In this document: positions 1-64,000 of the stretch, piece after piece
Layout of the letters: the number at the start of each line of letters is the position of its first letter
How positions within the stretch are numbered: position 1 is the first letter of the stretch
Assembly: GCA_910584305.1 (NCBI GenBank)
Contig: CAJTZW010000005.1
Span: 37,684-101,683, forward strand
Reading direction: 5' to 3'
Origin: an uncultured Bacilli bacterium
GTDB taxonomy: Bacteria; Bacillota_I; Bacilli_A; RF39; UBA660
DNA length: 64,000 nucleotides
The notes under the pieces: generated by a model
Told to the model about the DNA's origin: nothing
The model's input: only the letters and a program-made list of their open reading frames with translations
Databases searched by the model: none
Made by a program: the position numbers and the translations under genes

Positions 1-584
1 GGTACTCTAGCTTCTTCACTATTTTCAAATACATTTTTACCAGAAGAATCTTTAACGGCTAATACTTCAATATTTTCAAATAGCTTACCAACCATTAATC
101 TTCCTTCTTCATTGACAGCTTTCATATAAATATCAATATAATTTCCAGGGAAAATTGAATTTCCGTAAGTAGAATTCATAGTAACAGGGAAATTGTAAGG
201 AACTTGACCCTCTGGAATATCAACAAATGCTGAATCTGGTAAGTCTTTTTCCTCTACCAATGTATTTGTATAGAACATACTTCCTTCTGGAATAACTGTA
301 TTATAATTAGAATATTTTCCAATTACTTGACCTGATGTTCTAATTACATTTGACTGTAAAACTACTGGAGCTACATCAATATATTCAATCATATCATTAG
401 TAATCTTTGTTCTAGGTTGAATCGTTTGTGCAGCAACAGGAATTCCTTTGACTGGATTAACAGCACTGTTTACTTGATATCTATATCCAAAGAATATAAC
501 CAAAACAACTGCCATTACTCCTAAAACGGTTACGGTGTTTTTGTTCTTAAAAAATCTTTTTATTGAAATCATAAAATTATTCAT
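1..584 (-). CDS. SAF-domain / CpaB(RcpC)-like Flp-pilus assembly protein, N-terminal part only (gene runs off the window start)
   Basis: Absent from the ORF track because it is open to nt 1. ATG at 582-584. Translation MNNFMISIKRFFKNKNTVTVLGVMAVVLVIFF (TM) ...GIPVAAQTIQPRTKITNDMIEYIDVAP...VIGKYSNYNTVIPEGSMF... fits the TM + SAF-domain pattern of CpaB. Confidence 0.5.
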   Translation of the reverse strand, partial: MNNFMISIKRFFKNKNTVTVLGVMAVVLVIFFGYRYQVNSAVNPVKGIPVAAQTIQPRTKITNDMIEYIDVAPVVLQSNVIRTSGQVIGKYSNYNTVIPEGSMFYTNTLVEEKDLPDSAFVDIPEGQVPYNFPVTMNSTYGNSIFPGNYIDIYMKAVNEEGRLMVGKLFENIEVLAVKDSSGKNVFENSEEARV

Positions 585-604
585 ATTTTTTCAAATCCTT
601 TCAA

Positions 605-1006
605 TTAATATGGTGTTTCTAGAATTGCGTCTAACTTATTACTAATGTTAAACTCAATTACTTCATTTGTTACGTTTGATGCTAAATTAGAAGAAACTCT
701 AATACTTACCTTAGGCGGTGTCTCATTTACATCAAATATTTCTATTTTATAATTTTGTGATAATTGTGCTCCTTCAGCAAAACGTCTCACAAAATTCTCT
801 ACAAACTTTTCACGATCGATACGAATTGTTCCATCTCTTCTATATGTAGCCAAATCGATTGCATCATACATAGCCGCTTCTGTCGTTTCCCTAAGCAATG
901 TATAGTTTTGCTCATCAATACTTGTCATATTTTGGAAGAAGATAATAAAACTTATCGATACAATTCCAAGTCCAATAATAAATATACCCCAAAATGAATC
1001 ATGCAT
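605..1006 (-). CDS. small membrane-anchored protein (one N-terminal TM), function unknown
   Basis: 133-aa ORF with a strong AAGGAGG RBS. Hydrophobic WGIFIIGLGIVSISFIIFF segment. Lies 20 nt upstream of the CpaB-like gene. No prepilin-type cleavage motif visible. Confidence 0.6.
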   Translation of the reverse strand: MHDSFWGIFIIGLGIVSISFIIFFQNMTSIDEQNYTLLRETTEAAMYDAIDLATYRRDGTIRIDREKFVENFVRRFAEGAQLSQNYKIEIFDVNETPPKVSIRVSSNLASNVTNEVIEFNISNKLDAILETPY

Positions 1007-1020
1007 AATATTACCTCCTT

Positions 1021-4014
1021 CTATGGTTGATTATAACAACTTATAAATGATGATTTGTTACTAGCATTAGCACACGTACTATTACTGCTATCTAGAATAC
1101 TATTTCCAGTTGCTGTAGTAATACCACTCTTATGTACAAATTCGCTAATACAATATGCTCCATTTGTACAAGTTAAGTCCCAATCTGCATAACCAGCACT
1201 CTCTTTAGCTTGTTTCGTATTATAATCACGAATTTTCTTAATTGCTGTCGCATCTAAATTAAACGTGTATAAAGGTGTTGCCTCTTGGTAAATAGCACTC
1301 CCATCATATCCTCTATTATTTAATATGTTATTTTTAACTACACTAATGCCATTCCAATTTGTTCCTGGATATCTTCCTTTTACTGTGTCATTAAACATTC
1401 CTTCTGACAATCCTGTTTGGTTAGTTGATTTATCACCATTCATACTTGGAAATGGATTCTCTAAGGAAATTGTACGATATATAATAATTTCTGAACCTGC
1501 TGTTTTATAACAACGCTTATAGCAAAAATCGAGAGCATTTTGTAAGGAATTATTCGGATTTGCTCTTTGTTCGCTTATGCAAATACTGATATCCTTTTTT
1601 GGGTAATCAGAGTTATCTGGGCATTTGTATTTACAATTTGGATCATCTCCACATTCTTCTATATTACAAACATAGGCCATACACTGTTTTTGCTCCCCAC
1701 CAGCACCTAAGCAAGCTGTATATCTTGGGTCATCTTTATATTTGTATGTATTACCTTTAACAGAGTCTGCTGGGCAATAAGAGTCATCATCGGATTCTAG
1801 AGGGCAATATAGATTGGTACAAAATTTATCGGCAGTTTGATTTTGACCATTTGCAAACCAACAGTCGGTAATATCCGCTAATGTTCCATCTACTCTTGTG
1901 CAATATCTTCTATCGTCCTCATCGCAAGGATGATTTTTCACGCAATATTCATAATCATGATCTTTCAAACAATCTTCAATAGATTCCCCCGCATGCTTTG
2001 TATTAGGAGGGCAAACACACAATTCTGGATTGGTATAACAAATATCTGAATCACAATAAACTTCTTTCGCCTCTGCGCATGTATTTGGTATTTTTTCTAA
2101 AATTCCTGTTAGATCCATCCCTACATGTTTGGTCCCTGGAGGGCACTTACATTCACCACTTGCTTCTGTAGTTACATTGTATTTGCAAATATAGTCTGTT
2201 TCATTTAATTTTCCTGCCAATTGATTTCCATATCCTAATGGTAAATTTTTAATTTGTAATTTATAATTATTACCAAATAGTTCTTTCGTAATAAGTTTAC
2301 TTTCTTTCCATGAAATCCCCCCTATTGGAAGAACTCCACCGTATTCTGTTATCAAAATGTGATCAGTGTAGGCAGTGGCAAAGTCAGCTATGAATGTTGC
2401 TTTATCCTTACTTACAGCAACATATTGATTTTCTGGTAATGTATACTGGCAATTGTTTGTAATAGTAACCGAGCTACCATTTACAGTAAAACTAGAATTA
2501 CATGATTGATTCAAAGGAATTGGTCCCTTATCTCCTGTCGTATCATTATAATATAATTCGGCGCCACTTCCATTTATATATGTATAATTCGTTTGGTTTG
2601 CTACATCTAAACAAGCTTGTGAAACCGGAGAATCATTATGCATCATCACTTGGCATTTTAATACAGAATGTGTCGTTAATGGATAGGGATCACCTATTGT
2701 TGGCCAAATTAAATTGGTATTCATTGTAACCGCTGGACTTACATTTCCTGGATAAGAAGCATCCGCTTTTTCTGTGCAATATAAACTACACACCCCGGGA
2801 ATTAAGTCAAATTCCTTCTTACCAAATTCCTTTATTCCATTGTCAGTAGATTCGCAACTATCGGCAGTATATGATTCTGTAAAAGTGCTACACTCACGTA
2901 CATTGTTATCTCTTGTGTTACTACAAGCGGTGTCCCCACAGGTTGCTTTATATCTATAACATAAAACTTCTAATCCAACTGTTTTTTCTGTACTAATATA
3001 GACTGGTTCATATAAGAATTCACCGCGCCCTTCAGCTCCAGGTATTATAACAAAAGGCTGGGAATTTATTCCCTCTGTCGATGTGACTATCATTGTTGTT
3101 TTCTTCTGAGTTGCCATAGCAGTAGCAGTTACGGTGACTTTAGTAGTGTTGTCTGGGACTGCGCTACGTGGAAAACTTACAGTAATTGTTCCAGTCTTTC
3201 CAAAAGTTGATTGTGTAATTGTTGCATTCCCACTAATTCCTGAAACAACAGCATTTACTGAACTTATATCTACATTACTTTCTACATTAAATGTTGCACT
3301 GTAAAATCCGTCTTTTAACGTAAATGTTTTTGTGTTATCAGTGAAATTTAAAGAAAGTGAACCTGTTGAGCTACTAGCTATTGTCGTCGCTAGATTGTAT
3401 AACTCCCACACAGCCTTGTCATAGTCATTGTTAGATTCTTCAAAACCCTTTATCATCTTGTCAATGTTATTAAGATTATTACCTATCACCCCTATATAAT
3501 TCCATTGTTTCTCCGCACCTGAGGGTGTTTCGAATCTATTTACTCCAGTTATTTTTGATAAATATAAATTTAATGCAGTTACCTTTACTACCACTTCATC
3601 ATTATCACTTAAACTATATTTGTTTTTGACACTAGTATCTTGTGCAAGTTTGGCAACTCCCATAGCAGCAAGGTCATTAATCTCCACTTGGTTATACTTT
3701 AATTTAAATGAATTTTGGGGGTCAAATATATATGAACCTGTTGTTGGTGGTTCGTACCAATAAAAGGCGCATAACGCTCTAACTTGGTTATTGCCAACAA
3801 TACAATTTTTGTTACTATCATATTCATTTCCAAAAGAAACATACATATCCCATGTTTCTGGTAATGTACCCGTTCCACTTAGTCGTAAATTATCTCCGCG
3901 CTGAAATTTAATACATGAATAAGGATAGACCGCCTTAACTTCGTTACTCCCCACATGCATTGCAATAAGTCCTGTTATTAATATAGTAGCTATCTTTAAA
4001 TATTTTTTCTTCAT
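1021..4014 (-). CDS. large secreted protein: signal peptide, Ig-like Thr/Ser-rich middle, extremely Cys-rich C-terminal half
   Basis: Track ORF 1021..4074. The likelier start is ATG at 4014 (MKKKYLKIATILITGLIAMHVGSNEVKA signal peptide) behind a GGGGGTG RBS. It overlaps the upstream gene's stop by 13 nt. Duplicated CxCPPxTKHxG motif. Confidence 0.75.
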   Translation of the reverse strand: MKKKYLKIATILITGLIAMHVGSNEVKAVYPYSCIKFQRGDNLRLSGTGTLPETWDMYVSFGNEYDSNKNCIVGNNQVRALCAFYWYEPPTTGSYIFDPQNSFKLKYNQVEINDLAAMGVAKLAQDTSVKNKYSLSDNDEVVVKVTALNLYLSKITGVNRFETPSGAEKQWNYIGVIGNNLNNIDKMIKGFEESNNDYDKAVWELYNLATTIASSSTGSLSLNFTDNTKTFTLKDGFYSATFNVESNVDISSVNAVVSGISGNATITQSTFGKTGTITVSFPRSAVPDNTTKVTVTATAMATQKKTTMIVTSTEGINSQPFVIIPGAEGRGEFLYEPVYISTEKTVGLEVLCYRYKATCGDTACSNTRDNNVRECSTFTESYTADSCESTDNGIKEFGKKEFDLIPGVCSLYCTEKADASYPGNVSPAVTMNTNLIWPTIGDPYPLTTHSVLKCQVMMHNDSPVSQACLDVANQTNYTYINGSGAELYYNDTTGDKGPIPLNQSCNSSFTVNGSSVTITNNCQYTLPENQYVAVSKDKATFIADFATAYTDHILITEYGGVLPIGGISWKESKLITKELFGNNYKLQIKNLPLGYGNQLAGKLNETDYICKYNVTTEASGECKCPPGTKHVGMDLTGILEKIPNTCAEAKEVYCDSDICYTNPELCVCPPNTKHAGESIEDCLKDHDYEYCVKNHPCDEDDRRYCTRVDGTLADITDCWFANGQNQTADKFCTNLYCPLESDDDSYCPADSVKGNTYKYKDDPRYTACLGAGGEQKQCMAYVCNIEECGDDPNCKYKCPDNSDYPKKDISICISEQRANPNNSLQNALDFCYKRCYKTAGSEIIIYRTISLENPFPSMNGDKSTNQTGLSEGMFNDTVKGRYPGTNWNGISVVKNNILNNRGYDGSAIYQEATPLYTFNLDATAIKKIRDYNTKQAKESAGYADWDLTCTNGAYCISEFVHKSGITTATGNSILDSSNSTCANASNKSSFISCYNQP

Positions 4015-4025
4015 TCCTACACCCC

Positions 4026-4667
4026 CTAAAAAAGGCTTTCTTTTTTTCTTTGTATATAAATAATTGTTAAACATACTATGATGATTATTGGCAGAATAAT
4101 ATAGTAATAGTTTACAAAGAAGATTATGAGGTAGTCATATATTCCGAGTACTTCTTTTTCTTTTTCTGGTGCTGGTTCTACAGGTTGTTCTTGTTTTAAT
4201 TTACTTACTTCATTTATAAATGTATTATAATCATAATTTATATGTATCCATTTTTGGCAAATACTATTTGTTACTCCTATACAAATGGGATCACTATAAT
4301 ATGGATTATATCCAGGCAAAGTTATATAGTGTGAATATAATCTTTTATTGCTACACTCTCCTGTTCCATATATATCGAATCGATAATTTGTATTTGGGGT
4401 ATACCCATATAATACGAGCTCACTTGATGTATATGCATAATCTCTCTGATTATTTACATCTCTAACTCGAAATTCAGGTTGTAAATTTGTCATAATAATA
4501 TAGAAAGAGACTTGGCCATTTTCTTCTATATAATCATATGTAACTACCACATTTTGTGCCAAAGAAGATAATCTTATTTTCTCTGTATTGCTACACTGTG
4601 CGGATACATGAAGTGGAAATAATAATCCTATAGTCAATGTTATGTACCATAATAATCTATATTTCAT
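4026..4667 (-). CDS. secreted protein with C-terminal TM anchor, FN3-like beta-rich ectodomain (unknown function)
   Basis: 213-aa ORF with GGAGGAG RBS. Signal peptide ...LLFPLHVSAQC. C-terminal YLIIFFVNYYYIILPIIIIVCLTIIYIQRKK. Confidence 0.65.
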   Translation of the reverse strand: MKYRLLWYITLTIGLLFPLHVSAQCSNTEKIRLSSLAQNVVVTYDYIEENGQVSFYIIMTNLQPEFRVRDVNNQRDYAYTSSELVLYGYTPNTNYRFDIYGTGECSNKRLYSHYITLPGYNPYYSDPICIGVTNSICQKWIHINYDYNTFINEVSKLKQEQPVEPAPEKEKEVLGIYDYLIIFFVNYYYIILPIIIIVCLTIIYIQRKKESLF

Positions 4668-4734
4668 TCTGCCTCTCCTCCCATATTATAACATATTTTT
4701 ATTTGTAAACAATGATTTTGCATCTTTTTTTACA

Positions 4735-6303
4735 TTATTTAACAGTATAACTGTATATTTTATTACGAATTTTGAAAACCAATTCTATACTTTCTGCATT
4801 TTTAAGCTCATCTACTACTTCGACATAGTATTCATTAACTAATTTTGCCTTTGCTGGTTTGATTTGCTTCCATCCTAGTTGCATTGTTTTCTTTCTACCA
4901 TCAATGCGATATTCAATATGACCAAACCTACTCATAAATGTATATAAGTCTGTAGTATTATTTTCTTCTGTTATTGTTCCTATAATTTTTAATAGCGCTT
5001 TTTTCTCATTTCCACTAAGTGTTGGTTTTATATATTCATAGGATGAATAGCATTGCATTTCTATACAGTAATTATAGTCAACTCTGAATGTATCTGCAAT
5101 TTCTATACTGTCTATTTTAAATTCCTTATCTCCCAGTATACTCTCTTTTAAATTTACACTTTCTGGCATAGTATATATTGTTTTAGTATCTTGTCTCATC
5201 AGTGATATTGGATTTACTTCCATTTGTATTTGTTTGTTATTATAATCTGTATATATTAATTTTATTTTGTTATCTAAAAATTCAGTTGGGACTTTATATA
5301 TAAATACATAGTCTGTAAAAGTATTTTGAATATCTTGCCCATTATATATAGTTCCCATATCTAACATTTGTTCACTATAAGTTGTTTCGTGATAAAAATA
5401 ATGTTCATTGATATTTAAAACTAGACGAGCAGTATCAAATTTTCTATCTTTAGAAGTATTATTTTGAATATTCATATGGATTATTATAAAAGCTTCTTCC
5501 TCTGACAGTTTATTTCCTTTATAGTCTGTATCAGACGCATAAGAATCTAAAAGTTGAAGCGTATAGTAATTGGTAGTGAAAGCCTCACCTTTTTTATATA
5601 CCTTGTTGTATACACCTACATTCATATATATAAGTAAACTAGTAATCCCTAAAGCTAGTATAACAACAGCCAAAATTATGAATCTATTTTCCTTATAGAT
5701 ATATTTTATATGGCGAATGGCTCTATTGATTTTTCGTTTTGTTTCATCAGAATTTAAATCAACATTTACTTCAAATTCCTCACTATCAACATCTTCTATC
5801 TCTAATTCTTGTAGGTCTTTCGTGAAATCAAATTTTTGTACATTAAATCCTGTTGCACGAATTGCCACAATAACAAATGATACTACCTGCAATCCAAATG
5901 CAGTCGTTAGTAAATCTTGAACTAATTTTAGTGTTCTGACATCTACAAGTTGAATTTCTAAGGAACTGGTTATGGAATAGGAAACTGCATATACAAAGAT
6001 TACAAAGATATAAACTAATAAATTATATATATATAGTTTTACCTTTTTCCCTTTAAATACCATTAACCCTAATATAATTAGGGTTTCTATTAAAATAATC
6101 AGTGCAGAAACATACATTAAAGTATTATACAATTCCCCTGTCAAATCTTTCCCAATTACAGAATTGTATGTGGCCATATATTCATTGTAAAAGCTTAAAA
6201 TCAAATTTGTTTTATACACCAAGTAAAAAGATAGTATTGTCAGAATTAGATGAATTAATTTAAAATGCTTAATTAAAATTGCAAATGGTTTTCTAAGTAT
6301 CAT
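4735..6303 (-). CDS. polytopic membrane protein: N-terminal multi-TM block, acidic cytoplasmic linker, further TM and a large extracytoplasmic beta-rich domain
   Basis: 522-aa ORF with GGGGTGG RBS. Several hydrophobic segments in the first ~165 aa. Linker EIEDVDSEEFEVNVDLNSDE, then TM FIILAVVILALGITSLLIY. Confidence 0.65.
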   Translation of the reverse strand: MILRKPFAILIKHFKLIHLILTILSFYLVYKTNLILSFYNEYMATYNSVIGKDLTGELYNTLMYVSALIILIETLIILGLMVFKGKKVKLYIYNLLVYIFVIFVYAVSYSITSSLEIQLVDVRTLKLVQDLLTTAFGLQVVSFVIVAIRATGFNVQKFDFTKDLQELEIEDVDSEEFEVNVDLNSDETKRKINRAIRHIKYIYKENRFIILAVVILALGITSLLIYMNVGVYNKVYKKGEAFTTNYYTLQLLDSYASDTDYKGNKLSEEEAFIIIHMNIQNNTSKDRKFDTARLVLNINEHYFYHETTYSEQMLDMGTIYNGQDIQNTFTDYVFIYKVPTEFLDNKIKLIYTDYNNKQIQMEVNPISLMRQDTKTIYTMPESVNLKESILGDKEFKIDSIEIADTFRVDYNYCIEMQCYSSYEYIKPTLSGNEKKALLKIIGTITEENNTTDLYTFMSRFGHIEYRIDGRKKTMQLGWKQIKPAKAKLVNEYYVEVVDELKNAESIELVFKIRNKIYSYTVK

Positions 6304-6407
6304 TCTGCCACCCCTATTTTCTTATTTATAGTATATATCAAATTTAGGAAAAAAAAAAGAAGAATTATTACATTCTACTAATTTTTTGACTAAAAATGCA
6401 GTGATTT

Positions 6408-7205
6408 TTAGATTTTAGAAAAATAATTTTTCTTTTTAGATACAACAAATGTGAGTGCACTAAGGATGGCTACCATAGCAACTGTCATTGAAATATATAA
6501 TCCAGTACTAGGATTCTCTACTTTTGTTTCTACATTTGGAGTTACTTCTACTTTTGGCTGTTCTGGCTCTGGCTGTACCACTGGAACCTCTGGTTCTGGT
6601 GTTGGTTCTGGTTCTGGTGTTGGTTCTGGTGTTGGTTCTGGTTCTGGTGTGTAATCATGAAATGGTGAAATACCACATTTAATGTTTATTTTCAATGTCT
6701 TAGCAGTTGTAACCGATATGTTAACAGAAGAGTCTTCTGTAGCTTCAGAATGATTTACTGTATATTCTGTAATTTCAATTCCAGAATCCCCTAATGTAAG
6801 TGCACTATGGTCAACTTCATCTAACCATTGAAAGAAAAGGTCAACATCATATCCATAGTATTCTGCAACTGACTCAAGCAATAGTTGATTTACTAATTCT
6901 TCAAACATAGCAAGTTCTACATCATTGGTAGTATTACCACTAAAGAATGTAACAATGTCATTTGCTTGATAATATGTAACACTATATGTTTTTCCTGTTT
7001 CCTCATCTGTTACACTAATTACCATGTGGCTATCGTCACTTGTAATGGTAATAGCGTCACCTGATACTTGAATAACTGAATTATTTTTCATTTTTGTAAC
7101 AATCTTTTCCCAGTTAGTCCCCTCAGTTGGAGCTGCCGATACAACATTTGGAGCAACAAATAAGACAGTTAAGCTCATCATAATTCCAAGTAATGTTTTC
7201 TTCAT
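6408..7205 (-). CDS. cell-wall-anchored surface protein with LPXTG-like NPSTG sorting signal and Pro/Glu/Thr linker
   Basis: 265 aa with AAGGAGGAG RBS. Signal peptide ...APNVVSAAP. (TPEPEP)n stalk. C-terminus reads ENPSTG + hydrophobic LYISMTVAMVAILSALTFVV + SKKKNYFSKI. Confidence 0.7.
   Translation of the reverse strand: MKKTLLGIMMSLTVLFVAPNVVSAAPTEGTNWEKIVTKMKNNSVIQVSGDAITITSDDSHMVISVTDEETGKTYSVTYYQANDIVTFFSGNTTNDVELAMFEELVNQLLLESVAEYYGYDVDLFFQWLDEVDHSALTLGDSGIEITEYTVNHSEATEDSSVNISVTTAKTLKINIKCGISPFHDYTPEPEPTPEPTPEPEPTPEPEVPVVQPEPEQPKVEVTPNVETKVENPSTGLYISMTVAMVAILSALTFVVSKKKNYFSKI
6591..6650 (-). repeat. exact 30-nt tandem duplication inside the PEPT-linker coding region
   Basis: 6591-6620 and 6621-6650 are both tggttctggtgttggttctggttctggtgt. 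On the coding strand this encodes the TPEPEPTPEP stalk. Confidence 0.85.
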
Positions 7206-7447
7206 AATATCTCTCCTCCTTATTTTATAAGTAGTGATTTTACTATGCTACCTATTATCTAAATCATAGCACAGCTTCTTTTTTATGTCAATTAGAGGCA
7301 TATAAATTGTCAATTCTTGTCATTTTCAAAAATGCGTATAATTCCAATATTCAGTCTTTCATTGTCATAACATATCTGTCTAAAGCATTATTGCAACATG
7401 TAAATAAGCAGCCACCATTCAATTTAAACTGTTTAATTCATTTTCTG

Positions 7448-7855
7448 TTAAGTAGTTTTTAGCAATCTCAGTTTCTTCTCTTGTGAACATATCTCCTTTT
7501 TTAAAGTTTGTACAGCGAAGTAAGTTTGACCTAAAGCAACTACTTCTTTTCTAGGACCTGCATTTTGCACTATTAAATAACATGCGTACCTTGATAGCTT
7601 ATAATCTAATATATTTTTAACTCCACCGTTAGGCATTTTTGATGTTTTTCCCACTTGGGAAAAATGTTCAAAAGCCTCATAATTACTATTCTCACATGCT
7701 TTTTGAGCATTCCCTATTACATTACAAAATTTATCCCATCTTTTATATTCCAATACATTTTGTAGTTCTCTGGCATACCAATACTCATCACCATATTCAT
7801 TAATATGTTTAATATCTTCAAATACTGTTTCATTGTGTTCCTTAATTTTGTTCAT
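7448..7855 (-). pseudogene. DinD-like (DNA-damage-inducible protein D family) gene, C-terminally truncated
   Basis: 135 aa reading ...FEDIKHINEYGDEYWYARELQNVLEYKRWDKF...KLSRYACYLIVQNAGPRKEVVALGQTYFAVQT matches the N-terminal half of DinD-type proteins, which I recall as roughly twice this length. About 240 nt of non-coding DNA follows. Confidence 0.5.
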
Positions 7856-7887
7856 TCATTACCTCCTCGTATATGTTTAAATAATTT

Positions 7888-8382
7888 CTAATTTTTTATT
7901 GCATCAGTATGCACCACGTAATTTAATTTTGATAATATTCTATTAGCATGCCATTCTATTTCATATTGATAACTTTCCTTTTTCTTTAAGCGTTCAAATT
8001 CTTTAATTAAATATAGTTTAAACTCTGGGCTAATCCAGCTTGCAAACTCAAAGGCAATATCACTTCTAGCGAATGATCCTCCACCATATTTACCTGATTT
8101 AGATATTATACCAATAGAATTTGTTTCCCTAATCCATTTTTGAGAAGACATTGTAAAAGCGTGTCTTCCAGCCTCGTTTTTAAACTGGTCGAATTCGACT
8201 AGTTTAAAATTCTCGTTATTTAATTCTTCCCATACTCCCAAAAAGGAGATTGTTTCTTTATTTCTCATCCAATTTTTAACTACATCTGCTGGGCTTTCAT
8301 CATTTTGTGTTCTTGCTAAATCAGTTAGAGAAATATATTCATAGCCATTTATTCTTAAAACTTTTATAGTATTTCCTTTAAC
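7888..8382 (-). pseudogene. KilA-N domain gene remnant (no start codon for the conserved N-terminus, C-terminal part missing)
   Basis: The frame is open from 8382 (VKGNTIKVLRINGYEYISLTDLARTQNDESPADVVKNW-MRNKETISFLGVWE...). The first ATG is only at 8268. The ORF stops after ...HTDAIKN, where full-length homologues continue. Confidence 0.45.
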
Positions 8383-8403
8383 TCAACTTCAGTTTGTATT
8401 AAA

Positions 8404-9192
8404 TTATTTTTCATTTTTCATATCCTTTCCATTATGCATCTTTTGTTTAGCGGGATATAAAGTATTTACAAAGTCTATAAACTCTTTATATTCCATAATT
8501 TTGTAATCTGCTAGTTGATTAATTTTATCTCTATCTAAGTCAGCATATTTATCGTAAATATTTACACATTCTATTCCTGCCTTATGACTTGCTAATACTC
8601 CTGTATAAGAATCTTCAAATATTAAACACTCTTTTGGTATTGCATTATAATATTGCATAATTTTATTATAAATCTCAGGATCAGGCTTTTTGTTTTTTAC
8701 ATCCTCTTTTCTGATAATTAAATCAAAAACCTCTAAAATGTTCATTTGTTCTAACATTCTTTTATTTTTTTTAGAATAAATATCTAATTGAACTTGCGTT
8801 GTCATAGTTGCTAATATTAAAGTAAATCCTAGTTCTTTTAATCTTAGTACCAATTTTACAACATCAGGTTTAAAATCCATTTCTTTTTCTAAAACCTCAC
8901 CTGATTTGGCCCGTCTTATCTTTAACAATTCTTCTGCACTCTGCATACTAAAATTATATTTTTCAATTAAATATTTACTATATGCCAGATATATGTCACT
9001 ATCTTGATTACTATGAAGAAAAGTATCTCTTTCGCTTTGTATATCATCTAAATTCATAGATATACCGCCGTATTCTTCAATCAATTTTTGATCTGTTCTA
9101 TTCCAAACACCAATGGAATTAATCAATGTACCATCCATATCAAATATTATATATTTTTTATTTCCTAATTTAAGTTGATTAAGTTCTTTCAT
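8404..9192 (-). CDS. HAD-superfamily hydrolase (subfamily IA, phosphatase/beta-phosphoglucomutase-like)
   Basis: 262 aa. Motif I FDMDGTLINS. Later K....DP and FEDSYTGV motifs. Confidence 0.8.
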   Translation of the reverse strand: MKELNQLKLGNKKYIIFDMDGTLINSIGVWNRTDQKLIEEYGGISMNLDDIQSERDTFLHSNQDSDIYLAYSKYLIEKYNFSMQSAEELLKIRRAKSGEVLEKEMDFKPDVVKLVLRLKELGFTLILATMTTQVQLDIYSKKNKRMLEQMNILEVFDLIIRKEDVKNKKPDPEIYNKIMQYYNAIPKECLIFEDSYTGVLASHKAGIECVNIYDKYADLDRDKINQLADYKIMEYKEFIDFVNTLYPAKQKMHNGKDMKNEK

Positions 9193-9291
9193 TTATCAAT
9201 CACTCCCTTCATTAAATAATCATTCAATAATTTTACTAAACTGGTATTAGGAAACATACAGTCCTCCATCAACCTTGCTTATATTTTTTAC

Positions 9292-10539
9292 TTATTTTAT
9301 AAAAGCTTGTGGGGCTTCTTTCAGACATAGCAATGACACACATTCAACATGGTGGGTATATGGGAACATATCTACTGGAGTGATTTCCTCTATGTTATAT
9401 ATACCACTTAATTCATTTAAATCCCTTGCAAGTGTTACTGGATCGCATGAAACGTATACAATCCTATCTGCATTTGCGTTTTTTAGGTAATTTATCGTAT
9501 TCTTATCTAATCCTGCTCTTGGTGGATCTACAACTATCTTACTATATATATCTTTCAAACCAAGTACAGCCTTACTACTATCTTTGCAGAGAAAAGATAT
9601 ATTTTTTATATGATTTAATCTTGCATTTTCTTTCGCATTCTGAATAGCCGACTCATTAATTTCTATACCTGTTACACTTTGGCAATACTTGCTTAAGAAT
9701 ATCCCAATTGTACCTGTTCCACAATACAAATCTAAAATATTGTCTTCTTTTTGAGGTGTAATATATTCTAAAATCTTTTTATATAGCAAAATTGCGGTTT
9801 CTGTATTAATTTGAAAGAATGAGTCTTCTGATATTCTAAATACAAAGTCATCCATTTTCTCTAAAATAAAATCAGTCCCATAGATAGTTTTATATTTCTT
9901 ATTTTGGTACAAAATAATAGAGGTGGTTTTATCTTTTAAATTTTGGATAATATTCTGTTCATCTGTTTTCCCATTTATTTTGAGAATTACCATACTATCC
10001 TTTGTATATTTACTTTTTCGGATGACAATTTCATCGATAGAATTTAACTCAATACTACTTTGAATACAATGTAAAATCCTATTTATCTCTGCATCTGCAA
10101 TATTACATTTTTCAATTTCAATAATATCATTACTATGTTTTTTATAATAACCTATTTTTTTATTTGTATGGAATGTTACCTTATTTCGGTAGTTCCAGCA
10201 ATCTTTTGAATATAGAATGTCATTTATTTTTATAGATTTTCCGACAAATTTATTCATTACTTCTTTGACCTTATTTTCTTTAAATTTTAAAGTACTTTCA
10301 TATTTCATATGCAACAAATTGCAACCACCACACTGAAAATAGTACACACAATTTGGTGTACATCTATCCCTACTTAGATTTTCTATCTTTGTAGATTCTG
10401 CTTCTATGAATTTTTTCTTTTCACTTGTGATTTTTATTTCTACTTGTTCTTTTGGAAGGGCATTTGCTACAAACATAATTTTTCCATTTCGAACAATTCC
10501 TCTTCCTTTATGATCTAATTTTTCAATTTGATACATCAT
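9292..10539 (-). CDS. 23S rRNA (uracil-5-)-methyltransferase, RumA/RlmD family (TRAM + Fe-S + SAM-MTase)
   Basis: 415 aa. N-terminal TRAM-like GRGIVRNGKIMFV. Cys cluster C..CVYYFQCGGCNLLHM. SAM motif LDLYCGTGTIG. C-terminal VYVSCDP...VDMFPYTHHVE. Confidence 0.85.
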   Translation of the reverse strand: MMYQIEKLDHKGRGIVRNGKIMFVANALPKEQVEIKITSEKKKFIEAESTKIENLSRDRCTPNCVYYFQCGGCNLLHMKYESTLKFKENKVKEVMNKFVGKSIKINDILYSKDCWNYRNKVTFHTNKKIGYYKKHSNDIIEIEKCNIADAEINRILHCIQSSIELNSIDEIVIRKSKYTKDSMVILKINGKTDEQNIIQNLKDKTTSIILYQNKKYKTIYGTDFILEKMDDFVFRISEDSFFQINTETAILLYKKILEYITPQKEDNILDLYCGTGTIGIFLSKYCQSVTGIEINESAIQNAKENARLNHIKNISFLCKDSSKAVLGLKDIYSKIVVDPPRAGLDKNTINYLKNANADRIVYVSCDPVTLARDLNELSGIYNIEEITPVDMFPYTHHVECVSLLCLKEAPQAFIK

Positions 10540-10638
10540 ACTATCACCAAATTCATTATACTAAATTTTTTAAATAATGGAAATGAATTCATAGTTTCCA
10601 AATTTTTGATAATACTAATATTGAATTGAGGGATATAT

Positions 10639-12105
10639 ATGAAGTTGGATAAAAATATTACCAATATCTTACAAAAAATTGTGAATGATTACGGAAATAG
10701 TAGCGAGATTGTGAAACGTACAATAGAAATTGGTAGAGATAAAATTTCTTATATCTATTTAGAAAGTGTTAGTAGCGATGATAAAATTAGCAATTTCTTT
10801 ATGAAAGATATTAGTGATTATGTAAAGAATAAAAAGAAGTCACTATTTGAAAATTTATTTGATTCACTCGAGAATTCAATTCCAAATAGTCATCTACAAA
10901 TCGTAAAAACCTATGAGGATATATATTATTTTCTATCTTCTGGATATACAGCTATTTTTGTAAATAATGAAGATAGAGGAATTGTCATTGAAACAAAATC
11001 TAGTTTGGATAGAGGGGTTACAGAAGCAAGTAGTGAAGCAGTGGTTCGTGGGCCTAAGGATAGTTTTACTGAGAATAATGCTACCAATTTAGGTCTAATT
11101 CGAAAAAGAATTAAGGATCCAAATTTATGGTTTGATGAAACAGTTGTAGGTAGAAGGTCTAAAACTAAAGTTACGATTGCCTACATTCAGGATGTTGCTG
11201 ACATAGATAGAGTTACTGTGCTTAAACAAAAATTAGAGGCAATTGATGTAGATGGCATCCTTGATAGTGGTTATATACGGGAATTTATTTTAAAGGAGAA
11301 CAAATCTTCTTTCCCACAATTTAAGAGTACTGAAAGGCCTGATCTTGCATGTACTGCATTATTAGATGGAAAGCTTATTATTTTGGTTGAAAACTGCCCA
11401 TTTGTTTTAATCACACCTGGACTACTTATTGATTATTTGCATTCTCCAGAGGACAATTACCAAAAACCAATCAATACAAATTTTACACGATTATTACGTT
11501 TCTTTGCATTTATTATCACAATTGTTACCCCTGGTTTCTACATATCTGTTACTACATTTAACCAACAAATGGTTCCTAATGAGCTTTTAATCTCACTTGC
11601 TCTGCAAAGAGAGGGGGTCCCCTTCCCTACAGCCTTTGAAATCATGATGTTAATTATTACTTTTGAAATTTTAAGGGAAAGTGATATTCGTATTCCGAAT
11701 GCCATGGGAGCTGCTATTAGTATTGTTGGAGCGCTTGTTTTAGGGGATGCGGCTGTTAGTGCTGGAATTATTTCGCCAATCGTTGTCATCATTGTGGCCA
11801 TTACGGCAATTTCTGGCCTTTTATATACAGATATTGATTTTGTAAATGCAGCTAGATTTTGGCGGATCCTATTCATTCTTGCTTCTGTGATTGCAGGCCT
11901 TGTTGGATTTGTTATTATGGGGATTATCTTTATTACGAAATTGTGCAGTCTAGAAACTGGAAATGTCCCTTATCTAACACCAATCGCACCATTCTATGCA
12001 AAAGATCAAATGAACTTCTTATTCCGCAAGTCTAGAGATAAGATGGTATATCGCCCTAAATTTTTATCACCTAAAAACCAAAGAAGACTAGGAGGAAACA
12101 AATGA
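10639..12105 (+). CDS. spore germination receptor subunit A (GerA/GerKA family)
   Basis: 488 aa. Typical GerAA pattern (...AYIQDVADIDRVTVLKQKL..IDVDGILDSGYIREFI...) with a C-terminal multi-TM region. Confidence 0.9.
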   Translation: MKLDKNITNILQKIVNDYGNSSEIVKRTIEIGRDKISYIYLESVSSDDKISNFFMKDISDYVKNKKKSLFENLFDSLENSIPNSHLQIVKTYEDIYYFLSSGYTAIFVNNEDRGIVIETKSSLDRGVTEASSEAVVRGPKDSFTENNATNLGLIRKRIKDPNLWFDETVVGRRSKTKVTIAYIQDVADIDRVTVLKQKLEAIDVDGILDSGYIREFILKENKSSFPQFKSTERPDLACTALLDGKLIILVENCPFVLITPGLLIDYLHSPEDNYQKPINTNFTRLLRFFAFIITIVTPGFYISVTTFNQQMVPNELLISLALQREGVPFPTAFEIMMLIITFEILRESDIRIPNAMGAAISIVGALVLGDAAVSAGIISPIVVIIVAITAISGLLYTDIDFVNAARFWRILFILASVIAGLVGFVIMGIIFITKLCSLETGNVPYLTPIAPFYAKDQMNFLFRKSRDKMVYRPKFLSPKNQRRLGGNK

Positions 12106-13268
12106 AATATAAATGGATATTGCTAATTCCTTTTTTATTTATCATAACTGGTTGTTGGAATTATAGGGAATTAAATCAACTTGCAATCACAACTGCCATG
12201 GCAATTGATTTAACAGACGATGGAGAGGAATATCGTGTCAGCATTTTAATCGCGAATGGTAAAAATAATCAAACAAATAATCGTGAAGGACAGAGTCAAA
12301 CTGTTGTATATTCTGGGCAGGGTAAAACCATTTCTCGTGCTTTTAAAGAGATTAACTTACAGATTCCAAAAATTCCTTATATTGGGCATTTGGGAGTAGT
12401 TGTAATATCGGAAGATGTTGCGAATAAAGGAATGAGAGGAATTCTCGATTACTTATTAAGAAATCCTGAATCGGTAAAACGTTTTTATCTTATTTTAGCG
12501 AAAGACGATTCCGCAGAAGATGTCATCAAGGTTCTTTCCCCACTCGAAACGTTCCCTGGGCAAAATATTACAACAAATATTGCCATTTCTAACGAGCAGG
12601 AGGCCATTTCAACTGCGATTACATATAGTAAGTTTGTAGAAAATCTACTCAAGGACGGAAAAGACCCTAGTTTACCAACAATTACCATCAGTGGGAAGCC
12701 TGATAAAGGGAGTAGTGACAAGAATCTAGAGACTGCAGATATTAAAACAAATACAGTACTGGGACCCATTGCCCTATTTAAGGGAGACAAATTAGTACAT
12801 TTTGCTACAAAGGATGAAAGTCGGGGAATGAACATTATAACTAAGCAAATTGATGAAATGATTGTAGATTATACATGTGATGAGGGAAATATTGTAGTCA
12901 ACTTAACCAATATGTCCTCTGATATCAATGTGGATCTTAAAAACGACAAAATTAAGTCCTCTATTTCCGTTAAGGCAGAGGGTGCTATTCAAGAGATTAC
13001 ATGTGATAAAAATATTCAAGAGAATGATGTTATTTTAGAGATTGAAAATAGGGTTGAACAAGAGGTCCGAAAAAAAATGGAAAAAGCTGTAAAAACAACC
13101 CAAGAATATCAATCTGATATTTTTGGAATTGGAAATTTAATTTATAAAAAATATCCTACTTATTTTCGAAAAATTAAAGATTGGCATGACATATACCCAT
13201 CTGTTTCCTTTGATTATCATGTGGATATACAATTAAGTACAAAAGGCTCTGTAGAGAAAACTATATAG
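12102..13268 (+). CDS. spore germination receptor subunit C lipoprotein (Ger(x)C family)
   Basis: 388 aa. Lipobox FIITGCWNYRELNQLAI is typical of GerAC/KC. 4-nt overlap with the A-subunit gene. Confidence 0.85.
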   Translation: MKYKWILLIPFLFIITGCWNYRELNQLAITTAMAIDLTDDGEEYRVSILIANGKNNQTNNREGQSQTVVYSGQGKTISRAFKEINLQIPKIPYIGHLGVVVISEDVANKGMRGILDYLLRNPESVKRFYLILAKDDSAEDVIKVLSPLETFPGQNITTNIAISNEQEAISTAITYSKFVENLLKDGKDPSLPTITISGKPDKGSSDKNLETADIKTNTVLGPIALFKGDKLVHFATKDESRGMNIITKQIDEMIVDYTCDEGNIVVNLTNMSSDINVDLKNDKIKSSISVKAEGAIQEITCDKNIQENDVILEIENRVEQEVRKKMEKAVKTTQEYQSDIFGIGNLIYKKYPTYFRKIKDWHDIYPSVSFDYHVDIQLSTKGSVEKTI

Positions 13269-13279
13269 GAGGAATTATT

Positions 13280-14386
13280 ATGAGAGACAAATTAATTGGA
13301 AAATTGCGTTGTTTTCAAGCTTCTTTGCTAGTCTTCTTTATCATACATGGAGGAATTTTTGGAACAGGGCTTAATCTACTTATTAAAATTGCAGAGGAAG
13401 ATGCTTGGATTGCGACATTTATTGCAATCATCCTAGGTTTTATTCCATTCTATATATTTATATCGTTCTCAACAATGTATCCAGAGAAAAATATTTTTGA
13501 AATCATTGAAACCACATTTGGAAAGAGATTTGGTAAAGTGATCATATCTATTATCACTTTATTTGCTATTTCTTTTGTTTTACTTTATTTTTGGAACCTT
13601 ACAAATTTAATCAGTTCTCAATATCTGTACAAAACTCCTCAACTATTCGTTTATATCATCTTTGCAATTCCTATAGTCTATATACTATCAAAGGGGATTC
13701 GTATTTTTCTTAGAAGTAGTATTATTATATTTTTTATTACTGTACTATTATATTTTGTTATATTAATTAGTTTGGCTCCACAGGCACATTTGGTGAACCT
13801 ATACCCAATTTTAAAAAATGGAATTCCCCCTGTTTTTCAAGCTGCTTTTGGACTCATTGCATATTGTATTTCACCACTCTTCTTTTTAGGTGCTATACCT
13901 ATACACTATTATGAGGATAAAGAAAATTATAAAAAGTATATGATTATCTCCTATATTATCACTAGCATTTCTGTTTTCATTATCCCTTTCTTAATTGTTA
14001 GTATTTTTGGAATTGAACTTGCCTCTTTATACCAATATCCAGAGTTCCAAATACTACGTCGTGTATCCATTGGTGGATTCATTGAGAGAGTTGAAAGTAG
14101 CTTGTCCGTTCACTGGATTTTTGAATTACTTATACTTATTACTATGGGTATGTATTTTATCAAGCAAGGATTTTACCATATTTTTCATATCAAGAAAAAT
14201 TGGTTAAAACTTAGTATGAATGGCCTATTTTTAATCGTTTCTATCATCTGTAGCCTAAACTTTTTTAGAAACAATACTATTGTAAATCAATTCTCTGTTA
14301 AAATATATCCTTTTATATGTTATGTATTTTTAATCTTATCCGCATTACTCTATGGGATTAGTTATATTAAAAAGAAACGGCATTAA
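13280..14386 (+). CDS. spore germination receptor subunit B (GerAB/KB-type APC-like permease)
   Basis: 368 aa, about 10 TM segments, GGAGG RBS. Third gene of the A-C-B operon. Confidence 0.85.
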   Translation: MRDKLIGKLRCFQASLLVFFIIHGGIFGTGLNLLIKIAEEDAWIATFIAIILGFIPFYIFISFSTMYPEKNIFEIIETTFGKRFGKVIISIITLFAISFVLLYFWNLTNLISSQYLYKTPQLFVYIIFAIPIVYILSKGIRIFLRSSIIIFFITVLLYFVILISLAPQAHLVNLYPILKNGIPPVFQAAFGLIAYCISPLFFLGAIPIHYYEDKENYKKYMIISYIITSISVFIIPFLIVSIFGIELASLYQYPEFQILRRVSIGGFIERVESSLSVHWIFELLILITMGMYFIKQGFYHIFHIKKNWLKLSMNGLFLIVSIICSLNFFRNNTIVNQFSVKIYPFICYVFLILSALLYGISYIKKKRH

Positions 14387-14395
14387 CCGTTTTTT

Positions 14396-15196
14396 CTATT
14401 TTATTAACATATATACAAGTACAACAATTCCCACCGTAATCGATAATAAAGCCAGTCCCAATGTTACCTTTTTTAACCAGTTTGTTTTTGATGTTTTGCT
14501 TGTAATTTTATTTACTTCTTCAAAATCTTCCTCTCCGAAATTCAAACTAGAGGTAAAGAATGATTTATCTAACTCTACTTTCTTTGCCTTTTCTTGTTTC
14601 TTTAATTCTTCCTCTTTTGCTTGTTCTAATAATTGTTGAATCGCACCTTTATTACTAATCATCGTAGTATTATTTGATTTCAAATCATCTAACAAATCTA
14701 AGCTCAAATCATTATCGTTTAACTTATTTAGCATACTTGTATTTGTCATAGTTTGATCTAGCTCTGACTCTGGCTTCTGTTCTCTATCAGCATTTACCTT
14801 TAATGATTTTAAAATATTATAATTTGTATCACCTAGACTCCTATATTGATTTTTAGGTTCTGTTTTTTCCTGTTTTGCTTTCTTTAAAATATCGCTAATA
14901 TCATACACTCTATTCTCATCTTCAAAATTATTTGATGTTTCAATATGTTGGACTTTAGGTTCCTCCTTATGAATGATTGATCTTAAATCCTTTTGCCTTT
15001 GATAATCTTCTCTATTCTTTAGCATTTTCTTTATTTTTGTAATATCAATTTCATTTGCTTTGTCAATAGTAGCAATTCCTTCTATATTGCTATACTCACT
15101 CGTATCATAAATTTTGCGGTACAATTCTTGATTGGCCTGCGTCCTACGCTTTGTGTTAGATTCTGGTTTATAATATCGTTCCATTCTGCTTGCCAT
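14396..15196 (-). CDS. tail-anchored membrane protein, highly charged cytoplasmic region, unknown function
   Basis: Track ORF starts at GTG 15205. ATG at 15196 (MASRMERYY...) has better spacing from the GAGGTG RBS. Single C-terminal TM LGLALLSITVGIVVLVYMLI. Confidence 0.55.
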   Translation of the reverse strand: MASRMERYYKPESNTKRRTQANQELYRKIYDTSEYSNIEGIATIDKANEIDITKIKKMLKNREDYQRQKDLRSIIHKEEPKVQHIETSNNFEDENRVYDISDILKKAKQEKTEPKNQYRSLGDTNYNILKSLKVNADREQKPESELDQTMTNTSMLNKLNDNDLSLDLLDDLKSNNTTMISNKGAIQQLLEQAKEEELKKQEKAKKVELDKSFFTSSLNFGEEDFEEVNKITSKTSKTNWLKKVTLGLALLSITVGIVVLVYMLIK

Positions 15197-15299
15197 ATCT
15201 TTCACCTCATTATAGTAATGATATCATATTTGTACTGTTTTTTAAACTATTTACTTGCATTTCATCATAATTTTTTCTATAATGTCTACGGAGGTATAT

Positions 15300-15521
15300 A
15301 TGAAAGTTAAAGTAAATCAAGAAGCTTGCATCGGGTGTGGTGCTTGTCAAGCAATCGCTCCTTCTGTTTTTGAATTCAACGACGAAGGTTTTGCAGAAAC
15401 AAAAGAGGAAAATAATGTAGTAGATACCATGGACGAAGAGTTAAAAGAAGATGTTATGGATGCTTTAGAGGGATGTCCTACTGGTGCGATTGTTGAAGTT
15501 GAAGAAGAAGCTGCTGCTTAA
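15300..15521 (+). CDS. small 4Fe-4S ferredoxin
   Basis: ATG at 15300 behind a GGAGG RBS. MKVKVNQEACIGCGACQAIAP...LEGCPTGAI carries the CxxCxxC...CP cluster motif and an acidic tail. Confidence 0.85.
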   Translation: MKVKVNQEACIGCGACQAIAPSVFEFNDEGFAETKEENNVVDTMDEELKEDVMDALEGCPTGAIVEVEEEAAA

Positions 15522-15535
15522 TTTATTCGTTTATT

Positions 15536-15568
15536 AAAAAAATTCATTTAAATTAATGAATTTTTTTG
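15536..15568. terminator. bidirectional rho-independent terminator between ferredoxin (+) and rluB (-)
   Basis: aaaaaaattcatt-taaatt-aatgaattttttt: stem aattcatt/aatgaatt, extended by A/T runs on both sides. Confidence 0.6.
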
Positions 15569-15586
15569 TTATACCGACAATTACTA

Positions 15587-16309
15587 TTAATAATTATTCT
15601 CCCCATAAAGTTTTTTAACTTCCTTTATAGACAAATACCTGTATTCCCCAGATTTTAACCCTTTTACATCTAAGAATGCTACCTTTTCCCTTTTTAATTT
15701 TAATACATCATACCCAATAGCTTGAAACATTTTCCTTACCTGATGATTTTTTCCCTCATGAATAGTAAGTTCTACAATAGAAGTATTGCTCTTCTTATCA
15801 TATTTTTGAATTCTAGCTTTTGCTTTTGATGTTCTCCTGCCATCGATATACACTCCATTCGATAGGGATAATAATTGCTCTTTTCCGATTAACCCTCTTA
15901 CCTTTGCAATATATACTTTCTCTACTTTATTTTTTGGATGTGTTAATAGATTTGCTAACTCGCCATCATTCGTAAGTATCAAAGCCCCTGTTGTGTCATA
16001 GTCTAATCTTCCCACCGGATAAATACGTTTTTCTGTATGAATTAACTCTACTACCGTCTTTCTTCCTTTATCATCACTTGTTGTTGTAACAACACCTCTT
16101 GGCTTGTTTAATAAATAGTATACTTTACTATTTTCTTTTTCATTTATCACTGTACCTTCTACTTCTACTAAATCTGAAGAAGAGACTTTTGTCCCAAGTT
16201 CATATACTGTGTTTCCATTTACCTTTACCTTACCAGAAATAATTAATTCTTCTGCTTTTCTTCTTGATGTATATCCACTATTTGCAATCACTTTTTGTAG
16301 TCTTTCCAC
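15587..16309 (-). CDS. rluB: 23S rRNA pseudouridine synthase, RluB/RsuA family (S4 domain + PUS core)
   Basis: 240 aa. MERLQKVIANSGYTSRRKAEELI (S4). LNKPRGVVTT. GRLDYDTTGALILTNDGELA catalytic Asp motif. Confidence 0.85.
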   Translation of the reverse strand: MERLQKVIANSGYTSRRKAEELIISGKVKVNGNTVYELGTKVSSSDLVEVEGTVINEKENSKVYYLLNKPRGVVTTTSDDKGRKTVVELIHTEKRIYPVGRLDYDTTGALILTNDGELANLLTHPKNKVEKVYIAKVRGLIGKEQLLSLSNGVYIDGRRTSKAKARIQKYDKKSNTSIVELTIHEGKNHQVRKMFQAIGYDVLKLKREKVAFLDVKGLKSGEYRYLSIKEVKKLYGENNY

Positions 16310-16482
16310 ATAATCACCAAGTCTATTATATCATAAAGAAGTTCAATTTCATAGATATCATAAATTAAGGAAATATAAGAAGTTACTGAATTTTTTAGAT
16401 AAGTTTAGTAGGTTAAATTAGAGTTTGTCAGTAACAAGATAGTAACAAATTATTGCTTCTGAAGCTCTTATATTATTAAAAT

Positions 16483-16508
16483 AAAGGAAACTATTCATAA
16501 TTTCCTTT
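16483..16508 (-). terminator. hairpin at the end of the dinJ-yafQ operon
   Basis: aaaggaaa-N10-tttccttt overlaps the yafQ stop codon. On the minus strand it is followed by an ATTTTAATAAT U-rich tract. Confidence 0.4.
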
Positions 16509-16794
16509 AAAATAAGTCACTATGTGAACCAGTTGCAACTAATAACAAAATAAGTTCATCATTATTAATTCTATATACAAGTAACCAATCAGGTTCAATA
16601 TGACATTTCCTACAATCTTTGAATCTTTTATTATCATTTAGTTTATGATCTTTATATTGTGATTCTAAAGTATTTCCACAAGCAAGTTGCTCTACAATGG
16701 TTTTAATCTTATTAAGATTCTTACCTTGTTTCTTTATTTTCTTATATTCTTTTTTAAAGTCACTTGTATAATCTACTCTATACTTGTATATCAT
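16507..16794 (-). CDS. yafQ: type II toxin, YafQ/RelE family mRNA interferase
   Basis: 95 aa. ...YKDHKLNDNKRFKDCRKCHIEPDWLLVYRINNDELILLLVATGSHSDLF is the typical YafQ C-terminus. 4-nt overlap with the antitoxin gene. Confidence 0.8.
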   Translation of the reverse strand: MIYKYRVDYTSDFKKEYKKIKKQGKNLNKIKTIVEQLACGNTLESQYKDHKLNDNKRFKDCRKCHIEPDWLLVYRINNDELILLLVATGSHSDLF

Positions 16795-17066
16795 TGATCT
16801 AATGCCCTAAATAAACTATCAGTATCAGTATAGCCTTGTCTTTTCCCCTCTTTTAATTCTTGCATAATAACATCTGATTCTTCTAATGCTTTTATAAGTT
16901 TTTGATTTGGTACATCTAATGCTGGTGTAAAAGGTAATCCTTGCATCCTTATACTTTGCTTTATGAACATATTAATTGCCGAATTGGTTGTAATTCCCAA
17001 TTTTTTGAAAAGATTATCTGCCTCATTTTTATCATCATCTGATAGTCTTATACTCATTGTGGCCAT
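16791..17066 (-). CDS. dinJ: type II antitoxin, RelB/DinJ family
   Basis: 91 aa. MATMSIRLSDDDKNEADNLFKKLGITTNSAINMFIKQSI is the ribbon-helix-helix DinJ pattern. Confidence 0.8.
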   Translation of the reverse strand: MATMSIRLSDDDKNEADNLFKKLGITTNSAINMFIKQSIRMQGLPFTPALDVPNQKLIKALEESDVIMQELKEGKRQGYTDTDSLFRALDQ

Positions 17067-17198
17067 ATAGTATCACTCCATTTCTAAAATAACCTTATCA
17101 CAAAAGTATATCATTTGCAATACTTTTGATATAATTATTATATGTATTTATTAAAAATTAATACATTTAAAAAGACTACTTTTTAATAATATAGCCTT

Positions 17199-17438
17199 TC
17201 AATAAAATTTGATTAAAGATTTTATGCTATTTAATATATTCCTTAAAGCAATTATTTCTTCTTTATCAAGTGCAAGACCTTTTAACATCTTATCGCAGGA
17301 TTGATTCCATCTTCTCAAAGCAAATTCATCTTCTTTTTCTCTGTAACTAATCAAATTTAATTCTAAAGTGAATTTCTCATCACTTTTTTCACTTACTATT
17401 CCAAAAGTTTTCTTTATATCGTAATTAAATCCATCCAT
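17199..17438 (-). CDS. YdbC/PC4-like small ssDNA-binding protein (tentative)
   Basis: 79 aa. ...FGIVSEKSDEKFTLELNLISYREKEDEFALRRWNQSCDKMLKGLALDKEEIIALRNIL resembles bacterial PC4-like YdbC proteins, from memory. Confidence 0.45.
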   Translation of the reverse strand: MDGFNYDIKKTFGIVSEKSDEKFTLELNLISYREKEDEFALRRWNQSCDKMLKGLALDKEEIIALRNILNSIKSLIKFY

Positions 17439-17469
17439 TTCAATTCACCTTATTTCTTTATTAAAACAA

Positions 17470-17766
17470 GTGCCACATAGAAAACACACCATAGAAGAAA
17501 TATATAACTTGGCAAATGTTAACAGTCCTATGTCCGAATTTGATTTATTTATAAGAAATTTTAGGGGTCTATCTAACAGCTATTTACAGGAATATGTTAA
17601 TTGGTTTATATTTAGAAAAAAGTTAAAATATGTTGTAGAATATTTAAGGAAAAATCAAATGATTTATAACTATCTAATTTGTCATATTTCAAACCTAAAA
17701 TCAAGATCTGTTTATAATATTTCTATGCTATTTGATGTTAATTACTTATATCATAAATTTCACTAA
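17470..17766 (+). pseudogene. C-terminal fragment of an IS1595-type (ISXO2-like) transposase (tentative)
   Basis: 98 aa with a GTG start. ...FDLFIRNFRGLSNSYLQEYVNWFIFRKK resembles the C-terminal tail of IS1595-family transposases. Far too short to be intact, and no terminal repeats seen. Confidence 0.35.
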
Positions 17767-17784
17767 AAAATAAGCAACTAGTGC

Positions 17785-18222
17785 TTATTTACAAGTGTAC
17801 CCTTCATCTTCCAAAGATTTTCTCAACTCATTGTATGTTTCAGTCTCTCCAGCTAAATCTAGTTCCTCTTTTGCTTCATCATCCATTTTATCAATATCAG
17901 CAACTAAATTGAAACTTACAACATTGTCTTTTGTAGAGGATTTGATAGTTACACCTTCTTTTCCTTCCACAGAAGAATAACTAGATTTAAAATTATCTTC
18001 TATTTCAGAAGCATATTCCTTTAATTCGTCATCAATTGTGATTTTCATTGTCATATCTAGTTTTTTTGCAACATCATTTTTAAATGTTACCTTTACATCT
18101 TGTGTCATTTCCATTCCTGTTGATTCATCACTCATTGTACAACTAAGTTCTTTGGTATTTCCACAACCAGTTGTGAATAATAAAGCTAAAATTGGTACAC
18201 TCAACATTAAAATCTTTTTCAT
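17785..18222 (-). CDS. lipoprotein, unknown function
   Basis: 145 aa. Lipobox ALLFTTGCGN. Acidic mature domain. Confidence 0.7.
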   Translation of the reverse strand: MKKILMLSVPILALLFTTGCGNTKELSCTMSDESTGMEMTQDVKVTFKNDVAKKLDMTMKITIDDELKEYASEIEDNFKSSYSSVEGKEGVTIKSSTKDNVVSFNLVADIDKMDDEAKEELDLAGETETYNELRKSLEDEGYTCK

Positions 18223-18339
18223 ATTTTTCCTCCTGTATTTAGGATATCATAAATCGACATTTTATGCAATTGTTATGTGAAAATTATGTGAAAATCCAGA
18301 TTTTCAATTTTTCGCCTATCTATAATTTCCTTTCATCTT

Positions 18340-18867
18340 TTATCCAAACATATAATTTACAATTATGATCGCCGAGATAATTCCTATAATATCTGCGGCG
18401 AGTCCTGCCCACAAAGAATATCTTATTTTCTTTATTCCAATACTTCCAAAGTATAATGTTAATATGTAGAATGTAGTATCTGTAGATCCTTGTATGACTG
18501 AGGCTAGTCTACCTACAAAACTATCTGGTCCATAGGTTTCTAATATTGTATTTAAGATTGCTAATGAAGAAGAACCAGAAATTGGTCTCATTATTGCCAT
18601 AGGAAGAATTTCTAGTGGAATATGAAATATGTTCAAAATATTCTGGAAAAAGCTAAATATATATTCTAATACACCACTTTTAATGAATATATTCACCCCA
18701 AAAATCATAGCTAACATGCAGGGAAACATTGTTAATACCATATCATAACTTTCTTTTGATCCTTCTACAAAAACGTCATATATATTAATTTTTTTTATAA
18801 AAGCATAACCAATAATACCTAAAACCATCATAGGAATTACTAAACTTGATATATTTTGCATATTCAC
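18340..18867 (-). CDS. spmB: spore maturation protein B
   Basis: 175 aa polytopic nucleoside-recognition-type membrane protein. Third gene after dacB-spmA, as in Bacillus subtilis. Confidence 0.85.
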   Translation of the reverse strand: MNMQNISSLVIPMMVLGIIGYAFIKKINIYDVFVEGSKESYDMVLTMFPCMLAMIFGVNIFIKSGVLEYIFSFFQNILNIFHIPLEILPMAIMRPISGSSSLAILNTILETYGPDSFVGRLASVIQGSTDTTFYILTLYFGSIGIKKIRYSLWAGLAADIIGIISAIIIVNYMFG

Positions 18868-19439
18868 CTTCTTTTCGCCAGAATTCTATCTATGATGAGT
18901 CCTCCGCATGTTGATAGGATTGTTGCTAGTATACAGGCAGCTACAATTTCTGTTGGGTTTGCACTACCATACATCATCCGAAGAGAAATAATTGTTGTAG
19001 GAATAATAGTAACACCACTTGTATTTAAGACTAGAAATGTAATCATACTTCTAGAAGCGGTATCTTTTTTAGGGTTGATTTCTTGTAACGATTTCATGGC
19101 TTTTAGACCAAAGGGAGTGGCTGCATTTCCTAAACCAAACATATTAGCAACAACATTGGATGCAATTAAACTTAATGATTCATGGGATTTAGGAACCTCT
19201 GGAAATAATTTTCCTAGTATAGGGGATAATAAATTGGAGAACTTTTGTAATAATCCAGATTCTTTAGCAATATTCATGATTCCCATCCAGAGGGCCATTA
19301 CTGGGAAAATTTTTACGACCATATCTAAACTACTTTTGGCACTTCCTAGAATTTCTTCATTTAATATGTCTGTCTTTCCAGTACATAGGCAAAAGATAAT
19401 GCCCACGATAATGAAAAATCCCCAAATTTTATGAATCAT
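18864..19439 (-). CDS. spmA: spore maturation protein A
   Basis: 191 aa. MIHKIWGFFIIVGII...LWMGIMNIAKESGL... is typical of SpmA. Overlaps both dacB and spmB. Confidence 0.85.
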   Translation of the reverse strand: MIHKIWGFFIIVGIIFCLCTGKTDILNEEILGSAKSSLDMVVKIFPVMALWMGIMNIAKESGLLQKFSNLLSPILGKLFPEVPKSHESLSLIASNVVANMFGLGNAATPFGLKAMKSLQEINPKKDTASRSMITFLVLNTSGVTIIPTTIISLRMMYGSANPTEIVAACILATILSTCGGLIIDRILAKRR

Positions 19440-20517
19440 GAAACCACTCTTTTATTTTTTGCCAAAAGCTTTTTGTCTGCTCTTTTTTTATTTCTACATA
19501 AATATCTTCTGTATGAATTACCTTATCCCCAAGTAAGACATCTACTTTTCCTACTTTGTCCCCATCTTGGATGTTTCTATTTTTTTCCAGTTCAAAATCT
19601 AGAAGGAGACTTTCGTTTTCATCTGGAGATAGTAAATACTTAAAATCATTTTTTATATATAAATTATATTTATCATAGTAATCATCATCATAAATTTGAA
19701 TAATTCCTTTTTCTAGAATGTGGTAACTCTTATATGTGCTAAATGCATATTCAAATAAATCTTTGTGATCTGCAAAATCATTTCCATCATTTAAAGTGAC
19801 AACCACTAAATTCATATTATCTTTTGATGCAGTTGAAACAAGTGTTCTTCTTGCGATTTCTGTGAATCCTGTTTTTCCACCTGTCGTGTATTCATATGTT
19901 CTAAGCAATTTATTTTTATTTGTCCAAGAATAGGTATTCATGTTAGTTTTTAATGTGTATTTTTCTGTCCCAACAATTTTTTTATATGTTTCATTTTGCA
20001 TAGCATATGCTGTTAAAATAGCCATATCATATGCACTAGAAAGATTTCCACCATCATCTTGATCTAACCCATGCGGATTTCTAAATGTTGAATCTTTCAT
20101 TCCTATCTTTTTAGCCGTTTCATTCATCATCTCTACAAAACTATCTACATTTCCACCTACATAATTTGCAATTGCTAAAGCAGCATCATTTCCACTACGT
20201 AGCATTAGTCCATACAGTAAATCTTCTAAAGTTAACACTTCACCTTGCTTAATATAAATTCCGGAACCATAAGCCTTTGTTATTTCCTCACCGACAGTTA
20301 CTTTAGACTTTACATCTGCATTTTCAATCGCAACAATCGCTGTCATGATTTTAGAAATAGAAGCAACACTTCTTGTATTATGAATATCCTTTGAATATAA
20401 TATTCTTTTACTATCTATGTCCATTAAAATTGCTGAGGTGGCTGAGGTTTCAATTGCCTTTACTTGTAGTGGTATTAATAGAATTAAGGTTACAACAAAC
20501 AACAAGCATTTCTTCAT
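19429..20517 (-). CDS. dacB: D-alanyl-D-alanine carboxypeptidase (sporulation PBP5*-type)
   Basis: ATG at 20517 behind an AGGTGA RBS (the track starts at GTG 20526). Signal peptide. SxxK = SISK, SGN = RSGND, KTG = GKTGFT. Confidence 0.85.
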   Translation of the reverse strand: MKKCLLFVVTLILLIPLQVKAIETSATSAILMDIDSKRILYSKDIHNTRSVASISKIMTAIVAIENADVKSKVTVGEEITKAYGSGIYIKQGEVLTLEDLLYGLMLRSGNDAALAIANYVGGNVDSFVEMMNETAKKIGMKDSTFRNPHGLDQDDGGNLSSAYDMAILTAYAMQNETYKKIVGTEKYTLKTNMNTYSWTNKNKLLRTYEYTTGGKTGFTEIARRTLVSTASKDNMNLVVVTLNDGNDFADHKDLFEYAFSTYKSYHILEKGIIQIYDDDYYDKYNLYIKNDFKYLLSPDENESLLLDFELEKNRNIQDGDKVGKVDVLLGDKVIHTEDIYVEIKKEQTKSFWQKIKEWFHDS

Positions 20518-20724
20518 ATGAATCACCTAATAAATTATATGAAAAAAAGGACGTGTTATGTCCTCTTTCTATTTTTATGATTGGCTTTTAATTGATTCAG
20601 TTCACTTTCTAGTTTTACATCATCTATAATCATTTTCCCTCTATTCATAATAATCATAACAAATTATTTAATTGCCATCTTTAGCTTGTAATTTACTATG
20701 ATAAAAACTTTCCCTAAGGAAAGT

Positions 20725-21273
20725 TTAATATTGATATAATCCGTGAATCTTATTTTCTTGTTCTTGTGTTAAGGCATCCAATTTCCATTCATCTTCTATT
20801 TTTGTTAAAGTAAAATCAATTGTATATTTTACCTTTTCCTTTGCCTCTTTTAATTGTTCTAAACGATAATCGATAAATAAAGATTCATCATATTCTTCAT
20901 TATTATAAAATTCTTCTTCATGGTCCTTTTTATATTGTTCTGCATCTTTCATAATTTTAGAATAATCTGTAACTTCAATTTCTGCAGTTACTGTTGCTGT
21001 ATCTCCATCAATTTTTTCATCTTTTATTTCATATGTAAGGTTTTCATAATGTTTTTTCATAATATCACGATATTTATCTTTTTGTGTATCATTAAATGTA
21101 TCTTCTCTATCAATTACACCATCGAGTTGTTTTAAAACATCTGCATCTAATGTTTGATAATTTGCTAAAAACATTTCCACCTTTTTTGTTGGAGTGTTTA
21201 ACAGTTTCCCATTTTCACAGCTACATCCTGTTAAAAATACAAATGCAGCTAGAAAGCAAAATATTTTTTTCAT
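20725..21273 (-). CDS. lipoprotein, unknown function
   Basis: Start taken at ATG 21273 (MKKIFCFLAAFVFLTGCS lipobox) behind a GAGGAGG RBS. The track ORF begins 13 codons earlier. Confidence 0.7.
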   Translation of the reverse strand: MKKIFCFLAAFVFLTGCSCENGKLLNTPTKKVEMFLANYQTLDADVLKQLDGVIDREDTFNDTQKDKYRDIMKKHYENLTYEIKDEKIDGDTATVTAEIEVTDYSKIMKDAEQYKKDHEEEFYNNEEYDESLFIDYRLEQLKEAKEKVKYTIDFTLTKIEDEWKLDALTQEQENKIHGLYQY

Positions 21274-21324
21274 AAAATTCCTCCTCATTAGTATTTTGTA
21301 ACAAATTCCCATTCTTATACAAAA

Positions 21325-21963
21325 TTAATGTTTAATTTCTAATAATTTAAGTATATTTTTAATTTTTTCAACTGCTGCCTCATTATTTTCTTCCAAGATA
21401 GATTGAAAGTCCTTTCGTATAATATTTAAATTTTCCTCTTTCTTATTAAAGCATTCATAATACATATACCTCAATGTTTCCTGATTTTTTTCGCTAAATA
21501 ATTTTTTTAATGATTTTTTTAATTTCTGCTCATTGTCCACCTGTCTTCTTGTTTTATATGTATTGTTTTCTGTCTTCTTTAATTTTGTATAAAGAATATC
21601 TTCCTCTTTTAATTTTTGTGCGACTGTTAGTACTTCTTCTTCCTCATCCAATAATAATTTTGATTTTAAACAGTGATTATTTTTTATCATAATGGCAAGC
21701 ACTGTTGTTCCATCACTCAGTAAACATGCGAATTCTACTAGGCGTATGCTCTTATTATTAAATACTTCCGTTTTTCTTTTAATATGTTCTAAAAAGGAAT
21801 TTTCTAAGCTTACATCATAATCTGTAATATCAGATAGTGCGCTAGAACTCACTTTCACTAACGGAATTTTTCTAACATGTAAAATGTTATCTGATGGATT
21901 CCATTCGAAGAAGTCATATGCCTCACTATTAAAATTTACTAAAATATCATATATGTAATTCAT
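21325..21963 (-). CDS. conserved hypothetical cytoplasmic protein
   Basis: 212-aa ORF. MNYIYDILVNFNSEAYDFFEWNPSDNILHVRKIPL... I cannot assign a family. Confidence 0.55.
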   Translation of the reverse strand: MNYIYDILVNFNSEAYDFFEWNPSDNILHVRKIPLVKVSSSALSDITDYDVSLENSFLEHIKRKTEVFNNKSIRLVEFACLLSDGTTVLAIMIKNNHCLKSKLLLDEEEEVLTVAQKLKEEDILYTKLKKTENNTYKTRRQVDNEQKLKKSLKKLFSEKNQETLRYMYYECFNKKEENLNIIRKDFQSILEENNEAAVEKIKNILKLLEIKH

Positions 21964-22171
21964 ATTTATTTCCTCCTGGTATAAAGATGGTTACAGCAAT
22001 GAGAATGATGCCTATTACTGCATATAGGCATTCAATTCTTCTACTTATAAAATTAACATATTCTTCAAAATTATACCCTATCGTAAGTAAATTCAAATAA
22101 CTTATACTATATACACAACCTACTACAGTTAACCCAAAGCCAATTAGGAATACAAATATTCTTGCAAGCAT
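21947..22171 (-). CDS. small two-TM membrane protein
   Basis: 74 aa with two hydrophobic helices. Overlaps the downstream gene by 17 nt. Confidence 0.5.
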   Translation of the reverse strand: MLARIFVFLIGFGLTVVGCVYSISYLNLLTIGYNFEEYVNFISRRIECLYAVIGIILIAVTIFIPGGNKYELHI

Positions 22172-22255
22172 CTTACCACCTATTAAAGTGTATTTTATTT
22201 ATCGATTTTTATTTATTAAATTTTATATTTGGAGTATAATGAATTGGGTGATATT

Positions 22256-23077
22256 ATGATACTTGATTTTATATGTTTTATAATACTAGGATTTATCCAA
22301 GGTATTACAGAGCCCATTCCAGTTTCTTCTAGTGGGCATTTACTTATATTTCAAAATTTAATTGGAAAAGGGATTTCCGAAATTGATTTTGGGTTACTTG
22401 CAACACTCACCAATGCGGGTAGTTTGATTGCGATTATTATATTATTTAAAGAAGACATTTTAAATTTAATTCATGATTTCTTTGGGTATATTGGTAGCAA
22501 AAAGAAATCCTACTATCCAAACTTTAAATATTCTTTGTATATAATTTTAGCAACTATCCCAGCTGGAATTATGGGACTTGTTGTTACAAAATTAGGATTC
22601 TTTGATTTTCTAGAAGAGAACGTGAAATTTGTTGGTGTCACATTACTGATTACAGCTTTCTTCTTATTCTTAATTCGTAATATTAAAGGAAGAAAAGAAA
22701 AAAAAGATATCTCTATTATAGATGCCTTAACAGTTGGACTTTTCCAGGTCGTTGCGCTTGTCCCTGGTATTAGTCGTAGTGGGGCTACCATTGTTGGGGG
22801 AATGACTCGTAATTTTACTCGTGAGACTGCATTTAAATTTTCCTTTATCTTATATATTCCAATTTCGGTTGCTACTATGATTCTTGGGGTTAAAGATTTA
22901 TTTGAAAGTTCTTTAAGTATAAACCTATGGATATGTTATATTGCAAGCGCTATTGTAGCTGGTATTTTTACATACATTGCTACCAAATGGTTTAAAAAGA
23001 TTGTGGAAAAGGGAAATCTTATCTATTTTGTATGGTATTGTTTAATTGTGGGCGCTTTGGTTATTTTGTTTTTATAG
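22256..23077 (+). CDS. uppP: undecaprenyl-diphosphate phosphatase (BacA/UppP)
   Basis: GFIQGITEPIPVSSSGHL and PGISRSGATI motifs. ATG at 22256 is preferred over the in-frame TTG at 22229. Confidence 0.9.
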   Translation: MILDFICFIILGFIQGITEPIPVSSSGHLLIFQNLIGKGISEIDFGLLATLTNAGSLIAIIILFKEDILNLIHDFFGYIGSKKKSYYPNFKYSLYIILATIPAGIMGLVVTKLGFFDFLEENVKFVGVTLLITAFFLFLIRNIKGRKEKKDISIIDALTVGLFQVVALVPGISRSGATIVGGMTRNFTRETAFKFSFILYIPISVATMILGVKDLFESSLSINLWICYIASAIVAGIFTYIATKWFKKIVEKGNLIYFVWYCLIVGALVILFL

Positions 23078-23100
23078 AACTGCTTAGGCAGTTTTTAATT
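23078..23100 (+). terminator. rho-independent terminator after uppP
   Basis: aactgc-ttag-gcagtt followed by ttttaattt, immediately after the TAG stop. Confidence 0.6.
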
Positions 23101-23156
23101 TCTATGTTATTTCATAAATTAGAATATCTAAGATAACTTCATCTTTAATCAATTAA

Positions 23157-23176
23157 GCGCCTCAATATTGAGACGC
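23157..23176 (-). terminator. hairpin downstream of pflA
   Basis: gcgcctcaa-ta-ttgagacgc. The fourth stem position is a G-U pair on the minus-strand transcript. The U-tract is weak on the minus strand. Confidence 0.35.
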
Positions 23177-23178
23177 TT

Positions 23179-23862
23179 TTATTTTTCTAATTCTTCACAT
23201 TTTCTCTTATCCATAGCTTTGGTATTTTCTAATTGATAGGGTATTCCGAGTTCTTTGTACTTATAAATACCCATTGTATGATATGGTAAAAGTTCTATTT
23301 TTTTTACACATTGATATGGTTTTAGTACTTGTTTTAGTTTTAAAATATATTCTTTATTATCATTAATATCTGGAATGATAACTTGTCTTATCCAAATATC
23401 TTTCTTTTTCTCTTCACATAAATTTAAAAATTTCCAAAATGATTCCATATTTTTCCCTGTCATTTTTAGGTAGTCCTCATCATTTAGAGCTTTAATATCT
23501 AACAATACTAAATCTATATATGTCAGGATTTCTTGATTTTGAAGTGGCATTCCCGCAGTATCTATACATGTATGTATATCATTTTCTTTACATAGTTTTA
23601 ATGTTTCTAGTAAGAATTCTTGTTGCAAAAGAGGTTCCCCGCCAGAGAATGTAACCCCTCCATCTTTGATATAATTTTTATATTTTAGAATTGTATTACA
23701 TAGTTCCTCTGGCGTATATATGTTACCTTTCTTTTCTAGCCACGTTTCTGGATTATGGCAAAACCTACAACGTAATCGGCATCCTTGCATAAATACTGTT
23801 ACACGGATTCCAGGTCCATCTACAGTACTCATTGTTTCTAGCTTACTTATATATCCTATCAT
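23179..23862 (-). CDS. pflA: pyruvate formate-lyase activating enzyme (radical SAM)
   Basis: 227 aa. GPGIRVTVFMQGCRLRCRFCHNPETW carries the CxxxCxxC motif. Immediately downstream of pflB. Confidence 0.9.
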   Translation of the reverse strand: MIGYISKLETMSTVDGPGIRVTVFMQGCRLRCRFCHNPETWLEKKGNIYTPEELCNTILKYKNYIKDGGVTFSGGEPLLQQEFLLETLKLCKENDIHTCIDTAGMPLQNQEILTYIDLVLLDIKALNDEDYLKMTGKNMESFWKFLNLCEEKKKDIWIRQVIIPDINDNKEYILKLKQVLKPYQCVKKIELLPYHTMGIYKYKELGIPYQLENTKAMDKRKCEELEK

Positions 23863-26084
23863 TACATTGTTCCATGAAAAGTCCGATGGATTACTTCAAG
23901 TTGTTGTTCTTTACTTAAACGATTAAAACGTACTGCATAGCCTGATACACGAATTGTTAACATTGGATATTTTTCAGGATTTTCCATTGCATCAATCAAT
24001 GTTTCTCTATTTAGTACATTTACATTTAAATGGTGGGCTCCTTGGTTAAAATATCCATCTAGTATGGTAACTAAATTTTTGACTTGTGATTCTTCATTTT
24101 CTCCGAGAGCTCCTGGAATGATAGAGAATGTATTGGAGATTCCATCTTGACAACAATCTTGATATGGAATTTTAGCAACTGAATTTAAAGATGCTAGGGC
24201 TCCACTATGGTCTCTACCATGCATTGGATTGGCTCCAGGAGCAAATGCTACTCCTTTCTTTCTACCGTCTGGGGTCGATCCTGTTTTCTTACCATATACG
24301 ACATTCGACGTAATTGTTAAAACAGAAAGGGTGTGTTTTGCTTTTTTGTACAATGAATGACTTTTTAATTTTGTATAGAAACGGTTTACAAGGTCTACAG
24401 CAATACTGTCTACTCTATCATCATCATTTCCATACTGTGGATATTTTCCTTCGATTTCAAAATCAATAGCAATTCCTTTTTCATTTCGAATCGGTTTTAC
24501 TTTTGCATACTTAATAGCGGATAAGGAGTCCGTCGCTACTGATAACCCTGCAACTCCAAATGCCATTAAATGTTCAACATCTGTATCATGCAAAGCCATT
24601 TGTCCTGCCTCATACGCATATTTATCATGCATATAATGAATGATATTCATAGCATCTACATATGTTTTGGCAACTTTGTCTAATACTTTATCATATGCTT
24701 TTATTACAGTTTCATAATTCAACACATTGTCGGTAATCGGTTCTATTTTTTCTACTATTCTCTCCTCTTTTATTTCATCGATTCCACCATTTATCGCATA
24801 TAATAGAGCTTTTGCTAAATTGCATCTGGCTCCAAAGAATTGCATCTGCTTTCCTACTGTCATACTAGATACACAGCAGGCAATTGCATAATCACTTCCA
24901 TGGATTGGGCGCATTACATCATCATTTTCATATTGGATAGAATCGGTTTTAATAGATATCTTTGCACAGTACTTTTTAAAGTTGTCTGGGAGATTTGTAG
25001 ACCAAAGAATTGTCATGTTTGGTTCTGGCGCAGATTCTAAATTGATTAAAGTGTGCAGATAGCGAAATGAGTTTTTTGTAACTAAACTTTTACTTTCTGT
25101 TAACATTCCCCCGATAGATTCTGTTACCCAAGTAGGATCTCCTGCGAATAGTTCATTGTATTCAGGTGTACGTAGATGTCTTGCTATACGAAGTTTAATA
25201 ATAAATTGATCAATTAGTTCTTGCGCTTCTTTTTCTGTTAGGTTGTCTTCCTTTATATCTCTTTCAATATAAATATCTAGAAAAGTAGATGTTCTACCTA
25301 AACTCATAGCTGCCCCATTATTTTCTTTAATAGCTGCTAAATATCCAAAGTATACCCATTGGATTGCTTCTTTCGCATTCTTTGCAGGAACAGAAATATC
25401 AAATCCATATTTCTCTGCCATATTTTTAATTTTTCCCAATGCTTTTATTTGCTCACTAACTTCTTCACGTAGGCGAATAGTTTCTTCTGTAATCTCTGCA
25501 ATCTTATCTAGATCTTTTTTCTTTTCTTCTATTAGAAAATCAATTCCATAGAGGGCAATACGACGATAATCCCCAATAATTCTACCTCTTCCATACGCAT
25601 CAGGAAGCCCTGTGATTAACCCAGCATGGCGAGCTTTACGAATTTCTTTTGTATATGCATCAAATACTCCATCATTATGAGTTTTACGGTATTCTGTAAA
25701 CTTATCGTGAATATCTTTATTTAGAATATATCCATACGCTTCTAACGCATTTTCTACCATACGCATCCCACCATACGGATTTACTATTCTTTTTAATGGT
25801 TTATCAGTTTGGAGACCGACAATTACTTCATTTTCTTTATCAATATATCCAGCATCAAAGCCATCAATACTAGAAATTTTGTCAACCTCAACATCATATA
25901 TACCCTTTTTAAGTTCTTCCTGTAGTAATGCTTTACACTTTTCCCAAATTTTGTCAGTTCTTGTTGTTGTCTCTTCTAAAAACGAATCATCCCCTGTATA
26001 TTCTGTATAATTCTCTTTGATGAAATCCGCTACATCAACTCTATGTTTCCAATTTTCTCCTTTAAAATTTTTCCATGCTTCCAT
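23862..26084 (-). CDS. pflB: formate C-acetyltransferase (pyruvate formate-lyase)
   Basis: 740 aa. Active-site ...AIACCVS... Glycyl-radical motif [11 protein letters not shown] near the C-terminus. Confidence 0.95.
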
Positions 26085-26135
26085 CTTATCACCTTCCTGT
26101 TTTTATTATAGCATGTCAAAAAAGAATAGGCAAAG

Positions 26136-28187
<2,052 letters not shown>

Positions 28188-28225
28188 TCACTTCATATGA
28201 AGCAATATTTGTTATTATAATCTTA

Positions 28226-29035
28226 TTATTTGATAAAATTTTGTGTAATTATTGTTAATTGTGCTAAACAATCTTCTGAAAAACCAGCTAAGTTCATTAC
28301 GAATTGCAATAAAATAGGAAGTAATAAGAAGACAATTCCAGCTATAATTCTCTTTAAGAATCTTTTTCCAGAAGTTTTTAAATCTTTATCTTCTCCTGTG
28401 AATACGACTTTTAAGAAATCAATAATTCCAAGAACAATAATTAATACTGGGACAAGTATTCTTATCACTGTATATACCCTTTGTATAAAACTCCAAGTAT
28501 CATACCCAAACATTCCGCAATAAACTGCAGTAGATCCTGAACTTGATGTAGATTTCCATACTAAAGTTGGCTGATCACTCCTGATTATTGTCACAATCTT
28601 ATCACCGATTATAATAGGAATCTGAAAGCTCGACCTATTAGTCAATACTGTATATATGGCATCTTCAACATCTTCCCATGCACCTTCATCTCTATTCCAC
28701 ATCTGGTATTTATTATGAAGATATAAATGTGAAGGGCAGGAGGATGAATCTGTAAATGAAATTTTCATTTGGAACATATTTGTTTCATTCAATGTATCCT
28801 TCAATGTATTTAATAATGAACTATCATGTATAGTAATCTGATTTGTAACAGACCTTTTTATAGTAATATTTTGTACATCGGCAAAAACGTCCGAACCGAA
28901 CAGAGGAATAAATTTTGAAACATATTCCCTATCCCCTGACTCTAACTCATATTCACACACAAGTGTTGCATTTACAGAATTCATACAAAAGAATAGTGCA
29001 AAAATAGTCGCTCCTAAATAGAATAACTTCTTCAT
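28226..29035 (-). CDS. secreted protein with C-terminal two-helix membrane hairpin, unknown function
   Basis: 269 aa. Signal peptide MKKLFYLGATIFALFFCMNSVNA. C-terminal VIRILVPVLIIVLGIIDFL - charged loop - IIAGIVFLLLPILLQFV. Confidence 0.65.
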   Translation of the reverse strand: MKKLFYLGATIFALFFCMNSVNATLVCEYELESGDREYVSKFIPLFGSDVFADVQNITIKRSVTNQITIHDSSLLNTLKDTLNETNMFQMKISFTDSSSCPSHLYLHNKYQMWNRDEGAWEDVEDAIYTVLTNRSSFQIPIIIGDKIVTIIRSDQPTLVWKSTSSSGSTAVYCGMFGYDTWSFIQRVYTVIRILVPVLIIVLGIIDFLKVVFTGEDKDLKTSGKRFLKRIIAGIVFLLLPILLQFVMNLAGFSEDCLAQLTIITQNFIK

Positions 29036-29037
29036 GA

Positions 29038-29196
29038 TTACCCCTGCTTATTTAGTGCACGATATGCTACTACAAATACTAGAATTCCTAAAAAGAATAG
29101 ACCTATCCATAATAACGGGTTACTACTATTATTAATAATCCATTCTTTAAAATTATCTGCAACGCCATTTATACTATCTATTATATTTAATACCAT
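29038..29196 (-). CDS. unannotated 52-aa single-TM ORF between pcrA and the 269-aa gene
   Basis: Below the track cutoff. GGTGA RBS + ATG at 29196. MVLNIIDSINGVADNFKEWIINNSSNPLLWIGLFFLGILVFVVAYRALNKQG. The stop lies 2 nt before the next gene's ATG. Confidence 0.45.
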   Translation of the reverse strand: MVLNIIDSINGVADNFKEWIINNSSNPLLWIGLFFLGILVFVVAYRALNKQG

Positions 29197-29204
29197 ATGA
29201 TCAC

Positions 29205-31292
29205 CTATATCTTTCTATACGTTTTATGCCCTTTTAACAGTTTTTTAATTCCATATGGATGAGGGAATGCGATTGTTAAGATACTTTTATCTACACTGAC
29301 AATCACACCTTCCCCAAATGTATCATGTAATACCTTTTCACCCACTTTATATTCTATATTATCATTTATTTCTGATTTGTCAAATATTTTTACTTTGTTT
29401 TCTTCTTTTATAACATCACTATCTAGTAAATCTTCATTGATTTCTTCTATGAATCTACTTGGTGCATTATAACTATCCATACCATAGATTGTTCTTTTTC
29501 TAGCATTAATTAAATACAGTCCTTGTTTGGCCCTTGTTATTGCAACATAGCAAAGCCTTCTTTCTTCTTCTAATGCTTCTGTTTCAAATAAGGAATTGTT
29601 ATGTGGGAATATTCCTTCTTCTAAGCCGATAATAAATACATAGTCAAATTCAAGTCCTTTTGCAGAGTGGACTGTCATCAGTGTAATCACATCATTGTTC
29701 TCTTTATGTTCTTCAATATCCGATACTAGGCTTATTTCTGCTAAAAATTCTTCTAGGGATATAATACCATTTTTTTCCTCAAAGTTTTTTGTAATTGTTT
29801 TGAATTCTTCTAAGTTTTCAAGGCGGATATCTGCTTCCATAGAATCCTCTTCTTCTAATTCTTTTTTTATCCCTGTTTTCTCTAAAATTAGATTCACAAG
29901 TTCTGTTAATGAACAAGAATCTGCTTGCATTCTTAATTCTTCAATAATTTTTTTAAATTCTAGTTCCTTTCCACTATCGATTGCATCATATAAAGCACAC
30001 CCTTGAAGTAGGGCTTTTTGATTCAAATTTTCGATGGTTTTAAGACCAATACCCCTCTTTGGAACATTGATAATTCTTTCTAGACTAGCATCATCATATG
30101 TATTATAAATTAGTTTCATATAGGATATCAAATCTTTAATCTCTTTTCTATTATAGAAATAAAAGCTCCCTACAACTTTATATGGAATATTCTCTTTTAA
30201 AAGAACTTCTTCCATATTTCTTGATTGTGCATTGGTTCTATATAATACTGCAATGGATGAAGCAGAAACACCCTCATCAAATAGTTTATATATTTGCTTT
30301 ATTACATATTCTGCCTCATCCTTTTCCGTAGAAGCCTTATGGTATTTTATTTTTAAACCAGTCTCATTTTCAGTCCATAAATTTTTCTCTTTTTTCATTT
30401 TATTATTTTTAATAACATCATTGGCTGCTTCTAATATCGTTTTTGTTGAACGATAATTTTGTTCTAAAAGAATTGTCTTTGATGCAGGAAAATCTTTTTC
30501 AAAATTTAAGATATTTTTATAATTTGCTCCACGCCAAGAATAAATCGATTGAGAATCATCTCCTACGACACAAATATTTTGATATTTAGCTGATATCATT
30601 TTCGTCAGGATATATTGTGCTTGGTTGGTATCTTGATACTCATCAATTAATATATATTGATATCTTTCTTGATATTGTTTTAAAACTTCTGGGTATGTTC
30701 TAAACAAAATAATAGGTAGTGTTAGCAAATCGTCAAAATCCACAGAATTATTGATTAATAATTTGTGCTCATACTTTTTATATACACTGGCTACAACTTC
30801 TTCAAAATCCGTTGCTGCAATCCTATCATATTCATGACTATCAACGAGTTCATTTTTTGCGCCACTTATTTTACTTCGAATTGCCTTTGGATTGTATTCT
30901 TTAATATCATATCCATTATCTTTCATAATTTTTTTTATAATTGTAAGTGAATCATCACTATCTAGGATAGTAAAATTACTTTTATACCCCAATTTTTCAT
31001 AATTATCTCGTAAAATTGAAAGTCCAAAAGAATGGAATGTCGATATTTGAATTTCATAGCCAATACTTCCTAGCATATGAATAACACGTTCTTTCATTTC
31101 TTTTGCAGCCTTATTTGTAAATGTAATTGCTAGAATATGTCCTGGATGAATTCCTAATTCTTCTACTAAGTAGGCAATGCGGGTTGTTAGGACTCTTGTC
31201 TTTCCACTCCCTGCCCCAGCAAGTACAAGTAAAGGGCCATCTGTGGTTTTGACTGCTATTTGTTGCATGTCATTTAATGTATCTAATTTCAT
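29205..31292 (-). CDS. pcrA: ATP-dependent DNA helicase PcrA (UvrD/Rep family)
   Basis: 695 aa. Walker A AGAGSGKTRVLT. Motifs DEYQDTN, QNYRS, VHSAKGLEFD, RLCYVAITRAK. Confidence 0.95.
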   Translation of the reverse strand: MKLDTLNDMQQIAVKTTDGPLLVLAGAGSGKTRVLTTRIAYLVEELGIHPGHILAITFTNKAAKEMKERVIHMLGSIGYEIQISTFHSFGLSILRDNYEKLGYKSNFTILDSDDSLTIIKKIMKDNGYDIKEYNPKAIRSKISGAKNELVDSHEYDRIAATDFEEVVASVYKKYEHKLLINNSVDFDDLLTLPIILFRTYPEVLKQYQERYQYILIDEYQDTNQAQYILTKMISAKYQNICVVGDDSQSIYSWRGANYKNILNFEKDFPASKTILLEQNYRSTKTILEAANDVIKNNKMKKEKNLWTENETGLKIKYHKASTEKDEAEYVIKQIYKLFDEGVSASSIAVLYRTNAQSRNMEEVLLKENIPYKVVGSFYFYNRKEIKDLISYMKLIYNTYDDASLERIINVPKRGIGLKTIENLNQKALLQGCALYDAIDSGKELEFKKIIEELRMQADSCSLTELVNLILEKTGIKKELEEEDSMEADIRLENLEEFKTITKNFEEKNGIISLEEFLAEISLVSDIEEHKENNDVITLMTVHSAKGLEFDYVFIIGLEEGIFPHNNSLFETEALEEERRLCYVAITRAKQGLYLINARKRTIYGMDSYNAPSRFIEEINEDLLDSDVIKEENKVKIFDKSEINDNIEYKVGEKVLHDTFGEGVIVSVDKSILTIAFPHPYGIKKLLKGHKTYRKI

Positions 31293-31314
31293 TCTTTCAC
31301 CTTCTCTTAATTAT

Positions 31315-32008
31315 TTATTTCTTCATTTTTATTTCAATCATAAATTTATCAAAATCCGATTCAGATAATTTATCTTGTACAATTCTATATTTTTCAAACT
31401 CGGATAAAGTAAAACTTTCTGCGACTTTAATGGAAACTTTACCTGGATTATCTAGTTCCTCTCTTTCATTAAACTGTAAAAATACATCTAATCTTTTTTC
31501 CAATCTTCGGCAGTATGTAAGAAATCCTTACATACTGAATTTCTATCTAATTCGTGTTCTAAAATATTATTTAAATGCATCGTAACATTATTTCTAGTTG
31601 TATCAAAAAGTTCATCAAAATATGGATCATTTCCGTTGTTTTTAAATCTTTCGACATTCAAATTATAGCCTTTTATTAGGTATTCTTTAATTTTTCATTA
31701 GCCCATATTCTAAATTTAGTTCCCTCTTCAGATTTTACACGGAAACCAATAGCAATTATCATATCTAAATTATAATAATTAGTTGGTTTTGTAGAAAATT
31801 CGGAATTTCCGAATTTTCTCATAGTATTCGTCTCTATTAGTTCATTTTCTAAATATATATTCTTGATATGTTCATTAATCGTCGATTTTGCTTTATTATA
31901 TAATTTGCTTATTTGTTCCTGTGTAAGCCAAATATTTTCATTCTCTAAAATAACTTCAACTTTTATATTATTGCCTAATTCATATATTAAAAAATTGTTT
32001 TTTTTCAT
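31315..32008 (-). pseudogene. rhuM: rhuM-family (virulence protein RhuM) gene broken by frameshifts
   Basis: N-terminal part is ORF 31676..32008. The middle part is readable in another frame (KGYNLNVERFKNNGNDPY...). The C-terminal part is ORF 31315..31503 (...RLDVFLQFNEREELDNPGKVS...). Confidence 0.7.
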
Positions 32009-32173
32009 TCATCACACCCCCTTACAATACAACAGAAATTTTAATTGTTAAACTCCTTTTATTTTTAATACCAATCCAATTGTTATTAAGTTTTTTAAAC
32101 TGTGCCATTTCAGTTAGCATACTGTATTCTTTTTCATTTATCTCTTGTTGTCTTGTATATATTTAAATAATTT

Positions 32174-32833
32174 CTATTTTTTTCTTACACCATTTTCCTT
32201 TTCTATATCAGTCCTTACTATCATTTTACGAAGATATTCTTTCAATGGGCCTAATTCACAAGTAGCACCTGCAATCGTAAGAGCCTGAATTAACCCATCT
32301 TTTTCATTTGCCGAAATATTTGAATAATCTAAGCTATATTTACCAAATGAAATATATTGACTCACATAATTAACGTATTGCCTTAAAAATTCTCTCTCAA
32401 CTCTTCCGTTACCTTCCCTAAATGGATGAATTATATCTAGTTCACTATATAGATAGGTAAGTACATCTACCAATGCTTCTTCATTATTTATCCGAATTGC
32501 TAATTTTCTTGCTTTCTCTAAAGTATCTTTTAGATTAAAATAGATAAAATTTGGAAGACAAAATGGAATATTTTTCTCAATTACTTCATCTCGTATTTGT
32601 CCTGCGAAGGGATAAATATCCTCGAACAATATCTTATGAATATTTAAATAATAATCTACAGTGAACTTCATCTCTGTTTGATTTAAGTATAGCTTCGCCA
32701 ATTTATAATTTGTAATTACTCTCTCCACTTTTTCCAATTCTTCATTATTTTCTAAACCACAATTATTTTTCAATAATCCGTTTTCTAATTCGGCGGTAGA
32801 TTTATAATTTAATATATCCTCATATCTTGCCAT
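32174..32833 (-). CDS. Fic-domain protein (AMPylator-type toxin, class I FicT)
   Basis: 219 aa. Canonical Fic motif HPFREGNGRVER. Overlaps the upstream small antitoxin-like gene by 14 nt. Confidence 0.85.
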   Translation of the reverse strand: MARYEDILNYKSTAELENGLLKNNCGLENNEELEKVERVITNYKLAKLYLNQTEMKFTVDYYLNIHKILFEDIYPFAGQIRDEVIEKNIPFCLPNFIYFNLKDTLEKARKLAIRINNEEALVDVLTYLYSELDIIHPFREGNGRVEREFLRQYVNYVSQYISFGKYSLDYSNISANEKDGLIQALTIAGATCELGPLKEYLRKMIVRTDIEKENGVRKK

Positions 32834-33005
32834 TATTTTTCCTTCCTTTTACCTTTTGAGTAATAGATCTTAAAAAACTACTCTCTTTTGATGGATTCTG
32901 TAAAATTTGTTTTATTTTCTCAATCTCTTCTTCTGTAGGAGCTAGGTTTTCAATCTGACTTGATGCTTTAATATATTTAAGAGCTTTTTCGATTTCTTTA
33001 TCCAT
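32820..33005 (-). CDS. VbhA-like Fic antitoxin (carries inhibitory SxxxE[G/N] motif)
   Basis: 61 aa. ...KASSQIENLAPTEEE contains S-S-Q-I-E-N, matching the [S/T]xxxE[G/N] Fic-inhibition motif. Confidence 0.7.
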   Translation of the reverse strand: MDKEIEKALKYIKASSQIENLAPTEEEIEKIKQILQNPSKESSFLRSITQKVKGRKNNGKI

Positions 33006-33013
33006 TTTTTATC

Positions 33014-33424
33014 TCACTTTCTAAATATTAAGAATTTACTAAAAATATAATTTATAATAACTACCACTACATTAGATATAATTTTGGCTACTAAAGAATT
33101 CATTTTTATAGTATCAATCATGATAACCATGAGAATCATATCCACTACAAGAGAAAACAATCTAGCCCCAACAAATGCTACAGCCTCTTTTGTAGTTTCT
33201 TCTTTACTCTTGTTTTTACTTTCAAATACTAGCAGTTTATTTGTCATAAAAGCAAAAATTACAGATAAAGTCCAGGCAATAACGTTGCTTAGTTTATACT
33301 CTACATGACATATATCATTACATATCCAAAATGCTACAATATTTATAACAGTAGCTAATACTCCAAATATTAGGTATAAAATCAATTCTTTATATTTTCT
33401 ATATAAGTCTTTACATATACTCAT
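33014..33424 (-). CDS. GtrA-family membrane protein (glycan/lipid-carrier translocation accessory)
   Basis: 136 aa, 4 TM. ...LIFGVLATVINIVAFW...VIFAFMTNKLLVFESK... is the GtrA pattern. Confidence 0.8.
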   Translation of the reverse strand: MSICKDLYRKYKELILYLIFGVLATVINIVAFWICNDICHVEYKLSNVIAWTLSVIFAFMTNKLLVFESKNKSKEETTKEAVAFVGARLFSLVVDMILMVIMIDTIKMNSLVAKIISNVVVVIINYIFSKFLIFRK

Positions 33425-33435
33425 ATTCCCACTCC

Positions 33436-33915
33436 TTACAAACTGTCTACAAAGTCTTCAATCATATGAATAATTTTCTGATTATCACTAATATATTTAT
33501 CTGGTTTAAAACCTTTTGCCTCTTCTAATATTTGGTCTAATTTATTTAAATTTTTGCAAGTCAATATGTAGTTCTTTTTCACAAATTCATCTACGATTTG
33601 CTGTTGATGGTCATTTGTATGTTCTTTATATTTAGATAATCTTGGAATGGCAATCACTCTTTTATTTTTACGAATTGCCCCTAAGATAGAACCGACCCCT
33701 CCATGGGTGATAATTAAATCTGCCTGATCTATTAATTTATCGAATTTCTTCATAGGTATTAGATCAAATATTTCCATAGTATCAGATTCATATTTTGTAA
33801 AACCTGCTTGTACTATCACTTTATCTTTTATATTTCCTTTTTTTATTTGTTTATCAATCGCTTTTAACAACCTTTCAAAAGGTTTATCCTGTGTCCCTAA
33901 AGTTACTAAAATCAT
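33436..33915 (-). CDS. glycosyltransferase catalytic subunit, PssE/Cps14G (Alg13-like, Glyco_tran_28_C)
   Basis: 159 aa. MILVTLGTQDKPFERLL...ADLIITHGGVGSI. Confidence 0.75.
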   Translation of the reverse strand: MILVTLGTQDKPFERLLKAIDKQIKKGNIKDKVIVQAGFTKYESDTMEIFDLIPMKKFDKLIDQADLIITHGGVGSILGAIRKNKRVIAIPRLSKYKEHTNDHQQQIVDEFVKKNYILTCKNLNKLDQILEEAKGFKPDKYISDNQKIIHMIEDFVDSL

Positions 33916-34385
33916 CTAAAAATCCAACCTCCATAGATAGCTTTTGGGTATAATTTTAACATAGACTCCCATTGTACTATGAATAAATCTGCTATCGGGT
34001 ATACAATTCTTCCTGCTAATGTTTTGGTATTCATATTCGCAAATGTTTCAATATAAATTACTTTTTTTCGAAATATGTGTGCTATATAACACATTGGTAC
34101 TGCTGTATGTGAACCTGTCGTTACAACTACATCTGGCTTTAATTTAAAGAAGTAATAAATACTCTTTAAACAATTCCATGGAAAAATAAATATGTATGAT
34201 AACATATGTTCTTTTGTTCCATATGCTAAATAACTGACATGTTCTTTATATTCTTCTTTTAATGAGGCATTTGATTTTGTTTTCTCTGTCATAATATGAT
34301 AATCATATTTTTTAAACAGTGGTTTTAATTCTAACAATTCTGTTAGGTGACCCCCTGTACTTGATATAAATAAAATCTTCTTCAT
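33912..34385 (-). CDS. glycosyltransferase membrane/anchor subunit, PssD/Cps14F (Alg14-like)
   Basis: 157 aa. MKKILFISSTGGHLTELLEL. 4-nt overlap with the PssE-like gene. Confidence 0.75.
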   Translation of the reverse strand: MKKILFISSTGGHLTELLELKPLFKKYDYHIMTEKTKSNASLKEEYKEHVSYLAYGTKEHMLSYIFIFPWNCLKSIYYFFKLKPDVVVTTGSHTAVPMCYIAHIFRKKVIYIETFANMNTKTLAGRIVYPIADLFIVQWESMLKLYPKAIYGGWIFR

Positions 34386-34386
34386 A

Positions 34387-35529
34387 CTATTTTTCCATCA
34401 TTTCTATCCATTTTTCTTTTACCACATTCGCGTCATACTCTTTTACTTTTTTACTAGCATTCTTTCCCATAATAAATCTTCTATTATAGTTTGATATAAG
34501 TTCACAAATTCGTTTTGCCATTTGCTCTTTGTCTCTATTTTTTACTAAATATCCATCCCAGTTGTCAGTAATAATCTCACAGGCTCCTTGTGCACTTGTG
34601 AATGATACAGCTGGTATACCGAAAGAATACGCTTCCAAAAGAACTATACCAAAGGATTCTGTATAAGAACTCATAACATAAATAGAGGATTTTCTTAATA
34701 CCTCATTTATATAGTCTCTATTTTGGTATCCATGTAATATAATACTTTTTTCTAAACCATATCCCTCTATCTTACGTTCTAATTTTTCTCTTTCTACACC
34801 ATCTCCAATGATATTTAGGGTCCAATCTGGATATTTACTATGTACAATATTATATACTTCAATTAAATCTTCATATCCTTTTTCCTTAGATAATCTACCT
34901 ACACTTACAATATTTTTGTTTTTGAGGGGAGATTTTTTTTCAGGAAAATAATCAATACTATTTGGAATATATACACATTTACAATTTGTATTTTTTAGTT
35001 TTTCTGTGTAGAATTCCGTCAACTCTTTTGAAACCAAAACAAAATAGTCTAAACCTTGAGCAGATGTAACTAATCTTCTTATATATTTTTTGTTTCCATT
35101 ATGGTGATTATGCTCCCATCCTATTTTAAGAGATGTATTACTCCCATATTTTGAAAGCCATTTGTTGTGAATATCTCTTGTAGAAATAATAATATCACTA
35201 TCACATGATTTAATATATTCAATCATTCTTTCCTTTTTTTGTTTCAAAATCTTATATGCCTTTTTACCTTCTTGTAAAGTACTCATAATTTTTAATTTTT
35301 TTAATGCACTATAAAATTCATTTCGATTGGGCTTCATATCATCAATCAAATATTTTACTTGTATCTTATCATCTAACGCAAATGGTGGTTCATCATACAG
35401 TTTATATGTAGAGACAATGGTTACTTCGTATGTACTTATAAGGGAATTTGCTAACATAGAGATTGCCCTTTCGATTCCACCATATCCTAGGTGAAGTGCT
35501 AAAATTGTTATCTTTTTCATACTTTTCAC
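34387..35529 (-). CDS. GT4-family glycosyltransferase
   Basis: 380 aa. GGIERAI near the N-terminus. C-terminal SYTESFGIVLLEAYSFGIPAVS carries the E-x7-E type motif. Confidence 0.85.
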   Translation of the reverse strand: MKSMKKITILALHLGYGGIERAISMLANSLISTYEVTIVSTYKLYDEPPFALDDKIQVKYLIDDMKPNRNEFYSALKKLKIMSTLQEGKKAYKILKQKKERMIEYIKSCDSDIIISTRDIHNKWLSKYGSNTSLKIGWEHNHHNGNKKYIRRLVTSAQGLDYFVLVSKELTEFYTEKLKNTNCKCVYIPNSIDYFPEKKSPLKNKNIVSVGRLSKEKGYEDLIEVYNIVHSKYPDWTLNIIGDGVEREKLERKIEGYGLEKSIILHGYQNRDYINEVLRKSSIYVMSSYTESFGIVLLEAYSFGIPAVSFTSAQGACEIITDNWDGYLVKNRDKEQMAKRICELISNYNRRFIMGKNASKKVKEYDANVVKEKWIEMMEK

Positions 35530-35626
35530 CTCTATATTAATTATACTTTATATTTGTTTTAGAGTAAAGAAAAGCCGTAGGGTTTCAAAAAAAAGGTGAG
35601 ATTATCACCTTTCCTACATTAGATTT

Positions 35627-37213
35627 TTACTCATTGATTTTGTTAATTTGTGTTAAAAGTTCCTCTTTACTATAGGAAATATTTAGAGTGTCTCCTTCTT
35701 TTACAAATGGAAGAATATGTTGTGCAACTTTGATATCTACTTTATATCTTTGCTTTTCCTTATCTTCTATAAAATAGATGGTATTCCCCTCAATCACTAC
35801 ACTTTGGATAGTTTCTATAGTAATTTCTTTATTTTTTAAGTCTGCATCATTATACTCTATTTTTTCATTATTAAGATAGTTCTTTGCTGCTACTTCGATT
35901 CCGCTACTGGCATCGCTTACCACAACCTTTTGATAATCCTGCACATCTACAAATGCATACATTTTTACTAAATCGGCATTATCCTTAAGTGAAATGACAT
36001 ACGTTGGCTTATTATTTAAATTAATAAGGAGTGGAAAAGTAGCTGTATAATTCATTTGTTGCACTTGACCTTCTGCACTTGCCATTGCACTATATTCTTC
36101 TGCACCTGGAACAGAATAAAACTTAGTTTCTTTCGTTCTCATATTGGTTAAAATAAACCCTAAATTAGATTCATCACTTGCTACAGATGTAATTCCAGTA
36201 TATAAGTATATATCATCTTTCATTGCAATATAATTATATCCATCGGTTGTCATGGTTACATTTTTTTGTCCAAAGATGGAGTTCCAAAAACCGTTTTTAT
36301 AACTACCCCAATCATCAGTTTGTTCAATAATTAATTCAGCACTATATACATGATCTACCCATGTTGGGACATCTTTTATACTATAATATTTTGAGCCTCC
36401 TGTAATTGCATTTAAAATAATAATTCCTTCTACTTCTTCTCTAATTTGAACACCACTATATTTCAGTGTTGGTACAACCCAATATGGATTTCCATCATTA
36501 TCTATCTCAAAGGACTTAGATCCAAAAATCTTTGTCGGATATGAAAAACGAAGTTTCCTATCTAAATCTTCATTCAAAATAGCTGATGGCATATATTTCA
36601 TTCCTTGTTCCAATTTCACAAGTTCTGCTGCTCCCGTTACAGAGTTAACTTTTATATATCCTTTAACTCCCTCCTTATGATTAGATAGATATTTAAAGAA
36701 TCCGTTGTATTCCAATGGTGTTACACGAACAATCTCATCATTGAAGTTAATTTGAGTATATAAATCTGAAACATAAAATTGGGATACCAATTCTGACATT
36801 TGCCCCATAACACGATCTCCGACTTTTCTACTAGAATCCTTATCTAGTAATGGCAAAGAATTAAAGTCCACCTGTTCAACATCCTCTGTAAAATTTCCAC
36901 CTTCATTAATTGTAATACGGTTTGCATAGGATTTAGATTGAAATAGTGGGCACATAATGATATTTACAACAAATATCCCTAAGAATACAATTCCTATTCC
37001 AACAATGTAAAATGATAATAGATTTTCATTATATTTTGTTTTTCGCCTTAGAATTATATTGCTAAAAATACTACAGAGCGTCCATATAGTATATATACTG
37101 ACTAGGTATATCCAAAATCCTATACTTTGTATATTAATGGCAGGCAAGAAAAAGTAATATACAATCATTGCATATAAAATGGTAATGATTGCACTAATGA
37201 TTTTATATTTCAT
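35627..37213 (-). CDS. membrane protein (about 3-4 N-terminal TMs + ~430-aa extracytoplasmic domain), unknown function
   Basis: 528-aa ORF embedded in a glycan locus. I cannot assign a family. Confidence 0.55.
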   Translation of the reverse strand: MKYKIISAIITILYAMIVYYFFLPAINIQSIGFWIYLVSIYTIWTLCSIFSNIILRRKTKYNENLLSFYIVGIGIVFLGIFVVNIIMCPLFQSKSYANRITINEGGNFTEDVEQVDFNSLPLLDKDSSRKVGDRVMGQMSELVSQFYVSDLYTQINFNDEIVRVTPLEYNGFFKYLSNHKEGVKGYIKVNSVTGAAELVKLEQGMKYMPSAILNEDLDRKLRFSYPTKIFGSKSFEIDNDGNPYWVVPTLKYSGVQIREEVEGIIILNAITGGSKYYSIKDVPTWVDHVYSAELIIEQTDDWGSYKNGFWNSIFGQKNVTMTTDGYNYIAMKDDIYLYTGITSVASDESNLGFILTNMRTKETKFYSVPGAEEYSAMASAEGQVQQMNYTATFPLLINLNNKPTYVISLKDNADLVKMYAFVDVQDYQKVVVSDASSGIEVAAKNYLNNEKIEYNDADLKNKEITIETIQSVVIEGNTIYFIEDKEKQRYKVDIKVAQHILPFVKEGDTLNISYSKEELLTQINKINE

Positions 37214-37260
37214 AAATATTTCTCCAATCTAATATATAATTTACTATATATGAAAAAGAT

Positions 37261-38184
37261 TTATGGTCTTTTAAAGTCTTCCCATAAATTTTTTTTGTAT
37301 CTTCCTTCAGTAATTTCTTTTGCTACCATTTCAATTACTTTAGGTGTATCTTCCTTGTAGGTGACTCCTTGCCACTTTGCCTTTGTTGGAATCATCTTTA
37401 CTATAATTGCTTTTTCTCCTATTAGCTTTGCAACCAAATCTGGAATTAAGTATTCACATGTTGTAATTTTATTTGAGTTTTCTTCTAGAAATGGAATAAA
37501 ATTATCTTCTATATGTTTAAAAATACTTGGTGAAAAGCCAAACATATTTAATGATACAGGGCAAGTACTTTCAATTGTAAAGCTTGCCTCTCCACTTAAC
37601 GGGGAAGCAATGATCACACCATCTTTTTTCTCAATATTACTTTCAACCAATCTATTTAATATTCCATTGGTATTATCCAATACAGCTCTTTTTACGCTTC
37701 CATTCTCTGTTAAGGTGTTCTCTACTTCATAGCCTATTACAGCATATTGATTTTCTTCCTGTAGTTCTTGTAAGAAATTGGCTACATCTAAAAAGGCCTC
37801 TCTACCATAAAAATCATCCGCATTTATAATTGCAAAGTTTTCATGAATTGTATCTTTAGCAGCTAGTATGGCATGTGCAGTTCCCCATGGTTTTGTTCTA
37901 CCTTCTGGCACTTTATAACCCGATGGAAGATCTTCTATGTCTTGGAAACAATATTCTACTTGGATATATGGTTCCACCCTACTTCCAATTGTTTCTTTAA
38001 AAATTTCATAATTCTCCTCTTTAATAATAAATACAACTTTGGTAAATCCTGCGAGTATAGCATCATATACAGAGTAATCTATCATAAACTCCTCTGATGG
38101 TCCTACAGGTTCTATTTGTTTAAGTCCACCAAAACGACTTCCCATTCCAGCGGCCATAATTAATAATGTCATATCTTGTTTCAT
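37261..38184 (-). CDS. sugar-phosphate nucleotidyltransferase (NTP_transferase fold)
   Basis: 307 aa. LLIMAAGMGSRFGGLKQ carries the G-x-G-[ST]-R signature. Confidence 0.75.
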   Translation of the reverse strand: MKQDMTLLIMAAGMGSRFGGLKQIEPVGPSEEFMIDYSVYDAILAGFTKVVFIIKEENYEIFKETIGSRVEPYIQVEYCFQDIEDLPSGYKVPEGRTKPWGTAHAILAAKDTIHENFAIINADDFYGREAFLDVANFLQELQEENQYAVIGYEVENTLTENGSVKRAVLDNTNGILNRLVESNIEKKDGVIIASPLSGEASFTIESTCPVSLNMFGFSPSIFKHIEDNFIPFLEENSNKITTCEYLIPDLVAKLIGEKAIIVKMIPTKAKWQGVTYKEDTPKVIEMVAKEITEGRYKKNLWEDFKRP

Positions 38185-38374
38185 ATAATTCCTACTTTCT
38201 TATAGGAAAAGTATAACATAATTTATAGGGGAATGCAAATGGGATTGTAACAAATACAGGGCTTGAGATAATCACGATTTTGTGGTAATATCAAGACATA
38301 GTAAAAGAAGGAATTAATCACAATTTCTTCTTTTTGGTTTAACAACACCAACTTATAAACATGTAATTTATGCG

Positions 38375-38800
38375 TTACTTTATTTTCTTAATTGGGTTTC
38401 TTATCACTATTTTTAATTTACTAATATCACACTTTCTTGAATCATATATTTCGTGGTGTAATTTTGTATTAGTTATATCTAATTCATATCCATTCTCTTT
38501 TACAAAATCGTGCATTAACTTAACAGTTGTTGGCTCATCAATTATAACTGCCAATTTGCATACATTGAACACAAGCACCCTCATCATAAGTAAAAAATTC
38601 AACTCTTGAAAAATCTTGTTTTCTTTTTAGTTGCTTCGCTGGTAGATAGCCCAGTCAAAATCTCTCCTTATTACAAAGTCTGATAATCTAATAATAAATA
38701 TGAAGTGCATAACATTTTTATTATTATAATCAATACTGTCTTTTAATTCATCTTGCCAACAATTACCATTTATCTATGAGGTAATTATATCATATTACTC
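38375..38800 (-). pseudogene. GyrI-like small-molecule-binding domain gene, multiply frameshifted and 5'-truncated
   Basis: Homology is readable across three frames: ...FIFIIRLSDFVIRRDFDWAIYQ* / VEFFTYDEGACVQCMQIGSY / DEPTTVKLMHDFVKENGYELD...HHEIYDSRKCDISKLKIVIRNPIKK. Confidence 0.5.
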
Positions 38801-38810
38801 TATCATTATT

Positions 38811-39119
38811 TTACTCAATAATTTCCGTTAATTCATTATCATATTCACTATAATAATTTGATAACAAATTAAATTCAATAGAATCTATATCATCATTATG
38901 TTTCCAAACCTGCAACGAATATTTATCATCGTTAAAATATATTTTCAAAAATTCATTATCATTACATACATATTTAAAATCATATTTTTGCGATTTAAAC
39001 CAATCAACCCAATTTGTTAATTGCAATACTTTTTCTTGATTTTGTTCATTTTCAATAATAAATTCGATTTTTTCATATAATTTTTCTATACTTTGTGGAT
39101 ATAACTGTTCTTTATTCAT
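38811..39119 (-). CDS. small very acidic protein, unknown (third gene of the Panacea cassette)
   Basis: ATG at 39119 (MNKEQLYPQS...) behind a GGGAGG RBS (the track starts at TTG 39125). ATGAATAA overlap with the stop of the 182-aa gene. Confidence 0.55.
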   Translation of the reverse strand: MNKEQLYPQSIEKLYEKIEFIIENEQNQEKVLQLTNWVDWFKSQKYDFKYVCNDNEFLKIYFNDDKYSLQVWKHNDDIDSIEFNLLSNYYSEYDNELTEIIE

Positions 39120-39660
39120 TGTCAATTCCTCCCTTATTATTATTATTATTATTTGTTATTGGGCAAAAATCATACAACGCATAATTTTCTTGATTATAGT
39201 TCTTATTAGGATATATTAAATGGTGATAATCTATAAATAATACTGAAAATACATTTGATTTTCTAACTCCAAATAATCTAACACCACCACTAATACCTAA
39301 CTGCCAAACATAATATTCATTAATATTATTTTCTATAAATAATTCAAAATCTCTATCACTATAATTATCTCCTTTATAAGATTTATATAATTCTCTAATA
39401 ACATCAATTACTAAAAAATATTCTTTCGTATTTATTGAGATAGAATGAGAATGTTTATTTGTTGCTCTGGTGATATTTTCAAATGAATATTGGGTTAAGG
39501 CTGGAATATCTATTTCAAACAATCGCTTAAATAATTTAAAAAAATGTTTATTATCCTTTAACTTATTTGTAAAATTTCCTGATTTAACACATCTAAAACA
39601 AAATGGAAATAATGAGAAATCAATACTTATATTGTTACTATCTGTACTAAATTTGTTCAT
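39112..39660 (-). CDS. unknown 182-aa protein, candidate toxin partner of the Panacea antitoxin
   Basis: The start overlaps the PanA-like stop by 14 nt. ...ATNKHSHSIS... C-terminal VWQLGISGGVRLFGVRKSNVFSVLFIDYHHLIYP, then a NNNNNN tail. No family recognised. Confidence 0.55.
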   Translation of the reverse strand: MNKFSTDSNNISIDFSLFPFCFRCVKSGNFTNKLKDNKHFFKLFKRLFEIDIPALTQYSFENITRATNKHSHSISINTKEYFLVIDVIRELYKSYKGDNYSDRDFELFIENNINEYYVWQLGISGGVRLFGVRKSNVFSVLFIDYHHLIYPNKNYNQENYALYDFCPITNNNNNNKGGIDNE

Positions 39661-40126
39661 TAAATAGTATTTTTGTAAATGTCAAAAAGATATCAACATC
39701 AGATAATAAATTATTAGAGGCTTCTATTGGCGCTAAACCTTTTCGAGCATTCATCCAAGGTGCTTGATTATGAGAAATGTTTTCTAGTTCATCAGCACTA
39801 TAATTACCATAAATTTCCATTGTTTTATTTAGTGCATTCATAATTTCTTGATTGAAAGAAATGGTTTCAATATTTTCAAGAGATAATAAATTTATACCAT
39901 TATTTTTATACAATGAATAAATTTTTGGATCAACTGGTCCATGAACCCATGCTTCAAATTTATTTTCAAATAATGACTGACTTAAATTGTTGGAATTATC
40001 ATTATTTTGTGCTAAATAAATTCCATAACTAAAATATAATAATTTTTGCAATTTTTTGTGAGTCATTGGTTCAGTATGTAAAAACCACTTTGCAACTTCA
40101 TAAACATCATTTACTGCATTTTTCAT
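39647..40126 (-). CDS. Panacea-domain (DUF4065, SocA/GepA-like) antitoxin-type protein
   Basis: 159 aa. VYEVAKWFLHTEPMTHKKLQKLLYFSYGIYLA...FEAWVHGPVDPKIYSLYK matches the DUF4065 core as I know it. Confidence 0.75.
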   Translation of the reverse strand: MKNAVNDVYEVAKWFLHTEPMTHKKLQKLLYFSYGIYLAQNNDNSNNLSQSLFENKFEAWVHGPVDPKIYSLYKNNGINLLSLENIETISFNQEIMNALNKTMEIYGNYSADELENISHNQAPWMNARKGLAPIEASNNLLSDVDIFLTFTKILFNEQI

Positions 40127-40429
40127 ATATATACACCTCCTATTATCATACTTATTATATCATATTCAAAAAGAGAAAAAAAGATATATATAAGTAATTA
40201 AGTGTAAAGCTTATTATACCATATATTTTCAATAATTAAACATTTTTTATTTTAAATCATCATTAGAATAATATCTAAATATTCTCATGGTTAATCTTCT
40301 TTGCATTTGTGTTTACTATATGCTTAATATCTTTTTTATCAAATTTATTATTCATTTATTTAAATACAAAAAAAGTTAATCCAAATTAACCCTTGCTATA
40401 TAAAGTCGATTAACCCAACTAATTCCCTA

Positions 40430-40498
40430 TGGTGTCCACGATAGGACTCGACCTACCACCTAAAGTTTAGGAAACTTTTGCTCTACACCAATAAGCTA
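40430..40498 (-). pseudogene. tRNA-Arg(CCU)-like remnant (D-arm to CCA; 5' acceptor strand missing, T-loop one nt short)
   Basis: Minus strand reads ta-GCTTattggtgtaGAGC-a-AAAGTttCCTaaACTTT-aggtg-GTAGGtcgagtCCTAT-cgtggac-a-cca. No complementary 5' acceptor strand upstream. Confidence 0.5.
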
Positions 40499-40592
40499 TA
40501 ATATAAATTTATCACTCAATAAATAAAAAAAGCACATTTAAAACTTAAGATTACATCTATATATATTGGGTAGCAAAAAAAAATAGATTACT

Positions 40593-41540
40593 CTATTTTT
40601 CTATATCTTTTTCTGTTTCTTTTACTATATAAATTGGACGTTTTTTTGTTTCTAAATATGTTTTAGCTAAATATTGTCCTATAATTCCCATGCATAATAA
40701 TTGTATACCACTTACAAACAGCAATATACACACCATACTTGGCCATCCACCAACAGGATCTCCAAGAATAAGTGTCTTCACAATAATTACTATGATTGCT
40801 ATAAAAGCAATTAAACACATTAATACTCCTATCACCGCTGCAATGGAAAGAGGAAGAGTCGTAAAGGCAACAATACCTTCTATTGCATATTTAAATAATT
40901 TCCAAAAAGACCACTTTGATTCTCCTGCTACTCTTTCTACATTCTCATATTCCAACCATTTTGTTTCAAATCCAACAAAACTGAATAATCCTTTTGAATA
41001 GCGGTTATATTCTTTTAAAGAGATAATCGAATCTACAACCTGCTTCGTCATTAATCGGTAATCTCTTGCACCGTCTACCATTTCAACTTTAGACATTTTA
41101 TTTATTATTTTATAAAAACATCTTGCAAAAAAGCTTCGGATTGGTGGTTCTCCTTTTCTAGATACTCTTCTTGTCCCTACAGAGTCATATCCTTCTTCTT
41201 TAATAAGCCGAAACATTTCTGGCAACATTGATGGTGGGTCTTGTAAGTCTGCATCCATTAATGTTATATAATCCCCTGTTACATTTTCAAGTCCTGCATA
41301 CATAGCAGCCTCTTTTCCAAAGTTTCTGGAGAATGAAATGAATCGTACTCGATTGTCTTTTTTCGCTAAGTCTTTTATTACTTCTAAAGTTTTATCTTTT
41401 GATCCATCATTTACAAACATAAATTCAAAATCTATTTCTTTCATCTCACTTGCAACTGTTGTAATTTCCTTATAAAAATATGGAAGTGAAGCCTCTTCAT
41501 TATAACAAGATACAATCACGCTAATTTTGTCCTTTTTCAT
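40593..41540 (-). CDS. GT2 polyprenyl-phosphate glycosyltransferase (GtrB/CsbB-like, two C-terminal TMs)
   Basis: 315 aa. ISVIVSCYNEE...VNDGSKD...MDADLQDPP... followed by two TM helices. Confidence 0.85.
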   Translation of the reverse strand: MKKDKISVIVSCYNEEASLPYFYKEITTVASEMKEIDFEFMFVNDGSKDKTLEVIKDLAKKDNRVRFISFSRNFGKEAAMYAGLENVTGDYITLMDADLQDPPSMLPEMFRLIKEEGYDSVGTRRVSRKGEPPIRSFFARCFYKIINKMSKVEMVDGARDYRLMTKQVVDSIISLKEYNRYSKGLFSFVGFETKWLEYENVERVAGESKWSFWKLFKYAIEGIVAFTTLPLSIAAVIGVLMCLIAFIAIIVIIVKTLILGDPVGGWPSMVCILLFVSGIQLLCMGIIGQYLAKTYLETKKRPIYIVKETEKDIEK

Positions 41541-41583
41541 AATTACACCTACATTTATTTACATTTTCAATTCGATAAAATGT

Positions 41584-44370
41584 TTATTCTTTGTTCTTTG
41601 TATAAACTAAATTCAAATAATCAAAAACATTAATTGTTGCATCTAAACTATAAGAATTCTCCAGTTTAAATATACTTTTAATTTCATTCGATAAAATATT
41701 TCTAACGTACACAAGTGATGAAAAATTTGTACATAAAAAGTCATTAGATAAATCTATGTTGTCTCCTAATAAATCAATCATATCTATTATGTAATCCTTA
41801 ACTCCTTCATATATTTCATCTAAACTCTCTAATAATTTGTTATCAAGAATCTCATTTTTATATACAGGGTTATCTTTGGAATCAAACCTTACCAATTGAT
41901 TATAGGGCGCTGTTAAGAATGCCTCTAGAATCATAGAGAATAAAAATACATTCTTCTCTGTTGGCTCCTTTTTGCTATCAAAACAGCAATAACAATCTCC
42001 ACCAAGTTTCTTCGGCTTTATATTATCTGTTAGTGTGAAGTAATATCCATCCATTTTCATTTTGTTTAATTTCATTAAATAATATTGAATTGTCCCAGAA
42101 TATCCTAAATCTACAACAGCAATTTTTGATTTATTATCAAATATTTTACTACAATATTTCTTATAAGTTTCACTTTCTTCTTTAAATTGTTTTAAATACT
42201 TATCAAAGTTTTCTTCCAATATTTTATATACTTCTGTTTTATCCTGATCTAACTTTATAAATCTATCTGGAATTTTACTATCCTCAATACCAAAGCGATT
42301 TTTAAATAGATTATTCATATTCCCTTCAAATCCATTTGAAAGGATTTCCTTTGCATCTGATATAGTATCGATACTAGCAACAGATGCTGAACGCCTTGAT
42401 GTTAAAAAGTACGTATTCGGAATTTCTTTTGTTTTACTTTCTCTACAAAAATCTTTATATAATTTCTGTAAATAATATCCTTCTCTTGCAAGAAATAAGA
42501 GATTATCATAATCTTTTTCTTGTGCATTTTTTTGTAAGAATATTAAAAATTTTAAAATAATTGGCGCTAACATCGTATATCCAAAATCATGAAAATTATT
42601 AATGATTGAATCGCTTGTAATCCTTTTGAACGGAGAATTATAAAGTATTTTATTTACTATTAACCCTAATGACACTTTATCAGCAGTTGTTAAGCACATA
42701 TTTCTAGAATTCATATAGTCACTATATGAGGATAACTTATACATTTTATTTGGCTGCATAATATGGTAAAAGGGTTTTCCTAAATCACATAATTGCTGAA
42801 CATCAGCTTGTTCATTGTCCCCTACATGAATACACGTTTTATCTTTTACATAATTATTGAAATAGTAATCCCAAATACTACCATTATCTTTTCGTAATCC
42901 AATCTCACTAGAAACTAATAACGCAGACCAGCCACTGTATCCACACTTGTTTAACATTTTTTCAATGATATCTGAAGTTAGATACATATCACTTATTAAA
43001 ATAATCGTTTTATTTGCGGCTTTCAATTTATTGTATACATCTAACATGTCTAATCTTGGAATTATATATGAAAGCTCAAGTTCTTTTTCTTTTTCTTTAA
43101 TATCATTCGCTATTGAATTATCAATTTTCAATATTCTCTCTAGATTCGAATATATTTCATTTATATCACAATCTCCAACAAAATTTTTTTCAACCCTAAC
43201 GTTATACTCAGCATTTAGTCTATTGTTTTTGAAATCGCATATTTTATATTTTTCATATACATATTTTTCCAATAAATCAAATAAGGCGGATGGAGTGATT
43301 ATACATCTAGTAATTAGAGTATCAAAAATATCAAATGAAATTATATCATAATTCATTAACGTTTCTATGCTATTACTCCTACTTTTTGTTTCATATTGAT
43401 ATAAATTTTTTAACCCTTTATATCTGAAAGCTTTTCCATTGATATCATATACTAGATATGTATATCCGGAAGCTTTAACTGCTTGTGGGATCATTCTTTC
43501 AATCGCATGGGCTAGCGTTCCGTCTGCTTTTCCTTCTTCTTTTCCAAAATCATCAATTGTATAATTGAAGTTCAAAAAATTTTTTATTGACTTAACTTTC
43601 ACCCAAAAAAATGACCCTACTGAATAATCTATGTATTCATCGCTTAACGAAATATTTAATCTTTGTGCAATTGCATCACAATTTGCTTTATTTTTCAACC
43701 ATGTATGGGCCCAATATGGCATATCGAAATATGTTTCTGGATAAATCAATCCAATTTGGTCATTTGTTTCGAATTGATAAAACATTTTCTTTATTATGTC
43801 ACTGCATCCTAAAACTCCATCTAGCATGTGATTTCTCCAACCATCTTGCTCTTTCCCAGTACGAATGCTTTTCTTCGTATGCATATGAAGTAAATAATCA
43901 TACTCAAGAATTTCCTTTTTAAAAAGGATAAACATTGGGGAAAAATCCCTTCCTATATTTTTTGCTTTTTTGACAATAACTTTATTTACCTTTTTAATCT
44001 GCTCAAAATCTTTTTTTATCTTAGATATATCTTCTTTCTCTTGAACAGAAAGAAATAAATCAAATTTATAAGGAATATTATTTAAATATTCAATAAATTC
44101 TTTACTTAAATCTGTATAAAACAAATGAAGGTGCACAGCAATTCTCTTATCGATATTTTCTAACAATTGTATATCACTTATTTTCATAGCTGGAGAGGTT
44201 GTATTTGTTGCTTCCATTGTAATCTGGTTATTAAACTCTGATATTTTTCGAATGGTTTTAAATCTATTACTTAATCTATTCTTCAATCGTTGTTTTGTTT
44301 CCATCTTTATGGGCAATAATCTATATGTTTTTTTCAATGCTCTTATACTATAGCTTTTTAATTTGTTCAT
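41584..44370 (-). CDS. large fusion protein: rhamnan-synthesis RgpF-like glycosyltransferase domain + HAD-like domain + C-terminal extension
   Basis: 928 aa. IAVHLHLFYTDL...LLHMHTKKS (RgpF-like), then DIISFDIFDTLITR (HAD motif I) and ISDMY...VGDN motifs. Confidence 0.65.
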   Translation of the reverse strand: MNKLKSYSIRALKKTYRLLPIKMETKQRLKNRLSNRFKTIRKISEFNNQITMEATNTTSPAMKISDIQLLENIDKRIAVHLHLFYTDLSKEFIEYLNNIPYKFDLFLSVQEKEDISKIKKDFEQIKKVNKVIVKKAKNIGRDFSPMFILFKKEILEYDYLLHMHTKKSIRTGKEQDGWRNHMLDGVLGCSDIIKKMFYQFETNDQIGLIYPETYFDMPYWAHTWLKNKANCDAIAQRLNISLSDEYIDYSVGSFFWVKVKSIKNFLNFNYTIDDFGKEEGKADGTLAHAIERMIPQAVKASGYTYLVYDINGKAFRYKGLKNLYQYETKSRSNSIETLMNYDIISFDIFDTLITRCIITPSALFDLLEKYVYEKYKICDFKNNRLNAEYNVRVEKNFVGDCDINEIYSNLERILKIDNSIANDIKEKEKELELSYIIPRLDMLDVYNKLKAANKTIILISDMYLTSDIIEKMLNKCGYSGWSALLVSSEIGLRKDNGSIWDYYFNNYVKDKTCIHVGDNEQADVQQLCDLGKPFYHIMQPNKMYKLSSYSDYMNSRNMCLTTADKVSLGLIVNKILYNSPFKRITSDSIINNFHDFGYTMLAPIILKFLIFLQKNAQEKDYDNLLFLAREGYYLQKLYKDFCRESKTKEIPNTYFLTSRRSASVASIDTISDAKEILSNGFEGNMNNLFKNRFGIEDSKIPDRFIKLDQDKTEVYKILEENFDKYLKQFKEESETYKKYCSKIFDNKSKIAVVDLGYSGTIQYYLMKLNKMKMDGYYFTLTDNIKPKKLGGDCYCCFDSKKEPTEKNVFLFSMILEAFLTAPYNQLVRFDSKDNPVYKNEILDNKLLESLDEIYEGVKDYIIDMIDLLGDNIDLSNDFLCTNFSSLVYVRNILSNEIKSIFKLENSYSLDATINVFDYLNLVYTKNKE

Positions 44371-44373
44371 AAA

Positions 44374-46434
44374 TTATCTCCTAAAAATCTTATATCTAAC
44401 TTTCACGATATTTCTTTTAATTTTTATTAACTTTCTAACAAAATTACCATGTGGACTAACATATAGCGCTGGTATATCGTTTGAAGTCATACCTTTTAAT
44501 TCTTCACTTGCAGTTACCATTTTTTTCTTATAAGAAAGCGAAATAGAAGCCCCACTATCATAGTTTTCCTCAAACATATCCATAACTGCATCTACAAATT
44601 GTTCAAACCCTGCCGATAAGTCTTTGTCTTTCATAAAATTAAGACCTGCATTTGACATTTTCTTTTGTAACTCTTCATCCTTTAATATACTTAAAATTGC
44701 AGTCGCCATGGCTTCAGGTGTGCTTTCTGCTAATAAAACGGCATCATTTGGCATATCATATAAATTATTCTCTCTATATAATTCTACTACTGGTAATCCA
44801 GCCGCCATCATTTCAAATGGAATTCTAGATGGGTTTGAAGAGCTAAGACACAAGCCTACCTTGCATCTATTATAAATTTCATTACATTTTTCAATTGGAA
44901 TAATATGTAAATTTTCAGCTTCAAAGTCAACTTTCTTATCTACACTAGATCCATACAAATAAATTTTAACTTCTGGCATTATTGTTTTAACAATTTTTAA
45001 CGCCTGTATTCCTAAGTCAGTACATCTACGCCATTTTTCTGGTTGGTACACAAAACAAATTGCATTTTCTTTTTCTATATTGTCTAACTTCTTATATGTT
45101 TTTAAATCTGCACAGAAATCGAAATACTTTGCTGACTGATTAAATTCCTTTGACATCTTCTGGCATAACCATTTTCCAATTGTAATGAAATAAAATCCAT
45201 ATTTATAAGAATTCTCAGCAACGATATAACTATTACCCATAGGTTCAAACCAAGGTTCATAATCTTGGATAAAATATCCCTTTTTAGGGGCATCCAAACA
45301 CCTAACTGCGTCTGCGGTAGTCCATGCGGTCGCAAATATTAAGTCATATTCTTTTCTCATTCTAATTCCAACATAAACATCTGCCAAACACTTACCATAA
45401 AATTTTTCAATCATATTTTTCATGCCTTTATCTGTTGATATATAATCTTCTCCAACATAAATATCAACAATATGCCCATAATTTATAAGCCTATTTACAT
45501 TTTGTACAACAGTTCTATGTCCTCCTGATCCTTTGACTGGATATGGAAAAATTACAGCAATATTCTTTCTTTTAAAATTTTTCAAAGTTTGCTTTCTTTG
45601 CTCACTAATCTCATCAAATAGAAAGTTTTTCCTTATATTTTGTTTATAGATAATTTCCCTAGTTGGTTGATACCAACTGTTTATCATTCCCTGAATCTTG
45701 GTAATTTCATCAAATTCAATATCTCTTTTAACAACTGTAGAGGCTGACATTTCATGCTTTCTTTGACAATTTAATGATTCATGAAAATATGCGACTTTTC
45801 CATTTTTTAAAACATTAGCATATATATACCAATCTCCTGCAACTTTATACTCTTTTGCAACTGTAAATATATCCTTGTAATCTCCCTTTTTCCATAACAC
45901 TGATGAAACATTTAAAATAACATTTAAAACACTTAATTGTGTCCTTATAAAAGTTTCACCATCCATAACAAAATCGCTATCATATAATCCTGTACGGAAA
46001 ATATCTGAAAAATCTTTACTATTATCAGCAATTACTCGACCCTTTTCGTTAATTCTTTCAGTTTCACAATATGACAATATAGTTTTTTCATCATTAAAAC
46101 CTTTTATTACAGTCTCTAAAAAATTAGGTTTAGCTAGGTCATCCGCTTCCGCAATCCAAAAGTAGTCTCCTTTGGCTTTTTCTACACCTGTAAGCCATTG
46201 TGAAAAAACACCTTTATTTTCTTTATTCTTTATCACTTTAAATTTCATTTCTGGATGATTTTGTACAAATCTTTCAATTATTTCTACACTATTATCTTTA
46301 GAATTATCATCCAATATAATTATCTCATAGATTGGATACGTTTGATTCAAAACAGATGATAACCTTTTTTCTAAATAATCTGCATAATTATAGTTTGGAA
46401 TAATAACGCTTATTTTCTTTTGCTTTTCTTTCAT
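44374..46434 (-). CDS. bifunctional glycosyltransferase (N-terminal GT2 + C-terminal GT1/WsaF-like)
   Basis: 686 aa. ISVIIPNYNYADYLEKRLSSVLNQTYPIYEIIILDDNSKDNS...AEADD. The C-terminal half has ...PSRIPFEMMAAGLPVVE. Confidence 0.75.
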   Translation of the reverse strand: MKEKQKKISVIIPNYNYADYLEKRLSSVLNQTYPIYEIIILDDNSKDNSVEIIERFVQNHPEMKFKVIKNKENKGVFSQWLTGVEKAKGDYFWIAEADDLAKPNFLETVIKGFNDEKTILSYCETERINEKGRVIADNSKDFSDIFRTGLYDSDFVMDGETFIRTQLSVLNVILNVSSVLWKKGDYKDIFTVAKEYKVAGDWYIYANVLKNGKVAYFHESLNCQRKHEMSASTVVKRDIEFDEITKIQGMINSWYQPTREIIYKQNIRKNFLFDEISEQRKQTLKNFKRKNIAVIFPYPVKGSGGHRTVVQNVNRLINYGHIVDIYVGEDYISTDKGMKNMIEKFYGKCLADVYVGIRMRKEYDLIFATAWTTADAVRCLDAPKKGYFIQDYEPWFEPMGNSYIVAENSYKYGFYFITIGKWLCQKMSKEFNQSAKYFDFCADLKTYKKLDNIEKENAICFVYQPEKWRRCTDLGIQALKIVKTIMPEVKIYLYGSSVDKKVDFEAENLHIIPIEKCNEIYNRCKVGLCLSSSNPSRIPFEMMAAGLPVVELYRENNLYDMPNDAVLLAESTPEAMATAILSILKDEELQKKMSNAGLNFMKDKDLSAGFEQFVDAVMDMFEENYDSGASISLSYKKKMVTASEELKGMTSNDIPALYVSPHGNFVRKLIKIKRNIVKVRYKIFRR

Positions 46435-46699
46435 ATGTTTCCTCCCTTATTTCCAAAGAATTTATGTCCAATTTGTGTACGGCAATGAATACTCTCCTCA
46501 TGATTATATAAACAATAAGGATACAATAGATTCTATAATGACTGTTAAAAAAGTATTAAATCATTAAAAATAATTATTATATTATTACTTTTAATTCATA
46601 TCTTTCTAACTATTTTCATTTACCAATTACATTTTACTATATTTTTTATTGTTTTTCAATCATCGTCCAAAAGAACATCATAAAGAGTGATGAAAATTA

Positions 46700-46732
46700 T
46701 TTAAAAATAAATCTCTACCTATGGTAGAGATT
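46700..46732 (-). terminator. rho-independent terminator after the acyltransferase gene
   Basis: 10-bp stem aatctctacc/ggtagagatt with loop tat. On the minus strand it is followed by TTATTTTTAAAT. Confidence 0.55.
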
Positions 46733-46879
46733 AATCCTATAAATGATTTCTCATATTTAGGAAGCTTTATTGTAACAAATATTGGTATTATCTAAATTCC
46801 TGCATAACACTTTCTATATATGTATTATATTAAATATATTGTACATATTTTTATATTCTATTCATACATGAATTCAACT

Positions 46880-47956
46880 TTATACAGAACCTTTATTATA
46901 TCTATTCCCATACCATGTTTTTACTATTATTTTAATTTTTTCTATACAATAGAGGAATAGTAATGGTCCTATGATACCAACTATGGTATATATAGGCCAA
47001 AACTGTGAATATGATACAGTAAATCTTGGTAATACATCATAGTTTTTAGTAAATAAATGAATTACAATAAAATCTAACAATTTATAGCAAACTATATGTA
47101 GCCCCATAATTGGTAGTGTCCTTATTCCAATGTATACTAAAATATTGGTAATTTTTTTGAAATGCTGGTTCACTACGAACCCTATCACATACGTAACGTA
47201 AAGCATTCCAATCGACAATGGATAAAATAGATAAGAATGCCATAAATTATTTTGTGATAAGTCCACTCTACCAGGGATAAATTTAATTGTGAGTAAAGTA
47301 ATTACAACAATAAGCAATGCAAGTAGTTTATTAATTTTTATCGCTTCTAACCCATGCTTTCTAACCAATTGCCCAATATATATAAAAGGCAATACTACTA
47401 AACTAGTCTGGTAATGGAGGCCTAACGAAAGATTATTACGATTTAAATAAATTCCTAGTAATGTACACAATACAATGATTATAGCTCTTTCTATTTCTTT
47501 ATTCTTATCAACACTTCTAGTAATATAATAAATAAAATTAAAGATAATAAGGCTCGCTAGTAATACTGGAATAAACCACAATGCCGCTGCGAAAGCTTCT
47601 GTGGATGTAAATAAAAAAGAATCTAAAAATTTTATAGTAATATCATTCAGATTGTATACTGTAGTAGATTGCAATAAATCCATGTAATAAAATACATTAT
47701 GCAGAATTACTAAAATTCCGTTATAGATAACATAAGCCTTTAAATAATTTTTCATTCTTAATCCAATGTATTCCCAAGGAGCATCACAACATACTTCTTT
47801 ATATAAGTATCCAGATATCAAAAAGAAGAGAGGCAAATGAAAAATATACACAAATCTACTTAAGAATACATTATCGGTACAATGGCCTAAAACAACCAAC
47901 ACAATTCCAATGGCTCTTAATATATCTATTACTTGATTTCTATTTTTCACTTCCAT
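46880..47956 (-). CDS. acyltransferase family 3 membrane protein (glycan O-acyltransferase)
   Basis: 358 aa, about 10 TM. N-terminal RNQVIDILRAIGIVLVVLGH. Confidence 0.8.
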   Translation of the reverse strand: MEVKNRNQVIDILRAIGIVLVVLGHCTDNVFLSRFVYIFHLPLFFLISGYLYKEVCCDAPWEYIGLRMKNYLKAYVIYNGILVILHNVFYYMDLLQSTTVYNLNDITIKFLDSFLFTSTEAFAAALWFIPVLLASLIIFNFIYYITRSVDKNKEIERAIIIVLCTLLGIYLNRNNLSLGLHYQTSLVVLPFIYIGQLVRKHGLEAIKINKLLALLIVVITLLTIKFIPGRVDLSQNNLWHSYLFYPLSIGMLYVTYVIGFVVNQHFKKITNILVYIGIRTLPIMGLHIVCYKLLDFIVIHLFTKNYDVLPRFTVSYSQFWPIYTIVGIIGPLLFLYCIEKIKIIVKTWYGNRYNKGSV

Positions 47957-48726
47957 TACCTCATATACTTCCTTAATTCATTAGAAATCAATTCATATCC
48001 CTTATCATTTAAATGTAAGCCATCTTTTACATATTGCTCGCTAATTTCTTCTCCATCACTCTCTTTTAAAATAGGATACATATCTATATATATCATATCA
48101 TGTTCATGGCAATATTCCTCTAATAATTTATTAATTTCCTTTCGCTTATCATTTCTATCATTTTCCGCCCAAGTTCCACGGCAAGGGTAAAGTGATTCAA
48201 CATATATTGTTGTATCTGGCAATTCTTCTCTAATATTTTCTATTATCTCTATAATATCTTCATATATATCATCTGTCCCTCGATCAAAATTTATATCATT
48301 AGTACTAATCTGTAGAAAAATATCCGTTGGGTGATATCTATATACCCTTTCATACATCTGTTCTAAAATATCTGTCGTCTTATCCCCACCATGTCCACTG
48401 TTAATTACACGATAGTCTGGGAAATATTTAAATATATCATATTGTTCTGTTAATGAATCACCTAAAAATAAATAAACTGGTTCATACTTGTTTAAGTTCT
48501 CTTGGTATGTTGATATTTGTTCATTATAGTTTGAAATTTTTTCCCTATAATTTATATTTGTACGTAAAAGAACAAATATAGCAATGATTAAGACAACCAC
48601 TATAACAATAGCGCAAACCATAAATACTTTTTTGAATTTTTCTAACTCTTTTATTTGTTTCTGTAATGATTCTATTTTTTTCTTTAATTTTTGAACTGAA
48701 TCTTCTTTTGACACTTTCTTTTTCAT
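47956..48726 (-). CDS. membrane-anchored SGNH/GDSL hydrolase-fold protein (partner of the acyltransferase)
   Basis: 256 aa. N-terminal TM. Block I FLGDSLTE, block II SGHGGD, block V DGLHLN. 1-nt overlap with the acyltransferase gene. Confidence 0.8.
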   Translation of the reverse strand: MKKKVSKEDSVQKLKKKIESLQKQIKELEKFKKVFMVCAIVIVVVLIIAIFVLLRTNINYREKISNYNEQISTYQENLNKYEPVYLFLGDSLTEQYDIFKYFPDYRVINSGHGGDKTTDILEQMYERVYRYHPTDIFLQISTNDINFDRGTDDIYEDIIEIIENIREELPDTTIYVESLYPCRGTWAENDRNDKRKEINKLLEEYCHEHDMIYIDMYPILKESDGEEISEQYVKDGLHLNDKGYELISNELRKYMR

Positions 48727-49233
48727 AATACTACGTCACCTAGTAACCATTGTATCATATTTTTTACTACTTATATCAAAAAAATTGTTATAGGATAGAA
48801 ATTTGACATCATTTTAAAATATTACCAATTATTTAAAAACATATAGCAATCACTTATAAAATTCTTGAAAGACATTATCCAAATCAAATATGGTATATCT
48901 TTTCTCATAGAGCCAATTTCTTTTAAATATGTGCTTTCTTGATACAGTGATGGGATATCTTTGATACATTGGTATGATGTTTTTGATTTTTCTGTATTTT
49001 GATATTCTATTTGTTTATCATATAAGTAGTGATTATAAACAAATCAATTACATCCAAATATTTATGGATAATCTCCTGTTGTCCTTTATTTGGATACAAT
49101 CCTTTATGAATTCATATTCCACCACCTGGCTATGTTTATTATGTCAAGAATGAATGTTTATGCCAATAGTTTTTCAAAAATTTACCAAGAGAATCTCTAG
49201 TATATAAAAAAATGAAGTAAACAACTCCATCTT

Positions 49234-50088
49234 CTAAATTTTTTTATTATCTTTCATAATATCATATAATAAATTCAGGGATTTTAAAATTTCTTGATTT
49301 CTAAAAATTTCTCTTTTACACCTATCATTATTATATGAGAAATTAAGACTAGAACCCTCCTTATGAAAACATTCTATATTGGGATCATAATATGAAACTA
49401 AATTATCTTTCATAACTCTATAATACAAGAATTCTTCTTCATGATACAAAAATGTTTCATTATAAAATACGTTTGAATATTTTTGATAATATTTTTTTGA
49501 AAATATTATAGCACATCCATGAAGCGGTACATTCTTCATGGGCTGACTCCCATTCTTCAGGTGAATATCTTTCTTAAACAAATATTTTATTGTATGGTAA
49601 ATATTAAATAAATTTCTCTTAATAGGGTTTGTTAACATTTTTATATTTCGTATGGTTTTCTTTCTTGCCATATCAACTTGTTCTATTGTAGTATAGGCAT
49701 TAAATGGATTAACGGAGTCCCCATCATTCGTATTAATTTTTGGGCCTAACATATCAAACTTATTCTTTTGATAACACTTGGTTATCTTTTCCTCAAATTC
49801 AGAATCAGTCACAATAATATCATTATTAATTACTACTAAAAAATCTGGTTTGTACTTTTCTATTGCATATTGACAACCAATATTGTTTGCTTTAGCAAAA
49901 CCCTTATTTTCTTCTAATTCAATAATATCATTTGTGTAAATCATCAATTGCTTCTTTTCTTTTGTTTGTAAAGTGGCATTATCGACCACTACTATTTTTG
50001 CATCATACTTTTCTTGAATCGATTGTAAACATTCTAAAGTATCATCAATATTTTTATAGTGTAAAACGACATAAACAAACTTTGCCAT
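49234..50088 (-). CDS. GT2-family glycosyltransferase
   Basis: Start taken at ATG 50088 (MAKFVYVVLHYKN...) behind a GAGGAAG RBS. VVDNAT...ENKGFAKANN pattern. Confidence 0.75.
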   Translation of the reverse strand: MAKFVYVVLHYKNIDDTLECLQSIQEKYDAKIVVVDNATLQTKEKKQLMIYTNDIIELEENKGFAKANNIGCQYAIEKYKPDFLVVINNDIIVTDSEFEEKITKCYQKNKFDMLGPKINTNDGDSVNPFNAYTTIEQVDMARKKTIRNIKMLTNPIKRNLFNIYHTIKYLFKKDIHLKNGSQPMKNVPLHGCAIIFSKKYYQKYSNVFYNETFLYHEEEFLYYRVMKDNLVSYYDPNIECFHKEGSSLNFSYNNDRCKREIFRNQEILKSLNLLYDIMKDNKKI

Positions 50089-50089
50089 A

Positions 50090-50860
50090 CTATACTTCCT
50101 CTGCAAAACCTTTCTCTAATTTTTTGAAAACTTTATATCCAATAAATAAAAGGAGAAGGCTTCCCAGTAATACAACTAGTAAAGATTTAACATGTGGCAT
50201 AGATTGGTAGAATAAAATATCTCGATAACAAGTAATAATAATAGCCATTGGATTTGCGTGAATAAGCCATTCTACACTTGTCCCAATAAACATGTCTGAT
50301 TTATATAAAATTGGTGTTGCGTAAAATAGCATGTTGATAATAAAGTTAATAATATATTCGGCATCTCTAATATATACATTAATTCCACTAGTTATCAAAA
50401 TAATTCCTAATGAAAGTATTGTTTGTACCATAATAATGAGTGGGAGCCATAGAATTTGTACACTGATACCTATACCACTACACAGTAAAAAGATAAACAT
50501 AATAATACATGAAATAAGGAAATTTACGAGTCCACTGCATGCTACAGAGATAGGCAAAATCTCACGTGGAAAATATACTTTTTTTATAATTCCAGCGTTG
50601 GCAAGAACACAAAAAGTACCTTGACTAATTACTGTTGTAAAAAAGGTCCAAGGTAAAATTCCAATGACAATAAATGTTACATAGTGATCCCCTGTATCTT
50701 TTAAGATATAAGGAAATACAATCGCGTATACTAAAGTCATTAATAAGGGGTTAACAAAAGACCATAACACTCCCAAAAAGGATCCCTTATATTTACCTCG
50801 AATTTCTTTTTTTACATTACTCTTTAGTAACTGCCTATAATTATATAAATTCTTAAACAT
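50090..50860 (-). CDS. ABC-2 type polysaccharide/teichoic-acid export permease (TagG/Wzm-like)
   Basis: 256 aa, 6 TM. ...EIRGKYKGSFLGVLWSFVNPLLM... is typical of ABC-2 permeases. Confidence 0.85.
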   Translation of the reverse strand: MFKNLYNYRQLLKSNVKKEIRGKYKGSFLGVLWSFVNPLLMTLVYAIVFPYILKDTGDHYVTFIVIGILPWTFFTTVISQGTFCVLANAGIIKKVYFPREILPISVACSGLVNFLISCIIMFIFLLCSGIGISVQILWLPLIIMVQTILSLGIILITSGINVYIRDAEYIINFIINMLFYATPILYKSDMFIGTSVEWLIHANPMAIIITCYRDILFYQSMPHVKSLLVVLLGSLLLLFIGYKVFKKLEKGFAEEV

Positions 50861-50867
50861 AATTCAC

Positions 50868-51608
50868 CTACCCACAAATTTTTAAATATTCATCAATTAC
50901 CTGATCAATTGATCCATCCATTCGTACCTTACCATTATAAATCCAAATACCTCGAGCACACAATTGTTTTACTGCATCTAAACTATGGCTTACAATTACA
51001 ATTGTCTTGTCGCTATTTTTCAGTTGCTCTAGTTTTTCAAAACATTTATCTTGGAAATGCTGATCACCAACTGCTAAAATTTCATCGATGAGTAGTATTT
51101 CTGCATCTACATTTATAGCTACAGAAAATGCCAGTCTCATATACATCCCAGATGAATACGTTCTAACAGGGCTATCAATAAATTCTCCTAATTCCGAAAA
51201 TTCTATAATATCTTGTACACGTGCATCAATTTCTGCAGCAGTAAGTCCAAAGATAGAAGCATTGAAGTATATATTCTCTCTTCCAGTAAAATCCGGATGA
51301 AATCCTGCCCCCAATTCGAGTAAGGAGGTAAGCTTACCATTTGTTATAATTTTTCCTTCTGTTGGGTATATAATTTTTGTCATAAGTTTTAAGAGCGTAC
51401 TCTTCCCACTTCCATTGGTTCCAATTAGGGCTACTGTTTCTCCTTTTCCTATCTCTAAATTGATATCCTCTAATACAATTCTACTTTCTGACTTTTTCTT
51501 ATTCCAAAATACTAATTTCTCTTTTAAGGTTGTAGCCTTATCATAGTATAATTTAAATGATTTTGTCATATGTTCCACCTTTATGGCTACATCATCTTTT
51601 TGTTTCAT
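50868..51608 (-). CDS. ABC exporter ATP-binding protein (TagH/Wzt-like, no C-terminal carbohydrate-binding extension)
   Basis: 246 aa. Walker A GTNGSGKST. Signature YSSGMYMRL. Walker B ILLIDE. Confidence 0.9.
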   Translation of the reverse strand: MKQKDDVAIKVEHMTKSFKLYYDKATTLKEKLVFWNKKKSESRIVLEDINLEIGKGETVALIGTNGSGKSTLLKLMTKIIYPTEGKIITNGKLTSLLELGAGFHPDFTGRENIYFNASIFGLTAAEIDARVQDIIEFSELGEFIDSPVRTYSSGMYMRLAFSVAINVDAEILLIDEILAVGDQHFQDKCFEKLEQLKNSDKTIVIVSHSLDAVKQLCARGIWIYNGKVRMDGSIDQVIDEYLKICG

Positions 51609-51743
51609 ACATTTCCTCCATCATATAACTCTGTATGTTATTGTATCATATAATTGAATAAATTACCATAAACTAGCAAATAAAACAAAAAGATACAATT
51701 TTTAATGTACCTTTTTTAAAATACGTGCGTTTTGTAAACTGAT

Positions 51744-52607
51744 TCAACTTATTATTTTCTTTACCATAGATGTAACATACAAAATGCAAAGGGATAACTT
51801 ATTTGTTATATGAAGTAATCCTATTTGCAATACATTCGCATGGTTATATTCTTTTTGAAAATAAAGTTGACTTTCTTTTAATATCTTAAACTTCTTGATA
51901 CTGTGGATATTTTTGTCAATAATAACAGCATGATTATGAAAAACAGATACATCCGATTGCAACATTACTTTATAGTTTTTCTTCTTTAATTTTTTCGCAA
52001 TGATATTTTCTTCATAGTATAGGAAAGTATTTTCATCAAAGAAACCAACTTCTTCTAATGTTTTGGAATTCATACAAAAGAAGCACCCAGATACTGCATC
52101 AACCTCTACAGTTCCATTATAATAATTTTCATCGTAAAATAATAATCGAGGTCTTAATATTCTATGAATATAAAGAATATTTAATACAGCATCTTGAAGT
52201 GGTGTTGGGATTTTCCATCCACGGTTGAGCCCCTCATGTTCTTTAATCACTGGAGCAACAATCCCATAAGAAGAATTGGATTCTAATAATCGAACTAACG
52301 CTTGGATATCTTCGTCTTTATCAATCACAATATCTGCATTGCTAAAAATAATGTTACACTTCCCATATTTTTTAATTGCATACTTACTCCCTATATTCAT
52401 TCCATATGCATATCCTTTATTTTCATCACTTTGTATGACAGAAACTTTATCATTTTTTAAATTCACTAATTTTTCATAAGAATTATCTGATGAATGATTG
52501 TCTACAATGATAATCTTGTCTAAAATAGAATAGTCTTTAATATTTTGAATCAACTCATATGTAGTTTCATAGTCGTTATAGGTTACAATTACGAATACGT
52601 TTTTCAT
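51744..52607 (-). CDS. GT2-family glycosyltransferase
   Basis: 287 aa. VFVIVTYND...IIVDNHSSDNS...NKGYAYGMN...NADI. Confidence 0.8.
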   Translation of the reverse strand: MKNVFVIVTYNDYETTYELIQNIKDYSILDKIIIVDNHSSDNSYEKLVNLKNDKVSVIQSDENKGYAYGMNIGSKYAIKKYGKCNIIFSNADIVIDKDEDIQALVRLLESNSSYGIVAPVIKEHEGLNRGWKIPTPLQDAVLNILYIHRILRPRLLFYDENYYNGTVEVDAVSGCFFCMNSKTLEEVGFFDENTFLYYEENIIAKKLKKKNYKVMLQSDVSVFHNHAVIIDKNIHSIKKFKILKESQLYFQKEYNHANVLQIGLLHITNKLSLCILYVTSMVKKIIS

Positions 52608-53497
52608 TGTTCACCTTTGTTTATTTTATAATACATTTTAGGACTCTTTCTCATAATATACTTCTTGTACCATGGATTTTCAATATATTTAAAAATATCA
52701 TGGGCATTTAATTCTGCTACATATTTTTTATATTCTTTAGACTTCAAAAAGATTGATTTTTTTATCATTGTGTGTGCAACATAGGACTGTAATAACTTAA
52801 CATGCTTAGCATCGGTATGCCTTATATACTTTTCAAATTGTTGATAACCATTAAAACCCTCTATCCTGTTATTTGGCGCCTCAGTTGGATGAACTACATA
52901 GCCAATATATCCTAGAGATTTCACTTTGCTTGATTGTAGTATCAGGAAAGGTATAAAAGCAAAATATTCTACTTCCATCTCTTTAAATATTGATGGCCAA
53001 TACTTTACCCATAGATTTTTTTTATAGGCATAACATTCTAGTTTATCAATACAATAGTACTTTTGAATTTTAGAGAATGATTTTACCCCAGATAATGTTT
53101 CGAAGGGTAACTCTCTATACATTTTGACACCACTTGTTCCAATTTCCTTCATCTGAAAACGAATTATATCTGGACTATCTTTCAATTTTTTTTCAAGAGT
53201 TTTTAATAGATTTTTTTCAATAGAACCGTGCTGTTCTAGAAAAATGATATACTCTCCTTTGGCACGTTTTACGCCTTCATTCCTGGCCATTGGGAATTTC
53301 ATATTTTTCTTGTGAATATATTTTACCTTGTCTTTACATTCTTCTAACATTTTCTGGATAATCTTTTTGCATTTGTCGGTATTACTTACATCAACAATTA
53401 TTATTTCATAGTCTTGTATAGATTGATTTAAAATACTCTGCAAACTATATGATTGATAATTTTCGTCAACTACCATCACTACACTAAATCTTGGCAT
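52604..53497 (-). CDS. GT2-like glycosyltransferase (divergent)
   Basis: 297 aa. FSVVMVVDENYQSYSLQSILNQSIQDYEIIIVD. 4-nt overlap with the downstream GT2 gene. Confidence 0.65.
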   Translation of the reverse strand: MPRFSVVMVVDENYQSYSLQSILNQSIQDYEIIIVDVSNTDKCKKIIQKMLEECKDKVKYIHKKNMKFPMARNEGVKRAKGEYIIFLEQHGSIEKNLLKTLEKKLKDSPDIIRFQMKEIGTSGVKMYRELPFETLSGVKSFSKIQKYYCIDKLECYAYKKNLWVKYWPSIFKEMEVEYFAFIPFLILQSSKVKSLGYIGYVVHPTEAPNNRIEGFNGYQQFEKYIRHTDAKHVKLLQSYVAHTMIKKSIFLKSKEYKKYVAELNAHDIFKYIENPWYKKYIMRKSPKMYYKINKGEQ

Positions 53498-53535
53498 ACC
53501 TGTATCTCCCCTCTAATTGTATCATTTTTTAGTAC

Positions 53536-54246
53536 TTAACACTTCATTTCGTGCTCAGTGTCACACATTGTTCCTAATACTTGTAACATATATTGTGAAT
53601 AAATCTCCCTCAACTCTTCTGTCTGTGCAGAAGTAAGCGCAACACTTGAATCTGTCTGAGAATCTACAGTACCTATATGTAGCCCTAAAATTTCACCGTT
53701 TTTTATAAATACAACAGTTGGAAAATAAAGTCGTTTTACAGAACTATCATTTAATCCCTCATATTCCCCTAAATCATCATATAATAATTCAAGTAACTCT
53801 TTATACTCCTTAGTTCCCTCATCATCAACAATAATATTTCCATCCTCGTCAAGGTGTTTTTTATCCCTAATCGATAAGGCGTTAAAGTAGTAAATTTTAT
53901 CTATTCCTGTCTCCTTTGCTGCTTCCAATAACACAGGGACTGCATTTCTACACCAAGGGCATTCTGGAAAGCCAAAATAAATCACACCCGTTCCATCTGT
54001 GATTACTTTTTTTATATCATCATAGGAAGCATATATCATTGGGTTTTGTTCGTCAACTGCAATTGTTTTATATAGTTTTTCACTCGATTGCTTTTTATCA
54101 TTTAAATTTTCGTATTCTTCCTTAAATCTCATCGCATCTTCATTACTCTTTATTTCTTTGTCATGATTGTTAACTACCTTTATATAAAGCGTTATTACCA
54201 TTGTAACGAATAATAATGCTGCTACAAATAATTTTTTCTTTTCCAT
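53536..54246 (-). CDS. membrane-anchored thioredoxin-fold protein (CPWC active site)
   Basis: Start taken at ATG 54246 (MEKKKLFVAALLFVTMVITLYI) behind a GAGGTGA RBS. VIYFGFPECPWCRNAVPVL. Confidence 0.7.
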   Translation of the reverse strand: MEKKKLFVAALLFVTMVITLYIKVVNNHDKEIKSNEDAMRFKEEYENLNDKKQSSEKLYKTIAVDEQNPMIYASYDDIKKVITDGTGVIYFGFPECPWCRNAVPVLLEAAKETGIDKIYYFNALSIRDKKHLDEDGNIIVDDEGTKEYKELLELLYDDLGEYEGLNDSSVKRLYFPTVVFIKNGEILGLHIGTVDSQTDSSVALTSAQTEELREIYSQYMLQVLGTMCDTEHEMKC

Positions 54247-54377
54247 ATTTTCACCTCTGCATAAATTATACACTATTTTTAAACTGAAAAAAAGCTTTAA
54301 AATCTTTATTTTACTAGACCATCATTATTACTAATGGAAAACTTATGTCATAAAATATTAACGGAAGGAGGAATATC

Positions 54378-55280
54378 ATGCATAAAAACTGTAATAACGA
54401 TCCATGTATTTATAAGGAAGCTTTACAGAAGATAGAACGAGATCAATCGATGCTAGGTAATAGCACCTTTGCAATAGTCGGCCCCACTGGGGCTACTGGG
54501 CCTACCGGACCCGCTGGTGGAGCAACTGGGCCTACCGGAGCAACCGGGCCTACTGGTGCAACTGGACCTACTGGAGCAACTGGGCCTACTGGAGCAACTG
54601 GGCCTACTGGTGCAACCGGACCTACTGGAGCAACTGGGCCTACCGGAGCAACCGGGCCTACTGGTGCAACTGGACCTACTGGAGCAACCGGGCCTACTGG
54701 AGCAACCGGGCCTACTGGGGCTACTGGACCTACTGGGGCAACCGGGCCTACTGGAGCAACCGGGCCTACTGGTGCAACCGGGCCTACTGGAGCAACTGGT
54801 CCTACCGGGCCAACTGGGCCTACTGGTCCAGTTACACCAATCACAAATGCAGCCTTAATGTTACATGATGAGGGAACTAATACAGTAAATGTCGGAGCTC
54901 CAGTTTTATTTAGTACAATAAATCTATCAAGTGGAATAACATATAATCCAGCTAACGGAGTATTTACAATCACCCAACCAGGTCAGTATATGGTTCATTG
55001 GTGGTTAAATGTACGAAATCCTGACACCTCAGTCTCTGCATCTGCTTCACCAATAATAGTAACACTAAATCAAGTTACACCATCGGCTCAACTTATCTCA
55101 TCATCGGCTACCCACAACTCATTAGGTGACAGAGCAACTGGTCAAGTAAATGGAAATGCAGTGTTTACTGCTACTGCTGGTAGCACATTTAGATTAATTA
55201 ACGCATCAACTATTTCTATGCAATTAGTTAAAAATGGTCAATATTCCGGTTCTATTTCAATTATTAGGAATGCAGGTTAA
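54378..55280 (+). CDS. collagen-like triple-helix repeat protein with BclA-type C-terminal globular domain (exosporium/surface filament candidate)
   Basis: 300 aa with GGAAGGAGG RBS. Residues 35-152 are (GPT/GAT) triplets. The C-terminal ~145 aa (...[17 protein letters not shown]...FRLINAS...) resembles the BclA C-terminal beta-sandwich domain. Confidence 0.8.
54480..54833 (+). repeat. GC-rich 18-nt periodic coding repeat ((GPTGAT)n, about 39 G-X-Y triplets with one extra-Gly interruption)
   Basis: Units such as ggagcaactgggcctact / ggtgcaaccgggcctact are repeated head-to-tail. The stretch is conspicuously GC-rich against the AT-rich background. Confidence 0.9.
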
Positions 55281-55315
55281 ATTTAAATTAATGCAGTATT
55301 AGATGAATTAAATTC

Positions 55316-55325
55316 TATAGTGTGT
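55316..55325 (+). other. candidate oriT nick-region motif TATAGTGTGT
   Basis: It matches, from memory, the core of the pMV158/MobM oriT (..GTATAGTGTG/TTATAC..). Same strand as the MobV gene and about 660 nt upstream of it. Flanked by short inverted repeats (attag-catc-ctaat at 55327-55340). Confidence 0.3.
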
Positions 55326-55427
55326 CATTAGCATCCTAATCAACTAGGCTACAGGCTTATTGAAGCGGTTGCATAAATATTCTTAAGGCTCTAGGTATAA
55401 AACCTTCTGCCTTTTTAGTTGAATGAA

Positions 55428-55449
55428 ATCCTATGCATGCCCATAGGAT
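55428..55449. repeat. perfect 8-bp inverted repeat atcctatg-N6-cataggat
   Basis: Read directly in the 512-nt non-coding stretch between the collagen-like gene and the mob region. Confidence 0.6.
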
Positions 55450-55792
55450 GTTCTTGTGACTTGATACTAACGATTCAATTAATCGCAGTTTGAATGAAAG
55501 AATCATTTGATGCAATCTCATAAGTTTAAGTTTCAATGATCTAGCGATAAAATAATTTCTATTAAAAATACTTGTAATACATCTAAAACCTAGTTTACTA
55601 CATTTAATTAATATTCATTCAATCTATATTGTTGAGTACATTGTAGCAAAGATTTTTCATAAATAAAAAGTAAGTAACATAATAGGTAAAGTAGATAAAC
55701 ACTTTCATCCAATTACAATAGAATTAATTGTTAAAAAATATTTAAAAGAAGATGATTTAGAACTTTATAAATATGATAACTTCATCAATGAA

Positions 55793-55984
55793 ATGCTAGA
55801 AGAATACGAATATCGAGAAGTAATTATGGCGGTTAACTATATTATTCAAAAATGGAAATCAAATAAAGGATTAGATGAAAATGGCGAAATCATTACCAAC
55901 CAATATGGCTATTTCAAAAGTGCTTTGGAAAGTAATTTAAGAAAGATAACACAAGATATTGAATTATGGGAGATTGAGCCATGA
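55793..55984 (+). CDS. small ORF translationally coupled to mob (possibly the tail of a truncated larger gene)
   Basis: 63 aa. ATGA overlap with the mob start. The same frame stays open upstream to 55667 (..GKVDKHFHPITIELIVKKYLKEDDLELYKYDNFINE-M...) without a start codon. Confidence 0.4.
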   Translation: MLEEYEYREVIMAVNYIIQKWKSNKGLDENGEIITNQYGYFKSALESNLRKITQDIELWEIEP

Positions 55985-57219
55985 GCTATGCGATTTTTAG
56001 AAGTGAGCCAATTCAAACACTTTCTGATCTAGCCCAAATTGGTAGCCATAATAAACGTGAGAAACAAGCATATAAAAGCAATCCTAATATTCGATTAGAA
56101 TTAAGTAAGGATAATATTGATATTGTTCCTTGTAACAATAAATATGTAAAACAATTCTATGAAATCACAAAAGAATATAGGAAAGAACATGAAGAAAAAA
56201 TGAAAACAACACGAAAAGAAAGGCAAAAATCATTTCATGATATGGTAAATGATTCTAAAAGTGTGGTTGCTGATGAACTACTATTTACAAGTGATACATC
56301 CTTTTTTAAAGATATGACTAGAGAAGAAATTATCAAATGGCCAAATACTTGTATGGACTTCGTTTATCAAGATTTAGGATATACCAAAGAACAGGTATTG
56401 CATGCCACTATCCACATGGATGAGAAAACTCCACATCTTCATTGTGTCGTTGTACCATTGATTCGTAAATTTGATAAGAGGACAAATAAAGAAAAATATA
56501 GCATTAGTAAGAAACAGTATATTAAAGACAAAATCCATTTAAGTGAATTACAAGACAAATACCATGATAGAATGGTTAAAAATGGTTTTGATTTACAAAG
56601 AGGTATCAAAAATAGTGATAATATTCATCTTTCTATGAAAGAAATGAAAAAGATGACTAGAAAACAAGATAGAAGATTAGAGCAACAAGAATACCGCTTA
56701 ACAAATATCTATGATTCTCTTTCTACTAAAATCAATAATCGAAAATATAAAATCATTGGTAATAAAGTCCAAATGGATAAAGACACTTTTTATGAAGTTG
56801 AAAAATTTATGAAACAGGCAAAAGCAGTTATTGAAGAAACACATAAAACAATGGCTTTGTACCACGAATTATATAACTATGCTAAAAACTACAAAGATTT
56901 AGAAAAGGAAAAACAAAATATTCAATATGAAGTAAATAACCTAAAACATCAAAATGAGAAACTACAACAAGAAAACAATTCTTTGCATACTATCTTACAC
57001 CATATTCTCCAAACTTTAAAATTTATGTTCCGTAAAATCCTACATCTAGGTACTGAAAAAGAAAAGGACATTGTAACGAGTGAAATCATTGACTACTACC
57101 ATCATGATTTTTATAACAAACAAGATCTAAAAGATATTTGTAAAGATACTTCAAAAGAAGATGAAATTAATCAAAAATTGCATTTTTGCCATGAAAAGGA
57201 TTGGGAAAGAGAACTATAA
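55981..57219 (+). CDS. mob: MobV-family (Mob/Pre) plasmid mobilisation relaxase
   Basis: 412 aa. MSYAIFRSEPIQTLSDLAQIGSHNKRE (HxxR) and HATIHMDEKTPHLHCVVVP (HxDExxPHxH). Coiled-coil C-terminal half. Confidence 0.85.
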   Translation: MSYAIFRSEPIQTLSDLAQIGSHNKREKQAYKSNPNIRLELSKDNIDIVPCNNKYVKQFYEITKEYRKEHEEKMKTTRKERQKSFHDMVNDSKSVVADELLFTSDTSFFKDMTREEIIKWPNTCMDFVYQDLGYTKEQVLHATIHMDEKTPHLHCVVVPLIRKFDKRTNKEKYSISKKQYIKDKIHLSELQDKYHDRMVKNGFDLQRGIKNSDNIHLSMKEMKKMTRKQDRRLEQQEYRLTNIYDSLSTKINNRKYKIIGNKVQMDKDTFYEVEKFMKQAKAVIEETHKTMALYHELYNYAKNYKDLEKEKQNIQYEVNNLKHQNEKLQQENNSLHTILHHILQTLKFMFRKILHLGTEKEKDIVTSEIIDYYHHDFYNKQDLKDICKDTSKEDEINQKLHFCHEKDWEREL

Positions 57220-57249
57220 ATATGGTATAATCAAGTCTAGAGGTGATAA

Positions 57250-57936
57250 ATGATGTCAAAAGACTTTGCAGTGTCAACATTAAAATCTGGTATTTCTTTA
57301 ATTCCATGGGCTGGTGGGGTAATAAATGAAGTAATTTCTTATTACCAAGGAAAATATGTTGATGATCGAATTACTAAACTTGAAAAGTTACTTGATGCCA
57401 ATCAAAAAGAGACATTTACTAAAAATATCAATAGTTTAACTGAAGAAGAATACTTTTTAACTAGAAAAATAATAAAATTTTATTTACTAGAGGCTGAACC
57501 AAATGTATCAGATGCAATAGTTAAATTTATAATAGATTATATTCTTAACAACAAAAGAAATAATATGGGTTATCTAATAAAAACTTTATGTGAACTAGAT
57601 TCGAGTGATATTACATTACTAAAAAAAATAAAATATGATATTTCGCCGAACGAAAGAGGCGTTTATTGTTGGAATGATATTTCTCCTTACGAAACCATTT
57701 CGAATGGAGATAAAAAGGGAAAAATTAAATTAAGTAGTTTAATGGTTACTCAATTCAAAACTAACGAATATGAAAACAATTTAGAGTATAATATGATAGG
57801 ATTTTCTTTTAAAAAATTAGAAAACTTAGACATTATAGTTTCCAGTTTTCTCATATACCCTGGTGAAAATAATATTAGAAATGTTGAACATTTTTGTATA
57901 AGTCAATTAGGAAAAGAAATACTAAAATATATCTAA
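57250..57936 (+). CDS. hypothetical protein (element cargo, unknown function)
   Basis: 228 aa with GAGGTGA RBS. No motif I can name. Confidence 0.55.
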   Translation: MMSKDFAVSTLKSGISLIPWAGGVINEVISYYQGKYVDDRITKLEKLLDANQKETFTKNINSLTEEEYFLTRKIIKFYLLEAEPNVSDAIVKFIIDYILNNKRNNMGYLIKTLCELDSSDITLLKKIKYDISPNERGVYCWNDISPYETISNGDKKGKIKLSSLMVTQFKTNEYENNLEYNMIGFSFKKLENLDIIVSSFLIYPGENNIRNVEHFCISQLGKEILKYI

Positions 57937-57964
57937 AATAAACCGCCATAATAACGTAGTAACA

Positions 57965-58016
57965 CACACCGATATTGGCAAGCCAATATCGGTGTGCAAA
58001 GGGAATCTTCCCTTTT
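57965..58016. terminator. two adjacent hairpins between convergent genes (14-bp perfect stem, then aaggg-N6-ccctt + TTTT)
   Basis: cacaccgatattgg-caag-ccaatatcggtgtg (57965-57996), then aagggaatcttccctttt (57999-58016). Confidence 0.55.
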
Positions 58017-58070
58017 GAAACCCTTATATAGGAGTTAGCAAGCCTAACTTCTTTTTTGGCTTAATGTGAA

Positions 58071-58430
58071 TCACTTCACATCTTCTTTGATTTGATAAAA
58101 TGGTACACGTGAAGATAGTATCAATGGATCATAGGAAGTTACATCAATATTATACTTATTCTTTAACACACAAATGGATTCATTCACCATATTAGAAATT
58201 TCCGTTTTACTGTAATGAAACTCATCATATAAAACTGCATTTACCAAATTATAGTAACTTGTATTCTCATTTCTAAAATACTTCAACCATAACATTGCAT
58301 AATGAGCCATTTCCTCTACATATCGATTTTTACGAAATTCCTTTTCCTTTAATGTGATTAACTTTACTTTCTCCAAGTCTTTGCCACTTATCTCATCCCT
58401 AGTTCCTTTATAAGGATCATTCTGATACAC
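58071..58430 (-). CDS. hypothetical protein (element cargo)
   Basis: 119-aa ORF, divergent from the HTH gene. Confidence 0.5.
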   Translation of the reverse strand: MYQNDPYKGTRDEISGKDLEKVKLITLKEKEFRKNRYVEEMAHYAMLWLKYFRNENTSYYNLVNAVLYDEFHYSKTEISNMVNESICVLKNKYNIDVTSYDPLILSSRVPFYQIKEDVK

Positions 58431-58484
58431 TCTATCTCTCCTTCTAATATTCCATACATTATGAATGGATTATATCACAATTAT

Positions 58485-58501
58485 GCATACATAGTGTATG
58501 C
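58485..58501. promoter_or_regulatory. palindromic operator-like site GCATACA-tag-TGTATGC in the divergent promoter region
   Basis: Perfect 7-bp arms, 23 nt upstream of the XRE-type HTH gene. A second imperfect palindrome TCCATACATTATGAATGGA lies at about 58451-58469. Confidence 0.35.
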
Positions 58502-58523
58502 TTGTCAATAAGGAGCGTGATGT

Positions 58524-58736
58524 ATGAAAATAGTTGCTAATGATTACAAGGAAAAAGAAGTTATGAAAATATTAAGAGAATGGACAGGCAAAAAACAACC
58601 TGATTTTGGAAAAGACATTGGATTAAGTGGAATGACTGTTCAAGGCTATGAAAGAGGCACTAGAAGATATACATTTGAAACCTTAATGAAAATTGCTAAA
58701 AAATATGGTTATACAGTTACAATAGAAAAGAAATAG
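58524..58736 (+). CDS. XRE-family helix-turn-helix regulator
   Basis: 70 aa with AAGGAG RBS. ...KQPDFGKDIGLSGMTVQGYERGTRRYTFETLMKIAKKYG. Confidence 0.7.
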   Translation: MKIVANDYKEKEVMKILREWTGKKQPDFGKDIGLSGMTVQGYERGTRRYTFETLMKIAKKYGYTVTIEKK

Positions 58737-58745
58737 TCTTGTTTG

Positions 58746-59417
58746 CTATTTCTTTTTCATTTCATTTTGATTATAAAATGCTTTGGTTTCTTCAAATAAC
58801 CTTGGAGCAAATTCATCTAATAATTGCCAATTTTTAATAAGATCTAATACAAAATTTCTTCCATAATTCTCTATCATATACTTTCCCATTAAATATGATG
58901 TTGGATAATTATTAGGAGCATTATTAAAGTCATTTTTTAATTTTTCATAAGTACAAATAATTTCAATACCATTATAATCTTGACCTGATAAGTTTGTTGC
59001 TAATGCTTCTGAAAACCATATATGACCATGTGAATTATTTTCCCCTAACAATTCGTGATGACATATATGAGCAAATTCATGTAAAATATTTTGCATTTGA
59101 TCTTCAATCGTTTCATTTCTATGAGAACTTAACTCTCGGCAAAGGCTTAATTCTAACATATTAATATTGTCATCCATTGTATCGGCTATCATCCAATCAT
59201 GATAAGTTTCACCCATTTCCTCAAGATAAGGTATTAAGTGTTTCTTATAATCATCGATTGAATAATAGATTTTGACAATGACTTTTCGACTAATGTTTTC
59301 TAAACCAAAGAAATTCATGATTTCTTTAGATTTTGATTCTAGTGTTGTAATTAATTGTTGAATATTTTCATCATTACGATTATAAAAAATAATAAATTGA
59401 TCATTTTCATATTGCAT
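58746..59417 (-). CDS. putative zinc metallopeptidase (HExxH)
   Basis: 223 aa. ILHEFAHICHHE motif. Family not identified. Confidence 0.5.
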   Translation of the reverse strand: MQYENDQFIIFYNRNDENIQQLITTLESKSKEIMNFFGLENISRKVIVKIYYSIDDYKKHLIPYLEEMGETYHDWMIADTMDDNINMLELSLCRELSSHRNETIEDQMQNILHEFAHICHHELLGENNSHGHIWFSEALATNLSGQDYNGIEIICTYEKLKNDFNNAPNNYPTSYLMGKYMIENYGRNFVLDLIKNWQLLDEFAPRLFEETKAFYNQNEMKKK

Positions 59418-59433
59418 ACTTCCACCTTATCTT

Positions 59434-59634
59434 CTATTCGTTTCTAGGTAACTCACTATAATCATACTTTTCCGCACTTATTTCTAAATCATCATAAAGT
59501 TGTTTCACATCTGCTAATATTTTCTCTATTGGATATATTTCTTGATAATAATCATATTTTTCTAACAACATCATCATATGATGTAATTTTGTTCTACACT
59601 TTGCTACATTATCTCTTTTTTGAGCGGAATCCAT
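59434..59634 (-). CDS. small hypothetical protein
   Basis: 66-aa ORF immediately upstream of the HExxH gene. Overlaps the 5' edge of the integrase fragment on the other strand. Confidence 0.4.
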   Translation of the reverse strand: MDSAQKRDNVAKCRTKLHHMMMLLEKYDYYQEIYPIEKILADVKQLYDDLEISAEKYDYSELPRNE

Positions 59635-59889
59635 CCACTTGCACCCACAACAATTGGTAGAAAGAAAGATAAGTATTGTGCTTTAGCAAATGTTAAAAAA
59701 ATAAGAATACACGACTTTAGGCATAGTCATGCATCCTTACTGTTATCCAAGAATGTACCTATTATAGTTATTTCGGAACGTTTAGGTCATTCTGATATCA
59801 ATATGACACTCAATACTTATTCTCATATGATTCCAAATGATGAAGATAAAGCAATCGACATCTTGAATCATTTAAAACAAAATCTATAA
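59620..59889 (+). pseudogene. C-terminal fragment of a tyrosine recombinase/phage-type integrase
   Basis: 89 aa. ...IRIHDFRHSHASLLLSKNVPIIVISERLGHSDINMTLNTYSHM contains the HxxR, H and catalytic Y boxes. The N-terminal ~250 aa are absent. Confidence 0.7.
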
Positions 59890-59937
59890 AACTAATAAAT
59901 TAAGTGTTTTTTAAAGACTATGAGTAATCAATTATTA

Positions 59938-59964
59938 TAAAAGCCCTGAAATTCAAGGCTTTAT
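59938..59964 (-). terminator. hairpin + U-tract downstream of the tRNA cluster
   Basis: Minus strand: aaagcc-N11-ggcttt followed by tataataatt. Starts 9 nt past the CCA end of tRNA-Pro. Confidence 0.4.
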
Positions 59965-59972
59965 AATCTAAA

Positions 59973-60049
59973 TGGTCGGGAAAACAGGATTTGAACCTGC
60001 AACCCCTTGGTCCCAAACCAAGTGCTCTACCAAGTTGAGCCATTTCCCG
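59973..60049 (-). tRNA. tRNA-Pro (UGG)
   Basis: Cloverleaf readable. Anticodon loop ttTGGga. Acceptor cgggaaa/tttcccg. CCA encoded. Confidence 0.9.
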
Positions 60050-60058
60050 ATATAAATA

Positions 60059-60135
60059 TGGTGCGCTCGAAGGGATTCGAACCCCTGACCTTTTGGTTCG
60101 TAGCCAAACACTCTATCCAGCTGAGCTACGAGCGC
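60059..60135 (-). tRNA. tRNA-Arg (ACG)
   Basis: Anticodon loop ctACGaa. Acceptor gcgctcg/cgagcgc. CCA encoded. Confidence 0.9.
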
Positions 60136-60155
60136 AGCTTTTTGTTAAATTTAAA

Positions 60156-60231
60156 TGGTGGCTCCGAGTGGAATCGAACCACCGACACAGGGATTTTCAG
60201 TCCCTTGCTCTACCGACTGAGCTACAGAGCC
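60156..60231 (-). tRNA. tRNA-Phe (GAA)
   Basis: Anticodon loop ctGAAaa. T-arm ggtggttcgattccac. CCA encoded. Confidence 0.9.
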
Positions 60232-60240
60232 AAATATAAA

Positions 60241-60316
60241 TGGCGGTCCCGACGAGAATTGAACTCGCGATCTTCTGCGTGACAGGCAGACGTGATAACC
60301 GCTACACCACGGGACC
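60241..60316 (-). tRNA. tRNA-Asp (GUC)
   Basis: Anticodon loop ctGTCac. Acceptor ggtcccg/cgggacc. CCA encoded. Confidence 0.9.
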
Positions 60317-60320
60317 ATTT

Positions 60321-60397
<77 letters not shown>

Positions 60398-60416
60398 ATA
60401 TATAAAATTATTTAAA

Positions 60417-60507
60417 TGGCGGAGAAACTGGGATTCGAACCCAGGCGCCGGTTGCCCGACCTACCGGTTTTCAAGACCGGACCCTTCAACCACTTGGGTA
60501 TTTCTCC
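60417..60507 (-). tRNA. tRNA-Ser (UGA)
   Basis: 91 nt with a long variable arm. Anticodon loop ctTGAaa. CCA encoded. Confidence 0.9.
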
Positions 60508-60515
60508 AATACATA

Positions 60516-60604
60516 TGGTGCCTAAGGCCGGACTTGAACCGGCACGGGATTTGACTCCCGCAGGATTTTAAGTCCTGTGCGTCTACCAATTTCGCCACTC
60601 AGGC
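60516..60604 (-). tRNA. tRNA-Leu (UAA)
   Basis: 89 nt with a long variable arm. Anticodon loop ctTAAaa. CCA encoded. Confidence 0.9.
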
Positions 60605-60626
60605 AACAATTAATTAAAAAAAATAA

Positions 60627-60702
60627 TGGTGTCCCGTACAGAATTCGAATCTGTGACCCTTTGATTAAAAGTCAAATGCTCTACCAGCTGAGCTAACGGG
60701 AC
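60627..60702 (-). tRNA. tRNA-Lys (UUU)
   Basis: Anticodon loop ctTTTaa. Acceptor gtcccgt/acgggac. CCA encoded. Confidence 0.9.
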
Positions 60703-60718
60703 ATATACAAATTTTAAA

Positions 60719-60794
60719 TGGCTGCCTCGGCTAGACTCGAACTAGCGAAATGCCACAGTCAAAGTGTGGTGCCTTACCGCTTGGCTACGAGGCA
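60719..60794 (-). tRNA. tRNA-Gln (UUG)
   Basis: Anticodon loop ctTTGac. Acceptor tgcctcg/cgaggca. CCA encoded. Confidence 0.85.
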
Positions 60795-60809
60795 ATCTAA
60801 CACGTTAAA

Positions 60810-60893
60810 TGGTGGAGGGAGATGGATTTGAACCATCGAACCCGAAGGAACAGATTTACAGTCTGCCGCGTTTGACCACTTCGCTACCCCTCC
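60810..60893 (-). tRNA. tRNA-Tyr (GUA)
   Basis: 84 nt with a long variable arm. Anticodon loop ctGTAaa. CCA encoded. Confidence 0.9.
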
Positions 60894-60901
60894 ATATAAA
60901 A

Positions 60902-60977
60902 TGGTGCCGAAAGCAGGAATCGAACCCGCAACCTACTGATTACAAGTCAGTTGCGCTACCAGTTGCGCCATTTCGGC
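60902..60977 (-). tRNA. tRNA-Thr (UGU)
   Basis: Anticodon loop ctTGTaa. Acceptor gccgaaa/tttcggc. CCA encoded. Confidence 0.9.
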
Positions 60978-60985
60978 AAAAATAA

Positions 60986-61062
60986 TGGTGGGCGATATAG
61001 GACTCGAACCTATGACCCCCTGCTTGTAAGGCAGGTGCTCTAACCAACTGAGCTAATCGCCC
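60986..61062 (-). tRNA. tRNA-Val (UAC)
   Basis: Anticodon loop ctTACaa. Acceptor gggcgat/atcgccc. CCA encoded. Confidence 0.9.
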
Positions 61063-61089
61063 AAACTACTGGACAGGTTTAATTTTAAC

Positions 61090-61098
61090 ATTATACCA
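61090..61098 (-). promoter_or_regulatory. possible extended -10 promoter (TGGTATAAT) for the tRNA cluster
   Basis: Minus strand reads ttgacaaataaaTGgTATAATgtt about 28 nt upstream of tRNA-Val. There is no well-spaced -35 box, since the TTGACA is only 9 nt away. Confidence 0.3.
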
Positions 61099-61099
61099 T

Positions 61100-61477
61100 T
61101 TATTTGTCAATAGAATTTATATGTTTTTTATTATTTTTTATATTTTCTGCAATCCATCTTGGAAGATTACGTTCTAATGTTTTAAAACCCATACTGGTTT
61201 CAATTATTTTTCTTTTTTTAGGCTTTGAACCATATCTATATGAGATATTTTTAATACTTAACTTTGCCTGATAGGATTGTTCATCTATATTTAAGATTTC
61301 TACATAAATTGTATCACCAATCTTGACATAATCATTAATATTTCTAACATACCCCTTTGATATTTCAGATATATGTATCAATCCGCTATAATATTCGTCT
61401 AATTTGACAAAAATCCCATATTTCTCAATTCCGCTTACGACGCCTCTTACAATACTTCCAATTGTGTATTTCTCCAT
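61100..61477 (-). CDS. S1 RNA-binding domain protein (general stress protein 13/YugI-like)
   Basis: 125 aa. GSIVRGVVSGIEKYGIFVKLDEYYSGLIHISEIS...VKIGDTIYVEILNID is an S1 OB-fold pattern. Confidence 0.8.
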   Translation of the reverse strand: MEKYTIGSIVRGVVSGIEKYGIFVKLDEYYSGLIHISEISKGYVRNINDYVKIGDTIYVEILNIDEQSYQAKLSIKNISYRYGSKPKKRKIIETSMGFKTLERNLPRWIAENIKNNKKHINSIDK

Positions 61478-61575
61478 ATTGTTTACACCTCTTTTTAAAT
61501 TATATCATAGATATAATAAAATAAAAAGAGTTTACTATGTGCCAAAAATATTATATAATGTCATCGGTGATACAT

Positions 61576-61821
61576 ATGAAGCAAGAAATTGAGCAAAAAA
61601 TTATTACTATAATTGATGAACTTCGACCCTTTATTATTAATGATGGCGGAAATATTGAATTCGTCAAATATGAAAACAATATCGTCTACATTCAAATGTT
61701 GGGAGCATGCGCTGATTGCGCTATGTTAGATTTAACTTTAAAAGAGGGGATTGAAATGGCTATCAAAGATGAAATTCCAGAAGTAAAAGAAGTAATTAAT
61801 CTATCTAGTATGAGTGAATAA
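61576..61821 (+). CDS. NifU-like Fe-S cluster scaffold/carrier domain protein (Nfu/YutI-type)
   Basis: ATG at 61576 behind a GGTGA RBS. ...LRPFIINDGGNIEFV...VYIQMLGACADCAMLDLTLKEGIE carries the CxxC motif. Confidence 0.8.
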   Translation: MKQEIEQKIITIIDELRPFIINDGGNIEFVKYENNIVYIQMLGACADCAMLDLTLKEGIEMAIKDEIPEVKEVINLSSMSE

Positions 61822-61824
61822 ATC

Positions 61825-62724
61825 TCATACTTTTTTTAACCATTCTATATCAGGCATATTCATATAACCCGATAAATGAATATACAATTTTTTTAATAAA
61901 TGTTCATATGCTTCTGTTTTTTCAATTACGTCGTCAATTTTTTCCTCTTCTATTTGTTCTTCTATGATTTTCTCATATAAATCAAAATAAAACGAAGGAT
62001 AGAACATTCGAACAAAGAATATAAAACAATCATATGTAGATAAATGTTGATACTCAAAATACTCTATGATTTCTCCAAAGATGTCCTCTTTTATTAAAAA
62101 TAAGTCTTTAAAATATTCTGCAATATCTCTTACCTTATAATCAATTACTAAATTTAGCGGGTTATATAAATCATACATGGTGCTACCAACCTTTATCCTT
62201 TTATGTGATACTGCTCGATTACTATTATCAAGCGATGAATTTACATATAGAGAAATTCCTGTTTCTGCAAGTCCAACATAATAACTGAAACTTTCTCGGA
62301 TTTTCGGAAATTTTTTCCCAAATTGATTCACTTGATATTCAAAATAGTCAATTTTATTTTCCCATAATAAAGCCCAATTTTGACGATTTAATTGTTCAAA
62401 GTCTATGTTAAAGGTTGCATTGTTGAACTGAATAATATCTTGTATTCTTACTTTTTCTTCCATTTCACTATATAAACGAAATAAAACATAGTTTATATTA
62501 TTAATAGTTGTATATATGCTATTAGATATATTAGGTATTATTTGATGTGTATAAATTCCTTTTTGAAACAATTCTTTACTTAATTCATATACTTGTTTAA
62601 TTTCTGTAATATCGCATGGTGACAATACATAATAAATTCCTCCTACGGTAAACTTATATATTCCTTTTATTTGGTGAATATCATATGAATATAAATTATA
62701 ATAATATGCAATCGCATTTTTCAT
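61825..62724 (-). CDS. CotS/YutH-like kinase-fold spore coat protein (tentative)
   Basis: 299 aa. The N-terminal pattern Y.L....I....K....V.....YVL resembles the CotS family. The call is weak. Confidence 0.35.
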   Translation of the reverse strand: MKNAIAYYYNLYSYDIHQIKGIYKFTVGGIYYVLSPCDITEIKQVYELSKELFQKGIYTHQIIPNISNSIYTTINNINYVLFRLYSEMEEKVRIQDIIQFNNATFNIDFEQLNRQNWALLWENKIDYFEYQVNQFGKKFPKIRESFSYYVGLAETGISLYVNSSLDNSNRAVSHKRIKVGSTMYDLYNPLNLVIDYKVRDIAEYFKDLFLIKEDIFGEIIEYFEYQHLSTYDCFIFFVRMFYPSFYFDLYEKIIEEQIEEEKIDDVIEKTEAYEHLLKKLYIHLSGYMNMPDIEWLKKV

Positions 62725-62887
62725 AGATTCACCTCAGTAAATTCTATGTTAAAGATTGTTCATTCATGCAAAAATGGCGTGTTTTCATAAGTACAACTTG
62801 GCTTCTGAATCGGAGTGTATAAAATAACAGTGTCTATCCCTTTTATGATAATAGGCAATATATAATCTTATTTTATAAAATAAATAT

Positions 62888-63904
62888 TTATTTCTTTGCA
62901 TCATCAAAGTAATCAATTTTCATATTCTTTCGAACTCTAGCCATCACTTCTGATGCTTTTTCTTGTGCCTTTTTTGTTCCTTCCATTAGAATCTTGTCCA
63001 CTTCTTCCAGATGGCTTTCATAATATTTTCTTTTCTCATGAATGGGCTTTAAAAATTCTATAATTCTTTCCGCTAATTCCTTTTTACATTGTACACAGCC
63101 TCTATGACCATTTTTACACTCTTTGCAAACCGTTTCTATATTTTCTTCATTAAATAATTTGTGATAATAATATACCATGCAAATGTCTGGATTTGCTGGA
63201 TCATCTTTTTTTACTTTAGAAGGGTCTGTAACAGCCGCCATAACTTTTTTTGTTATGGTTTCTTCATCATCTTTTAAATAAATCGCATTCCCTAAACTTT
63301 TTCCCATCTTTTCATTTCCATCAAGCCCTTTAATTCTAGGCATCTTGCTTAATACAGCCTCTGGTTCTTTCAATGTTTCACCATATATATGATTGAACTT
63401 TCTTGCAATTTCTCTAGCCTGTTCTAAATGTGGAAGTTGATCATCTCCTACTGGGCAGATTTCACAATCAAAGGCAGTTAAATCTGCGGCTTGACTTACT
63501 GGATAACCCAGGAAACCATATGTAATACTTTCTCCACTTTCACCAAATAACTTTTTCTTTTGTGCTACTTCTGCTTTGGTTGTTGGGTTTCGATATAGTC
63601 GTGATACTGAAACTAAATTCGAGTATAGGACTGTAAGCTCTGCAATCTGGGGAATCATGGACTGTATAAAGATACATGAATGCGAAGGATCGATTCCTAC
63701 CGATAAATAATCAATTGCCAGTTCACGGACATTATCTCTTACCTTTTGCGGATTTTCAAAGTTGTCAGTCAAGGCTTGTACATCAGCAATAATAATATAT
63801 GTATTATAATCATATTGCATTTCAACACGTTTTTTTAAAGACCCAAAGAAGTGTCCTATATGTAAAGAACCTGTTGGGCGATCTCCTGTTAATATATTTT
63901 TCAC
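62888..63904 (-). CDS. trpS: tryptophan--tRNA ligase
   Basis: GTG start behind an AAAGGAGG RBS. HIGH = GSLHIGHF. KMSKS = KMGKSLGN. GDDQ.PH motif. C-terminal Cys cluster. Confidence 0.95.
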   Translation of the reverse strand: MKNILTGDRPTGSLHIGHFFGSLKKRVEMQYDYNTYIIIADVQALTDNFENPQKVRDNVRELAIDYLSVGIDPSHSCIFIQSMIPQIAELTVLYSNLVSVSRLYRNPTTKAEVAQKKKLFGESGESITYGFLGYPVSQAADLTAFDCEICPVGDDQLPHLEQAREIARKFNHIYGETLKEPEAVLSKMPRIKGLDGNEKMGKSLGNAIYLKDDEETITKKVMAAVTDPSKVKKDDPANPDICMVYYYHKLFNEENIETVCKECKNGHRGCVQCKKELAERIIEFLKPIHEKRKYYESHLEEVDKILMEGTKKAQEKASEVMARVRKNMKIDYFDDAKK

Positions 63905-64000
63905 AATATCCTCCTTTCCCTATAGATAAAAAACTACCTTTCAATTCCTGATTCTTTATTTTGCAACCCCATTTTTTTCTTCTCGCTCATCATATATTCA

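Follow-up and report, generated by a model that had tools for sequence, protein, structure and literature searches.

The question raised by the beginning of this 64,000-nucleotide stretch of DNA from an uncultured Bacilli bacterium (the whole stretch is called the window here) is whether a run of genes for secreted and membrane proteins constitutes a single module and whether this module is the head of a Tad-type locus, as proposed in a preliminary description. Six closely placed ORFs were indeed found on the minus strand, at 1-584 (partial), 605-1006, 1021-4074, 4026-4667, 4735-6303 and 6408-7205, named here g6 to g1 so that g1 comes first in the direction of transcription. A purine-rich Shine-Dalgarno sequence is located 5-10 nt 5´ of the start in 6/6 genes, and the topologies predicted for all six proteins agree with those described before. 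The features are the following:

7263..7291, minus strand: promoter-like site 5´ of g1 (TTGACA, 17 nt, TG-TATGAT; consensus scan)
6408..7205, minus strand: g1, NPSTG-anchored wall protein of 265 aa containing a (TPEPEP)n linker, a neighbour outside the conserved module
4735..6303, minus strand: g2, 522-aa polytopic membrane protein, first gene of the conserved core (topology and synteny)
4026..4667, minus strand: g3, 213-aa protein, member of the conserved core (topology and synteny)
1021..4014, minus strand: g4, 997-aa secreted Cys-rich protein (RBS-supported start at 4014 with GGGGGTG upstream; longest ORF to 4074)
1486..3931, minus strand: hypervariable segment of g4, mature N-terminal region and Cys-rich middle (strain DNA and protein comparison)
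1021..1485, minus strand: C-terminal domain of g4, about 150 aa, presumed docking handle (BLAST, alignment of 57 sequences)
605..1006, minus strand: g5, DUF5411 protein of 133 aa, single TM segment at the N-terminus (Pfam PF17424)
1..584, minus strand: g6, initial 194 codons of the gene for a CpaB/RcpC-like protein of 274 aa, TM segment at the N-terminus (translation, profile matches)

The 13-nt overlap reported for one junction is absent: the RBS-backed g4 start, ATG 4014, leaves an 11-nt gap after g3, and only the longest-ORF start at 4074 generates an overlap with g3, by 49 nt. According to topology prediction, g1 contains a signal peptide, the NPSTG motif, a TM segment and a basic tail; its match to NF033846 (Rumino_NPXTG) is below the cut-off (22.5 bits, cut-off 23.5). 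Among the loci compared, g1 was found only in the source species and its nearest relative (L006). The site predicted upstream of it by consensus match agrees with 11 of 12 consensus positions and has an extended -10; a terminator-like site was sought between g1 and g2 and none was found. Because g1 has this narrow distribution and a predicted near-consensus promoter of its own, it is not part of the conserved unit, and the co-conserved run in the window comprises five genes instead of the six proposed. These five (g2-g6) are co-conserved in about 80 species, in which the order g2-g3-(g4)-g5-g6-g7-g8-g9 is kept; judged from synteny, the conserved unit is thus an eight-gene core, g2-g9, and not the six window genes.

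The position of g2, present in 73 of the 85 loci, is fixed. About five TM segments, an acidic cytoplasmic linker and an ectodomain of about 290 aa are predicted for it, and weak Pfam matches to DUF4352 and DUF5067 (E 2e-3 to 6e-3) are below cut-off. g3 (74/85 loci) is always located between g2 and g4 or g5; its beta-rich ectodomain lies between a signal peptide and a TM anchor at the C-terminus, and no family match was found in Pfam or NCBIfam. All 85 loci contain g5, which matches DUF5411 (E 7.8e-53, 178 bits, cut-off 30; 2305 relatives found), contrary to the earlier statement that none of the upstream proteins belongs to a nameable family. The statement that none shows a prepilin motif has to be corrected as well, since g5 carries the prepilin-like leader MHDSFWG (MKESFWG in the family consensus). 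Such a leader, M[KR][EQD][AS]x(x)G, ahead of a hydrophobic helix is shared by g5 only with the pilin-like proteins of the locus, which are encoded downstream of g9 by a gene for 63-77 aa and two genes for about 145 aa. The motif occurs 210 times among 22,313 ATG starts, 192 times in three families, and the remaining 18 occurrences look like divergent family members. The likeness between g5 and the minor pilin-like proteins is limited to the 6-7-residue leader (hhalign 6%), and G7 of the leader is not invariant in the DUF5411 family. The AF2 model of g5, in which beta strands follow a long helix at the N-terminus, is of low confidence (pLDDT 50). g5 is a candidate for a prepilin-like minor subunit or an assembly factor.

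As expected previously, g6 runs past nt 1, and the complete gene is present on an identical public contig (L001:10423-11247). One TM segment is followed by a CpaB-like region, which matches Pfam RcpC (E 7e-6 to 1e-5) and TIGR03177 (E 1.9e-9 to 3e-9), both below the curated cut-offs. In hhalign, the g6 orthologue profile was aligned with the PGAP-annotated CpaB of pXO1 (99.7% probability, E 1.6e-25) and with CpaB of S. meliloti (87%). Profile similarity thus shows g6 to be a CpaB homologue; the SAF part of the original CpaB/SAF assignment was not reproduced with the Pfam model (E 0.09-0.14, not significant). The proposal of a Tad-type locus is supported by what follows past nt 1: the remainder of cpaB, an ATPase (g7) and two polytopic membrane proteins (g8 and g9). 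g7 matches T2SSE with 92 bits, and its best PDB matches (CpaF 5e-18, VirB11 1e-17, FlaI/GspE e-15 to e-16) show it, at the profile level, to be a CpaF/VirB11-family ATPase. g8 and g9 are translationally coupled behind g7 by overlapping stop and start codons, and the order g7-g8-g9 matches the tadA-tadB-tadC arrangement. Neither g8 nor g9 matched T2SSF by Pfam, PDB profile search or hhalign. For the confident AF2 model of g9 (pLDDT 88.7), the sole specific Foldseek match was the cytoplasmic domain of EpsF (GspF), with a probability of 0.96, a target-normalised TM of 0.64, an rmsd of 3.9 A and an E-value of 0.9, so that the fold match is one of a single domain's probability and TM-score; this domain of g9 models like GspF. 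The prediction of tadZ, tadA, tadB and tadC beyond nt 1 was therefore correct for the ATPase and the two coupled membrane proteins, one of them GspF-like by model, but not for TadZ: none is located between cpaB and g7, and a 333-aa protein at the TadZ position has no ParA/MinD similarity. The suggested check for a prepilin peptidase was negative in a motif scan of the window, and none was noticed on inspection of the conserved flanking genes of related loci.

Compared with Tad/Flp systems (type IVc; tad of Aggregatibacter, cpa of Caulobacter, tad of the monoderm B. breve), the locus has in common the CpaB homologue, the CpaF-family ATPase and, behind it, two coupled polytopic membrane proteins as large as TadB/TadC. 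It also shares a candidate major pilin of very small size and TadE/TadF-sized minor pilin-like proteins, the leaders of all of which end in glycine. It differs in that the platform proteins are not T2SSF by sequence, the small pilin-like protein lacks the Flp signature G/XXXXEY, and neither a recognisable TadZ nor a prepilin peptidase is present in the locus. In addition, it contains the extra conserved genes g2, g3, g4 and DUF5411, and it is physically joined to a T4SS.

We consider it probable that window positions 1-6303 (minus strand) represent the promoter-proximal half of a Tad/Flp-like module of eight genes, very divergent and located directly upstream of a monoderm-type T4SS, and that the module forms a filament with a swappable adhesin serving this T4SS. 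In the small-genome gut Bacilli that carry it, the cluster is likely a cell-contact organelle. The g7 ATPase would drive the g8/g9 platform, thereby polymerising the small pilin; minor pilin-like proteins, including the DUF5411 protein, would prime the polymerisation, and CpaB, g2 and g3 might form an envelope-spanning scaffold. Sec would export g4, whose conserved C-terminal domain would dock on the filament, probably at the tip, with the variable part serving as a disulfide- or metal-stabilised binding surface. The filament could catch a partner cell or surface and draw the partner to the T4SS, which would then transfer DNA or protein. Exchange of g4 alleles might provide new binding specificity, or evasion of immunity and phage. 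The evidence for a functional link between the Tad-like module and the T4SS consists of their adjacency, shared orientation and co-conservation.

That the module runs straight into a monoderm-type T4SS is new compared with the preliminary description and changes the likely function. The pilin-like genes are followed in the same orientation by VirB6-like, VirB4-like, wall-hydrolase and VirD4-like genes, with matches to VirB4_plasma (E 4e-104), T4SS-DNA_transf (E 4e-52; in 28/31 loci) and, for the wall hydrolase, Peptidase_M23 (E 7e-28). A T4SS_pilin-like gene is located downstream in 25 of 30 genome loci and a TrbL-like gene in 22 of 30, and 22-25 of the 31 loci located through VirB4 have Tad-like genes upstream. 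Tad pili are self-sufficient adhesion organelles, and the window genes might encode a stand-alone pilus for colonisation like those of Bifidobacterium breve or Aggregatibacter, with the T4SS being an independent neighbour. We regard this as unlikely, since the pilin genes pass directly, without an intervening housekeeping gene, into the T4SS genes, and since nearly all loci with flanks long enough to judge have both modules side by side in one orientation. Such a pilus would nevertheless fit the source species, in which about 5.4 kb of unrelated genes between g9 and the pilin genes break up the cluster, and the B. velezensis plasmid module, which adjoins a thioester-domain adhesin. It would also fit the DUF5411/CpaF operon described without T4SS genes in Roseburia, Ruminococcus and Eubacterium, which was predicted computationally by Miller et al. 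2022 (PMC9523054). This eight- to nine-gene operon likewise contains a CpaF-type ATPase, DUF5411, membrane proteins called PilC/GspF-like by the authors and otherwise unannotated genes; it differs in its occurrence in Clostridia and in an internalin-like protein unlike g4, and its description mentions neither a link to a T4SS nor a pilin leader or allelic variation.

The data for g4 agree with the role of accessory, adhesin or tip components suggested for the upstream proteins. A signal peptide is predicted for g4, and 36 of its 43 Cys are located within residues 341-843; searches of Pfam, NCBIfam, PDB, plasmids and phages gave no match, and no LRR or internalin match was found. BLAST matches from distant species are confined to residues ~844-997, and this C-terminal domain of ~150 aa is the only part of g4 conserved across species (IIYRTISLxNPFP..GRxPGxNW..NRG..PLY..IKxIRxYN..GYxDF..C in the 57-sequence alignment). 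It is always C-terminal in the loci carrying it, and the gene encoding it is located directly upstream of g5 in 75 of 89 domain matches. The DNA of L001 is 99% identical to that of L003 and L005 up to the g4 signal peptide, unmatched or only 65-70% identical over ~2.4 kb within g4, and 95-97% identical from the last ~155 g4 codons onward. At the protein level, the alleles share 18-21% identity in residues 29-340 and 37% in residues 341-843; their C-terminal domains are 81-85% identical while the N-terminal parts reach ~20%. As read from these comparisons, the N-terminal ~815 aa of g4 are exchanged between strains of one species, allele by allele, a replacement absent from the preliminary description, and g4 is a candidate surface or adhesin protein.

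If g4 were instead the cargo of a T2SS-like exporter, a short pseudopilus would push it, and perhaps the g3/g2 ectodomains, through the wall. Its Sec signal peptide and the lack of an anchor would suit this role, as would its conserved C-terminal domain as a possible recognition signal, the presence of several pseudopilin-like proteins, the resemblance of g9 to the T2SS platform protein EpsF and the label "secretion-related" given to the related operon (PMC9523054). We find such an exporter quite improbable: ~20 species hold the whole machine without g4, a Flp-sized major pilin candidate of 63-77 aa is conserved, and the closest matches of g7 are CpaF, VirB11 and archaeal pilus ATPases rather than GspE. 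Furthermore, monoderms have no outer membrane to cross.

For the filament with a swappable adhesin favoured here, two known systems offer parallels. IncI plasmids R64 and TP114 encode a thin type IVb pilus with variable PilV adhesins beside a conjugative T4SS (PMC9045228), and PilV, too, combines a constant part with exchangeable variable ones, which set partner specificity. That filament is of another class and from diderms, and its variation arises by site-specific inversion within one genome, whereas g4 lacks shufflon repeats and varies as entire alleles from strain to strain; moreover, PilV is a pilin, while g4 has a Sec signal peptide. The Kil Tad pilus of Myxococcus has interchangeable tip complexes and works with a needleless T3SS (PMC12075869). 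It shares the Tad-type pilus, the variable tip modules and, as proposed for the present locus, the functional dependence on a second secretion apparatus; its partner is T3SS-like and not a T4SS, its tips are minor-pilin complexes in several paralogous sets, and its host is a diderm predator.

The ~27-kb cluster could also be an ICE, with the window genes as a mating-pair or recipient-recognition apparatus. VirB4, the VirD4 coupling protein, the VirB6-like protein and the wall hydrolase are all nearest to mycoplasma ICE proteins, KilA-N, Bro-N, ORF6N and RelB/YafQ genes are located nearby, and Bacillus conjugative plasmids have homologous CpaB and CpaF/VirB11 modules (PMC9673590). This origin is nonetheless very improbable, as clustering and partial annotation of 31 + 30 full loci revealed no gene recognisable as a relaxase, integrase or transposase within 10 kb of either end, and the chromosomal neighbours are the same in several diverged species, with rluB and scpAB upstream in 8-15 other species and housekeeping genes downstream. 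Likewise, all 23 contigs carrying the HAD protein of the source species show the same context including the cluster. The divergence of the proteins follows that of a housekeeping gene: between species, identity is 64-74% for rluB, 59-75% for g5 and 57-91% (mostly 62-87%) for g7-g9, rluB being similar to g5 and somewhat below g7-g9. We read this as vertical inheritance of a chromosomally fixed cluster in an uncultured low-GC lineage of gut Bacilli. The chromosomal MPF-FATA-like T4SS of Patescibacteria are mostly relaxase-free, and their co-option for non-conjugative contact alongside type IV pili has been proposed (PMC12102498). They resemble the present T4SS in their reduced-genome hosts, monoderm-type VirB4 and T4SS_pilin-like genes, chromosomal location and usual lack of a relaxase; they belong to another phylum, no fused Tad-like module has been reported for them, and the link to these Bacilli is one of analogy only. 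The lack of a family assignment for most proteins might suggest that functionally unrelated surface-protein genes have come together by chance. This is refuted by the gene order, which is retained in about 80 species with proteins 30-90% identical and junctions that are short or overlapping.

Homologues of the module are also found on pXO1 and one B. velezensis plasmid (NZ_CP019039). These CpaB-(AAA ATPase)-CpaF/VirB11 modules of the Bacillus cereus group and B. velezensis are uncharacterised and located on conjugation-related replicons beside large surface proteins; in pAW63 and pXO2, a VirB11 homologue lies within the tra region. Unlike the present locus, pXO1 retains a TadZ-like AAA ATPase, and homologues of g2, g3 and g4 are absent from the plasmid modules, whose adhesin is a thioester or SLH protein without the g4 C-terminal domain. 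Five components are homologous: in addition to CpaB, the plasmid ATPases are 26-32% identical to g7 (tblastn; g7 orthologue profile E 5e-39 for pXO1 and 3e-52 for B. velezensis), g8-like and g9-like proteins were detected with E 2e-6 and 7e-12, respectively, and pXO1 encodes a DUF5411-like protein (E 4e-5).

Except for the first, the six genes at positions 1-7205 of the window belong to a larger conserved unit, the eight-gene core g2-g9, itself part of a composite Tad-like/T4SS cluster. The preliminary description had read them as a six-gene surface-structure module, possibly the head of a Tad-type locus. That observation was largely right and the predicted Tad locus was borne out; however, the unit is g2-g9, several Tad features were not recognised at the sequence level, and the T4SS had gone unseen. 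The six minus-strand ORFs are present and fill 1-7205, and hydropathy and composition matched the topologies initially given. They are listed here with the ATPase gene that follows them.

Genes g1-g7 in transcription order
g1, 6408-7205, minus strand: 265 aa, putative wall protein with signal peptide, NPSTG motif, TM segment and basic tail
g2, 4735-6303, minus strand: 522 aa, polytopic membrane protein (about five TM segments) with a large ectodomain
g3, 4026-4667, minus strand: 213 aa, signal peptide and C-terminal anchor
g4, 1021-4074 as the longest ORF, RBS-supported start at the ATG at 4014, minus strand: secreted protein with a signal peptide; residues 341-843 hold 36 of its 43 cysteines
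g5, 605-1006, minus strand: 133 aa, single N-terminal TM segment
g6, 1-584 and open past nt 1, minus strand: cpaB-like, single N-terminal TM segment
g7, L001:11247-12350 (on the ENA contig identical to the window), outside the window: ATPase, Pfam T2SSE 92 bits against a cut-off of 25

Shine-Dalgarno-like sequences are found at every junction of g1-g6, in line with the strong RBS noted earlier for each gene. The 13-nt overlap claimed for one junction is absent, the RBS-backed ATG of g4 (4014; GGGGGTG) being located 11 nt past the g3 stop. The G+C content of g4 (window 2001-4000) is 35%, compared to 28-30% in the flanking genes, which could reflect amino-acid composition or a foreign origin of the allele.

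Of the five proteins upstream of g6, for which no family had been named, g5 does have one, since it is a full-length Pfam DUF5411 protein (PF17424; 178.4 bits, E 7.8e-53, profile positions 1-133 of 134). The initial reading of g6 as CpaB-like holds. Its matches to TIGR03177 (E 2e-9 to 3e-9) and Pfam RcpC (E 7e-6 to 1e-5) are below the curated cut-offs, and the SAF model alone gave no significant match. With hhalign, the profile of 23 g6 orthologues aligned to the PGAP-annotated CpaB of pXO1 (99.7% probability, 233 columns) and to the rhizobial CpaB of S. meliloti (87%), and therefore the CpaB call stands; a search of the PDB with the CpaB profile returned nothing. The C-terminus of g1 consists of NPSTG, a TM segment (233-257) and the tail KKKNYFSKI, and the match to the NPXTG-anchor model NF033846 is borderline (22.5 bits, cut-off 23.5). 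An 18-nt-period DNA repeat at 6591-6668, the sole notable repeat in 1-8400, codes for the (TPEPEP)n linker of this protein. Only weak matches, to DUF4352 and DUF5067, were obtained for g2. No match was found for g3 in Pfam and NCBIfam, for g4 in Pfam, NCBIfam, PDB sequences and the plasmid and phage collections, or for g2 and DUF5411 in PDB sequences.

The contig extension past nt 1 revealed genes of the kind predicted for a Tad locus: the rest of cpaB (274 aa), a CpaF/VirB11-family ATPase of 367 aa (g7) and two polytopic membrane proteins of 300 aa (g8) and 261 aa (g9). The ATPase gene overlaps cpaB by one base, and g9 overlaps g8 to the same extent. g7 is a secretion ATPase of the TadA/CpaF family; its closest PDB matches are CpaF (5e-18) and, almost equal, VirB11 (1e-17), followed by archaeal GspE/FlaI ATPases, and it remains below all NCBIfam equivalog cut-offs. 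A SpoIIIA-like sporulation channel was rejected, as the ATPase matches spore_III_AA at E 0.08 only.

In size, position and coupling g8 and g9 are TadB/TadC-like. PDB profile searches with both proteins returned nothing, and hhalign detected no similarity between g8 and g9 or between g9 and the T2SSF protein of S. meliloti. T2SSF was not found via Pfam in 23 g8 and 23 g9 orthologues, except in three of the latter at E 0.07, nor in ten distant relatives taken from an exhaustive search. The AlphaFold (AF2) model of g9 is confident (pLDDT 88.7 from a 52-sequence alignment) and its sole specific Foldseek match is the EpsF/GspF cytoplasmic domain (probability 0.96, target-normalised TM 0.64, rmsd 3.9 A, E only 0.9); this predicted fold is supportive of a TadB/TadC-like platform, not conclusive. 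At 50% identity the g9 family falls into 651 clusters. Among its members are proteins of ~500 aa (P0359, P0367, P0372, P0394 and others) that match g9 in their C-terminal half, in some cases over two separate stretches. These look like g8+g9 fusions, reminiscent of the two-domain PilC/GspF proteins.

A DUF5411-alignment scan of the genome collection found 268 species, and 80 loci were kept. These are from uncultured MAGs, mostly labelled Bacilli or Bacillales; other carriers are labelled "Tenericutes", Mollicutes or Mycoplasmatota, and a few were deposited as uncultured Muribaculaceae. Named carriers include "Acholeplasma sp. CAG:878" and Ca. Faecisoma, and one related carrier genome is a closed 1.2-Mb contig. 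The gene order g2-g3-(g4)-g5-g6-g7-g8-g9 is held in nearly all kept loci, with cytoplasmic and membrane parts 65-90% identical across loci and exposed parts 25-45%. Co-conservation, raised in the preliminary description for all six genes, thus applies to g2-g6 but not to g1, which is confined to the source species and the closest relative, is preceded by a near-consensus promoter-like site of its own and is a neighbour, not a member of the module. About 20 species lack g4, with none within 10 kb; some species contain two tandem g4 paralogues or a g4-type gene upstream of g2 (L064:4681-9994; L080:4875-7499; L081:3170-5697). In Clostridia, Miller et al. (2022, PMC9523054) predicted a related DUF5411/CpaF operon by computation and termed it "secretion-related".

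Directly after g9, most species encode a 63-77-aa protein, two ~145-aa proteins and a 333-aa protein. In the source species the same four genes come after an interruption of ~5.4 kb that contains ORF6N, a SpoIID-like gene, a RelB/YafQ pair and a gene for a LysM protein. This interruption (L090:10879-15880, on the same ENA contig) occurs in this species only; the SpoIID-like gene is on the opposite strand, and the LysM protein is a LysM/PG-binding protein. ORF6N is split in the source contig (88 + 145 aa) and intact (241 aa) in two other strains (L003, L005), and a further RelB/YafQ pair is located at L093:2127-2686.

The 63-77-aa and both ~145-aa proteins start with M[KR][EQD][AS]xG followed by a hydrophobic helix, and the DUF5411 family starts with MKESFWG, again followed by a hydrophobic helix. 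The protein g5, initially thought to lack a prepilin motif, has the prepilin-like leader MHDSFWG ahead of a hydrophobic stretch, but matches neither N_methyl nor TadE. Among ~22,000 ATG starts in all loci collected, the leader M[KR][EQD][AS]x(1-2)G occurs 210 times, 192 of them in g5 and two pilin-like families; the remaining 18 look like divergent family members. We infer that this shared leader is of the prepilin type, and on this basis DUF5411 is a minor-pilin or pseudopilin candidate. In some members G7 of the DUF5411 leader is replaced by S, A or M. Alignments of DUF5411 with the pilin-like proteins by hhalign are restricted to the N-terminus. Structure prediction for DUF5411 was poor (pLDDT 50, 21-sequence alignment), and the Foldseek result is meaningless for this reason.

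At the sequence level the module appears to fail several defining Tad features. The window contains no ORF for a Flp pilin with the G/XXXXEY motif; the 63-77-aa pilin candidate starts with MKEAxG-EANMTV, has no EY and shows a weak match to archaeal Pilin_N (E 0.004). The tadZ gene (TadZ/CpaE localisation ATPase) that had been expected after cpaB is absent there, cpaB and g7 having no gene of any kind between them. The conserved 333-aa protein occupies a possible TadZ position after the minor pilins; it has no ParA/MinD or TadZ match, its PDB profile search was empty and one of 11 orthologues matches CbiA at E 0.046. Its assignment as TadZ is not supported, given the lack of ParA/MinD similarity. 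The prepilin peptidase proposed for the flanking sequence was also not found, either in a scan of the 64-kb window for prepilin and A24 peptidase (TadV/CpaA) motifs or among conserved flanking gene clusters of related loci. In Acholeplasma sp. CAG:878 the small pilin gene is followed by a gene for a 947-aa protein (L072:14574-17417) that has Ig-like repeats and the canonical motif for prepilin N-methylation (KMG|FTLIELL), and therefore such genomes must also encode a classical prepilin peptidase.

The strain-variable protein of the module is g4. Two stretches are 99-100% identical among strains of the source species: one covers g2, g3 and the part of g4 for the signal peptide, the other starts with the final ~155 codons of g4. 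The ~2.4 kb in between are unalignable or 65-70% identical at the DNA level. Protein identity between alleles is 18-21% for residues 29-340, ~37% in the Cys-rich middle and 81-85% in the C-terminal domain, where the final 100 residues do not differ. Divergence of alleles within the species equals that between species, across which conservation is limited to the C-terminal ~150 aa. This domain is invariably C-terminal, the gene is located directly upstream of DUF5411 in most loci with the domain, and a protein search with it returned 7 fragments only. Repeats of the shufflon or DGR type were not found around g4, and the variation is therefore one of allelic replacement, with recombination taking place in the conserved flanks. 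Filament-borne adhesins such as PilV (PMC9045228) and Tad tip complexes (PMC12075869) likewise combine a constant handle and an exchangeable head; by analogy, g4 would fit the pattern of a filament-borne adhesin, and its conserved C-terminal domain may stand for a new class of adhesins docked to filaments.

In longer loci the cluster carries on in the same orientation into T4SS genes, which was confirmed in 31 full loci recovered via the VirB4-like protein. In the source species the T4SS was read as far as the TrbL_4-like gene, and the remainder of the order is taken from orthologous loci.

Gene order of the adjoining T4SS
1, T4SS_pilin-like two-TM protein
2, variable large protein
3, VirB6/TrbL-like protein (Mbov_0396 / MMCAP2_0566 families, E 1e-10)
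4, small membrane protein
5, TraC-like protein and VirB4-like ATPase (VirB4_plasma, Mbov_0397 family, E 4e-104; CD1110 family, E 3e-51)
6, wall hydrolase: Peptidase_M23 with lysozyme, SpoIID or CHAP
7, VirD4-type coupling protein (T4SS-DNA_transf, E 4e-52), in 28 of 31 loci
8, housekeeping genes

With VirB4, VirD4, a VirB6-like protein and a wall hydrolase, the orthologous loci encode a monoderm T4SS (MPF-FATA / mycoplasma-ICE-like). It resembles the T4SS of Patescibacteria, which are chromosomal, mostly relaxase-less and MPF-FATA-like and occur in reduced genomes (PMC12102498).

The likeliest mechanism, and on balance a probable one, is that the Tad-like filament would bear the strain-variable adhesin and serve as contact arm of the adjoining T4SS. 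Among three alternatives, a stand-alone adhesion pilus ranks highest and a pseudopilus that exports g4 comes second. An ICE is the least probable: no relaxase, integrase or transposase was recognised within 10 kb of either cluster end (by clustering and partial annotation), the chromosomal context is conserved, and all 23 contigs bearing the HAD protein of the source species carry the locus, without a strain-level absence among them. In several species the locus is preceded by scpA, scpB and rluB; in the source species the distance to the upstream rluB is 9 kb and accommodates the gerA operon and further inserted genes. Divergence of rluB is similar to that of g5 and slightly above that of g7-g9. 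Together, the conserved neighbours, the presence on all 23 contigs and the rluB-like divergence speak for a chromosomal system passed on vertically and against a mobile element. A prophage origin was rejected, as there were no phage matches and synteny is conserved.

Such a machine, inherited vertically and pairing a Tad-like filament with a conjugation-type channel and a strain-swapped surface protein, is a strong candidate for the means by which these cells reach partners or hosts. It might even be, although we regard this as unlikely, that a domesticated relaxase-less T4SS with its own Tad-like grappling filament and strain-exchanged g4 tip is the core organelle for partner contact in gut Bacilli with small genomes, attaching to cells and taking DNA or nutrients or injecting proteins. 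If true, this would be the Firmicute counterpart of the T4SS and type IV pilus apparatus needed by Patescibacteria for epibiotic growth, and these abundant gut bacteria would be epibionts of other microbes or parasitise them. The carriers are uncultured Bacilli that are widespread in the gut, and the labels of some relatives are "Tenericutes" or "Acholeplasma sp. CAG:878". On the contact-arm reading itself, a functional context would be gained for DUF5411 and for six or more families that have no annotation, and the type IV filament superfamily would extend to a branch missed by current T2SSF, Flp and TadZ models.

The closest g7-type ATPases in the plasmid collection are from Bacillus plasmids. 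pXO1 carries a DUF5411-like protein, DUF4320, CpaB, an AAA ATPase, CpaF/VirB11 and g8-like and g9-like proteins. The "hypothetical protein" beside its DUF4320 gene (L089:1118-1994) is distantly related to DUF5411 (profile E 4e-5), which ties both DUF5411 and DUF4320 to one Tad-like module on a plasmid. On a B. velezensis plasmid, a thioester-domain adhesin occupies the position of g4. The tra regions of the pAW63 type contain "VirB11" (PMC9673590), and in view of the CpaB/CpaF modules of Bacillus plasmids this protein may be a Tad-like pilus ATPase, which would suggest that the genes called "VirB11" on conjugative plasmids of Bacillus are parts of Tad-like pilus modules.

At 7448-8268 on the minus strand, flanked by g1 and the gene for the HAD hydrolase, are genes for a KilA-N protein (126 aa) and a Bro-N/DinD-like protein (135 aa), the latter covered by the DinD model at positions 4-131 of 288 only. 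Both look like split or truncated mobile-element genes. A GerA/GerAC/spore-permease germinant-receptor operon is located at 10639-14386 on the plus strand, and a SpoIID-like gene is nearby on the contig; in a lineage deposited as Bacilli/"Tenericutes" MAGs, these genes suggest that the source organism is probably spore-forming and walled. The Rfam scan of the window detected tRNAs as the only RNA elements. Twelve tRNA genes are arrayed at 59976-61062 on the minus strand, and a weak tRNA-like match (33 bits, partial model) is located at 40441-40498 on the same strand.

Follow-up and report, generated by a model that had tools for sequence, protein, structure and literature searches.

What is a Panacea-domain gene doing when it is tightly coupled to two genes that resemble no familiar family? 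We address this question for a locus in a 64,000-nt stretch of DNA from an uncultured Bacilli bacterium (the window, to which all positions refer). A first-pass annotation made from the sequence had proposed a new toxin associated with a Panacea antitoxin, possibly as part of a tripartite system. We examined which parts of this proposal are carried by profile searches, structure prediction and the comparison of homologous loci.

Layout of the locus

The locus consists of three overlapping genes, A, B and C, all on the minus strand and with one shared predicted promoter upstream. Its features are the following.

38796..40351, minus strand: transferable unit at its largest extent, from DNA similarity to cassettes elsewhere (blastn)
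40142..40170, minus strand: predicted cassette promoter with an extended -10 (TG 40162-40161, TATAAT 40159-40154, within TTGAATATGATATAAT), from sequence reading and a promoter scan
40135..40141, minus strand: Shine-Dalgarno AGGAGGT of gene A, 8 nt 5' of the ATG at 40126, from sequence reading
39647..40126, minus strand: gene A (panA), predicted antitoxin or sensor, 159 aa, Pfam PF13274
39112..39660, minus strand: gene B, candidate PanT toxin, 182 aa, without a Pfam family, phrog_24206
39128..39133, minus strand: Shine-Dalgarno GGGAGG of gene C, 8 nt 5' of its ATG, from sequence reading
38811..39119, minus strand: gene C, clade-specific third component, 102 aa from the ATG at 39119, pI 4.35

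The stop codon of gene A lies inside gene B, giving an overlap of 14 nt (39647-39660), and the stop codon of gene B overlaps the ATG of gene C through ATGAATAA (39119-39112). Since gene B has no Shine-Dalgarno of its own and shares these 14 nt with gene A, it is probably translationally coupled to gene A. The GGGAGG of gene C (39133-39128) sits in K-G-G codons near the C-terminus of gene B, where a ..GG.. is conserved in the gene B proteins of the clade; this conservation fits a constraint imposed by the embedded ribosome-binding site of gene C. Upstream, AGGAGGTG at the Shine-Dalgarno of gene A is kept across homologous cassettes, and the extended -10 motif is kept 5' of PanA in loci L021, L001/L002 and L035-L037, within otherwise unrelated flanks. 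The segment 40142..40170 would thus act as the promoter of the cassette.

The three products differ in charge: gene A has a pI of 5.1, residues 1-70 of gene B have a pI of 9.6, and gene C, with its pI of 4.35, carries a net charge of -12. The cassette lies inside a 2.4-kb gap (38185-40592) flanked by a GT2 gene and an RgpF gene on one side and by an NTP-transferase gene on the other. This gap contains a frameshifted GyrI-like pseudogene and a degenerate tRNA-like remnant, and its G+C content is 22-25%, versus 28-33% in the flanks. The first-pass annotation had described the reading frames, both overlaps, the GGGAGG site of the 102-aa frame, the strong acidity of its product and an islet of decayed DNA between two glycan loci. 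All of these coordinates and features were reproduced from the sequence.

Gene A is a stand-alone Panacea protein

Profile searches confirm that the 159-aa product of gene A is, as proposed, a DUF4065/Panacea protein. It matches the Pfam profile SocA_Panacea (PF13274) with E=1.1e-15 and 59 bits against a gathering cut-off of 25.7, over profile positions 1-112 of 113; it carries KLQKLLYFSYGIYLA and EAWVHGPVDPKIYSLYK, and it matches phrog_1281 with E=2e-36. The domain stands alone, without an N-terminal HTH or any further domain. Against the NCBIfam SocA equivalog NF047745 gene A reaches 61.9 bits where the cut-off is 190, indicating that it is not SocA itself.

Gene B belongs to a widespread, uncharacterised family

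Gene B has the basic N-terminal half, the ATNKHSHSIS stretch, VWQLGISGGVRLFGVRKSNVFSVLFIDYHHLIYP and the poly-Asn tail that had been read from its sequence. Searches of Pfam, NCBIfam and PADLOC returned no informative family for it, the only PADLOC 2.0 match being a chance-level one to JetA (E=0.015). The Pfam families of RelE, ParE, HigB, YoeB, YafQ and Gp49 type were not found among 27 full-length and 45 core-domain members at E<=10. Sequence-profile searches of the PDB with alignments of close full-length relatives, diverse full-length relatives and the core domain only gave chance hits. Two catalogued groups of proteins do match. Gene B hits phrog_24206 with E=2e-10 over nearly its full length, as do 45 of 45 sampled core domains of the family (best E=8e-23). 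It also reaches 19.4 bits against the NCBIfam profile NF046006, MAG6450_fam (cut-off 40), over residues 56-148; 14 of 27 relatives match this profile at E<1, with a best E=1.9e-7, which indicates a related domain rather than membership. The gene B family is therefore new only in being uncharacterised, as it is already catalogued as phrog_24206.

The family comprises 280 representatives at 50% clustering and includes proteins of the Bacillus subtilis group, Listeria and Streptococcus satellite phages; WP_226804967.1, WP_209783674.1 and WP_316911589.1 are among its accessions. With tblastn, gene B matched two Streptococcus satellite phages only among phages and nothing among plasmids, and a metagenome scan contributed 5 additional loci.

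The genomic context of the family is strikingly uniform. In every context sampled, at identities from 88% down to about 25%, a Panacea gene lies immediately 5' of the gene B homologue, and in every context read the homologue is 0-14 nt from, or overlaps, a SocA_Panacea gene. This linkage is seen in gut MAG contigs (L001-L016, L021-L023 and L030-L038), in Desulfosporosinus (L017), in viral contigs (L018/L019), in the Streptococcus satellite phage Javan219, at the ends of Bacillus subtilis-group prophages (L026-L029) and in three remote representatives (P0115, P0144 and P0199). The neighbourhood check proposed for the 182-aa homologues thus returned the Panacea gene directly 5' in all sampled contexts. 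Nor is gene B a housekeeping protein; its relatives are unannotated and always lie 3' of a Panacea gene where sampled.

The cassette behaves as a mobile unit under purifying selection

Many unrelated contigs contain homologues of all three reading frames with the gene order preserved. When positions 35001-44000 of the window were compared with 38 loci by blastn, the matches started at 38796-38837 and ended at 40087-40351, and the flanks of the cassette had no DNA match anywhere in this comparison. Conservation of both DNA and genes ends at the borders of A-B-C, so that the conserved neighbourhood holds at most three genes, and the predicted promoter is shared along with the genes among cassettes elsewhere. 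Judged by these sequence borders, the cassette behaves as a discrete mobile unit, in agreement with the mobile, accessory origin suggested earlier. Elsewhere its neighbours include genes for Mob_Pre and a serine recombinase, tyrosine integrases, Fic/RhuM, ToxN, HipA-like proteins and PemK. Pairwise dN/dS values of 0.07-0.39 over all three genes (0.09-0.24 for gene A, 0.07-0.39 for gene C) indicate purifying selection. Separately, we noticed that the sub-clade L030-L034 may have a fourth overlapping gene.

The predicted fold of gene B recalls RelE-type toxins

The AF2 model of gene B (pLDDT 87, pTM 0.84) shows a basic N-terminal region (residues 1-70), a β-α-α-β-β-β core (about 72-150) and a disordered tail; the core elements are β72-74, α79-99, α102-112, β118-121, β128-134 and β137-144. 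This predicted core has the same topology as RelE, whose reference order is β-α-α-β-β-β(-α) (PMC11980606). In a Foldseek search of the PDB, 18-19 of the top 50 matches were RelE, RelK, RelE2, HigB, YoeB, YafQ and HP0894 chains, none of them significant: the values for the RelE superfamily were E 1.3-4, probability <=0.12 and target-normalised TM <=0.47. The same search against viral structures (BFVD) gave nothing usable.

Conservation within the family points to a small set of residues. In an alignment of 125 diverse members with about 21% mean column identity, N32, H70, H72, R128, D144, H147 and N156 are near-invariant; D144 is invariant, and H70, H72, R128 and H147 are conserved in at least 90% of the sequences. 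R128, D144 and H147 lie at the strands where the catalytic residues of a RelE fold are expected, and are conserved along with H70 and H72. The last strand ends in D-Y-H-H, similar to the catalytic residues at the C-terminus of Proteus vulgaris HigB (D-Y-H) and YoeB (H-Y). An hhalign comparison of the diverse gene B alignment with a P. vulgaris HigB sequence was not significant (P=0.21). The register chosen by hhalign was the W…R register that we had earlier spotted by eye.

The vague resemblance to RelE/YoeB noted in the first-pass annotation consequently holds in part. It extends to the predicted topology and to the recurrent Foldseek neighbours, and it does not extend to a significant structural match or to the sequence-profile tests, which were all negative. 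We regard this likeness, which comes from a predicted model, as a hint at the level of the fold only.

Gene C is a clade-specific acidic protein

Searches of Pfam, NCBIfam, PADLOC and PHROGs placed gene C in no family, and scanning its relatives one by one with Pfam gave scattered chance-level matches only. Its AF2 model (pLDDT 86) consists of two helices and a four-strand meander, for which Foldseek found nothing in the PDB (best E=0.7). Similarity to an antitoxin, an immunity protein or a chaperone was not detected in the Pfam scan or in the Foldseek search of the PDB, IMG/VR held no relative, and PADLOC 2.0 defence models matched neither gene C nor gene A. A profile search yielded 34 clusters of proteins of about 100 aa, all unnamed. 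The contexts examined were all PanA-B-C, also when the search started from gene C itself. Relatives of gene C were detected only within this cassette, directly 3' of PanA-B, and all in a single clade of uncultured gut Bacilli/"Tenericutes".

PanA-B pairs without gene C are found in Bacillus, Listeria, a Streptococcus satellite phage, Desulfosporosinus and viral contigs. The absence of gene C from the wider family implies that PanA-B is the core pair and gene C a clade-specific addition, which is not needed for the basic function of the pair. The idea of a tripartite system therefore stands for one clade, in which gene C is present in every locus, and fails for the wider PanA-B family. PanA measures 151-168 aa whether gene C is present or not. 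Gene B, on the other hand, lacks in the gene C clade a basic N-terminal extension of 15-35 residues that is present in the C-less relatives.

Several identities for gene C were considered and set aside. That it is a diverged copy of gene B was rejected by hhalign. A toxin was dropped because most of the family lacks gene C and because its product is acidic, and a transcriptional regulator because of the same acidity and the lack of an HTH.

Discussion

Our results make it reasonably probable that the cassette belongs with the PanAT systems, as a mobile toxin–antitoxin (or abortive-infection) module that has its own promoter and an additional gene, and in which gene B is a candidate RNase-like toxin and gene C is accessory. 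The mechanism that we infer comprises toxicity and RNase chemistry of gene B, neutralisation by gene A and some role for gene C. Stand-alone Panacea antitoxins neutralise their partners directly (PMC10440598) and, according to published work, may also be the sensor that sets the partner free; gene A would likewise neutralise gene B by direct binding, and it may double as a sensor that releases gene B. Gene B would be the toxin, with a predicted core of RelE/HigB/YoeB type in which H70, H72, R128, D144 and H147 could serve a metal-independent endoribonuclease, and its likeliest effect would be a translation block through RNA cleavage. Gene C may be an accessory partner that binds gene B or the PanA-B complex, most likely as a second neutraliser or stabiliser and less likely as a chaperone.

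A different division of labour between genes A and C has to be considered, in which this clade shifted neutralisation onto a separate polypeptide: PanA would mainly be a sensor or regulator, and the acidic gene C the real blocker of the active site, a nucleic-acid mimic like barstar and other RNase inhibitors. The net charge of gene C, its translational coupling to gene B, the fact that it is never found apart from PanA-B and the missing basic extension of gene B in this clade would all suit such a role, and the authors of NetFlax see Panacea primarily as a sensor, to which an attached PAD1, ZBD or Phd-C often adds the neutralising part (PMC10440598). C-less pairs with a PanA of similar length are nevertheless the majority of the family, so PanA alone must suffice there, and gene C has no structural or sequence likeness to any inhibitor; we therefore regard this division as unlikely, if worth keeping in view. 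Bolder still, and in our judgement improbable, would be an obligate three-protein PanAT in which Panacea responds to a trigger, for instance a phage protein, gene C, a separate protein of a new fold, keeps the toxin inactive, and the toxin represents a new BECR-like branch of RNases with a dedicated N-terminal domain.

The chemistry of gene B, and even its being a toxin, can also be read otherwise. It would be a rather doubtful ParE-like gyrase poison or metal-dependent hydrolase or nuclease (ligands H70, H72, D144 and H147). Its H-x-H…D-x-x-H could be a metal site, as H-x-H plus D/H is often seen in metal-binding sites, and it matches no RelE-family profile; ParE toxins, however, are not known to carry a conserved His/Arg/Asp cluster, the weak structural neighbours of gene B are RNases rather than ParE or metallo-enzymes, and its domain is small with a single sheet. 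RelE/ParE-fold proteins can nonetheless inhibit gyrase instead of cleaving RNA (PMC10440598; PMC11980606), and toxins of ParE type are already known as partners of PanA (PMC8832971). We give little credence to the view that PanA-B(-C) is not a toxin–antitoxin system at all and is instead an accessory module of phages or mobile elements (anti-defence, non-toxic superinfection exclusion or regulation) with Panacea as an adaptor. The tight two-gene layout with overlapping frames suits a toxin–antitoxin module, A and B are strictly co-inherited across large sequence distances, adjoining genes are other toxin–antitoxin genes (ToxN, PemK, HipA-like), and the invariant residue set of gene B is enzyme-like. 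Such an accessory role would nevertheless accord with the position of the family at the ends of prophage lysis modules and with its presence in satellite phages and viral contigs, all of them places where functionally diverse morons occur. SocA, the founding Panacea protein, is moreover an adaptor for proteolysis by ClpXP rather than a classical antitoxin, and in the hands of Kurata et al. many PanTs predicted by bioinformatics proved "not toxic" in E. coli (PMC8832971), which also weighs against our preferred reading.

Panacea antitoxins attract study because they swap partners more extremely than any other toxin–antitoxin system and because they may sense phages. Gene B adds to them a well-defined, widespread and wholly unannotated partner family that is strictly linked to PanA and comes with a confident fold model and a residue set for mutation. 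Its members reside in prophages and satellites of the Bacillus subtilis group, Listeria monocytogenes and streptococci, and the Bacillus and Listeria homologues make it testable in genetically tractable native hosts. A comparison of PanA-B with PanA-B-C could reveal how Panacea systems split sensing from neutralisation; if the three-protein reading were true, the two tasks would fall to two different polypeptides. Should gene B be confirmed as an RNase, the RelE-like fold would then also cover a sequence family missed by current profile libraries.

Relation to known systems

RelE, HigB, YoeB and YafQ, mRNA endonucleases that depend on the ribosome and have the BECR fold (PMC11980606), have the predicted core topology in common with gene B, including conserved basic and His residues on the last strands. 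Gene B differs from these toxins in being twice as long, in its conserved 70-residue N-terminal region (DFSxFPFCFR, FTNKLKD) and in a conserved segment after the strands (LIYPxxKYNQxDY..FCP); its partner is a Panacea protein, whereas RelE-type toxins pair with RelB, HigA or YefM. The 'MAG6450 family protein' of NF046006 and PHROG 24206, both bins of function-unknown proteins, share the core domain of gene B.

SocAB of Caulobacter, a type VI toxin–antitoxin system, has the same Panacea domain as gene A. Gene B is unrelated to SocB, no SocB model having matched, and nothing in the cassette points to a mechanism of the proteolytic-adaptor kind. TAC (toxin–antitoxin–chaperone) and paaR-paaA-parE likewise consist of three small co-transcribed genes, in which a helper or regulator accompanies the toxin and its antitoxin. 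Compared with TAC, gene C is not SecB-like (no Pfam or NCBIfam match, no SecB among the Foldseek matches) and has no HTH, and PanA has no obvious C-terminal chaperone-addiction extension.

The closest relatives are the PanAT systems. Kurata et al. called these by A|T order, a spacing of <=100 nt and cross-species conservation (PMC8832971), and the gene A/gene B pair combines a Panacea domain with antitoxin-first order, the 14-nt overlap and conservation across species. In the part of Dataset S1 of that study covered here, the gene B family was not located among the 88 PanT clusters, nor were there Bacillus subtilis-group or L. monocytogenes rows of the gene B kind; of the clusters in this part, T4 is of membrane/DUF334 type and T9 (Listeria phage B025) is MazF-like (PMC8832971). 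The cassette has in common with PanAT systems a stand-alone Panacea without an N-terminal domain, antitoxin-first order, overlapping frames, residence in mobile elements and prophages, a "hypothetical" partner and room for an accessory third gene (Kurata et al. 2022, PMC8832971; Ernits et al. 2023, PMC10440598). In PanAT systems such accessory genes encode enzymes, helicases, proteases and nucleases and occur in small fractions of loci, whereas every locus of its clade has gene C, a protein without a recognisable domain.

Results

Three ORFs were read from the sequence, lying head to tail on the minus strand and spanning 40126-38811. Together with the features around them they are:

40441-40498, minus: degenerate tRNA-like element (33 bits to the Rfam tRNA model, whose gathering score is 29)
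40162-40154, minus: extended -10, TGaTATAAT, upstream of gene A
40141-40135, minus: AGGAGGT, upstream of gene A
39647-40126, minus: gene A (panA), 159 aa
39112-39660, minus: gene B, 182 aa, ATG 14 nt before the gene A stop codon
39133-39128, minus: GGGAGG motif, 8 nt upstream of the gene C ATG and inside the K-G-G codons of gene B
38811-39119, minus: gene C, 102 aa counted from the ATG at 39119
38375-38660, minus: GyrI-like small-molecule-binding-domain pseudogene, frameshifted and 5'-truncated

Gene B shows no ribosome-binding site of its own in this reading, and the gene C ATG overlaps the gene B TAA within ATGAATAA. The gene B tail looks to be constrained by the ribosome-binding site of gene C. 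All motifs quoted in the first-pass annotation were found in the sequence.

The proposal that gene A carries a Panacea/DUF4065 domain is borne out by a profile HMM match to Pfam SocA_Panacea PF13274 (E=1.1e-15, 59 bits against a cut-off of 25.7) that covers the whole profile; phrog_1281 is also matched (E=2e-36). Gene A scores 61.9 bits against the NCBIfam SocA equivalog cut-off of 190, which rules out SocA itself, and we therefore regard it as a PanA-type protein.

Gene B, the candidate toxin, had been described as unplaceable in any known family, and its relatives agree. A word-indexed search gave 39, all unnamed, and an exhaustive profile search 280 representatives at E<=1e-3 (207 of these at E<=1e-10), nearly all 150-240 aa long. 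Cluster look-ups place members in the Bacillus subtilis group, B. pumilus, Priestia, Listeria monocytogenes/innocua and the Streptococcus equinus/infantarius/gallolyticus group, named "hypothetical protein" throughout save for one Listeria record, "6-phospho-beta-glucosidase". The family corresponds to phrog_24206, a PHROG without assigned function. Over its core (residues 56-148) it shows a distant relationship to the NCBIfam "MAG6450 family", which takes its name from a conserved hypothetical protein of Mycoplasma agalactiae to which no function is assigned.

A SocA_Panacea gene lies immediately upstream of the B homologue in every readable context, confirming the tight coupling first noted in the window. 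The pairing was seen in gut metagenome and MAG loci, in Desulfosporosinus, on two viral contigs, in the satellite phage Javan219 (upstream gene annotated "putative prophage protein (ps3)"), at the ends of Bacillus prophages adjoining XhlA, holin and amidase genes, and in three remote family representatives (P0115, P0144, P0199). Neighbours include integrases, a Mob_Pre relaxase with a serine recombinase, Fic/RhuM, ToxN, a HipA-like gene and PemK. The Panacea-B arrangement is a PanAT locus under the operational definition (PMC8832971).

In four Bacillus subtilis group loci (L026-L029) the PanA-B pair always comes with two more genes (locus positions 4586-4774, minus, and 3014-3259, plus): a 62-aa gene in convergent orientation, 25 nt beyond the end of the pair and resembling a small winged-helix protein, and an HTH_17 gene on the upstream side. 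The two recur in four different flanking contexts, and they may be extra module parts or a portion of a larger mobile piece. Remote pairs at L040-L042, whose B protein has 238 aa and a zinc-ribbon-like tail, adjoin ToxN, a HipA_C-like gene, PemK and an integrase in a small toxin-antitoxin or defence islet present on contigs of at least 20 samples.

Gene C matched no family in any library searched; a profile search yielded no more than 34 clusters, each unnamed and around 100 aa long, and no relative turned up in IMG/VR. Starting from gene C homologues every context reads PanA-B-C. With B as the starting point, gene C is present at every locus of the gut Bacilli/"Tenericutes" clade, at B identities as low as about 40% and on one contig binned as Muribaculaceae. 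Gene C is absent beside the remoter pairs (Desulfosporosinus, viral contigs, Javan219, Bacillus prophages, P0115, P0144, P0199). The suggested tripartite coupling thus holds within the clade and not beyond it, making gene C a third component specific to this clade. In C-bearing loci B starts 5-13 residues before a conserved DFS motif, while C-less homologues (family alignment; L017-L020, L026) have instead a basic N-terminal extension of 15-35 residues, probably disordered; this correlation is suggestive.

Some remote B members (e.g. P0144, P0175, P0179) carry long C-terminal tails with CxxC pairs instead. In the window, an AAT-repeat expansion (39134-39151, minus) gives the gene B C-terminus six consecutive Asn, against two or three in the closest homologues; just after the run, a K/E-G-G conserved in the B proteins of the clade falls on the gene C Shine-Dalgarno embedded there. 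In one sub-clade (L030-L034) a 222-aa gene without Pfam match (4305-4973, plus) overlaps the gene C end by 17 nt and is followed by a ClpB-like AAA+ gene; the 222-aa gene may represent a fourth member of the cassette in this sub-clade.

The confident AF2 model of gene B (pLDDT 87, pTM 0.84) has an N-terminal region containing a single long helix (37-55), a core of β72-74, α79-99, α102-112, β118-121, β128-134 and β137-144, and a less ordered tail. Among 125 diverse family members D144 is invariant, and conservation reaches at least 90% at N32, H70, H72, R128, H147 and N156; the Arg on the middle strand and the D-Y-H-H ending the last strand are, by their position, reminiscent of RelE-family active sites. 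Foldseek against PDB gave no significant match; RelE-superfamily toxins (HP0894, archaeal RelE, RelK, RelE2, HigB, YoeB, YafQ) make up 18-19 of the top 50 chains, at non-significant values (E 1.3-4, target-normalised TM at most 0.47). The core has the same element order as RelE, β-α-α-β-β-β(-α) (PMC11980606). The RelE/YoeB resemblance first suspected therefore survives in predicted topology and fails in every sequence-level test of RelE/ParE membership. Given these negative tests and the non-significant Foldseek values, we keep a RelE-like RNase as a hypothesis, not a classification: it is the leading mechanistic prediction, with the chances about evenly balanced, and one rival reading is a toxin with non-RNase chemistry. 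The gene C model (pLDDT 86) comprises two helices and a four-strand meander, with no structural neighbour in PDB by Foldseek and no relationship found to gene B.

When window 35001-44000 was compared by blastn with all loci retrieved, similarity was confined to 38796-40351 and the flanks showed none; the block of promoter and ribosome-binding site shares the conservation of the genes. Pairwise comparison with eight homologous cassettes gives a dN/dS of 0.09-0.24 for gene A, 0.10-0.32 for gene B and 0.07-0.39 for gene C. By these comparisons the cassette is a discrete, functional unit.

It sits in a 2.4-kb gap of lower G+C among glycan-synthesis genes (GT2 and RgpF on one side, NTP-transferase on the other). 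The earlier description of a decayed islet is supported by the GyrI-like pseudogene, which matches Pfam PF06445 once one frameshift is repaired (E=4.9e-7, profile positions 80-151 of 155). The tRNA-like element, some 315 nt upstream of panA, keeps a CCU (Arg) anticodon loop, T-arm and 3' ...ACCA, lacks the 5' acceptor strand and is uncalled by ARAGORN; it may be a remnant of the attachment site used by an element that integrated here. The gap, its low G+C, both remnants and the cassette-limited DNA similarity fit a past insertion of foreign DNA, in line with the mobile, accessory origin proposed at first. Elsewhere in the window (59973-61062, minus) 12 tRNA genes stand in a row (Val, Thr, Tyr, Gln, Lys, Leu, Ser, Met, Asp, Phe, Arg, Pro), typical of the rRNA-adjacent tRNA array in low-G+C Firmicutes.

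Discussion

Most likely, gene A would bind and neutralise the gene B product; loss of A, or a trigger engaging it, would let B arrest growth, probably via RNA cleavage. In the C-bearing clade, acidic gene C, made in step with B, would serve as a further neutraliser or stabiliser, binding either B itself or the complex of A and B. Gene A has no extra N-terminal domain, and stand-alone Panacea antitoxins neutralise by direct contact, whereas multidomain ones act through the attached module (Ernits et al. 2023, PMC10440598). The same study casts Panacea mainly as a sensor, and a rival arrangement has PanA sensing while gene C is the true inhibitor of B, a role that C-less pairs would have to fill otherwise. 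The cassette could also be an accessory module with a function other than toxin-antitoxin; the PanAT arrangement points to the toxin-antitoxin reading.

The PanA-B-C cassette is well supported bioinformatically and unsurprising in principle, and the PanA-B pair is easily testable in Bacillus or Listeria. Going by annotation, candidate toxin family B is uncharacterised, and it may have a place among the 88 published PanT clusters (PMC8832971). Published work already describes PanAT systems, the wide variety of their "hypothetical" toxins and the occasional third gene, but those third genes occur in small fractions of loci only and have recognisable enzymatic domains (PMC8832971), whereas gene C here is domain-less and fixed within its clade.
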